A stretch of DNA of 38,364 bases from a virus (Duplodnaviria; Caudoviricetes): positions 1 to 38,364 of IMG/VR virus record IMGVR_UViG_3300019874_000015. One strand, given 5' to 3'. This document shows positions 1 to 38,364 of this stretch, one piece after another (within the stretch, counting starts at the first letter, position 1; every line of letters starts with the position of its first letter). The position numbers were made by a program, and so were the translations under genes. The notes beneath the pieces were generated by a model, which was not told where the DNA came from, did not search any database, and worked only from the letters and a program-made list of their open reading frames with translations.

Positions 1-17
1 CTTTTGCTGGTGCAGTA

Positions 18-143
18 TCCACCATTAGCAACGACTAGTGTACCCCCCAAAGTCAAAGTGGATACTGCACCAGCAAAAGTTAACCCTGTGGTTCCACCAA
101 CTATGTTCCAGTTTCCTGCTGTGGGGGATAATGCCCCACCACT
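18..143. repeat. 126-bp terminal direct repeat, left copy (circular assembly overlap)
   Basis: Identical to 38239-38364 (TCCACCATTAGCAACG...GCCCCACCACT); joining the two copies restores one open tail gene. Confidence 0.95.
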
Positions 144-458
144 GTTACCCGTGATTGTCTTGCCAACGGTTGCGCCACCAGTAACAGCAAGAGAGAGGGA
201 GTTAGCTCCAACGACAAATGTAATGGAATTATCAGGAGATGTAAGTGAGGCAAATGCTGGATTAGCACCTCCAGCCCCTAAAAGAACCTGACCATCATTA
301 CCCACTGGAGCTGCAACAAATGCTCCTGCCCCTTGAGCGATGAGGACTCCATGATTGGTTAATCCTGAAAGAGTTCCGATGGATGCAAATGAGGATTGGG
401 AGGTGAGACCTGTCCCTATTAAAGTCTTGCCTGCTGCTGCTGTTCCTACGTTTGCCAT
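18..458 (-). CDS. 5' part of Gly/Thr/Ala-rich tail fibre protein (about 480 aa; continues across the junction to the stop at 37237)
   Basis: ATG at 458 after AAAGGA; open frame MANVGTAAAGKTLIGTG...TLTLGGTLVVANGG is in frame with ORF 37237..38277. Missing from the ORF track because it runs off the contig end. Confidence 0.85.
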
Positions 459-471
459 TTATTTTCCTTTA

Positions 472-957
472 TCAGAATATTTCATATGAACTTCCATTCA
501 TGAGCATGTCCAATGAATCGTATGGATCAGATAGAGTCTGAGAGGCTGCTCCATCTATCAATACGGCCCCACCAACAGTTGTCACTGTTACATTGCTAGC
601 AGAAGCATTTCCTGTCCTATCTTTCACGACAAACTCTCTATACTGAGTTGGAGCATTGGGAAGGAGAATCGTAATCACGCCAGTAGAAGTATCACACGAT
701 ATGAAATAATCCGTTGGAAGAACTGTATATGGTGACATGGCATTTGTCACATTGATATATCCAGTAAGTACTTGAGATATGGTTGCGACTAGATTGTTAC
801 TTCCTGGTGCTTGGGCTGACCACGTTATCCCTGGCTGGTCAATGAGATTGAGGATATTGAGTGCAGGGATTGCATCCCCACCAGTCTGAGTATGGAAGAC
901 TGTAGGCACGCTTGGAGGAGGGGGTCCACTGGCACTATCAATGAAAAACTGACTCAT
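472..957 (-). CDS. tail fibre/spike-associated virion protein
   Basis: C-terminal module PYTVLPTDYFISCDTSTGVITILLPNAP...VVKDRTGNAS...IDGAAS is typical of phage fibre-tip domains; SD AGGAG; lies in the tail cluster. Confidence 0.7.
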   Translation of the reverse strand: MSQFFIDSASGPPPPSVPTVFHTQTGGDAIPALNILNLIDQPGITWSAQAPGSNNLVATISQVLTGYINVTNAMSPYTVLPTDYFISCDTSTGVITILLPNAPTQYREFVVKDRTGNASASNVTVTTVGGAVLIDGAASQTLSDPYDSLDMLMNGSSYEIF

Positions 958-966
958 CTCATTCTC

Positions 967-1308
967 CTAGCGAAAGCCGATTATATAGAGATTTCCTACG
1001 CCTGCCGTACCTTTACCAAAAAGAATTTGCCCTTTCCTGCCACCTAATGTCCCTGCTCCATAAGCAGAATTATCAGCATGGTTGGTTTGCAAATCGATAA
1101 TGATTGTTGCTCCACCAGGGAAAAAGTCATGATCCGTCACACCATCATAGCTAATGTCAATACCTAAAGTACCGTCGTTGTAAATTTTGAGTATTTTGAT
1201 GTCATCAGCAAAGCCAGAACCATTCAGTGTCTGATATGAAGCTGTTAGGGACGCAGTATTGAAAACTGCTCTAGGTATACATTGAAACGAACTTAGATCA
1301 GCACCCAT
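967..1308 (-). CDS. small beta-rich virion protein, function unknown
   Basis: Tightly packed ORF in the minus-strand tail operon. Confidence 0.7.
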   Translation of the reverse strand: MGADLSSFQCIPRAVFNTASLTASYQTLNGSGFADDIKILKIYNDGTLGIDISYDGVTDHDFFPGGATIIIDLQTNHADNSAYGAGTLGGRKGQILFGKGTAGVGNLYIIGFR

Positions 1309-1309
1309 A

Positions 1310-1498
1310 TCATTTCTTCCTTAATTTCCCAAGTGTTTCAGCAAGATTGGCTTGCTTACCAACCTTCCCACCAATCTTCTCGGCTTTCTTGATCTTTGAC
1401 ATGCCTATCTTCTTATCCGAAGGAATACCGAGGGACTTATGAAGTCCCCCTTTTTTGACAGCAGCCGCTATCCAGTTACCCTTCGACTTTTTCTTCAC
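1310..1498 (-). CDS. small Lys-rich basic phage protein (possible DNA-binding or core protein)
   Basis: NWIAAAVKKGGLHKSLGIP..KKI...QANLAETLGKL resembles a recurrent phage basic-protein family; GTG at 1498 preferred over the 1549 start to limit overlap. Confidence 0.7.
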   Translation of the reverse strand: MKKKSKGNWIAAAVKKGGLHKSLGIPSDKKIGMSKIKKAEKIGGKVGKQANLAETLGKLRKK

Positions 1499-1667
1499 AC
1501 TTGCTCTCGTCTTCTTTCTTTTTCGCATCATCAAGAAGTTTTTGTACATTCTTTTGTACTAGCGAAAGAACATCAGACACTTCAGCGAGTGGGGAATCGT
1601 TCTCACAGATAAACTGATAGACCCGTTCACCGATTTTTACGTCAAAAGATGCTTTTGCTTTAAACAT
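1476..1667 (-). CDS. hypothetical protein
   Basis: 63-aa ORF with SD AAAGGG, fills the operon gap. Confidence 0.7.
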   Translation of the reverse strand: MFKAKASFDVKIGERVYQFICENDSPLAEVSDVLSLVQKNVQKLLDDAKKKEDESKCEEKVEG

Positions 1668-1698
1668 TCACATTCCCTTTATATTTCTAGTTCATTAT

Positions 1699-4398
1699 CT
1701 AGTCTAAGACCCAAAATACGAATGTAATATTTGCTGTAGTTGTGGTCAATCCTGTTCCGTTCATTACTGTTATGTTGAATGTTCCAGCTCCTGGTGTGAC
1801 TGCCTGAATAACCGGTCCAGAACCAGTTGTCGCTCCATACATAGATACCATGATATGTGATCCAGCAGAGACTACTGTATTTGTGATTGTAAATACTTGG
1901 GTAGCTGCTGCAGCGATAGATACACCACTAAATATTACAGATCCATGTCGGTTAGAGCACACTTGTGGTGAAGCTCCGGCAGTTACAACAGTAGGAGTGA
2001 CAAGGATACCTCCAACAAGTGATGCGATATCAGGAACAGTCACACCGCTCGATGATACGGATATACCTCTACCAGTACCTGATGCAGTACTTACTGTGAT
2101 ACCTACAGCAGAGCCAGATGCAAGAGATGCTGTTACTGGACCACTAAGAGCAATAGTTGTAGTTACCTGACCAATCGTCACAGCATGAGCAGCTATTCCA
2201 GTTGCAATGTTGACAGCACCGGCACGTGTTGCACCTGATGCAAGCAAGTTGAATGTCTGTGTACCTGCTGTTCCAGCACCACCCATAATGTTTAGGGTAG
2301 TATTGGCACCAGGTGTTGCGCCGCTAAGGATATTGACAACGTTTGCACCAGTATTGGATGCAGCACTCTGAATTGAGATCGTCTGCCCTGTTGCGTTCGT
2401 TGCTTTCCCAAGAGTGATCACCCCAGTCTGGACAGCAGCACCGAGGGAGATTGTTCCCGTGGTCATTGCATTTCCAAGAGAGATAGACCCAGCAAGTTGG
2501 GTATTTCCTATTGCAATAACGTTAGCTCCAGATCCACCAAGTGTGATATCTGTCTGAGCGGATCCTGTACCTACAGATACGGTTTGAGTTGTACCTGTGG
2601 AGTTACCAGTAAGGATGTTAACTGCATATGTACCGGCAGTACCAACACCTGTCATAAGGTTGAAGGTTTGGTTAGCTGCTGGGGTAGCTCCTGCAAGGAT
2701 GCTCACAACGTTAGGACCAGCAATGCTTGACCCGCTATTGATCAGTACTGTCTGACCTGTTGCGTTTGTCGCTCCGCCAACCGTAATCGTACCTGTCCCT
2801 GCTGTACCTCCTAAAGCAATCGTTCCAGAAGTCAAAGCATTACCAATTGCAATCGACCCAGTTGTCTGAGTATTGCCCACCGTAATGACGTTGGCTGCTG
2901 ATCCCCCAATCGCGATCGTTTTAACACCAGTACCACCAGTACCAATATTTATCGCAACAGCGTTCGTTCCAGTGCCTAGGTTGAATGTCTGAGTTCCGCC
3001 GGATGCGTTACCAGAGAAGATGTTAACGGCATGGGTTCCTGCAGATGCAGCACCTGATAGGATATTTACTGTTGAATTTGCTGCCGTTGCTCCAGCGTTG
3101 ATATTAGTTACGTTGGCTCCGGCAGTTCCCCCACCGATGGAAGTAGTAGATGCACCCGCCCCACCTTGGATGATGACTGTAGAGGCTGCAGATGATGATC
3201 CTACTGTGATGGCTGTGGCACTGTTATGAGCACTTCCCCCGATTAGGATAGTGCCCGTTGTCATTCCTAGACCCATAGTTACGCTGCCAAGGGTCTGGAC
3301 ATTGGCAATTTGCAGGGTTGTTGCACCAGATCCACCAGCAATAATCATCGTGCTAGATCCAGAAGATGAACCAAATGTCATCGTTCCAACCTGTGCTGTA
3401 CCACCTATAGTCATAGTGCCAGAGGTTGTGGAAGCACCAATGGTATAGTTGGAAGTTGCAGCACCATCAAGAGCAAAATGACCAGTACCAACAAGGAGAG
3501 ATATACCTGATGTGCTAGAAACCGAACCTAGGGTAAGTACGTTAGATACTGCACCTGTACCAATATTGACAGCTTTAGCTGAACCAGCCCCGCCGGCAAT
3601 ATTTACAGTCGTTGCACCTGTACCTGCTCCAATGGCTACAATATTTGTCCCGGATGAAGATCCAAGAGTGATCGTCCCTGTTTGGGCTGTACCACCAATA
3701 ACCATTGTACCTGTCGTTGTGGAGGCTCCAACTGCATATGTAGAGGTTGCCGCACCATCTAGAGAAAAATTACCAGTACCGACAAGGAGGGAGATGCCAG
3801 CGGCACCAGCAACACTTCCGATCGTAGTTACAATACCGCTACCGTTGCCAATGGTTGTCGTCCCAGTTGATGTAAGAGCTGTAAATGCACCACCAGCGGG
3901 TGTAGTTCCCCCTTGAGCTGGAGGGGCTGCGAAGACAGCCGCAAGGTTTGAAGGGGTGACGAAAAGGGCGAGAGCACCCGTTGAAGCAGTACCTGCTACA
4001 GCTTCAGCATCCGTCGCTAGCTGACCAATACCTGCTGTTGTCGTTGTGGCGACTGGTGCGCCAGCAATGGCGACAGAGTTGACATAAGTATAAACATCAC
4101 TGGAAAGAGGGACAGATCCATTGACAGTACCTGCAGCAAGTTGTGCATAGGTAGAAAGCTGCACAAGACCTGGAGATGTAGTGGTGGCTAAAGCATTGGA
4201 ACCTAGATTCCAAACGCCTGCACCAGTTGTCTCATAAATTACAGGCGGTGATACTGAGCTATCTTGCCATTGTGTTCCAGGGAGTTTGAAATCGTTTATC
4301 GTTGGAGCGCGATTGGCATTGATGTATTCAGGCGTCTGCTGGAAGGAGATGCCGACATAACCCAGTGGGTTAGAAGAAAGTGACGTATTTGTGCTCAT
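1699..4398 (-). CDS. 899-aa Gly/Thr/Ala/Ser-rich repetitive fibre (beta-solenoid-like) virion protein
   Basis: Nearly charge-free middle region, internal duplications (GISLLVGTG.F.LDGAATS x2; GNTQ..GSI..GNA.T.GTI.LG...ATNATGQT x2), ATTT..G..QL anchor motifs near the N-terminus. Confidence 0.85.
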   Translation of the reverse strand: MSTNTSLSSNPLGYVGISFQQTPEYINANRAPTINDFKLPGTQWQDSSVSPPVIYETTGAGVWNLGSNALATTTSPGLVQLSTYAQLAAGTVNGSVPLSSDVYTYVNSVAIAGAPVATTTTAGIGQLATDAEAVAGTASTGALALFVTPSNLAAVFAAPPAQGGTTPAGGAFTALTSTGTTTIGNGSGIVTTIGSVAGAAGISLLVGTGNFSLDGAATSTYAVGASTTTGTMVIGGTAQTGTITLGSSSGTNIVAIGAGTGATTVNIAGGAGSAKAVNIGTGAVSNVLTLGSVSSTSGISLLVGTGHFALDGAATSNYTIGASTTSGTMTIGGTAQVGTMTFGSSSGSSTMIIAGGSGATTLQIANVQTLGSVTMGLGMTTGTILIGGSAHNSATAITVGSSSAASTVIIQGGAGASTTSIGGGTAGANVTNINAGATAANSTVNILSGAASAGTHAVNIFSGNASGGTQTFNLGTGTNAVAINIGTGGTGVKTIAIGGSAANVITVGNTQTTGSIAIGNALTSGTIALGGTAGTGTITVGGATNATGQTVLINSGSSIAGPNVVSILAGATPAANQTFNLMTGVGTAGTYAVNILTGNSTGTTQTVSVGTGSAQTDITLGGSGANVIAIGNTQLAGSISLGNAMTTGTISLGAAVQTGVITLGKATNATGQTISIQSAASNTGANVVNILSGATPGANTTLNIMGGAGTAGTQTFNLLASGATRAGAVNIATGIAAHAVTIGQVTTTIALSGPVTASLASGSAVGITVSTASGTGRGISVSSSGVTVPDIASLVGGILVTPTVVTAGASPQVCSNRHGSVIFSGVSIAAAATQVFTITNTVVSAGSHIMVSMYGATTGSGPVIQAVTPGAGTFNITVMNGTGLTTTTANITFVFWVLD

Positions 4399-4433
4399 GT
4401 GAATGGCCTACTAATATGATTAGATTCAGGGTT

Positions 4434-4492
4434 CACGATGGCGGATCGTACTTACAGCCGACAGTGGATAGAACGACCATCCATTTACGTTC
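4434..4492 (-). ncRNA. two tandem pseudoknot-motif units in the 5' leader of the 899-aa fibre gene
   Basis: GAACGTAAA-TGGATG-GTCGTTC-TATCCA and GGCTGTAAG-TACGAT-CCGCC-ATCGTG; each loop is complementary to its own 5' segment; same layout as 18181-18257. Confidence 0.65.
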
Positions 4493-4498
4493 AAATTT

Positions 4499-4527
4499 AG
4501 ACTATCAAGCCCTCCTTATTTTTGCAA
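4499..4527 (-). promoter_or_regulatory. sigma70-type promoter for the fibre operon
   Basis: TTGCAA-17 nt-TAGTCT with TGn extension; predicted start falls at the first pseudoknot unit. Confidence 0.55.
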
Positions 4528-4542
4528 ATTATCTATCAAATA

Positions 4543-5022
4543 TTATTTCCAACCTCGAAGGATTAGGGTCTCTTCGATCTGGGCAAGGTATGCATCCCAT
4601 GACTCTTCTTTCAACTCCTCATATGTTGAGCTATTTTCCCAGTAATGAAACATACAGTCCAATTTATCTTCAATTGATAGAGAAGTCTTTATCCGATAAT
4701 CTGATTTCCAAAATCCTTTATGCCTATTGTTCCATACAGATACCATGTGTTCAATTGAACATATCCCTTCTGGAAAATGTTCATCCCCATCAAAAATGAA
4801 CTCAATCATTTCTTTTTCGAAGCATGGCTCAAAATATGGATTTTGTCTGATCAGGACATTCCTCATGGCCTGTTTGCGTTGCTCCATCTCCTCAACTTCA
4901 TATCGGTCTTTGGCACTGATATCGCTGATACCTGACACTAGGCCAAGGAGTAGTCCTGCTATCCCCAATGATGCCAATGGGTGATCGGTAATGAAATCGC
5001 CTGTAAGGTCTCTATTGCTCAT
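4543..5022 (-). CDS. hypothetical protein with N-terminal hydrophobic helix
   Basis: 159 aa, SD GAGGA, segment LASLGIAGLLLGLVSGI. Confidence 0.75.
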   Translation of the reverse strand: MSNRDLTGDFITDHPLASLGIAGLLLGLVSGISDISAKDRYEVEEMEQRKQAMRNVLIRQNPYFEPCFEKEMIEFIFDGDEHFPEGICSIEHMVSVWNNRHKGFWKSDYRIKTSLSIEDKLDCMFHYWENSSTYEELKEESWDAYLAQIEETLILRGWK

Positions 5023-5040
5023 CTTATCCTCTTTTTGTTT

Positions 5041-5115
5041 TGGGAATGGTAGGGTTCGAACCTACGACCCGCAAATTATGAGTTTGCCGCTACTAACCAA
5101 CTGAGCTACATTCCC
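5041..5115 (-). tRNA. tRNA with CAT anticodon (Ile2 or elongator Met; not initiator-like); CCA not encoded
   Basis: GGGAATG/CATTCCC acceptor stem, GCAAA-CTCATAA-TTTGC anticodon arm, GTAGG-TTCGAAC-CCTAC T arm, discriminator A. Confidence 0.92.
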
Positions 5116-5121
5116 TTGAAA

Positions 5122-5193
5122 CGCCGAGTGAAGGATTCGAACCTACGGCCAACGCGTTAACAGCGCGCTGCTCTACCACTGAGCTAACTCGAC
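5122..5193 (-). tRNA. tRNA-Asn(GTT); CCA not encoded
   Basis: GTCGAGT/ACTCGGC acceptor stem, GCTC-AGTGGTA-GAGC D arm, CTGTTAA anticodon loop, TTCGAAT T loop, discriminator G. Confidence 0.92.
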
Positions 5194-5561
5194 TTAATAA
5201 AAAACTCTCTGAACATCGACAACGTGATAGCCCTCTTCTGATCTATTTGATGGGATGGGATGAAATAGCATCCCTCGGGACTATCAATAAAGACAACATC
5301 ACACATATTCGGATCGAATGGTTTCTTTTGCGTGTTACCCTTGTTATACCCACCACTCTTGCGAATGTTGACTATATACGAACCACTAGGAGCTTTCGAT
5401 TCGGTATGAAATACCTTTACCTTGTGTATGCTCCCTTTACAATCCCCAATAAGGTCATAAGCAAAACTCCCCTTGATTGGCAAATAAATGTTGTCATATC
5501 TAGGAGATAGGACATGTATCGCTTTGGCCAGGGAAAGGAAGTTTTGGGCTATGAAATCCAT
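5184..5561 (-). CDS. PD-(D/E)XK endonuclease-like protein (I-Ssp6803I/PDDEXK_5-like), probably catalytically degenerate
   Basis: P....AYDLIGD..G.IHKVKV...Y.VNIRKSGG...FD...CDVVFI......YFIP pattern; the expected QVK motif reads KVF; the stop codon overlaps the tRNA-Asn 5' end. Confidence 0.65.
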   Translation of the reverse strand: MDFIAQNFLSLAKAIHVLSPRYDNIYLPIKGSFAYDLIGDCKGSIHKVKVFHTESKAPSGSYIVNIRKSGGYNKGNTQKKPFDPNMCDVVFIDSPEGCYFIPSHQIDQKRAITLSMFREFFIKSS

Positions 5562-5680
5562 TTTATCCTCATTTAGTGGACATCATAGCCACTGCCAGGA
5601 TATATGGTAAGTCCCAAAGATTATTTGACATTTTCATCCCTTTGCGCCAATATGTCGATCGCCACAACTACGGAGGGCAA

Positions 5681-6568
5681 ATGAGTCATGTTCAAAAAGC
5701 CATTAAAGATGGTGAAATAGATCTTCAATTTACACAAATTCCTTGCGCTGTATTAAAAGACGGTACTCGTTTGATAACGACCAAAGGATTGATTAAGGCA
5801 TTAGGAAAAGCTAACTCGGCTGGAGGAAGAGGGACGCTCGTCGCCAAAATACCACCTTTTTTGAATGTCAATGCCCTTAAACCATTTATTGATAGCGATT
5901 TAACCTCTTCGCTCTCACCTATAGAATTCCAAATGACTAATGGAGCTAAGGCTTACGGATACAAAGCAGAAGCATTGCCAAAAATTTGTGAGGTATTTTT
6001 AAACGCAAGAGACTGTGGAGTGCTAACAGAAAAACAATTAAAACATGCTGCTACAGCAGATTTGTTAATGAGAAGTCTCGCAAAAATTGGAATTATTGCC
6101 CTCATTGACGAAGCAACAGGGTATCAAGAATTCAGGGACAAGACAGCACTCCAAGCAATCCTAGATAAATACCTTTCTGCTGAAGCTGCCAAATGGGCGA
6201 AAACATTTCCTGACGGATTTTATTTGGGCCTTTTCCGGTTGAAAAACTGGGATCTTTCTAAAGATCTGAAGAAAAAACCTGGTGTCGTAGCACATTACAC
6301 AAAAGATCTGGTCTACAATCGTCTTGCTCCGGGACTAATGGATTCCCTTGAAGAGAAAAATCCAGTTCAGGAATCTGGAAGAAGAAAAAATTGTCATCAT
6401 CAATTTCTCACCAAAGAACAAGGGCTTACACATCTTAAAGGACATCTTTTTATGGTTCAAAAGATCATGAAAATGTCAAAAAATTGGGAAGATTTTATGG
6501 AGAAAATGGATTCTCTTCTTCCCATATCAACAACAGAAGATATTGAAATTTCGGAAGAAAAATCTTAA
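5681..6568 (+). CDS. P63C-domain protein
   Basis: IPCAVLKDGTRLI, GIIALIDEATGYQ, WAKTFPDGFY and RLAPG..HHQFLT motifs; ATG at 5681 has SD GGAGG and is preferred over the 5576 start. Confidence 0.88.
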   Translation: MSHVQKAIKDGEIDLQFTQIPCAVLKDGTRLITTKGLIKALGKANSAGGRGTLVAKIPPFLNVNALKPFIDSDLTSSLSPIEFQMTNGAKAYGYKAEALPKICEVFLNARDCGVLTEKQLKHAATADLLMRSLAKIGIIALIDEATGYQEFRDKTALQAILDKYLSAEAAKWAKTFPDGFYLGLFRLKNWDLSKDLKKKPGVVAHYTKDLVYNRLAPGLMDSLEEKNPVQESGRRKNCHHQFLTKEQGLTHLKGHLFMVQKIMKMSKNWEDFMEKMDSLLPISTTEDIEISEEKS

Positions 6569-6639
6569 GCCACTCTTTGATAAGGGAATGGGCCATTTTT
6601 TATGATGTCATGGAAGGTGGCCCCGATTGACGGCTGCTT
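6565..6639 (-). pseudogene. orphan diverged copy of the last 24 codons of the upstream KTSC-domain gene
   Basis: Translates KQPSIGATFHDIIKNGPFPYQRVA* versus KSPSLGASMNEFIKKAGFPYQKVA* at the end of 6685..7341; no in-frame start. Confidence 0.75.
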
Positions 6640-6668
6640 GCATACTTACCTCCGAAAGATAAAGCATC

Positions 6669-6686
6669 ACCTAATGTAGGTTTTTT
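6669..6686 (+). terminator. possible weak intrinsic terminator for the P63C gene
   Basis: ACCTA-ATG-TAGGT followed by a T run. Confidence 0.3.
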
Positions 6687-7341
6687 ATGCAACTTTTTGG
6701 TATGGAAATCCGGCTTTTTTAATGAATTCGTTCATGGAGGCACCTAGACTTGGCGATTTATGAATCCACCATTTTCCCCACTTGTTTTGGCCTGATGTTT
6801 TGGCTTGTGCTGCGCCTTGGGAAAATAACTTAAATATGGAAGGTGGGACGCCTTCATATTCATAAACAGGGCCTTGGGCTAACCCTTCATTCCCTTGAAA
6901 TTTAACGATTAGACGCTTGTTCCTTGGATCATATTTGAATCCATAGACATTAGAAGAAGTTAAGTCAGCTCTAGGTATTCCTTCTGGAGATGATTCACCA
7001 TGTGGAACGGTTATCTGATGTTCAAGACGATTTATAGCTTGTTGTACCTGAATTGGATTTCTAGCCAATGCATTTAACTCTGGATCTGGAATTGTCTGAA
7101 GATAGCTTTTAAAAACATTCGGATCTCCACCAGCCAGAATCCAAGCTAAATCAGCAGATTTTGGTATAGGAACAGACGTTGGCTCTTCTATGGGGCGTTG
7201 CTGTGATTCTATGCGGTCAGAATATGAATTGAGTATCTGCGTCAATCTCTCTTGGATTTGTGGGGGGATCTGCTGGCCATTTTTGGACATATCGCCTACA
7301 ATGCCAACAATCTTTCTGATCAATTCAATCGCTTCATCCAC
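6685..7341 (-). CDS. KTSC-domain protein in the DNA-ejection cluster
   Basis: SSNVYGFKYDPRNKRLIVKFQ...YEYEGVPPSIFKLF...SLGA.MNEFIK matches the KTSC pattern. Confidence 0.75.
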   Translation of the reverse strand: MDEAIELIRKIVGIVGDMSKNGQQIPPQIQERLTQILNSYSDRIESQQRPIEEPTSVPIPKSADLAWILAGGDPNVFKSYLQTIPDPELNALARNPIQVQQAINRLEHQITVPHGESSPEGIPRADLTSSNVYGFKYDPRNKRLIVKFQGNEGLAQGPVYEYEGVPPSIFKLFSQGAAQAKTSGQNKWGKWWIHKSPSLGASMNEFIKKAGFPYQKVA

Positions 7342-7343
7342 AT

Positions 7344-8078
7344 TTAACCGCCCAAGATTTTCCCAAGTCGATCAATAGATTGGATAAGATTTGAGGTTAA
7401 ATCTCCCGCAGAACCTTGGCTTTCGCCTTCAGATCCACCAAATAACTGACCTACAAGATCTTCAAATGGCTGACCCATGTCACTTTCTATTTTCTTTGTA
7501 ATGGGGCTATACATCTTGTTTTTTTTGACTTGAATAGCTGCATCTTTCATTCCCATACCAGCCTGCACATGCTTGTTGAGAGCCTTCCCAAGTTGAGGAT
7601 ACTGGGAGACAAAAGATTGAAGAGCGTTTGCTGCTTGAGGTGCTTGTGTTGCAGTTGCAACCTCTGCAACCGGAGCTGCAGAGGAACTGGCAGCTTTTGC
7701 TGCATTTTTAACACCTTTCACAGTTTTCTTTGCCACTTCTTCTTTTCCAAAGAACTTTCCAATAGCCCCTGATGCCTTTTTCAATATTGCTGGACCTTTG
7801 GTAACGGCCAACCCAGCTCCTCCTAAACTAAACGCAAGATTTCCAGCACCTTTTGCTATCTCTGCTGGTGTTTGAGATCTTTCTATTTCTTGAAGAGATT
7901 CCTGTTCATCTGGTCTCAAAGTGCCTTTTGACATTCCGGCATTCAGTCGTTCTTTTTCACCCTCAGCTACAGGGTTACTATATAGTCCCTGAAGGAATTG
8001 AATGACCTGATTACTGCCATAACCTGCAGCAGCAGCCTTGGAGAAGAAGTTGGAGAAGTTCTTGTTTACTTTTGCCAT
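7344..8078 (-). CDS. putative internal virion/ejection protein
   Basis: Ala/Lys/Gly-rich helical protein located after the other ejection-like genes. Confidence 0.6.
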   Translation of the reverse strand: MAKVNKNFSNFFSKAAAAGYGSNQVIQFLQGLYSNPVAEGEKERLNAGMSKGTLRPDEQESLQEIERSQTPAEIAKGAGNLAFSLGGAGLAVTKGPAILKKASGAIGKFFGKEEVAKKTVKGVKNAAKAASSSAAPVAEVATATQAPQAANALQSFVSQYPQLGKALNKHVQAGMGMKDAAIQVKKNKMYSPITKKIESDMGQPFEDLVGQLFGGSEGESQGSAGDLTSNLIQSIDRLGKILGG

Positions 8079-9334
8079 TAGATACCTGCCCTATGTCCGC
8101 TGAAGAGAGAAGTATACCAAACATCTGTTAGTGATGGATTTGGTCTGAAAGTATCAAGAAGTTCTGACCCCTGTCTTTCAGTCAACTGAACTCTACCAGC
8201 AGCCTTATCAGCAGCTATCTTCTGAAGAAACGCCTGACCATTTCCACCATTTTCATTGATTGCTAACGCAATCGCTAAAAGGGAATCGTTCTTGTTTAAG
8301 TTTTGTCCAATCTTTTCATAAGATTCCAAAGGCTTCTTCCTTGACGCCTTAACATCTGTCACCATCTCTTTATGATCTGCTGGTGGATAAGCCAACGAGG
8401 CTGCAAATGCAGGCGTCATCCCTACTTTTGTACGAAGATCTTTCTCATAGAGATCAAGACGCCCCATATCTTTATATTGCTGTCTGGCATTTCTGAGCAT
8501 ATCTCTGCCTTTCTCAGGAGACGAACCAAATGCGCTCTTTGCGCCTTCAGTGCTTACTTGCTGTCGTGTTTTGGCGAGTTTTAAAACCTCATCCCCTCTT
8601 TTGACTGCTGCCTGTCTTGGTGACATGCCATTAGCTATATCGTTATCGACTAAAGTTTGATATTCACCTAACATCTCACCTGTCAAATCACGAAAAACCT
8701 GATCACCTGATTTCTGAAGTACTTGTTCAACATGACTTCCTAATTCCTTACGTCCAAGTTCAGCACGACTCTCATAGGCTGTTTCAGCTTGTAATCTCTT
8801 CTCGTCTTGTCTTTGGACGATTTGCTGGGCTTGTGGAAACAATATTCCAGTTTGATCTGATAAATCTGCAGCTTGTCGATCAATATCTTGAGCTGTTGTT
8901 GGCACAAGATAATTAGATGCTGATCGATCAAATTTAGGGGGCTGCACAACATCTTCTGTTCTTTGAACAGGAGGTTGCATAGCCTGATTAGGTTGCCCAG
9001 ATGGTTGAGAAATCGTTTGAGACTGCCCTTGTGGTTGATTGGATGATTGTCCTCCTGGTGGCTGACCTGAACGAGATGCATCCTTCAATTGCTGGCTTTG
9101 CATATATTGCATTGCCTGGTCGGCTATTTGTGGATTCTCAGATACTCCAGGTACACCCATAAGATTAGCATATCTCTTGAGAGGATTTGTCTCTTTTGAT
9201 TCTGCTTGTTCTCTAAGTCCAGAAGATAAACGACCCCGTTCAATTTCTTTGGGTAGCGTCTGGCTTAACCCTTCACCCAACGCCTTTCCAAGGCGACCGA
9301 ATACTGTCCCTCCTTCAGGCAAGATCTGGACCAT
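8078..9334 (-). CDS. putative DNA-ejection (internal virion) protein
   Basis: Gln-rich and helical, N-terminal FGRLGKALGEGLSQ; position matches podovirus ejection genes. Confidence 0.6.
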   Translation of the reverse strand: MVQILPEGGTVFGRLGKALGEGLSQTLPKEIERGRLSSGLREQAESKETNPLKRYANLMGVPGVSENPQIADQAMQYMQSQQLKDASRSGQPPGGQSSNQPQGQSQTISQPSGQPNQAMQPPVQRTEDVVQPPKFDRSASNYLVPTTAQDIDRQAADLSDQTGILFPQAQQIVQRQDEKRLQAETAYESRAELGRKELGSHVEQVLQKSGDQVFRDLTGEMLGEYQTLVDNDIANGMSPRQAAVKRGDEVLKLAKTRQQVSTEGAKSAFGSSPEKGRDMLRNARQQYKDMGRLDLYEKDLRTKVGMTPAFAASLAYPPADHKEMVTDVKASRKKPLESYEKIGQNLNKNDSLLAIALAINENGGNGQAFLQKIAADKAAGRVQLTERQGSELLDTFRPNPSLTDVWYTSLFSGHRAGI

Positions 9335-9343
9335 TTTAACCTC

Positions 9344-9913
9344 TTAACTAGTAGATATTTGTGAATTTGATGGATTCAGCCAGTTCGATAATCCTTTCAC
9401 CCCAGCATTAACACCACCACCAGCATATGCCCCTGCAACCTGACCAGCAGCATTTGCAGCCGTTTCTAGGAAGCCTGGCGATCTAGGGGTATATACGTTC
9501 TCTGAGTATTGATTAAGCGCTGCTTGACCCATAGATGACAGTCTATCAGCAGCTGATGACCTTAGCCCTGATCTAATAGAGGCGAGACGTTCACTTAGGT
9601 CTGTTCCTGCCGATACGGCAGCATTTCTGAACCCACTAGAAGACATCCCGCCAGATCCCATACCAGCAAATTGCTCTCCCAAGTCTGGGATGATCTGCTC
9701 GTTAAATCTTCGCATCTCAGGTGCAGCAAAGTTCTGGAAGTCTTGCGAATTATTGCTTAGGAGGTCGCGATAATAATCTGCACTGTCTCCGAAAGCCCCA
9801 CCAGCTCCCCTTCCTTGTGCAGCATTTGCCTGCTGTTGCTGTATCCGTTGCTGATTAGGTTGCAGCAATGATTTCTGATCGTATTTTGCGTCTGAACCTG
9901 TCCAAAAACTCAT
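9344..9913 (-). CDS. putative DNA transfer/pilot protein (P22 gp7-like position and composition)
   Basis: Gly/Ala/Gln/Ser-rich with FAGMGSGGMSSSG and a C-terminal Gly/Ala segment; ATG at 9913 (MSFWTG) follows SD GAGG. Confidence 0.6.
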   Translation of the reverse strand: MSFWTGSDAKYDQKSLLQPNQQRIQQQQANAAQGRGAGGAFGDSADYYRDLLSNNSQDFQNFAAPEMRRFNEQIIPDLGEQFAGMGSGGMSSSGFRNAAVSAGTDLSERLASIRSGLRSSAADRLSSMGQAALNQYSENVYTPRSPGFLETAANAAGQVAGAYAGGGVNAGVKGLSNWLNPSNSQISTS

Positions 9914-9914
9914 A

Positions 9915-10400
9915 TCAAACCTCAAGTATGTATTCTATAAATGCGAACGCACGATCAAATATCTGAGGGGATGTTACCACTATCTGTGTTTGAGTCATCA
10001 GCACATCATTCCCTGATATATCCCTTGCTGTAAAGGTTGTGGAGTTGGTTCCAGCAACCCATAAATCGATAAGGGTAAAGTTAACATCAAAGGTAATTCC
10101 ATGGTTAACACCCGGGTTGACACCAGCAATCAATGCACCAAGATCTACAACTTTCCTCAATACTGATCTAAACTGCTGGCTGGGATCTTCACCAGTTGTA
10201 TTGACTGCTGAAGGTATAAATTGCTTGCCAGCCAGCAACTCCTCATCAAGGAGCCAACCTATTGCACGTATATTAACAGCATTAGATATCTTCTTGAGAT
10301 GTTCAATGAGAAACTCTCTACCTTCTTCCCATTTCTCTGGGACGGTATCGTATACAGGGACATATGCTTCAAGTTGCTGGGAGACTGGTGGCGTTGTCAT
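9915..10400 (-). CDS. virion structural protein, function unknown
   Basis: ATGA-coupled to the upstream gene in the tail module. Confidence 0.75.
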   Translation of the reverse strand: MTTPPVSQQLEAYVPVYDTVPEKWEEGREFLIEHLKKISNAVNIRAIGWLLDEELLAGKQFIPSAVNTTGEDPSQQFRSVLRKVVDLGALIAGVNPGVNHGITFDVNFTLIDLWVAGTNSTTFTARDISGNDVLMTQTQIVVTSPQIFDRAFAFIEYILEV

Positions 10401-11044
10401 TCAACTCTCAGTAATTGGAATGTCCATCTTATTTGATCCATATTCGCATTTGCTGTTGAGTTTGATATTGTTAATGTATTAAAAACAAATGAAGCTGTAA
10501 ATTGTCCAGTTCCTGGATTTACAATATTTTTGAAACCAAAAGCAGCATTCCAAAAAACCAAAGTATCTACCAAAAAAGGCGGCGTCCTATAATTAGCGGC
10601 CACCAAACGACCCAAAGCAACACTTATTCCAGTAAAATCCAATATGTTTGCAGACGCACCTGCCAATTTAAAATCTAATGGAGCCAATGTCGAACTTAGG
10701 AATGTCACCGGAGTTGGGACAGCATTATTTGGTCCTCTTGAATATTGAAGCAATCCAAGATTGGTGATCGGAAGCCCACCAGCATCTAATGGCTGATACC
10801 CATAGAACACAGGATTAGTGACTGTTACTGGAAGTACTGAAGGAAGTACAGGAGCAATCTCTGGATTGGCATAGAATTCAGGAGTCGTAACGATATTATG
10901 AAATCCATTGTTTGCCGTCAGATTGGAGAACTTGTAATGATTTATGCCAAAGGTGGTGTCTAAGTCTTGATTGTTCGATAACAAATCCCCCTGGCTATCC
11001 TCAAGGAGATCAGTTGGTTGCGGCTTGTTGGGGTTGAATACCAT
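10397..11044 (-). CDS. tail-associated structural protein
   Basis: N-terminal FNPNKPQPTDLLEDSQGDLLSNNQ.LD..FG.NH resembles fibre attachment segments. Confidence 0.65.
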   Translation of the reverse strand: MVFNPNKPQPTDLLEDSQGDLLSNNQDLDTTFGINHYKFSNLTANNGFHNIVTTPEFYANPEIAPVLPSVLPVTVTNPVFYGYQPLDAGGLPITNLGLLQYSRGPNNAVPTPVTFLSSTLAPLDFKLAGASANILDFTGISVALGRLVAANYRTPPFLVDTLVFWNAAFGFKNIVNPGTGQFTASFVFNTLTISNSTANANMDQIRWTFQLLRVE

Positions 11045-11045
11045 T

Positions 11046-13400
11046 TCATATTCCTTGGTTTAACTGTGTGCCAGCTTTTCTCATCCATACCACTTCTGCA
11101 TCAATCTGCACATCTGATTCCTGCTCCACACCATTCATTTGCAATGGGGAGAAGTTCCATTCAATAGTAAGAAATGTTCCCCTAGATGGGCAAAACACTC
11201 TCTGCATGTTCTTTGAGCTTACCAACCCTGCTGGTTGTGTTGTGGGTACAGAGATATTGAAGAAGTTGTCTACGTTTTGAGGTTCGGTATTGATAGGATT
11301 GTCATCACTGTAATTGACGTAAATATTGAGTGATATCGCACCCTGCTCTGTTGTGTTTGTCAGAACGTCGATGTATCCAATCTGTATGTTCTGCCCCTCC
11401 TCAAGGAAGTTAAATTTCTTACTCACGATACTGAAGTTGTCTCGGATGGTGATCTTTCCACCACCTATATAAGTTGCAGATGCAGTCAGTACAGGGTCAG
11501 AGAATTTTTGTGTATTTATATTGTACTTCCAAAGGACAAACTTATTGGGTTGGTCAGGAGTTGCAATCCCATCAAATCCGACACGATACACCCCAGCATG
11601 CGTTACTGGATTGAAATTTAGTGATGAGTATGAACCAATTATCCCAGTTAAGATGATGATCATATTCTCTTCGAGATTATGTTCTGGACTCTCAATAACC
11701 GTTGGCGTGGAACTTGGAGTTGTACCATTGGAGGTAATGTTTTTGATTGAGAGGGTTGGATCGTTTGTCACCTTTGAATCTATATAGACGACATATCCTT
11801 GCTGATTCCCAGCTACAATATCAGGAATGAGAGAAGGACGATTACCCCAAGCAAAGTTAGCTGAGTTCCAAGGAAATTTAGATCCTAGCCATGTTCTAGC
11901 ACTTGATGGTTGGAAAGTGCCAAAACATGTGAAAGAGTCTGTAAATATTGCCCATGATCCATTCTCGTAGTTATAGAGAAGGCGACGATTAGGATAAGTG
12001 ATGGGATAAGTGTTTTCTGGTTGATATGGGTATGTCCAGAATGCTAGGCGATTGATGAAATCTCTTACACCATACACACGTGCTGGTCCTTCATTTTGAT
12101 TATTGAAGGAGAAGACAAGGTCCGGGATTTTTACGTCTATCCTACGAGATTTAAAAGAGTCACATTCCACTATCCCCTTATCACCTATACCAACAAGGGA
12201 GGTGTCAAACTGAACAGCACTGAAAGGACTTTCAGCCCCTAACTCACTGTTCACCTTCTCTATCTGGAAGGGGGCTATTGATCTCCCCGTATATCGTAGT
12301 TGCCAGGTACTGCGCTCACAGTATATGACAAGATTGTCTCGGACAAATCCTACAGATGTGATGTTCTCTGATGTGGGTATATCTAAGAATCCACCCTTTC
12401 CTCGAATGTTATCGTTCCATGCATTTGCACTTACAGTTCCTAAAGGAAAAAGCACGCTTACATCTGATATTGGATTTCCTATTGCTGCCCATCTGATTCT
12501 TTGAGGATAGTTGATTGATGCTGCAAGGTTTGCTCCTTCATATGTGTTAAAAACCATCATCCTTGATCGAAATGGGAGCATGGCTAAACATTGAGTAAGC
12601 CTGTCTCCTGATACACTATTAATGATGGGAGCAAAATCTATCCATGATCCAGCAGGACCATTTGTATATCGAATTGGATCACCAGCAGGACCAGAGAAAT
12701 TTGTTGCCCAAAAAACTTTCTCGTTATTCCCGTTAGGTGGTGGGGGTGTAACCCAATAATTAGTCGTCCAAAAGAAATTGGAATTCGACCCTTTCCATAT
12801 GGTCCCGGGGATAAATTCCTGCCATCCAGTTCCAACGAAACGATAGGCATATACCGTGTCCCATGCGACAGTCATTTCATTGTTCAGGGTATCTATCTCT
12901 CTTATTCTAAGGCCCATCATTGGAAGACGTGGGAAGTAGTTGAAAGAAATGATTGTGGGTGTCCCAGCTGGCGCAGATGTCGTTAGAGTTACCACAGCTG
13001 TGATGTAATTTATTGTCCCGACATTGGCACTAACTGGACTTGTTGCTAGCGTACCATCCCCTTGATCAATCATTACGATATCTGGGCCAGCTTGCAGGGT
13101 TATGATCACACTTCCCGGCTCAATCTCTGCATTGACTTGAGGGACGATTGGAGGAACTAAAGTTGTCCATATGGTATTGATTGTCCATGTGGAAGCACTT
13201 GAATTACCTAAAGAAAGGTTTGCAAATTTTCTCCGCAATCTGCCAAGCGTCTCACATCCTTGCTTTCTTTTTATCCTCTCCCTCCATACATGGGCATTCT
13301 CAAGAGTAGGAAAAGCATCTGCAGGGAGAATGAAGTTTTCCCTGTTCTGGATTAACCCTTGCTCAAATCCTTGGATATATAGAGGAGAGTATCCACCCAT
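11046..13400 (-). CDS. tail hub/nozzle protein (P22 gp10 or T7 gp12-like beta-propeller)
   Basis: 784 aa, beta-rich, RIRWAAIGNP, LVIYCERSTWQL, GAESPFS; follows the adaptor gene. Confidence 0.7.
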   Translation of the reverse strand: MGGYSPLYIQGFEQGLIQNRENFILPADAFPTLENAHVWRERIKRKQGCETLGRLRRKFANLSLGNSSASTWTINTIWTTLVPPIVPQVNAEIEPGSVIITLQAGPDIVMIDQGDGTLATSPVSANVGTINYITAVVTLTTSAPAGTPTIISFNYFPRLPMMGLRIREIDTLNNEMTVAWDTVYAYRFVGTGWQEFIPGTIWKGSNSNFFWTTNYWVTPPPPNGNNEKVFWATNFSGPAGDPIRYTNGPAGSWIDFAPIINSVSGDRLTQCLAMLPFRSRMMVFNTYEGANLAASINYPQRIRWAAIGNPISDVSVLFPLGTVSANAWNDNIRGKGGFLDIPTSENITSVGFVRDNLVIYCERSTWQLRYTGRSIAPFQIEKVNSELGAESPFSAVQFDTSLVGIGDKGIVECDSFKSRRIDVKIPDLVFSFNNQNEGPARVYGVRDFINRLAFWTYPYQPENTYPITYPNRRLLYNYENGSWAIFTDSFTCFGTFQPSSARTWLGSKFPWNSANFAWGNRPSLIPDIVAGNQQGYVVYIDSKVTNDPTLSIKNITSNGTTPSSTPTVIESPEHNLEENMIIILTGIIGSYSSLNFNPVTHAGVYRVGFDGIATPDQPNKFVLWKYNINTQKFSDPVLTASATYIGGGKITIRDNFSIVSKKFNFLEEGQNIQIGYIDVLTNTTEQGAISLNIYVNYSDDNPINTEPQNVDNFFNISVPTTQPAGLVSSKNMQRVFCPSRGTFLTIEWNFSPLQMNGVEQESDVQIDAEVVWMRKAGTQLNQGI

Positions 13401-14471
13401 TTAACACCAACCTGATCCCCAATATCCTTGTCCACCACCTTGATTAGAAGGGGTAGAACCAGAGAATACTGTGCTATTTCTTTGCCCTATCTCCTCTACT
13501 CCCTGTCTTTCCAAGACAAGTGCCTCTTGTTCTTTGAAAAATGGCATCAAGTTCTGTACACCTTCCATATCCTGACGGTCACGTAATATTCGGAGAGAAG
13601 CACCCAGGGCAATATATTCGCTCCATTGATTGAGGATAGGGTTATCTGTCGTTAACATGAACTGAACGGGAGAGAGATAGGTTTCTATTTGAATTTGGTG
13701 TATCTGCTTAGGTACTGGACGAATTGTAAATTCGTTATTCCAAAAAAGGACGGAATATGGCCTACCTGTTGTATATTGAGATACCCGAACACGCAAAGTT
13801 GTTCCTGCCGCTGGGGTAAGGCTGACAGGAACAAAATTGATGGAAAAAGCTCCTGTCACGTAGTTCACTGTTCCTATATTGGTGACAGTGTATAGGCCAG
13901 GATTTCCAGTATTCCTATTGTACATGCCGGGGACAGGTGGTGTGGTCGTTTGAGGAGGGACAGAAACCACTGCATTAGGCACTTGCAGCTGGAGATTTCC
14001 AAGCCCATCATCCGCAATGGATATTGCTGTTCCTGATATGTCAGTTCCACCAATAATTACTGTATTCCTTAAGAAAGGAGTTGGACCAATGTTGAATGCA
14101 AATACTTGCGTTACCCCATCTCCTGATGCTGGCTGAAAAGATGTAGGAAATTTAGGCCACACAGCAAAGAATTGCATCCTGTCTTTAAAAAACGATCCCT
14201 GTATCCCATCGACATAGAGGGGAGATCTCACCCCTTGATTGTAGTTCACATCTAGGGGGTAGGTGTCAATGTAGGGTTCAGTGTAGAAGGTATAGACATC
14301 CCTCATCTGATCAACTTTTATGTTCTGGGGAAAATCAGAATTATAAAATTTATTGACGTATTGCTGGATTGATGCGGAAGTAAGTGATGATTGAGATGGC
14401 GATGCCGTAAGCCTTCTGACTGTTTTCTCTATCTGGGCATATGTGGAGTCGGCTGGGATTACGGCACTCAT
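13401..14471 (-). CDS. head-tail adaptor-like protein with inserted beta domain
   Basis: Helical N-terminus (TYAQIEKTVRRLT), IRPVPKQ.H.I.I..Y and EYIALGASLRIL motifs typical of podovirus adaptors. Confidence 0.65.
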   Translation of the reverse strand: MSAVIPADSTYAQIEKTVRRLTASPSQSSLTSASIQQYVNKFYNSDFPQNIKVDQMRDVYTFYTEPYIDTYPLDVNYNQGVRSPLYVDGIQGSFFKDRMQFFAVWPKFPTSFQPASGDGVTQVFAFNIGPTPFLRNTVIIGGTDISGTAISIADDGLGNLQLQVPNAVVSVPPQTTTPPVPGMYNRNTGNPGLYTVTNIGTVNYVTGAFSINFVPVSLTPAAGTTLRVRVSQYTTGRPYSVLFWNNEFTIRPVPKQIHQIQIETYLSPVQFMLTTDNPILNQWSEYIALGASLRILRDRQDMEGVQNLMPFFKEQEALVLERQGVEEIGQRNSTVFSGSTPSNQGGGQGYWGSGWC

Positions 14472-14478
14472 TGATTAC

Positions 14479-15033
14479 CTACTTGTATTTCCTATGGATT
14501 TTTCCATGACATGGTTTACACACCCATTTTACTTGTAGAGGATAAGCATAATCTTCATGGTGAGCTTCTGTCCTGCATTCCATCATACACATCTCACATT
14601 TAGGATTCCTAACCAGGGTTTCATTTTTCAAATAATAGTGAAAAAGCTTCCTTGAAAGTGTTTTCTCTGGATTTCTTTTGATGCTATTCTTGACGCTTTC
14701 ATGAATTTTATCTTTATTTTTTTCTCTCCACCTTTTTACGGTAGCTTTATAACTTTCAACTCTTTCTTTTGCCCTTTCTCTTGCCTGAACGGTTACTCTA
14801 GCTCTATTTTCTCTGTTCCATCTGTCTCTATATTCTCTATATTTTTCAGGATTTGTTTCTCTTGCTTTTTTTGCTGATTGTCGTGCCAATTCTTTGTATT
14901 TCTCTGGATTTTTAATCCAAAGTTTCTTTCTTTTCGAAGATTTACATTCTTTGCAAAAACCCTCAAACCCATTTCTCTTCCTGAAAAACTCAGTTTCGTT
15001 TTTCTCTACCTTACAAGAAGTGCATGTTTTCAT
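14479..15033 (-). CDS. HNH-type homing endonuclease-like protein with Zn fingers
   Basis: MKTCTSCK..EFF...CKEC, basic helical linker, CEMC...EAHHEDY..PL.V.WVCKPCH...H. Confidence 0.8.
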   Translation of the reverse strand: MKTCTSCKVEKNETEFFRKRNGFEGFCKECKSSKRKKLWIKNPEKYKELARQSAKKARETNPEKYREYRDRWNRENRARVTVQARERAKERVESYKATVKRWREKNKDKIHESVKNSIKRNPEKTLSRKLFHYYLKNETLVRNPKCEMCMMECRTEAHHEDYAYPLQVKWVCKPCHGKIHRKYK

Positions 15034-15036
15034 TTT

Positions 15037-15059
15037 TTCTCCATCTTACACATGGAGAA
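15037..15059 (-). promoter_or_regulatory. SD-sequestering hairpin in front of the HNH gene
   Basis: TTCTCCAT-GTGTAAG-ATGGAGAA, a perfect 8-bp stem containing GGAG, 3 nt before ATG. Confidence 0.65.
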
Positions 15060-15071
15060 CATATACCATAG

Positions 15072-15494
15072 TTACTTCTTTTTGTATATCGGCAAAAATC
15101 GGTGGATTTGCTCTCCTGGTCCATCTTTAAGAGTTGGACGACCATTAGCATCAAGTACTTCGCTTCGTTGGGGGAGTTTCTTTCTTGGGTCATTTACTTC
15201 TTCCATCATCCCAACTGGAATTGAATATGTTTCGCCTGGAATACAATGCCAAGTATCGATCGGATCACCGTCCCAATGGCAATAGGGCTTTGTGAGCCTC
15301 TCATTAGGCCCACGGGAATTGAAATACTCTGCTTCTACGATCTCTGATTCATGGGCGCGCATCTTCTTCATCGCTTCGCGATCTTTCTCTGCGAATCTCT
15401 TGAATCCATTATCAGGTACAGAATTGGCAACACGATTGATTATCCCATGTTTCTCGCCCTTCTTATTCACCAGATCCATCATATTCTCTAGCAT
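15072..15494 (-). CDS. hypothetical protein (head module)
   Basis: ATG at 15494 with SD AAAGGG avoids the long overlap implied by the 15632 start. Confidence 0.75.
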   Translation of the reverse strand: MLENMMDLVNKKGEKHGIINRVANSVPDNGFKRFAEKDREAMKKMRAHESEIVEAEYFNSRGPNERLTKPYCHWDGDPIDTWHCIPGETYSIPVGMMEEVNDPRKKLPQRSEVLDANGRPTLKDGPGEQIHRFLPIYKKK

Positions 15495-15504
15495 GTTTTT
15501 CCCT

Positions 15505-15873
15505 TTAGTTTCCAACGCTACCATCCACTGAATGAAATGGGACATTGGTAAAGTTATAGATGTTGCGAGACCCTGCAGAACAAAGACTTGCAGGTTTCTC
15601 TTTTCCTGCTGATGGTAATACAAAAGCGTCAAATTGGGAAGAATCTATGTTCGTGTAAAAATTTAATCCTACGATATCAAGTATTTTACCTGTAAGACCA
15701 TCCATCTGAAACATCCCATAAGTGAAAGGGACACTGAAATAACAAAGCTGTCCAATTACATATGTATTGGCGATGGAAACTGTCACGACTGCCTTTGGGG
15801 ATTGTGTGATATTGGTTATCAGGAGAAAGGGAGGAGTGACAGGGGAAGGAGGGAGGTAAACATTGTTTGCCAT
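15505..15873 (-). CDS. small beta-barrel virion protein (ITNITQ..A.VT repeat unit)
   Basis: Shares FSVP..GM..M.GLTGKI....T..IDSS.F..F..P with the C-terminal unit of 15910..16929. Confidence 0.7.
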   Translation of the reverse strand: MANNVYLPPSPVTPPFLLITNITQSPKAVVTVSIANTYVIGQLCYFSVPFTYGMFQMDGLTGKILDIVGLNFYTNIDSSQFDAFVLPSAGKEKPASLCSAGSRNIYNFTNVPFHSVDGSVGN

Positions 15874-15909
15874 TGATCTCCTTCCCTTGTGGTTATTTAC
15901 TCTTAATGT

Positions 15910-16929
15910 TTAAGAATAAAACGTTGCTTCCATTTTATATGCTTGGTAAAGAATAACATCCGAAGCTGCACCTGCTGGAGACTGTGCGCCACCAGACAAG
16001 TACATATAGGGAGTAAATTGACCGGTATGGAAAGGTTGCTTTTGGAAGTCATAACCAGTGTAAACCCCGGTTATGATGTTCTGTTGCGTACTAGCACCAG
16101 CAGGAGCAGCTGTTGCAAACAGTGCAGCAGTAGGTGATAGAGTCGTCAACGGAAACGCAAAAGTGGTGAATGCTGATGAATCGATGTCAAAGGTCATCGT
16201 ATAGTTTGCAGCTGATACAGCTACAATTTTACCAGTGAGACCGTTCATTTCAATCATCCCAAATGATGAAGGAACGCTAAATCGCATCTTCATTCCGAGG
16301 GCATAAAAAGGAGTTGGGTCTTGAGAAAACCTTACAACGGCTTGAGTTGCTTTGGTTATCTCAGTGACATAAAGGAATTCAGGATCAACTGCTTCTTGGG
16401 GAGAGAGTCTGCGAGTAAAACCTGCAGTTCCTGCAGTCAAACCAGCCGCCCTTATACCAATGAGAGTATAGCCCGATCCTGATACCGTTGATATCTGAAC
16501 TGCCATACCACCATACTGAAGCATACCTGTCGTATTATAAATACGAACAATATCCCCTTCTGAGTATGTGTTGGTTTGAGACACAACAGCAGGAGATGCA
16601 GCAGTAATTGCAGTGATAGCGTTAGGCGCTTGAGCTTCAACTACCGGCGAAACCTTAACATATGTAAATCCATTGGATGCTGTGGAGGTTCCAAAAGTAT
16701 CCAAATTCAATGCATTTGTGCTGTTCGTTTTCTTCCAACGAAGCCCATCATTTGCTGCTGTCAACCCATTACCAAACCACTCACCCATAACAACAACAGC
16801 TGTAGCTGGAGCCAATGGCATTTGAGTCAGGTTGTAAGTCTTGAAATAATCAGCAGAAGAAGGGAGAGGAATCTTTACCCCTACGCCAGCCGATGTGAAA
16901 GACCCTTGAGTTATTAATGTGAAAGCCAT
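15910..16929 (-). CDS. capsid decoration/stabilising-like protein with two repeated beta domains
   Basis: Directly downstream of the capsid gene; ITAITAASPAVV and VTEITKATQAVV repeats; SD AGGAG. Confidence 0.7.
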   Translation of the reverse strand: MAFTLITQGSFTSAGVGVKIPLPSSADYFKTYNLTQMPLAPATAVVVMGEWFGNGLTAANDGLRWKKTNSTNALNLDTFGTSTASNGFTYVKVSPVVEAQAPNAITAITAASPAVVSQTNTYSEGDIVRIYNTTGMLQYGGMAVQISTVSGSGYTLIGIRAAGLTAGTAGFTRRLSPQEAVDPEFLYVTEITKATQAVVRFSQDPTPFYALGMKMRFSVPSSFGMIEMNGLTGKIVAVSAANYTMTFDIDSSAFTTFAFPLTTLSPTAALFATAAPAGASTQQNIITGVYTGYDFQKQPFHTGQFTPYMYLSGGAQSPAGAASDVILYQAYKMEATFYS

Positions 16930-16939
16930 AAATCACTCC

Positions 16940-18149
16940 TTATAGTCTAGCCGTTACGTTTAGTCCTGAAATCCAGTTCTGGTTCGAAATTGCCCTGGCA
17001 ATTGCGAATTTAGCGTATAGCTGACTGTTCTGTGCAACTGATGAAACCACCCAATCTGGACGGAATCCAATCTTAGCACTGTATTGGTTCTGCTCAATCT
17101 TAGCTGCAGCCTCTAGACCAAACATCGGGATTGTATAAACCGTCTGTCCGCCTGGAGATGAATGACCTGGAATCTTTGCAGCTTTGGAAGAGACAAAGAA
17201 CCGGAATCGAGATACCGAGCAATATTCCTCAGGCCTCAAACCTTCTTGATCTGGGTATGCATTTTTGAGCAATACACCCTGAACGTTTTGAAGGTCAGGT
17301 GTGATGTCAGTAGATGCAAGAGCAAGGAAAGCATCCCTAGTAGGACCGGTTGAGAACTTGTTCTCTGCTTCAATTACTTGCAGCATCGTACGAGCATCAT
17401 TACCTAGGAGAATCCGTTCGATGTTATTAATATCGTTACGAGAGATTTCTGAGGGTTGCTGACCATTCAAACCGCCAACAGCATTGATATAGGACACAGA
17501 TGATGAATAAAGATCACGCATAAGCAGATCTTCTTTTTCACGCAACCACTGACCTAACAAAGCAGTAAACTTAGTTAAAACTTTGTTGTTTTCGAAGAGC
17601 GTACTTCGCTGTTACTTTCAGAGCTTTCAACTCGCTCTTACTGACCATTTCTGGCGGAGGGTCTTGTTAATCCCCTCTCAATGAGTTTCCCCATTGTTCG
17701 GACTATCACTTCACCTTACGGTGTTCTCGGGGTTAGTCTCTGTGGCTGCACTCATATGATGCTTGCCTCTGGTTACCATGCGCTTATGCAGCGTTTAGGC
17801 TTTCCAAGGTATTTACCGAAAATTTATAGCGGGCTACGCGTGTTCCAACCTGCTCATTGATAACTACAGTCTTAGCAAAGATCTCTGTCGTTGCATCGAT
17901 ATCAGTACGTACGACAACTTCTGGTGCTGGATCTACTCCAGAACCATCTAGTTGGCCACCATCTGTGCTTAAACGCTCATATCTACTCATCCTTGTCGTC
18001 TTACCAATATGCGCTTCAGCAAAGTGAAGATCGCAACCAAAGGAATGGATGAGGTTGAACATGGGCGTAGATAATAGGTCTTCAGAAAACTGCAATGGCA
18101 GCTCTGGAGCCATATTGAAAATTGAGGTAATCCCAGTAGAACTGGACAT
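16940..18149 (-). CDS. major capsid protein (N4-gp56-like), spliced: exon 1 18149-17848, exon 2 17603-16940, 321 aa
   Basis: 302+664 nt = 322 codons; the junction reads VINEQV-TLFENNKVLTKFTALLGQWLRE; follows portal and scaffold. Confidence 0.88.
17604..17847 (-). ncRNA. group I self-splicing intron, 244 nt, no ORF
   Basis: P3 TTTTCGG/CCGAGAA, P4 CCTTGG/CCAGAGG, R CAGAGACTA, S GTGATAGTCC, P8 CACC-GTAA-GGTG, P9 CAATGGG-GAAA-CTCATTG, terminal G, P1 with U.G pair, P10 GCGTA/TACGC. Confidence 0.92.
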
Positions 18150-18180
18150 GATACACTCTCGTTTATGTGTTACTAAATCC

Positions 18181-18257
18181 GATAGGAGCGAACCTACCTA
18201 TTCTGCTTCACACTGGCGAGGTGTTTATCTGCCTACGCTTGCGACACGCTATTCAGC
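18181..18257 (-). ncRNA. three tandem pseudoknot-motif units in the capsid mRNA leader
   Basis: GCTGAATA-GCGT-GTCGCAA-GCGT; GCAGATAA-ACAC-CTCGCCA-GTGT; GCAGAATA-GGTAGG-TTCGCT-CCTATC. Confidence 0.7.
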
Positions 18258-18870
18258 TATTTTCGATAGTACGAAATTTTTGGAATATTCGCACCAAAGA
18301 TCTTTTTGTAATTCCTAAAGTTCCTTGAATTTCTTTATTCGCAATTCCTTTTCTTTTCATTTCTAAAGCTTTCAACCTAACTTCTTCTGGATATTTAGGA
18401 ATTCCAGCTAGTACCTTTGTCTTTTCTTCGAAAGATTTCCTTCTAAAAAACTGATAAATTGCCTGGATAGAAGGCCCTAATTTTTCCGATATCTCTCGAT
18501 ATGTACTTCCGTTTTTCCTCATTTTTATAGATTCTTCTACGATTTCAGGAGAATATTTCATTGCTCCTTTGAAATTCTGTCTTCTTTTGATAACCATATC
18601 ATTTGTATTATCTTTTGCGGTCCCCAAAAAAAGATGCTCAACTCTCATACATCTAGGATTATCACATTTATGAAGTACCCATAAACCTTCAGGTATTTCT
18701 CCATTATGAGATATCCAATTTGCCCTATGCGCACCAATCATTTTTCTTCGAAACTTTAAAATTGGATAACCATGACCAATTTTGGGTTTATAAGTCGACT
18801 CAAGGCATTCCCCGTTCCACTTACTTCTTGCTAATAGGCGTGCTTTTAATTTTTCGTATTCGGCAGACAT
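18253..18870 (-). CDS. free-standing HNH homing endonuclease with two C-terminal HTH-like repeats
   Basis: AHRANWISHNGEIPEGLWVLHKCDNPRCMRVEHLFLGTAKDNTNDM. Confidence 0.92.
   Translation of the reverse strand: MSAEYEKLKARLLARSKWNGECLESTYKPKIGHGYPILKFRRKMIGAHRANWISHNGEIPEGLWVLHKCDNPRCMRVEHLFLGTAKDNTNDMVIKRRQNFKGAMKYSPEIVEESIKMRKNGSTYREISEKLGPSIQAIYQFFRRKSFEEKTKVLAGIPKYPEEVRLKALEMKRKGIANKEIQGTLGITKRSLVRIFQKFRTIENS
18266..18294 (-). promoter_or_regulatory. possible capsid promoter embedded in the HNH 3' end
   Basis: GTGCGA-17 nt-TACTAT; predicted start falls just before the first pseudoknot unit; -35 is weak. Confidence 0.4.
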
Positions 18871-18898
18871 ACAACTCCCCAGTTGATCCTATGAAAAA

Positions 18899-18948
18899 AA
18901 TATGTCAGGCCGTAGGTAGCGGCTTTTCGGATGCCTCCTAGACATATT
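18899..18948 (-). ncRNA. three-way-junction RNA in the HNH leader
   Basis: AATATGTC/GACATATT closing stem, GGA-GGCA-TCC GNRA hairpin, GAAAA linker, GCCG-CTACCTA-CGGC hairpin. Confidence 0.55.
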
Positions 18949-18954
18949 GAGAGT

Positions 18955-18983
18955 ACTATATCATGTTCTTGTATTTTATGTAA
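18955..18983 (-). promoter_or_regulatory. sigma70-type promoter for the HNH gene
   Basis: TTACAT-17 nt-TATAGT with TGn extension. Confidence 0.55.
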
Positions 18984-18996
18984 GTAACTAAGCCTC

Positions 18997-19752
18997 TTAC
19001 TCTAAGCCCTTCATGCGTCTGTTCATTCGCTGCCAATTATCTCTTTTTCTCTCTTCACTCAGTGCCATGATAGGAGATGCATCACCTGTTTGGGCTAGCC
19101 CCGACGATATGGATTGCGGTTTGTTGAGATTTCGTTCAGCCTTTGCCGCATCCTTTGATGCGTTCGTGTTAGGTATATAACGTTTCATCGCGTTATATAC
19201 CTTTGACCACTTCTCAAGAGAGTCAGGCATTACTTTAAGGGCTTCAAATGCTTCTGGATGATGGTATTCGAGATAGTCTACGTTCTCTTGCGAGCAGACT
19301 TTATCGAAGTCCGGGAAAGTTTGTCTGATTTTGATAGGAGCTTCTTTCGTCTCTTTTTCTTTCCTTTCGGCATCTCTTTGAGCTTCGCGTCTTCCAATAG
19401 CATCATCGACTCTTCGTTGAATCTCGTCTTCTTCCGTCTCTTCTTCCTTCTCTTTAGAGGGGGTGTTTCGGTTGATAACAGCATCGAGTGCTTTTTTGAG
19501 AGCTTCTGCTTCCGCTTCTTTCTCTTTGGCTTTTCTGTCGCTCTCTTCTTTCTCTTTCCTCTCTTTATCTCTGACTTCTCTAAACTTTCTCCAGTTGATT
19601 TGCTCTTGCGTCTCCTGCGTCTCTTTGTTTTCTTGTGGGGAGGAAGATTTGGTGGAAGAAACGACTTCAGGCTTTTTCTCATTTGACGCTACAGGTTGTG
19701 TTGTTTCTGGTTTTTTTACTTCTTCACTGATAGGATTTGGTTTCGCGGTCAT
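18997..19752 (-). CDS. capsid scaffolding protein
   Basis: Highly charged coiled coil between portal and capsid genes; FPDFDKV motif; basic C-terminal helix. Confidence 0.75.
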   Translation of the reverse strand: MTAKPNPISEEVKKPETTQPVASNEKKPEVVSSTKSSSPQENKETQETQEQINWRKFREVRDKERKEKEESDRKAKEKEAEAEALKKALDAVINRNTPSKEKEEETEEDEIQRRVDDAIGRREAQRDAERKEKETKEAPIKIRQTFPDFDKVCSQENVDYLEYHHPEAFEALKVMPDSLEKWSKVYNAMKRYIPNTNASKDAAKAERNLNKPQSISSGLAQTGDASPIMALSEERKRDNWQRMNRRMKGLE

Positions 19753-19770
19753 TTTACCTCTATCTTACTT

Positions 19771-20046
19771 ATGGATGATACTTTAGATTCCCCACATGTT
19801 GCCAAAATCGATGAATATAAAAAAGATTTAGCTCATTATAGGAATGTTTTGCAATATCTTGGTGCAAATGTACCCATAGAATGCCTATGCCTACCTAAAG
19901 TCATTGAGACTGTATTGGTGAGGGAAGGCTGCTTGCGTGTTTATGACTTGATTAACCGTGATCTTAGAAAAATCAAAGGGCTTGGTAAAGGAAGAATCGA
20001 TCTCCTTGCATCCCGATTGGATGAGTTTTTCTCGATTAGCAGCTAG
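19771..20046 (+). CDS. RNA polymerase alpha-CTD-like helix-hairpin-helix protein (91 aa), antisense within the head module
   Basis: PIECLCLPKVIETVLVREGCLRVYDLINRDLRKIKGLGKGRIDLLASRL aligns by eye with the alpha-CTD pattern; no clear SD. Confidence 0.6.
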   Translation: MDDTLDSPHVAKIDEYKKDLAHYRNVLQYLGANVPIECLCLPKVIETVLVREGCLRVYDLINRDLRKIKGLGKGRIDLLASRLDEFFSISS

Positions 20047-20517
20047 ATACTCTGATTCCGATTGAAGAGATATGTCATGCTCTTCACGAATGTCATGATG
20101 AAACGTCCCATTGAAGAATGAATCACTCCATCTCTTGGTCCTTTCCCAAATTGGAGATACGTTGGACATCTCTGATACGACAGCCATTACATCTGGCCCG
20201 GGGAGTGTCCAAAGAAGACGAATCATGTCTGATCTCTTCTCAAAGAGAAAGCACATCTGATTTGGGCGAGGATTGGGAAGATAAGGCCACGCGTAGAATT
20301 TACGTCTCTTAACCCCTTTGATTAGGCAGTCAGTAGCCGTAACACAAACAACACAAAACTCGGGTTCATCAATTGTGTCATGATGGATGTTAATGCATTG
20401 CCATACTTGGTCAAGGATATCATTGCATAGAGCCTCACCCAACTCATACGGATCATGTCTTGTGTTATCCTGACGAGCTTTCAGTGCTTGAGCACCTACT
20501 GTAAGTCTATCTCCCAT
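19891..20517 (-). CDS. hypothetical protein (head module)
   Basis: 208-aa ORF, TAATG-coupled to the upstream gene. Confidence 0.8.
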   Translation of the reverse strand: MGDRLTVGAQALKARQDNTRHDPYELGEALCNDILDQVWQCINIHHDTIDEPEFCVVCVTATDCLIKGVKRRKFYAWPYLPNPRPNQMCFLFEKRSDMIRLLWTLPGPDVMAVVSEMSNVSPIWERTKRWSDSFFNGTFHHDIREEHDISLQSESEYLAANREKLIQSGCKEIDSSFTKPFDFSKITVNQVINTQAAFPHQYSLNDFR

Positions 20518-20825
20518 TAATGGTCTTCAGCATTCACTTTCTTCTGCGTCGATTCCCGCTTAGATCCAGATATAGGATTGAAAGAGTTCCCTTCATTCCT
20601 ACATAGATCCTTAGAAGGTGCATTCACATCGTAATGCATTTCCCAATGATCTTTTGGTGTGGCACGCCCATCACCTTTACCAGGAACTGAAGCATTTGGG
20701 CCATGATCATCATGATGTTTCTTTGGGCCTTCCAGATTTACTTTTGAGGATGGTTTATACCCATTCTCCGCCATCCCTGGCCCTTTCTCGCTCTTCGAGC
20801 GAATAGGTTCATTTTTATAGCCCAT
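20517..20825 (-). CDS. hypothetical hydrophilic protein
   Basis: SD GAGGG; low-structure composition typical of small genes after a portal. Confidence 0.7.
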   Translation of the reverse strand: MGYKNEPIRSKSEKGPGMAENGYKPSSKVNLEGPKKHHDDHGPNASVPGKGDGRATPKDHWEMHYDVNAPSKDLCRNEGNSFNPISGSKRESTQKKVNAEDH

Positions 20826-20836
20826 AAGCCCTCAGA

Positions 20837-21010
20837 TTAATATTTCATCTGATTTTTTTTGACATAATCAGCAAGCCCTGATGATGCCTTGTCAAGATCT
20901 TGAGGATTTCCCATTTCAGTTGCATACTTAAGTTTGCATACTGGATTGAGTTGACCTTCATCTTGTTCAAATCGTTCTTTTGGTCCGCCGACCCCTTTCA
21001 TGTCTCTCAT
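20837..21010 (-). CDS. 57-aa hypothetical protein (below the ORF-track cutoff)
   Basis: MRDMKGVGGPKERFEQ...VKKNQMKY*; SD AAGGTG; fills the gap after the portal gene. Confidence 0.7.
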   Translation of the reverse strand: MRDMKGVGGPKERFEQDEGQLNPVCKLKYATEMGNPQDLDKASSGLADYVKKNQMKY

Positions 21011-21013
21011 ATA

Positions 21014-23056
21014 TCACCTTGTTAGCGCAGGTTGTGCCTGCTGTTCTGAAGATAACTTTATAATATTTGACAATTCAAGTGTATTCCTCACTTGAGACAG
21101 CTCCATATCTTCCAGGGCTATCATCTCTTTGACAAGAGCGAGTTCCGATTCTTTCTCTTTGTAATGGGCATTGGCTTCTATCTCATCGATACGTGCAAAT
21201 TTCTCTGCTGCGGATGCATTTAGGTCTTGTACCCTGGCAAGTTCAGCCTTGGATTTGGCATATTCCATCATCATTTTGCTGTTGTCTATCTTAGATTGCT
21301 GTTGCATTTGGGCTTGTTGTTGCTGCATTTGCTGTTGCGCTTGTTCGGTGGCATCAGCTTCCACTTCTTTCTTATTAGTGATGAAGGAGGCACGGAAGAT
21401 TGATTTGTCGGCAACTGTCATTCCGATTTCTTTGAAGTGGAGAAGCTGTTGGAGTTCCATTTGTTTCTGTGTCGTTGAATATGCCCCTTCTTCGACTGCT
21501 AGTGAGTACTTGAGGGATTGGGATGAGAAGAAGAGAGGATTGACTTTCTTGCCTGTAATTCTTTCAACTTTGGCTTTGGAGAAGTTCTTGCGTATGGCTT
21601 GAAGACGAATCTCACCATAGAGGCGTTGGGTGTAGTCTAGTTTGTCAAAGATCGTTTGTAGGGTGGTTAATCCTGCTCCTTGACGTAACATTGATAATAT
21701 CCCTGCCTTGTCATCAGTAGCCGATCCTAGCAGCTCCTCGTTGACCCCTGATATCTTGGTGATGTCTTCAGAGAGAGAACGGGAAAGTTCAAGCATTGAT
21801 GCTGGGATGTTAGGCGGTTCTATCCGTTGAATCTCACCAGGTAAATGGCCAGCCTTGAGAGGGACAAGGAATCCTTGACCAGATTGTCTAAAAGCTTTTG
21901 GATCTACTACAGCATCAATTGGATATATCCATCCAGAATTTATTTGACTCTGAAGTATGTCAAGCTCAATGACCTTGCGCATATTATAAAGATATTGCGA
22001 ATCACGAAGATTGCGGACCACCCCGGTTATTTTCCATGCATATGACTGCATGTCAGGCTCGTGATAACATAGGGTCGGAACCATCGGATAACGGTCAATA
22101 TTTAAGAGGTTTGGCCCATCATATAGGATGCGATCACCAATCGAGACACATAACTTTACAGTTGGGACTTGCTTCTTGTGTATCTTCAGCCATGGTTGCT
22201 GCTTCATGATATGGGCAAGTTCAGCCTCATTATCTTCGCCTTCATCTTCTTCCCATTCGGTATTGTCACCAGTATAGGGATCAAGGATGAGCTTGGCTTC
22301 ACGTGTTGAACGATAGTAGAATTGATCGTAAGCGAGGAGTTTGTTGGTATCTAGATTCATTAGCTCTGCCTGAAGAGGGAATCTCCCATCTTTTGCACCC
22401 ATGAATCGCATCCCATCAATCTCTTTGGCATGGCCGGGGAGAAGAGCCTTAGCTCCTTGGCGAGTCACCCATCTTCTCCTCCACATTGCTGTACAATCTG
22501 ACAGGTCTTGCTTGCGGAAATATGTATCGATGAGGACATTGCAATATGCTACCTGGTCTGTGACCAAATCACCTGACACCGGATCTAGGGTATAATCCAT
22601 CTCCAGAGACAATATATTGAGACCAGTAGTGCAAGCGTTCTCAAAAGATTGAGATAAGTATTCTTGGAAGCCATCACGATTCTCTGTCCATTTGAGACAT
22701 GCATTGTAGGCGTCGGCAAGATCGTCTTCATCATGAAGTGGGATCGCAATGGTGCTTTTACGATTCTTCCTTTGGAACCCGCATATCATCGATATGTGAC
22801 GCTTGATCAGGTTGAAGAAGAAGCGGCGGGAGGCGTAGTACTGATTGTCGCCGTAGATGATGTTGTTGAGGGATTGGTCGCCAACTTTGAAACGGGTGTC
22901 AATGTAGCCCTGCTGCCACATGGCGGAACACGGGGGATACTGTGTCGCGTAGAATTGGTCTTTGAATCCCTTTAAATATTTGGCATTCATGTCTGTTGGG
23001 TCCATATAACTTCCCAACGCATAACTACCATTTTGATACGAACCCAATTCGGACAC
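21014..23056 (-). CDS. portal protein (P22-like)
   Basis: FNLIKRHISMICGFQRKNR, GVVRNLRDSQYLYN, ISGVNEELLG, Gln-rich C-terminal barrel; follows TerL. Confidence 0.88.
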   Translation of the reverse strand: MSELGSYQNGSYALGSYMDPTDMNAKYLKGFKDQFYATQYPPCSAMWQQGYIDTRFKVGDQSLNNIIYGDNQYYASRRFFFNLIKRHISMICGFQRKNRKSTIAIPLHDEDDLADAYNACLKWTENRDGFQEYLSQSFENACTTGLNILSLEMDYTLDPVSGDLVTDQVAYCNVLIDTYFRKQDLSDCTAMWRRRWVTRQGAKALLPGHAKEIDGMRFMGAKDGRFPLQAELMNLDTNKLLAYDQFYYRSTREAKLILDPYTGDNTEWEEDEGEDNEAELAHIMKQQPWLKIHKKQVPTVKLCVSIGDRILYDGPNLLNIDRYPMVPTLCYHEPDMQSYAWKITGVVRNLRDSQYLYNMRKVIELDILQSQINSGWIYPIDAVVDPKAFRQSGQGFLVPLKAGHLPGEIQRIEPPNIPASMLELSRSLSEDITKISGVNEELLGSATDDKAGILSMLRQGAGLTTLQTIFDKLDYTQRLYGEIRLQAIRKNFSKAKVERITGKKVNPLFFSSQSLKYSLAVEEGAYSTTQKQMELQQLLHFKEIGMTVADKSIFRASFITNKKEVEADATEQAQQQMQQQQAQMQQQSKIDNSKMMMEYAKSKAELARVQDLNASAAEKFARIDEIEANAHYKEKESELALVKEMIALEDMELSQVRNTLELSNIIKLSSEQQAQPALTR

Positions 23057-23253
23057 CCCTAGTCAATAAGATCATACTATATTGGATTTATTTTTATGGG
23101 AAGTACGGAAGATACGAGGGGTTAAACAGAAATAAGAAAAGAACGGAAATGGAGATAGAAAAAAGCAAAACCAACTGGGAATTTGGAATATTTGTCGTCG
23201 TACGATTTGATCGGCGCATATAAAAACTCCATAAAATTTTTCCTAGGATTTGT

Positions 23254-24537
23254 TTAAAAGTATCCTCCAACATTTGGTTGAAATCCATCCAAAACAGAGT
23301 TCTCTCCGTACACTTGACGCCTAAGTTGCTCAATCGTAATGTTTTCATCAGGGTGACTAAATTGGGCTTGTGGGAAGGCACTAAAACACATGTAACGGGC
23401 GGCGTCGACGGCGTGGTCTGAAATCTTTAATGGTCGGTCTTCTCCCCTATCCAAAGACTTTGGATCCCATTGATATGACTGCATCTGATCAATCAAATTT
23501 GTACAGCTTCGATGTACCACAAGATTCTTCCCATACACGAATTTATTGACCACCTGGATTCCGGGGATGACATCATTTTTGGCGTCCACCACTGGAAGAT
23601 TCAGATTCCTAAGTTCTACCTTGAGGCTTGCTGCGGCAGGATCAATGTATAGGGCACGAATGGATCTCCAAGACAAGAACTTCTTTATGTCATCTGCAAG
23701 CTCAGCGTCCGTCTTTGTCCTTCCTGTCTTTTGGCTGTCGTAGTAATACTCTTCTTCAATTCGAATCTGAGGCCATCGATTAGGAGATATCGCCCCCAAA
23801 AGACAACAAGTAGCATTTATAGTCCCATAGTCAATTGAAGCTATATAATATGATGGTGCTTCCTTCGCATCGGAAAACATATTGTCTTGATCAAACCCAT
23901 CAAACACCATCCCAGTTGCTGCTGTCCAAAGACCTTCAATAAATCTAGAATACCAATGGCTCCCCTGATACTCCTTTTTTAGATTCTCTTTGTAGGACTC
24001 ATCAAGAGATGGGTTGTCATCCAAAACGAAGTGCCAGAAAATAAGATCAAGATCCTTTATTCGATCGATGAGATTTTTTTTAACCCAATGTGATGGAGAA
24101 TCTGGATTGCAACTTGCAAGAAGCTGCGCCCCTTTCACTGAAAGACGAGACCCAAGCATCTTGAAGAATGGTTCAGGTATGCATGTAAGCTCATCGACAT
24201 ATGCGATTGCAAGGGTTGAACCCTGGATTGCTCTTACAGCAGATTCGTCATGCGCACCCACAAAATATAGGTTTCTTCCATATATGCGTGTCTCATTGTT
24301 CTTGCTGCTGGGGATAGGCATTCCAAGGATCTTGTAAAGATCATGAAGAACGTTTCTTTGGATGGTAGCGCGATTCACTCCGATGATCATTACATCACCA
24401 GGAGGACCATTCTTAAGAAGATCAATCAACTTCCAAATGGAAGCATATGTCTTCCCACTTCTTACGGCCCCTACCCATATATTGAAGCGATGAGTGCCTT
24501 CACTGAATGATTGGAGCTGTTTAGGACTTAGTGGCAC
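23254..24537 (-). CDS. terL: terminase large subunit (PBSX-like)
   Basis: Walker A GAVRSGKT, Walker B AYVDE, SCNPDSPSHW, nuclease motifs IDYG, DPAAAS, DHAVDAARY. Confidence 0.95.
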   Translation of the reverse strand: MPLSPKQLQSFSEGTHRFNIWVGAVRSGKTYASIWKLIDLLKNGPPGDVMIIGVNRATIQRNVLHDLYKILGMPIPSSKNNETRIYGRNLYFVGAHDESAVRAIQGSTLAIAYVDELTCIPEPFFKMLGSRLSVKGAQLLASCNPDSPSHWVKKNLIDRIKDLDLIFWHFVLDDNPSLDESYKENLKKEYQGSHWYSRFIEGLWTAATGMVFDGFDQDNMFSDAKEAPSYYIASIDYGTINATCCLLGAISPNRWPQIRIEEEYYYDSQKTGRTKTDAELADDIKKFLSWRSIRALYIDPAAASLKVELRNLNLPVVDAKNDVIPGIQVVNKFVYGKNLVVHRSCTNLIDQMQSYQWDPKSLDRGEDRPLKISDHAVDAARYMCFSAFPQAQFSHPDENITIEQLRRQVYGENSVLDGFQPNVGGYF

Positions 24538-24907
24538 GTGTAGTCTCGTCGATGACTACTTTCAAATCCCCATATGAAGCAGTATTCTTGATCATATTTG
24601 CGTAATATGCTTCGGACTTCGGGAATTTACCTGAACATGATTTGCATATGAAATTGTATTTCATCGGATCTTTACACAAATCTTCTAATTTGGGAGAGCA
24701 TCTTATGCTTACCGTCCAGTCCCCTCCATCATCTTTTGGAGGTCGTGCAGATAGATGAGGTTCCCTTGTCCCTTCTTTCCATTCTGGACATGCCTCATCA
24801 TAAAAGTCATATATGTCGTTGGATTGGTATTTTGCAAATCTAAGGGGCATGTTTTGAGGAATCGGTTGAGGACTGAACTTGCTGATCTTGCCCTGGGTCT
24901 CTTTCAT
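24521..24907 (-). CDS. hypothetical protein between TerS and TerL (CxxC)
   Basis: 128-aa ORF overlapping both neighbours. Confidence 0.55.
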   Translation of the reverse strand: MKETQGKISKFSPQPIPQNMPLRFAKYQSNDIYDFYDEACPEWKEGTREPHLSARPPKDDGGDWTVSIRCSPKLEDLCKDPMKYNFICKSCSGKFPKSEAYYANMIKNTASYGDLKVVIDETTRATKS

Positions 24908-25358
24908 ATAACTTTCTCTCGATTTCCGATAAACGTTTGATAAGTTCCTGATTCTGCTTCATCAGTTCAAGTACAATAGTGATGTTTGGATCATTGGCGG
25001 CGGCATCAGGCTTTTCTTGATGGTCAGATTGACCTAGCCATTGCTTTCCAAGCCATATGGCCATCGAAGCATTTTTCTCAGCTTGTTTGAATTGGTAACG
25101 CCTAAGTGACAGTTTACCAGTACCTTCACACCTTTTCTTAAGTTCAAGAAAACCTGTGCCAAAATGATCATTTATAGCCTTATCTAAGGTAAAAGTACTA
25201 ACATGGAAAGAAGAGGCGATTTCTTGGGCTGTAGCCTGTAATCCAATCCAGTAGATTACTTGGTCTAAGACGATTTCTTTTTCTGGAAGACCTTTAGAGA
25301 CAGGACGAACTCGAATGCGTGGGCGACCATTTGGTTTTCCTGTTGGAATTTGACCCAT
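24840..25358 (-). CDS. terminase small subunit
   Basis: GRPR, HTH AT..EIASSFHVS..TL, GKLSLRRYQFK.A...MAIWLGKQWLGQ.D. Confidence 0.75.
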   Translation of the reverse strand: MGQIPTGKPNGRPRIRVRPVSKGLPEKEIVLDQVIYWIGLQATAQEIASSFHVSTFTLDKAINDHFGTGFLELKKRCEGTGKLSLRRYQFKQAEKNASMAIWLGKQWLGQSDHQEKPDAAANDPNITIVLELMKQNQELIKRLSEIERKLYERDPGQDQQVQSSTDSSKHAP

Positions 25359-25416
25359 TCATATTTTCCCAGTGATCAATATTTACAAGCTGGTTTTTTG
25401 GACTTGTCTTTCTTTT

Positions 25417-25976
25417 TCAGTTTGTCCACCGCCATGTCCATAACTGGCGCAGCTTTCTTTTTCTTATCTTGCATTGGTTTTTTCTTATGCATCGAATTCC
25501 TCTGTTACACAGTATTTTCTTGAAGATATCATTATTTGAAAATTCATGTCCACATTGTGGACAAATATGTTTCTTCTTTTTTGAGGATGGTTGAGATTTC
25601 TCCTCAATATTTGGCATATCGATACCTAGATCCGTATCTTTGAATCCCCATTGGAAAAGATCATCATCTTGAAATTCGTTTGCCAGGATATCATAGTCGA
25701 ATTCTCCATGCACACGGTTGAGGCGAATCATGAGTTCCTCAGCTTCCTTTTCGCTTAATTCCCTATCAGGTGGGCCTTCATCTTGGCCAGGATGGCCAAT
25801 CTTTGATGGCCTCCTATGATCTTACCATCTGGATTGATGATCGGTTTGTCGATGACGCCAAAGCGTTCCATGGATGATTGAAGATGTTCAGCATCATGCT
25901 TGGACAGTTTCCGAGGATTCTTATGGTGTGGGGTGAGTTCTTCGATTGGACGAGTCTCCAACTTCCAATTAATCAT
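25417..25976 (-). pseudogene. ParB/Srx-like nuclease-domain gene split by a frameshift near 25770
   Basis: N-half NPRK...FG..PIIN....IIGGHQRL stops at 25755; another frame carries PDRELSEKEAEELMIRLN..GEFDYDILAN...CPQCGHEF. Confidence 0.75.
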
Positions 25977-26187
25977 TTTCTGCAGATTTTCTATTAAAGT
26001 GTTTTTTTATCCAGATATGACACATAGATTCAGAATCAAACTCTCTTATTTCGTGTTGTTTCCCATTTATTACTGCAATAACTAACCATCTATGAACCCA
26101 ATTAGGTCCACTATCATGAACAAAAATATATTCTACCTTTGAAAGGACGATATATCCATTATTTTTGTCTTTGATTAGCTCGATCAT
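25969..26187 (-). CDS. hypothetical protein
   Basis: Overlap-coupled to both neighbours. Confidence 0.7.
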   Translation of the reverse strand: MIELIKDKNNGYIVLSKVEYIFVHDSGPNWVHRWLVIAVINGKQHEIREFDSESMCHIWIKKHFNRKSAEND

Positions 26188-26396
26188 TCCTCAGAAACCC
26201 TCATCTCAGTCGACACCCCTGAACAAGCATCGATCATCATCTCAAATTGCTTCTGCGAAGCCTGTACCTTCTTGATGGCCCTAATGTTTTTCTTCAGATT
26301 CTTCGCCTTCAAATTAATACTTGATAGTTGATTTTCATAGGAAAGCAGCAGGTCGTTAATATCGAATATTCCTGGTGTTGGCTGGATGTCGTTCAT
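26184..26396 (-). CDS. hypothetical coiled-coil protein
   Basis: SD AAAGGA; first gene of the leftward packaging operon. Confidence 0.7.
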   Translation of the reverse strand: MNDIQPTPGIFDINDLLLSYENQLSSINLKAKNLKKNIRAIKKVQASQKQFEMMIDACSGVSTEMRVSEE

Positions 26397-26505
26397 TTCT
26401 ATTCCTTTAGTGATTATAAATGGAGAGTAAATGTAGGAGAATGGTGATTAAAATAGCAATCACATATTTTTAAGTGACAAATAATTACTTTAAAGCAGCA
26501 TGATG

Positions 26506-26535
26506 TTGACAATTGACAAGGAAATATGTTATGTT
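26506..26535 (+). promoter_or_regulatory. rightward sigma70-type promoter
   Basis: TTGACA-18 nt-TATGTT with TGn; same layout as 30622-30651. Confidence 0.55.
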
Positions 26536-26557
26536 AATGGATACAATTGAGGGAGAT

Positions 26558-26776
26558 ATGAAAAATACTCAACCACATCCACGAGCCTCTCTTTTGATCT
26601 CAGAATGCCTGGTACTCAATAATGTAGAAGCTCCTAATGCCTTAGTTGCTCTTGCAGAGCTATATGCCGCAATCTGCTGCACGATGGGGATGAGTCCAGA
26701 TCAATACAAGGAGTCTCTTGATGTTGCATATGAGGTACATAAGGGAATGTGGAAGTTAAAGGAGAAGATGAAATGA
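26558..26776 (+). CDS. hypothetical protein
   Basis: ATG at 26558 with SD GAGGGAG. Confidence 0.7.
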   Translation: MKNTQPHPRASLLISECLVLNNVEAPNALVALAELYAAICCTMGMSPDQYKESLDVAYEVHKGMWKLKEKMK

Positions 26777-26934
26777 ACGAACATCTGAAGGCATTGGAAT
26801 TCTACCGTACATGTCTCACCGCATTGAGTACTGTTGGGATTGATAAGTTAGTCGTGACGATGGAAGATGGGGAGATGGAAGTGAATGTCCTTGAAGATGA
26901 GAGTTGGAGGAAGAATGACAAAAGACACTCGTGA
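26773..26934 (+). CDS. hypothetical protein
   Basis: ATGA-coupled; begins MNEHLKALEFY. Confidence 0.6.
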   Translation: MNEHLKALEFYRTCLTALSTVGIDKLVVTMEDGEMEVNVLEDESWRKNDKRHS

Positions 26935-27004
26935 TTTGTGTATTGCTGCTTCTCTTTTTATCATCTGCATCGGTATGGTAACTTTCATCTTGTTTGTGGT
27001 GTGA
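26915..27004 (+). CDS. 29-aa single-pass membrane peptide
   Basis: MTKDTRDLCIAASLFIICIGMVTFILFVV*; SD GGAGG; stop coupled to the next ATG. Confidence 0.55.
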   Translation: MTKDTRDLCIAASLFIICIGMVTFILFVV

Positions 27005-27261
27005 TGGATATGCAATTTTCCCCGGATGAAATACTGGATGCTGATGAAGTTGATGCAGATCTTAGTAAATTTATTATTCGTAACAAGGATAAAGTTGACA
27101 TCCCAAATATGATAGGGATCCTTCTCTGGAATGCTATCGAACTTGCTCTTGTATCTTCCCCTGATGGTGTGGATGGGTCTAGGTTCGTAAAGGAATTATT
27201 TGATGACCTTTTGCCAAGATTGATCGAGCTAATCAAAGACAAAAATAAAGGAAATCCATGA
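27004..27261 (+). CDS. hypothetical protein
   Basis: TGATG-coupled start MDMQFSPDE. Confidence 0.65.
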   Translation: MDMQFSPDEILDADEVDADLSKFIIRNKDKVDIPNMIGILLWNAIELALVSSPDGVDGSRFVKELFDDLLPRLIELIKDKNKGNP

Positions 27262-27374
27262 GATACATGAACTTTGACCAATGGATGAGTTGGTATGAGT
27301 CTCTTGAGGAAGGTGAGGATATCCCCAAGGACTGTCAGGAACCCACTTATTTTGAAGAGAAGGAGGATAGGTAG
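27258..27374 (+). CDS. 38-aa acidic peptide
   Basis: MRYMNFDQWMSWYESLEEGEDIPKDCQEPTYFEEKEDR*; SD AAAGGA; ATGA-coupled. Confidence 0.55.
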   Translation: MRYMNFDQWMSWYESLEEGEDIPKDCQEPTYFEEKEDR

Positions 27375-27386
27375 TATGATATGAGG

Positions 27387-27698
27387 TTAGACCCTTGATA
27401 GCCCATTCTGGGCATATTTCTGTGATTTCTGCCTGTGTTTGTCTGAAACATATCCTTTTCTCAATGCACAATCCGGAGAAAGCCACTTTATTAGACAGTC
27501 ATCTTCTTTACATGCCCAAGCATCCCATATGAGGTTTAAAAATCCTTGATCAGATCCGCAGTTGGGACATTTTAGGTTTTTTGCTGGAATAGGTTGTGGG
27601 AGCTTAACCCTATCTTGTTTTCTGTTGTCTACGATATATGTTACAACTCTCTCTGGATCGATATCGGGGATTACAGGAACTTGACTATATTTTTTCAT
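27387..27698 (-). CDS. Zn-ribbon hypothetical protein
   Basis: CPNC...WAC....C; overlaps the end of the DnaC-like gene. Confidence 0.7.
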   Translation of the reverse strand: MKKYSQVPVIPDIDPERVVTYIVDNRKQDRVKLPQPIPAKNLKCPNCGSDQGFLNLIWDAWACKEDDCLIKWLSPDCALRKGYVSDKHRQKSQKYAQNGLSRV

Positions 27699-28257
27699 TT
27701 TGCCTCACGTCTTGACCGTTATGTAACTCTATAATGAGATTTTCTTTTGCAAACATCCTAGATGCAGATCGTGTCCCTAATTTTTCATAAATTTCTGACT
27801 TGGTGAGGTTGCTCGTTATGACTGTTGGAAGCTCAGATCGATATCTCCTATCAATCATCTCGAAAAGAACCTCCTGTCTCCATTCATTGACTCCACTGCT
27901 CCCTATGTCGTCGAACATAATGAACTGATCATCAAGGATATAATCCATCTCTTTTAAGTAGTCCCCTTTTTCTCCAGAAATGACAGCTCTTAACCGAGAC
28001 AAAAAGTCACGCTCATTCCAATATCTAAAACTGTTCACCTTCCCATATACCCATTCGATAAGAGCGGCACAAAAGTAAGTCTTCCCTATTCCTGGAGATC
28101 CGAGGTACACGAGGAAGTTTTTACCGGTTTTGAGCCAGTGAAGTATTTGTTGGTTGTTTTCAAAAGCGATCCTAGAGAGTGTTGCTCCTCTGTATCTAGA
28201 ACCAATGTACTGACTTTGGATTTGTTCGATGGTTGATCGTTCTCTTTCTGTTTGCAT
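27685..28257 (-). CDS. DnaC/IstB-like AAA+ helicase loader
   Basis: GSPGIGKT, MFDDIG, IDRRY, PTVITSNL, R.ASRM, GQDVR. Confidence 0.9.
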   Translation of the reverse strand: MQTERERSTIEQIQSQYIGSRYRGATLSRIAFENNQQILHWLKTGKNFLVYLGSPGIGKTYFCAALIEWVYGKVNSFRYWNERDFLSRLRAVISGEKGDYLKEMDYILDDQFIMFDDIGSSGVNEWRQEVLFEMIDRRYRSELPTVITSNLTKSEIYEKLGTRSASRMFAKENLIIELHNGQDVRQNEKI

Positions 28258-28994
28258 TTTTCATTCCCTTTTTTTGCTAGGTACTTTGACTTCTCTTTAT
28301 TTCTCAAGTTTTTGATAGTTCCCTCGAAGAAGGCAATCGGATCTCTAATCTCTCCTTCATAGGAAACGAGAATATTCCACGATTCATGTATTTCTTGGGC
28401 AGTCCAAGACATACATGAATCGTGGAATAGACTAAAGATTTCTTGGAGTGAGACCTCAACAGATCCACCTCCAGGGCATCTCTTCTTTAACTTTTGAGGA
28501 ACTTTAGGATCTGTGGAATCCGACCCGACAGGGGGAGGATAACAGACATGTTCTTCCTTAGGGTTCTTATATATAGAGGCATCGTGGGGGACAGTTTGTA
28601 CTAATTCGCTATCCTTGTTTGGCGTCTGCGTACAACCTTGTTTGGCGTTTTCGTCTATCTTGTTTGTACAATTCAGCCATTCTGTAATATTTTCTTTAAA
28701 AACACGGAAGTGCCTTTTGGCTGGCATCCCCATTTGTTTCGTTTCAATAAATTTTAACTCTATAAGCTTGTCTATAGCGGTATCCTGTTGTCGACGAGAT
28801 AGGGTAGTTCTCTCTTCCACGGCATCAATTGTCAGATAAAACCAGCCCTTCACGATTTGATCTTTTTTCTCGAAATAGCAATATTTATCGATAACTTCGC
28901 TGAGGAAGATTGCCGCTTCGAGACCGATTCGTCGAGCAATTTCTCGATTGAAAGTGTGATAGTTGTTGGCGTTAAGAATGGTGAAAAGATTCAC
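28086..28994 (-). CDS. replication initiator protein (N-terminal winged helix)
   Basis: IARRIGLEAAIFLSE...GWFYLT....EERTTLSRRQQ..AI.KL....IE....GMPAKRHF; upstream of the DnaC-like gene; SD AGGAG before GTG. Confidence 0.8.
   Translation of the reverse strand: MNLFTILNANNYHTFNREIARRIGLEAAIFLSEVIDKYCYFEKKDQIVKGWFYLTIDAVEERTTLSRRQQDTAIDKLIELKFIETKQMGMPAKRHFRVFKENITEWLNCTNKIDENAKQGCTQTPNKDSELVQTVPHDASIYKNPKEEHVCYPPPVGSDSTDPKVPQKLKKRCPGGGSVEVSLQEIFSLFHDSCMSWTAQEIHESWNILVSYEGEIRDPIAFFEGTIKNLRNKEKSKYLAKKGNEKCKQKENDQPSNKSKVSTLVLDTEEQHSLGSLLKTTNKYFTGSKPVKTSSCTSDLQE
28591..28670. repeat. iteron-like repeats inside the initiator gene (candidate origin)
   Basis: GTTTG cores at 28594, 28617, 28640, 28662 (spacing 23/23/22); CCTTGTTTGGCGT occurs exactly twice. 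Confidence 0.55.
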
Positions 28995-29034
28995 GAGGTT
29001 CTCCTATGTTTTGGAAAACCCCTAAAGAAAAGAC

Positions 29035-29160
29035 TTGAAGCACGTCAACTTTTTACTTAGGATGGTGTTTAATTTACCATTCTACGTAGAATGACTGACC
29101 TTTCAGCCAAGAAAGGTTAGTGACAATGCCTCTGGCTCTTCTCCAGAGGTTTTGTTTTTT
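29035..29160 (+). ncRNA. candidate antisense RNA unit (promoter, hairpins, terminator) opposite the initiator leader
   Basis: TTGAAG-17-TAGGAT; palindrome 29078-29093; hairpin 29094-29121; terminator GCCTCTGG/CCAGAGGT plus T tract. Confidence 0.6.
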
Positions 29161-29200
29161 GTAAATACAACCTACTCTGTATGAATAATTTTATCCAGAA

Positions 29201-29590
29201 CTAAACCCTTTTCAACCTTCCATCCACGACTTTCACATTCCTGAAGTCCTTGATATCCAGTATGTACATGCTTCCATGTCTTTTGAATGGGACGTAGTTC
29301 CTGGCCAGCATGTAATATATCTTCATCGGATGTACCCCCATCAGGTTGGCAATCTGACGAGGGCTGTAAAGCCCCTTCTTCTTGTCGTAGATCAATTCCC
29401 CGTTGTGAGTCGACTCTTCCCTTGAGTAAAGGGTGTGGTTGTATTCTTGAAGGGATTTGATGGGTATTCTCCATCCTGCCCCTTCCCTCATGGCCTTCAA
29501 CCTCCCCTTCCTGATGGCAAAATATATTGTCTGAGTCTCTACCTTGTACATATCTGCCGCTTCCTTCACCGTTAACATCTCCTTATCCAT
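29201..29590 (-). CDS. tandem excisionase-like (HTH_17) DNA-binding protein
   Basis: MLTVKEAA....TIY.AIRKGRLKA...WRI and YSPRQIANLMGVHPMKIYYML; SD AGGAGG. Confidence 0.85.
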   Translation of the reverse strand: MDKEMLTVKEAADMYKVETQTIYFAIRKGRLKAMREGAGWRIPIKSLQEYNHTLYSREESTHNGELIYDKKKGLYSPRQIANLMGVHPMKIYYMLARNYVPFKRHGSMYILDIKDFRNVKVVDGRLKRV

Positions 29591-29641
29591 GTAACCTCCT
29601 GTTGTAGCGGGAGATATGATAGTATAGTGAAATGTTTTCTG

Positions 29642-29830
29642 TCAAAAGTATCGTCTAAGGTTGTCATCGGACATCTCCACCCAGACACACCCACATGACT
29701 GACACTCAATGACATCCTTGTAAATGACGCAAAATCTTTTTGAAATAAACTTCATTTTGCAGGATGGGCAAGAGTGGTAGGTTTTGATGTTGGGACGATT
29801 AAGTCTGAGAGTTTTTGAGGATACCTTCAT
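29642..29830 (-). CDS. small Zn-ribbon protein
   Basis: CPSC...CQSC. Confidence 0.6.
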   Translation of the reverse strand: MKVSSKTLRLNRPNIKTYHSCPSCKMKFISKRFCVIYKDVIECQSCGCVWVEMSDDNLRRYF

Positions 29831-29896
29831 AGAATCCTACAAGGTGTAGAAATTAATTGAAGGCGCATGATATCAAGGCCTTAGATTTTAAGTGAG

Positions 29897-30319
29897 TTGA
29901 AAAATATGACAACTGAAAGTTCGCTCTTAGCTTTCATCACTATCCCTGGACCTCCTGTAACTTGGAAATCTCATGGAGGGTCTGGGAGACGCTCTTTCAA
30001 CCCTAGATGGAGAGAGAAGGAGTACTTTCAGGCAAAGATCAAGGAGCAATACTCAGGGAATCTGCTCGAAGAGCAGATAGCCGGGGAGTTCATTTTCTTC
30101 ATCCCAATCCCTCAGTCGGTCTCAAAACGTAACCGACTAAAAATGATCTCTGGGGAGACGAGGCCAAAGAAGAGAGGGGATAGAAGTAATATGTTGAAGT
30201 TCACAGAGGATTGCCTGATAGGCATTGTGGTTAAAGATGATAGCATTTTTGTTGACGGGCCAGTGAGGAAGTTTTACGATGAAAATCCTAGAACTGTCAT
30301 AAAGATATGGACGGTATGA
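29897..30319 (+). CDS. rusA: RusA-family Holliday junction resolvase
   Basis: IPGPP, F.IPIPQS.SK, KKRGDRSNMLKFTEDCLIGIVVKDDS, KFYDENPRT.I.I. Confidence 0.88.
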   Translation: MKNMTTESSLLAFITIPGPPVTWKSHGGSGRRSFNPRWREKEYFQAKIKEQYSGNLLEEQIAGEFIFFIPIPQSVSKRNRLKMISGETRPKKRGDRSNMLKFTEDCLIGIVVKDDSIFVDGPVRKFYDENPRTVIKIWTV

Positions 30320-30414
30320 TCTACGCATATATTTTTGTTTTTATACTTTTAGTCGTCGGAGCTATTGGATTTCTATACCAAATGACGAAATCAGACAGGG
30401 ATAAGTTTTCCTAA
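30316..30414 (+). CDS. 32-aa single-pass membrane peptide
   Basis: MIYAYIFVFILLVVGAIGFLYQMTKSDRDKFS*; ATGA-coupled to rusA. Confidence 0.5.
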   Translation: MIYAYIFVFILLVVGAIGFLYQMTKSDRDKFS

Positions 30415-30599
30415 TCTCTCAAGTCATCAAACTTCTTTACCTTGTTGAAGGTGAACTGCTTAACTGCATCGAGAGTTCTTTTGGAAGGAATACGAGATCC
30501 ATTCATCCAGCAATGAATGTAGGTTCGATCATATCCTAAAAGATCAGAGAAGTCTCTAATTGTCAGTCTCTTACGATACAACCATTCCCTAAGCTTCAT
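30411..30599 (-). CDS. Cro/XRE-like HTH regulator
   Basis: MKLREWL...LTIRDFSDLLGYDRTYIHCWMNGSRIPS; sits at a divergent promoter region. Confidence 0.85.
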   Translation of the reverse strand: MKLREWLYRKRLTIRDFSDLLGYDRTYIHCWMNGSRIPSKRTLDAVKQFTFNKVKKFDDLRD

Positions 30600-30621
30600 T
30601 TTGAATATTTCCTACAAAGTG

Positions 30622-30651
30622 TTGACATATTTTCATAGGATAAAGTATGTT
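30622..30651 (+). promoter_or_regulatory. rightward early promoter
   Basis: TTGACA-18 nt-TATGTT. Confidence 0.6.
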
Positions 30652-30676
30652 AGTTTTGATTTCAACAGGGAATCGT

Positions 30677-30811
30677 GTGGAGCATAAATACACAATGATC
30701 ATTTTTGGGACCATCCTATTTTTCATCATCATTTGGTTATCAATACAGCACTTTCACAGCATGAAATCATTGGAAATTAAGATTTTAGAAATCCAACAAA
30801 CACAACTTTAA
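30677..30811 (+). CDS. 44-aa single-pass membrane peptide
   Basis: MEHKYTMIIFGTILFFIIIWLSIQHFH...QTQL*; first ORF after the promoter; start could instead be ATG 30695. Confidence 0.5.
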   Translation: MEHKYTMIIFGTILFFIIIWLSIQHFHSMKSLEIKILEIQQTQL

Positions 30812-30821
30812 AGGAGAATAT

Positions 30822-31574
30822 ATGTCATTTTTACCTAAAGACTACGAATCGCCTAAAAGCTCAACGGGATACATGAAGATCCAAGATGGGGAGAATAGGA
30901 TCAGGATACTATCAGCGGCAATATTGGGTTGGGAGGACTGGAAGGACAAGAAACCTATCAGGTATAGGATGATGAACAAGCCAGACAAATCTATAGACCC
31001 TGAAAAACCATTGAGGCACTTTTGGGCGATGATTGTCTGGGACTACTCTGAACAGAAGATCAAAATCTTAGAGATCACGCAGGCAAGTATTCGCAAGCGA
31101 ATCGAGGCACTGAGCCGTGATAGTGATTGGGGATCTCCATACACCTATGACATCAAGATAGTAAAGACAGGACAGAAGGTTGATACAGAATACACAATCA
31201 ACCCAGTAAGTCATAAAGAACTAGACCCAGGTATCAAGGCAGCATTTTTAGAGCTTCCCATTGATTTGGAAGAGTTGTTCAGGAACGGAGACCCATATGC
31301 AGGATCTGGAAGATCACTAGGGTTTTGGGAGCTTCCATCACATACTGCAGTTGAAGAACCTAACCTTGAACTCATCACAAAAGATCAAGTTGCTATCATT
31401 GAATCCAACATCGCCAAACACATCCACCCACTTGACCCACACTGGAGACAGGCATCATTGAAGGCATTGAAGATCACTAGTTTTGAGAGACTTGAGAAGA
31501 GACTGTTTGATCTCATGATGAAGAGACTGGAAGACAAGAAAGATAAACTGGCGTCTGAAGATATTCCATTCTGA
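30822..31574 (+). CDS. single-stranded DNA-binding/annealing protein
   Basis: KIQDGENRIRIL...VWDY...KILEITQ...YDIKI.KTG...TEY phage SSB-like pattern; acidic EDIPF C-terminus; next to the exonuclease. Confidence 0.65.
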   Translation: MSFLPKDYESPKSSTGYMKIQDGENRIRILSAAILGWEDWKDKKPIRYRMMNKPDKSIDPEKPLRHFWAMIVWDYSEQKIKILEITQASIRKRIEALSRDSDWGSPYTYDIKIVKTGQKVDTEYTINPVSHKELDPGIKAAFLELPIDLEELFRNGDPYAGSGRSLGFWELPSHTAVEEPNLELITKDQVAIIESNIAKHIHPLDPHWRQASLKALKITSFERLEKRLFDLMMKRLEDKKDKLASEDIPF

Positions 31575-31578
31575 TCTT

Positions 31579-31677
31579 AAAAACAAAAAACCCCAGTTGA
31601 TGCGACTAGGGTACAACTCGAGGAAAACAATGATGAAGAGCTACACACCACCATATCAGATCGTTCATTTAGTTCAA
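31579..31677 (-). ncRNA. candidate antisense RNA unit covering the exonuclease RBS and start codon
   Basis: TTGAAC-16-TATGGT (TGn) at 31677-31650; terminator ACCCTAGTCG-CAT-CAACTGGGGT plus T tract at 31612-31579. Confidence 0.5.
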
Positions 31678-32535
31678 AGATCCGAACCATGGTACTCCTT
31701 TAGAAAAGGGAAGATAGGAGCAAGCGACATTCCCGCCATCATGAACACCTCCCCATTTGAGACAAGATTGCAATGCTGGGAGAGGATGATCTTTGATAAG
31801 CAGAAGGAAGTTACCCCGAGCATGCAGCGCGGAATTGATGGGGAGTCCGAAGCATTAGCATGGGTAAATGACTATCTTTCTAAAGACTCTCCAATCTTTC
31901 ATCCAGCTGTACTGCAATCCATCAAATACCCATGGATGATCGCTTCCCTTGATGGGATGCGGCATATGTTGGGCACTGATCATGAGATAGAAATACTGGA
32001 GATCAAGGTTCCGTCAAGACAAGTTCACATGTTTTGCAAGGAAATGAGATCCCCTCCAATCAGATATATACCTCAGATGCAGTTCCAAATGTATATCTCA
32101 GGGGTTGAGAGGATGCTGTATGTCTCATCATTTGATGGGGATATCATATCTGTAGTCTTGGAGAGAGATAAAACCTACATAAATTTGATGATTCCCCAAA
32201 TTTTAGCGTTTAGAGACTGTCTGGTGAACTTTCGTCCTCCAGAGGCTTCTGATAGGGATAAGGTCGTGATAGACGATCCTGAGTTAGGTTTGGCGGCCGA
32301 AAGATATCTAGAGCTTGATCGGTTGATCACTGAGCTGAGTAATGAGAGGGATGATATCAGAACTCGGCTCATCAGCAATGTTGGACATCCTCGGGCCATC
32401 ATCGGCCCCCTCAGCATCACAAAAGTGATCCGTCCCGGATCTGTTCAATATGCTGATATCCCTGAACTTCAAGGGGTAAATCTGCTACAATATAGAAAGA
32501 AACCAATTGAAAGCTGGCGAATTAGTTATGAATAA
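31630..32535 (+). CDS. YqaJ/lambda-exonuclease family recombination nuclease
   Basis: QRSEPWY.FR...IGASD, M.RG...E, ASLDG, LEIKVP, YIPQMQFQM; ATG at 31630 after GAGGA. Confidence 0.92.
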   Translation: MMKSYTPPYQIVHLVQRSEPWYSFRKGKIGASDIPAIMNTSPFETRLQCWERMIFDKQKEVTPSMQRGIDGESEALAWVNDYLSKDSPIFHPAVLQSIKYPWMIASLDGMRHMLGTDHEIEILEIKVPSRQVHMFCKEMRSPPIRYIPQMQFQMYISGVERMLYVSSFDGDIISVVLERDKTYINLMIPQILAFRDCLVNFRPPEASDRDKVVIDDPELGLAAERYLELDRLITELSNERDDIRTRLISNVGHPRAIIGPLSITKVIRPGSVQYADIPELQGVNLLQYRKKPIESWRISYE

Positions 32536-32755
32536 ATTGAAAGATCAAGAATTTGTTCAAATTCATTATTCTGAAGATAGAGATCTTTGTACATATCCCA
32601 AAGGGTATAGGTTTGAGCATGTGAGAATTCTTGAGGATCAAGTTGGGAATTTTTGGATTCATGGAGTTGGTTATCTTGGGTGTCACGCCTGGGTGAAGTT
32701 AAATGTCTATCAAAAATCTTGGATAGAAATACAACTACTGAAAATAAATGGTTAA
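32528..32755 (+). CDS. hypothetical protein
   Basis: Overlap-coupled ORF beginning MNKLKDQ. Confidence 0.6.
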   Translation: MNKLKDQEFVQIHYSEDRDLCTYPKGYRFEHVRILEDQVGNFWIHGVGYLGCHAWVKLNVYQKSWIEIQLLKING

Positions 32756-32771
32756 ATTGGGAGTTTAGTTT

Positions 32772-33170
32772 ATGGGAGTCGGATTTCATGTTGACGGGCA
32801 TGAATGTAAAGCATCATGGTCATATTTGGGATTCCATGCATTTCGCAAGCGACTAGCAAACACAATCGGAATCGATTTGGAAAACATGCAGGGATTCTCG
32901 AAGAAACATCCAGACGATATCAATTATGTAAAAACTGGGATCATTCCCTGGGATAACGTACGATCGCCACTAAAATATTTGTTGGATCATTCCGATTGTG
33001 ACGGTGAAATCTCCAGTAAACAATGTGGATGGATCTGGCCAATTTTGGAAAAGATCATTGATTTATGGGAATCATCATCTCAAAATGAATATGACATACT
33101 CCAGGCAAGTAATTTAATAGTATCGATGAAGTATTGCTATGTTAATAATAAACCACTCGAATTTTTCTGA
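32772..33170 (+). CDS. hypothetical phage protein
   Basis: WSY.GFH.FR..LA and LL.HSDCDGEI motif; SD GGGAG. Confidence 0.8.
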   Translation: MGVGFHVDGHECKASWSYLGFHAFRKRLANTIGIDLENMQGFSKKHPDDINYVKTGIIPWDNVRSPLKYLLDHSDCDGEISSKQCGWIWPILEKIIDLWESSSQNEYDILQASNLIVSMKYCYVNNKPLEFF

Positions 33171-33176
33171 GGTAAA

Positions 33177-33341
33177 ATGAAATATTTGATCTTGTTAGTA
33201 ATCCTTACAAGTTGCTCCTATCAAGCAGGAGTGGCTTGGGAATGGGGTAGACACAAGTCTATCGAAGAGAATCTCACTGAGCATGATGTGAAGATGCGAA
33301 AGTTGGCTGAAGATCTGGAAGATGCCAGGTGGGGGAGATGA
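33177..33341 (+). CDS. 54-aa predicted lipoprotein
   Basis: MKYLILLVILTS-C lipobox; SD GAGG; not in the ORF track. Confidence 0.65.
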   Translation: MKYLILLVILTSCSYQAGVAWEWGRHKSIEENLTEHDVKMRKLAEDLEDARWGR

Positions 33342-33562
33342 TAAAAGATGAGTTTTGCGATATTTGCTATCCGAAATATTTTGTGGTTTACGGATTTTGT
33401 AGAAACTGTGGACGGCCCTGTGAATTTCCATTATTGGAACCCCCACTATTTCTCTACCCAGAAGCTTTCAAAGATTCGTGGGAAATCGAAAAGTCTTTAT
33501 GGAGAAATGGATGGAGAAAATGGCCATTTGATGAAGAATATGTTGAAGAGGAGAACAAATGA
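33338..33562 (+). CDS. small Cys-rich hypothetical protein
   Basis: CDIC...CRNC; ATGA-coupled. Confidence 0.6.
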   Translation: MIKDEFCDICYPKYFVVYGFCRNCGRPCEFPLLEPPLFLYPEAFKDSWEIEKSLWRNGWRKWPFDEEYVEEENK

Positions 33563-33702
33563 CCAAATTCCTAGCTCTAATTCTCTTAGGTACATCCGCA
33601 TCTCTCATGGCTGATCCAGGCATCACTATCGAGATTGACGTCTTCATCGACCAAATAGGTGGGACGCCGGGTAAAGAAACTATAGGATGGCTATGCAAGT
33701 GA
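33559..33702 (+). CDS. 47-aa protein with predicted signal peptide
   Basis: MTKFLALILLGTSASLMA-DPGITIEID...; SD GAGGAG. Confidence 0.6.
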   Translation: MTKFLALILLGTSASLMADPGITIEIDVFIDQIGGTPGKETIGWLCK

Positions 33703-33757
33703 TATTCGTGCTGATACCTAAGTTTTTTAGATGGCTGTTCTATGGGAAACCCATGAC

Positions 33758-34036
33758 ATGACACAGAAATATAAGACAATTTTTAAGTTTTGTCATTTTG
33801 AATGCAATAAATGCAAATATATAATAACTACTGTAGGAGTAAATAAAATTTATTGGCCATTCAAAAAATGGGAATGCGTTAATTGTAAAGATCCTGATTC
33901 TTGGTATACCTATCAATTGACAAGGGGAGCCGTTCCCACTGATTACAATTTATGGTGTTCTCCTGTAAGAGATTCTTATTTTAAAATAAAAGATACAACA
34001 AGATCGGCCCTTGAAGAAATGAGAGATGTAGAATGA
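33758..34036 (+). CDS. Zn-ribbon hypothetical protein
   Basis: CNKC...CVNC. Confidence 0.6.
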   Translation: MTQKYKTIFKFCHFECNKCKYIITTVGVNKIYWPFKKWECVNCKDPDSWYTYQLTRGAVPTDYNLWCSPVRDSYFKIKDTTRSALEEMRDVE

Positions 34037-34380
34037 CCCAATACCCCACCCACCTGATCGACGCGATCATCGCCATCACTGACGCTGATACATGCAAGAA
34101 AATAATTGACTTGTCAGACAAACTGAAAGAGGAAACCAAGTCCTATTATGAATGGTTCAGTTATCAGAAGTTCCCCAAGCTCTCGGAAATATGGATAGCT
34201 ATATGCCGAATAGAGGGATACCAGAAGGGAAGCAATGAAGGTCTTTTAAAACGATTAGAAGCTATTGAGGCGAGTCTTGATAGGTTGGAGACAAAGAGGG
34301 CGAAGAAAGGCAATCCCGTCACAAGCTCACTGACCAATTCGCAATATGATGATTTGTTGAAGATCGGTAGAGGGAAGTGA
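34033..34380 (+). CDS. hypothetical protein
   Basis: Coupled to both neighbours. Confidence 0.7.
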   Translation: MTQYPTHLIDAIIAITDADTCKKIIDLSDKLKEETKSYYEWFSYQKFPKLSEIWIAICRIEGYQKGSNEGLLKRLEAIEASLDRLETKRAKKGNPVTSSLTNSQYDDLLKIGRGK

Positions 34381-34541
34381 TCACAATCTTTGGCAAAGAA
34401 TACCCCACCTATTTCAATCCACCTTATGATGGTTTGTATCGTTTTGAGCTGTCTAATGGAGTTTGTTTTGAAATTGTTCTGAAGTGTGGTGGAGAGATAG
34501 AAATTCCCATTGGGATACTCAAAATGTATATGGTTTGTTGA
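34377..34541 (+). CDS. 54-aa hypothetical protein
   Basis: GTGA-coupled; begins MITIFGKEYPTYFNPPY. Confidence 0.5.
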   Translation: MITIFGKEYPTYFNPPYDGLYRFELSNGVCFEIVLKCGGEIEIPIGILKMYMVC

Positions 34542-34578
34542 ATAAGTAACAAAGATTAATTGGATACGAGGCCAAGAA

Positions 34579-34662
34579 ATGACAATATACTTCTGGATGG
34601 CTTATGCATATCCCATCATATTTTACTTAGGATTTCTTCTTGGAAAAAGGATAAAGAAATGA
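34579..34662 (+). CDS. 27-aa single-pass membrane peptide
   Basis: MTIYFWMAYAYPIIFYLGFLLGKRIKK*; stop coupled to the next ATG. Confidence 0.5.
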   Translation: MTIYFWMAYAYPIIFYLGFLLGKRIKK

Positions 34663-34847
34663 TCTGCTCACTCTGTCATAAAGAGCAAGCTACCGAATAC
34701 TGCGTTGCCGTTCCCCTTCCCATCACCAAACAGCAAGAATGGGATGGTGTTATGCCGTCCGGGGATCAGCTACTCAGTATATGCAAGAACTGTAAAAGTG
34801 ACCGTCATCGATTCTACGATCCTGGAGCGATGAGAGTAATCAAATGA
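34659..34847 (+). CDS. small Zn-finger protein
   Basis: MICSLC...ICKNC. Confidence 0.6.
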   Translation: MICSLCHKEQATEYCVAVPLPITKQQEWDGVMPSGDQLLSICKNCKSDRHRFYDPGAMRVIK

Positions 34848-35038
34848 CCCAAACTAATCCAATAGTCACAAGACATAAAGTGACCGCTCTCCGATCTATG
34901 AGCAAGGAAAATCTTGTTAATATAATAGTGTCCCATTATCAAGAGTTCAACAACATCCTCGAGGCTCTATCATATATTCGTTCAGATATCGATCTGATAG
35001 AGAAAGGAGAAGCTTGGCATGTCCACGACAACCCTTGA
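34844..35038 (+). CDS. hypothetical protein
   Basis: ATGA-coupled. Confidence 0.6.
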   Translation: MTQTNPIVTRHKVTALRSMSKENLVNIIVSHYQEFNNILEALSYIRSDIDLIEKGEAWHVHDNP

Positions 35039-35047
35039 GTCCAAGAA

Positions 35048-35160
35048 ATGACCTTCATAGAAGCACTCAGCGAGTATCACAAGGGCAAGAGGATTAGGCG
35101 GCCATGACAGGGAATTTTTACCTAGACGAGAATGGGTATGTGCAGGCGAGGGATAGGTGA
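35048..35160 (+). pseudogene. possible remnant of a DUF2829/Tad2-like gene
   Basis: MTFIEALSEYHKGKRIRRP* followed in another frame by GNFYLDENGYVQARDR*. Confidence 0.3.
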
Positions 35161-35164
35161 AGTG

Positions 35165-35671
35165 ATGAAGTGGATTAGCGTGAAAGATCGAATTCTAAAA
35201 CTTTCAATTATCGACACTCTTTCTGGTTGCTGGAATTGGATAGGCGCTTTAAAATGAAAATCCAAACTTAGGCGATATGGCAATATGATTATAGGATCTC
35301 GCAAAGATGGTTCGAGAAAGTCTATTAGTGCACATCGAGATTCTTTTGAAGCTTTCAAAGGACACATTCCTGAAGGGAAATGGATATTACATCAATGCGA
35401 CAATCCTCAATGTGTAAATCCAGATCATCTTTTTGTTGGTGGTAGAAAAGCGAACATAAATGATCGTCAGAGTAAAGGAAGAAATAAGCCTGTAAATCGA
35501 GAAAACAATCCAAATTGCTCGCATTCTTCTGATGATATTTACACAATCCGTTATATGAGAAAACAAGGGGTTACATATAGAGAAATCGCTAGAATTTTTG
35601 GTTATAAAAGCCACAAATCCATCATTGATATCGTAACCCATAAAAGATGGCCGGAGCCGCCGAATGTGTAA
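35165..35671 (+). pseudogene. HNH endonuclease with an in-frame TGA at 35255-35257
   Basis: GCWNWIGALK*KSKLRRYG...AHR.SF..FKG.IPEG..ILHQCDNPQCVNPDHL; the catalytic part from ATG 35285 is still open. Confidence 0.8.
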
Positions 35672-35924
35672 GTGGATCAAATGCTCTGAAAAACTTCCTC
35701 AAGATGAATTCCGGTGCTGGATAGTTGTAAAAGAATCTGAGGTTGTCGATGGCGTCTTTGAAAAGTCAGTTATTCGACATGAATGGAATGATTCAAAATT
35801 AAATTATATTACAACTCAGGAGCCAGGTTTTCGTCTCGACGACGAGTATTGTTTCTATGCGTATCTGGACACAGCCTCTTATTGGATGCCTTACTTTACA
35901 CCAGATCCACCAAGTGATATATAA
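35664..35924 (+). CDS. DUF551-like protein
   Basis: KWIKCSEKLP...SYWMP...PDPP. Confidence 0.7.
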   Translation: MCKWIKCSEKLPQDEFRCWIVVKESEVVDGVFEKSVIRHEWNDSKLNYITTQEPGFRLDDEYCFYAYLDTASYWMPYFTPDPPSDI

Positions 35925-36123
35925 TCTCGATACCGAACCAAAACTCAACGAAATCGTCCTCTACAAGATCGCATCCGTCGATCCTGATTACAATTTCGAC
36001 TGGATCGAAGGGGAGCTGATCTTGCGCATAAATTGTGAAGATGGGATTGCGCTGATCTTCTATATGCCAAGAGAAATTAATAAATCTGTTGGTAACGAAA
36101 ATGCGCCTGGGCTGCAAAAGTAG
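35914..36123 (+). CDS. hypothetical protein
   Basis: Last ORF of the rightward operon; start uncertain. Confidence 0.5.
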   Translation: MIYNLDTEPKLNEIVLYKIASVDPDYNFDWIEGELILRINCEDGIALIFYMPREINKSVGNENAPGLQK

Positions 36124-36411
36124 GAACTTATACCTACTTATACAAGGTTATACACCAATATAGATATAACCGCTTATATTTTGATGAGGGTAAATCGGTA
36201 TCTTGATTGGTTCGGATGATGGATATTGATCTTTTTCTTCACACCACATCAGACGTGGGAGGCCACCAAGAACAATAAGAGGTATGAGAATCTTTAGCAT
36301 AGGAGTATCCTGCTATTTGCAAGGACGTTGATGAATGGAAGGGTAGATGTGGTTCCGGAGCCAACAACATAAGCATTTTGAGAAATTGGAGATGTGATTT
36401 TATCCTCTTAT

Positions 36412-37227
36412 TTAACATACTAAATATCCCCATGCATAAGATGTTGTGGAGGTGCCATCAACGCCTTGGGTATTAGTAGCAGCACCACTAGTTTGCAAAT
36501 AAAATGTAACCGCATCTCCGGCCGTCAACAGTCTTGCGCCCGATCCATTTATAACTCCAAATCCATTGGATACTGCTGGAGTAACTAGATTTGCAGGATT
36601 AATTTTTACTGGTAGAAATCCAACAGATCCATTAATAAAAATTGATCCAATTAAATCGGTCATTAAAGCTGTTATTCCTGTAATTCCGAAAGAAAAACCT
36701 AATACATAAAAACTTGTAGAAGGTGCAGTAAAAGTAAGTTTTCCGGCCACAAAGGAAGTATTTGATCCTCTGTCAGTAACAACTGTTGTTGTGCCGCCTG
36801 AGTTATTCCCCAGAAAATATATAGCGCCTGCACCTGTTGCATTGGTTGCAGAAACCGTCAAATTGGCAAAAAATGCTGGTTGTAATGGGAGGGTTTGTAT
36901 CCCAGTTGTGGTGACAACTCTTGTTATAGTTCCGGTTGATGGGTTTGAAGATCCAGCGTTTGTAGTAAATTCTTTGTATTTGGCAGAATCGCTAGCATCG
37001 ATCCCCCATCCCCATGTTCGAGTAGAAGATAAAGCTGCCTGAAAATATGCATCCGCTCCGCTTGTAGAAGTCGCTTGAGCAATAACGGTAGCATCCGATC
37101 CCGCATTCGTTGTGTCTGAATGAACGGCTGCACTAAATGCAATTTGACCTGCACCCGCCAAATTTCTTCCTGCAACAAACCCAGCATTTACAGTTTGATT
37201 ATTTATCACATTTGTCGTATCTGCCAT
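36412..37227 (-). CDS. receptor-binding/fibre protein with C-terminal C1q-like domain
   Basis: PLQPAFFA...DRGSN...FTAP....Y.....LTAGDAVTF...SYAWGYLV. Confidence 0.7.
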   Translation of the reverse strand: MADTTNVINNQTVNAGFVAGRNLAGAGQIAFSAAVHSDTTNAGSDATVIAQATSTSGADAYFQAALSSTRTWGWGIDASDSAKYKEFTTNAGSSNPSTGTITRVVTTTGIQTLPLQPAFFANLTVSATNATGAGAIYFLGNNSGGTTTVVTDRGSNTSFVAGKLTFTAPSTSFYVLGFSFGITGITALMTDLIGSIFINGSVGFLPVKINPANLVTPAVSNGFGVINGSGARLLTAGDAVTFYLQTSGAATNTQGVDGTSTTSYAWGYLVC

Positions 37228-37236
37228 ATATTTCCT

Positions 37237-38364
37237 TTATGCCGGTGTCCAGTTACCAACCATATCTTCCACTCTCCAAATCGTAGATACTCCAGCAGTA
37301 ATACATCTCAACGTCACACAGTCACCTACGTTGGTACCTGTAAGTGTGCCGGTTACACCAACAGTTGTATTTGTTGATCCAATAACGATTTGTTGGCCGG
37401 CATTCTGAGCTATTGTGGTAATGCCAAGTTTCCCATCGATCTTCATCACATCCCCAACAAGACCACTGGCTGGAAGAGTATATGTTACCCCTGCACCTCG
37501 ATCAGTGCTGTAACCATTGAAGACAAGCATGGCCTGTGTAGGTGAAGTTACATCAGTCCATGTAAATGATTGAGTTGATGCAATCGTAATGGTGTTGGAG
37601 GCATTTGTTACAGAGATACCAGCACCAGCAGTAATTGTGGCAGCTGCTGGAGATCCTGCTGTAGATCCAACTACTACTTGCCCATCCGTTAGAGCAACCC
37701 ATGTTGGAACTCCTGTGGAGTTGGTGGTCAGTACAGAACGGGCTGTTGACGCTAGACCCCCAACTACGTTAGTAGAAGAAGAATAGAGGATTTGATTGAT
37801 GGTAGTAGTTGAAGGGTAAGTTGCTGTGCTATAGGAAGGGTCAGCAGCTGCATTATTTTGAAGGATCTGTCCTGTGGAAGCTGAAGGGCCAACTTTGGTT
37901 ATAGTCGCAGTTCCTGCGCCAACTAAGACGGCATGATTAGTCAGCCCTGTCAATTGGACAGTCTCGGTGTTGGCTGTACCAACTGTTGTGATCGATCCTG
38001 TTCCAAGGATATTGAAATTGCCACCAGCAGTTGGAGTTTCTGCCCCTCCTGAATCTCCAGTAATGGTTGTAATTGCACCAGATGCCGATATTGCTTGAAA
38101 GGTAGGTGCTGATCCAGCACCTGTAGAAGTGAAGACAAAACCAGAAGTTCCTTGTCCGGTTGCAGCTGATTGAAAAGGATTGGTAGTAGTAGTTCCCCCA
38201 ATGATTGGAGCAAATGCTGTAAATGAAGCAGCCCCTGTTCCACCATTAGCAACGACTAGTGTACCCCCCAAAGTCAAAGTGGATACTGCACCAGCAAAAG
38301 TTAACCCTGTGGTTCCACCAACTATGTTCCAGTTTCCTGCTGTGGGGGATAATGCCCCACCACT
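37237..38364 (-). CDS. 3' part of the junction-spanning tail fibre protein (starts at 458)
   Basis: Repeats TITG.SGGA..PTAG.N.NI.G and GLTNH.VL; C-terminal module YTLPASGLVGD...IAQNAGQQI..G...GDCVTLRC....WRV....GNWT. Confidence 0.85.
   Translation of the reverse strand, partial: SGGALSPTAGNWNIVGGTTGLTFAGAVSTLTLGGTLVVANGGTGAASFTAFAPIIGGTTTTNPFQSAATGQGTSGFVFTSTGAGSAPTFQAISASGAITTITGDSGGAETPTAGGNFNILGTGSITTVGTANTETVQLTGLTNHAVLVGAGTATITKVGPSASTGQILQNNAAADPSYSTATYPSTTTINQILYSSSTNVVGGLASTARSVLTTNSTGVPTWVALTDGQVVVGSTAGSPAAATITAGAGISVTNASNTITIASTQSFTWTDVTSPTQAMLVFNGYSTDRGAGVTYTLPASGLVGDVMKIDGKLGITTIAQNAGQQIVIGSTNTTVGVTGTLTGTNVGDCVTLRCITAGVSTIWRVEDMVGNWTPA
38239..38364. repeat. 126-bp terminal direct repeat, right copy
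   Basis: Identical to 18-143. Confidence 0.95.

Follow-up and report, generated by a model that had tools for sequence, protein, structure and literature searches.

We find that two tandem arrays of compact predicted pseudoknots, located in front of major virion genes of a phage, belong to a conserved leader RNA. We propose that it may act as a translational ON switch for these genes, with the knots held in their folded state by a protein, a reading to which we assign a probability of about 0.5. A two-state architecture of the leader, considered on its own, is likely. That the arrays would work as an ON switch is suggested because the strand of one knot can instead pair over the ribosome-binding site (RBS). 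The window, by which we mean the whole stretch of DNA that was analysed, is a 38,364-bp phage record whose virion genes lie on the minus strand. One array is found in the leader of the major capsid gene, the other one upstream of a putative tail-fibre gene (Table 1). Both are genuine, since a scan of the whole window with a descriptor of the unit recovers these two arrays and no others.

Table 1. Positions of the two arrays, their predicted promoters and the associated genes in the window.
Feature	Position	Strand	Remark
-35-like hexamer, capsid promoter, weak	18288..18293	-	predicted; 16-bp spacer
-10-like hexamer TACTAT, capsid promoter	18266..18271	-	predicted; within last HNH codons
Capsid-array unit 1	18235..18258	-	3/4 knot pairs, weakest stem; starts at predicted +1
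Capsid-array unit 2, predicted switch unit	18210..18233	-	
Capsid-array unit 3	18181..18207	-	
Capsid ribosome-binding region and ATG (18149)	18144..18161	-	
N4-gp56-type major capsid gene, split by inferred intron	16940..18149	-	
-35-like hexamer TTGCAA, second promoter	4522..4527	-	predicted; 17-bp spacer
-10-like hexamer TAGTCT, second promoter	4499..4504	-	predicted
Second array, unit 1, unbulged form	4465..4492	-	
Second array, unit 2	4434..4459	-	loop and 3' strand pair with start-codon region in knot-free fold
Ribosome-binding region and ATG (4398) of putative tail-fibre gene	4396..4410	-	
Putative tail-fibre gene, 899 aa	1699..4398	-	
Conserved 208-aa protein	19891..20517	-	candidate reader by co-occurrence

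A preliminary description of this DNA, made from its letters, had reported three back-to-back units in the capsid leader, starting at position 18257. The three units of about 25 nt are indeed present, and their stems (GCGT/GCGT, ACAC/GTGT and GGTAGG/CCTATC) could be verified. The start, however, misses the first A, and the array spans 18258-18181 on the minus strand. Unit 1 has the weakest stem, as had been stated. In its knot an A is opposite an A at the missing pair, a mismatch that in relatives recurs in nine first units and ten later units. The notion that both arrays precede major virion genes holds for the capsid gene, which is of the N4-gp56 type, whereas for the second gene the assignment is indirect: its 899-aa product is rich in Gly, Thr and Ala and did not match any family, and it is its composition and position that point to a tail fibre. 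Capsid exon 2 matches TIGR04387 (N4-gp56) below the cutoff because the gene is split; the capsid of one relative scores above the cutoff. The intron in question (17847-17604, minus strand) is ORF-less and gave no match in Rfam. Its boundaries were deduced from an intronless relative, and from its features we take it to be group I-like.

Each unit opens with a 4-nt 5' segment, followed by an AU-rich linker whose first letters are usually Y-A or A. Next comes a stem, mostly 4-6 bp long, that carries a 7-nt loop of the form Y-U-N-R-Y-N-A; positions 3-6 of this loop pair with the 5' segment. This segment is bulged after its third base in most clade-1 units and unbulged in most clade-2 units. To look at relatives, we used 80 loci with the window's capsid exon and 80 loci with a more distant capsid, and 132 capsid leaders were kept once duplicates and short leaders had been taken out. 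At least one unit was called in 120 of the 132 leaders and at least two in 99, giving 293 units in total with none in the remaining 12 leaders, all by a descriptor that demands pairing. The knot was therefore also analysed with units that were anchored without its first two pairs. Of 294 distinct units, 214 have one of these as a Watson-Crick pair and 240 the other, compared to 112±7 and 136±7 in shuffled sequences, and crossed controls are at or below chance. Moreover, in 186 of 273 cases both pairs match the loop of the unit itself, versus only 73 of 528 for the loop of another unit of the same leader. By sequence comparison the pairs of both hairpin and knot covary across relatives, which supports the earlier claim that the loop tracks the 5' segment. 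The units, which were selected for pairing, show 22 distinct perfectly paired 4-bp knot combinations, the fourth pair included. In the selected alignment each of the four knot pairs and of the six stem columns shows two-sided changes, which owing to the selection is supportive only.

When the loop letters were left unconstrained, 218 units were found in 133 leaders; five shuffled sets gave 15-30 each, and the reverse strand 54. In these 218 units loop position 2 is a U in 197 and position 4 a purine in 195, and a conserved unpaired A is present in 154. The resulting Y-U-N-R loop presumably resembles a U-turn or an anticodon loop. Apart from this, the standard unit has few invariant bases and all four knot pairs vary. 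From these patterns we predict that the unit is a compact tandem pseudoknot in which both stems coexist in one fold. Its geometry is atypical, with a first loop of about 3-6 nt and a last loop of 0-2 nt, and because of the latter the predicted three-dimensional fold is tentative. We rejected a classical wiring in which a loop would be paired by the 5' segment of the unit that follows it (33 of 173, versus 259 of 293 for pairing within the unit, the latter being partly selected). A leader contains 1 to 8 units; in the one leader with eight, seven are almost identical, which suggests growth via tandem duplication. We also derived a covariance model from other phages, using 68 of their units, all unbulged. 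Its best match in the window is at 4492-4465 (E 0.0014), but it does not match the bulged capsid units of the window at E<=5. This model is insensitive to bulged units and matches 24 of 44 genomes.

One of the units is predicted to double as an anti-Shine-Dalgarno strand, a feature that was absent from the preliminary description. In the knot-free fold of the window's capsid leader the 5' half of unit 2 (18233-18217) covers both Shine-Dalgarno (SD) motif and AUG with 15 bp, and opening the RBS costs about 9 kcal/mol, knot energy excluded. Likewise, in the knot-free fold of the second array the last unit buries the SD and AUG of the putative tail-fibre gene. All folds were calculated with ViennaRNA, which has no pseudoknot energy; the ON/OFF balance lies outside these figures. 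For the relatives we compared the pairing of a unit with its own RBS and with the RBSs of other genomes, using 82 of the 99 multi-unit leaders (17 were dropped because a start codon that could be used was lacking or the spacing fell outside 18-60 nt). Pairing between the penultimate unit and the RBS of the same genome amounts to -13.3 kcal/mol in clade 1 (n=44), versus -10.0 kcal/mol across genomes (0/5000 permutations), and the strand involved is the 5' half plus loop of that unit. The signal of the last unit is weak (52/5000), and neither the third-from-last unit (4678/5000) nor a coding control gave one.

Clade 2 (n=38) is wired differently. Whole units showed no own-versus-cross signal (2885-3061 of 5000), and a first test on positions -16 to +3 did not differ from the control. 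The 3' strand of the last unit plus 9 nt, however, pairs with positions -26 to -6 at -6.66 own versus -4.23 cross (0/5000, n=34), a range that was picked after inspection of the sequences. The stem strand of the last unit accounts for no more than about 2 of the RBS pairs, and the signal is in part that of a mere downstream hairpin. CTT, the complement of the AAG of the SD, is found in 29 of 38 last units of clade 2 but in 19 of 71 others. Unit bases contribute at least three expected RBS pairs in 41/44 clade-1 and 29/38 clade-2 leaders. Moreover, the median cost of opening the RBS is 12.6 kcal/mol in clade 1 and 8.6 kcal/mol in clade 2, compared to 5.1 kcal/mol for 193 other genes. Tail-fibre leaders show a modest own-versus-cross signal (167/10000, n=9), and a G-U versus A-C test of strand was weak (7 versus 3).

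A third arrangement is found in a subclade in which the standard first unit is kept and the switch unit is replaced by a classical H-type knot of 25 nt. This alternative knot is almost invariant in eight capsid loci whose leaders are otherwise divergent, and it was matched in 25 IMG/VR stretches. Its stem strand pairs with the RBS at -9.15 own versus -7.56 cross (0/10000), and the two loop positions that vary change in step with the bases ahead of the SD in 24 of 25 loci (0/10000). Three out of four genomes with the alternative knot have standard units in the tail-fibre leader, while the fourth has no array there; single genomes can thus use both folds, the alternative one at the capsid and the standard one at the tail fibre. 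The alternative knot is the best riboswitch-like candidate of the set. Within the N4-gp56 family, sequence comparison shows a competing helix between a unit and the SD/start region to be conserved in three different wirings.

We also searched beyond capsid leaders. In 20 whole genomes, 19 multi-unit rows were detected, versus 2 in a resampled null; 13 are capsid leaders, 1 is an overlap duplicate, 2 are tail-fibre leaders and 3 are others. Five further rows consist of a single unit and include two more tail-fibre leaders. Tail-fibre loci that were fetched separately carry arrays in 6/9 cases and none in 3/9, and a descriptor scan of the 2.04 Mb flanking 80 loci found no arrays outside capsid leaders. 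Pattern scans that are independent of the gene mostly yield chance matches. In 120 loci, 11 passed the two-stem filter, 9 of them capsid leaders; in 102 loci, 17 passed, namely 14 N4-gp56-type leaders, 2 sites before another capsid and 1 intragenic (coding) site; and in 124 loci, 9 passed.

Units are also present ahead of the PHROG 14242 capsid, in phages of 53-60% GC. By BLASTP this capsid has no similarity to the N4-gp56 capsid. Two or three units occur in 10 of 21 distinct leaders of this family. Own-versus-cross pairing with the RBS was negative (5992 and 3894 of 10000, n=10, with start sites unrefined), and in 4 of 11 arrays the last stem strand forms a perfect 8-bp helix with the bases leading into the SD. 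In one locus of the family a three-unit array (locus positions 31-120) is followed by a small HNH-like ORF inserted before the capsid gene. Elsewhere, three unit-like repeats (locus positions 786-880) lie within the first codons of a scaffold-like ORF and may represent either an array in frame or a repeat of the encoded protein, and at least five unit-like tandem repeats with weak stems are found at a contig end (locus positions about 440-571).

How might such a leader work? The mini-knots would fold while the message is made and, once folded, would lock away the strand that otherwise covers the RBS, leaving the ribosome site free. In doing so the 5' segment would cap the Y-U-N-R loop, which otherwise may seed the pairing with the RBS. 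A leader that lacks a stabiliser would relax to the OFF state, by about 9 kcal/mol in the window if knot energy is excluded, and a bound protein would likely keep the knots folded. Units that do not switch could add avidity, and unit 1 could in addition shield the 5' end. The knots would likely serve as a gate on the output of capsid and tail fibre, whose promoters are of the ordinary sigma-70 type. Among the functions that had been guessed for the arrays, binding sites for a translational activator fit best.

As the holder of the knots we slightly prefer the host 30S subunit or its protein S1 to a late protein of the phage, given that these units recur in an unrelated phage family and that two knot folds are mixed within single genomes. 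In the tisB mRNA, whose RBS is sequestered, S1/30S standby requires a 5' pseudoknot, and H-type knots are bound by S1 (PMC7708055). Unfolding of pseudoknots by S1 has been reported as well (PMC7038950), and in timP a simple release of the SD has been ruled out (PMC11295053). Simple tandem motifs, such as the pan motif, have been interpreted as protein sites (PMC2864571). A phage-encoded candidate, by co-occurrence only, is a 208-aa protein that is present in 20/20 genomes, has 380 homologues with invariant R-x-K and P-x-P-R-P, and is one conserved phage gene that lacks an evident virion role. Its structure model is confident and does not resemble a known fold. The protein has no convincing Pfam family, no PHROG, no PDB match by sequence or fold (best Z 3.4) and no usable Atlas match; it is matched by uncharacterised phage models only. 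The KTSC protein, which had been suggested as a reader, is present in 9/10 genomes of one set and 0/10 of the other, which makes it unlikely to be a common reader.

The same two-state fold might also do without any trans factor, if the knots were a co-transcriptional kinetic trap that gives a limited time for translation of the nascent RNA before the leader refolds to OFF. All of the covariation and RBS-helix evidence would fit, as would the fact that two different knot folds serve within one genome, and the leader of the MS2 maturation gene is a precedent for a transient translatable fold that precedes a stable OFF fold, even though it is a cloverleaf of an RNA phage and has no repeated knots (PMC6733600). 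Such a trap, however, explains neither why up to eight units are present when one alone bears the anti-SD strand, nor why the alternative knot is nearly invariant across divergent leaders, and we consider it unlikely.

The invariance of the alternative knot would rather be expected of a new riboswitch class, in which the knots are stabilised by a small ligand or an ion and the ribosome site thereby becomes accessible. This idea, too, has its merits: the leader has the architecture of an expression platform, with fold and RBS helix mutually exclusive in silico (the test being negative in the PHROG 14242 family), the unpaired loop positions are conserved as described above, and the units are spread across unrelated phages. 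Against it speak the scarcity of invariant bases in the standard unit and the variation of all four of its knot pairs, the structural rather than metabolic nature of the downstream genes, and the lack of a match to any Rfam riboswitch, so that we find it distinctly doubtful. A more daring version, for which we see some but clearly less than an even chance, is that unrelated tailed phages share a modular sensor: arrays of mini-knots with a loop like that of an anticodon would cooperatively read a host-wide signal (a metabolite, an ion or the state of the ribosome) and license capsid and tail-fibre synthesis, as a new riboswitch-like class by which the assembly of virions is gated.

The protein-held switch would operate on messages from simple promoters. 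Both arrays had been described as starting just past -10 boxes, and we confirm that -10-like hexamers (18271-18266 and 4504-4499) lie 7 nt before the respective first unit. In the relatives, TAnnnT is found at -12 of 46/120 first units, versus 1/173 later units. It is present at -13 to -11 of the first unit in 69/120 leaders, 66 of which have a T, for which they were not selected, at the -35 position with a 17-bp spacer. These statistics place the start of the first unit at the +1 predicted for a promoter of the sigma-70 type. A paired 5' end followed by a series of barriers to 5' exonucleases or to scanning by RNase E might chiefly stabilise the message, and H-type pseudoknots do hinder RNase E scanning in proportion to their size, but the units, with 8-9 bp, correspond to the smallest knot tested, which was also the least effective (PMC9943677). 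Moreover, stabilisation does not predict a covarying RBS helix, and in the PHROG 14242 family 0/11 arrays have a -10 box while 9/11 start at most 36 nt past the upstream stop codon. A 5'-terminal position is thus probably dispensable. Protection from decay, as had been proposed for the 5'-end knots, alone fails to account for either the helix or the stop codon-adjacent arrays; it is improbable as the main function and may be a side benefit. Finally, a put- or nut-like nascent RNA signal that renders RNA polymerase resistant to termination in the late operons would suit the promoter-proximal placement at two late promoters, but it found no positive evidence and is very improbable: terminator-like sites in 1-20000 are near chance (20 versus 15.4±4.3), the RBS helix is left unexplained, and the unit does not have the anatomy of the HK022 putRNA, an about 73-nt V-shaped RNA with two stems and a triplex for which the available passages of PMC9378689 do not mention a pseudoknot.

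We then compared the units with known systems. The units of the window, the 161-nt region alone and 20 related loci did not match any family of Rfam (Rfam 15), in line with the novelty claimed in the preliminary description, and neither did the 16 loci with the alternative knot. preQ1-I and SAM-II have a compact H-type topology that is coupled to access to the SD, which usually lies inside the knot in the OFF state. In the phage leaders, in contrast, the knot is predicted to free the SD, the genes are structural, and there is no Rfam match. The Com protein of phage Mu activates translation of the mom mRNA, whose RBS is buried in structure. In AbiD1/Orf1 a phage protein likewise turns on an mRNA with a buried RBS (PMC2661086). 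The targets of both systems are hairpins and not knot arrays. A similar logic is seen in the +42 mRNA of tisB, which also combines a 5'-end H-type knot with a sequestered RBS and in which the knot favours translation (PMC7708055; commentary PMC11295053). Its features that recur here are the 5'-end knot at the predicted +1, seen in the N4-gp56 family but absent in the PHROG 14242 family, and the computed sequestration of the RBS. In tisB, however, a single knot, apart from the RBS helix, resides on a processed toxin mRNA (PMC7708055), whereas the phage arrays are modular, with 1-8 units, belong to primary late transcripts and include a unit whose fold and the RBS helix exclude each other.

STAXI (RF01728) is likewise a simple pseudoknot that is repeated two or three times, but it has UUCG tetraloops, is found near DNA-manipulation genes in Enterobacteriales and, in the passages available, is not described as cis-regulatory (PMC2864571). 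The phage units, in contrast, are about 25 nt long, have a Y-U-N-R loop and lie ahead of virion genes. The STAXI covariance model did not match them, and instead of the STAXI gene context (Ssb, topoisomerase, antirestriction, integrase) capsid and putative tail-fibre genes follow the arrays. A catalogue from 2023 lists two computational RNAs at most 25 bp upstream of capsid_maj_N4 genes, DNAVirus_3698 (37/180 sequences) and DNAVirus_865 (4/139) (PMC10690425). Compared by description only, the former has 85 nt, is half marine and has 2 covarying bases, and the latter looks coding (PMC10690425). An overlap of our units with either RNA, and hence an earlier computational detection, is possible. 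The available main text of the catalogue does not describe a tandem knot, and four short unit motifs are absent from the readable text of its supplement, a comparison to which its alignments were external (PMC10690425). The literature searched, whose coverage excluded most subscription journals, the supplement of PMC5737381 and the alignments of PMC10690425, holds no description of the units. They are a real and apparently undescribed regulatory RNA family that is akin to pseudoknot-gated translation leaders.

Tailed phages usually control their late genes through transcription. The large group of uncultured phages described here, in contrast, appears to rely on plain sigma-70-type promoters, while a repeatable RNA module of 25 nt gates the main virion proteins at the level of translation. 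Translation-activating pseudoknots at initiation have been described as rare (PMC11295053). The units are also a resource, consisting of about 300 natural variants with compensatory changes, three independent RBS wirings, 1 to 8 copies and a second, unrelated capsid family, which makes fold, cooperativity and trigger testable with short synthetic RNAs and reporters. Synthetic biology could also obtain from them an ON switch that is tunable and very small.

A GTDB scan did not reveal the host: it returned five close matches in MAGs of unrelated phyla, an archaeon among them, and one weak match, and these matches are probably misbinned phage contigs. Among cultured phages the matches to capsid and portal are only distant, below about 33%. 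Chlamydiae as a possible host found no support in the literature searched. Upstream of the capsid array the window encodes a free-standing HNH gene (18870-18253, minus strand) with its own promoter-like site and, in its leader, an int-alpA RNA (RF02996, above the gathering score, 18948-18887, minus strand). The -10 box of the capsid promoter lies within the last codons of this gene, and its stop codon is inside unit 1. An HNH-like gene is present at most 900 nt upstream in 5/74 clade-1 loci. An imperfect 17-nt palindrome, which is possibly a protein operator, is common to eight loci upstream of the capsid gene, where it lies near or inside the leaders but outside the units. Finally, two tRNA genes with the anticodons GUU and CAU (5193-5122 and 5115-5041, minus strand) have an endonuclease gene on one side and, on the other, the gene that lies upstream of the second array.
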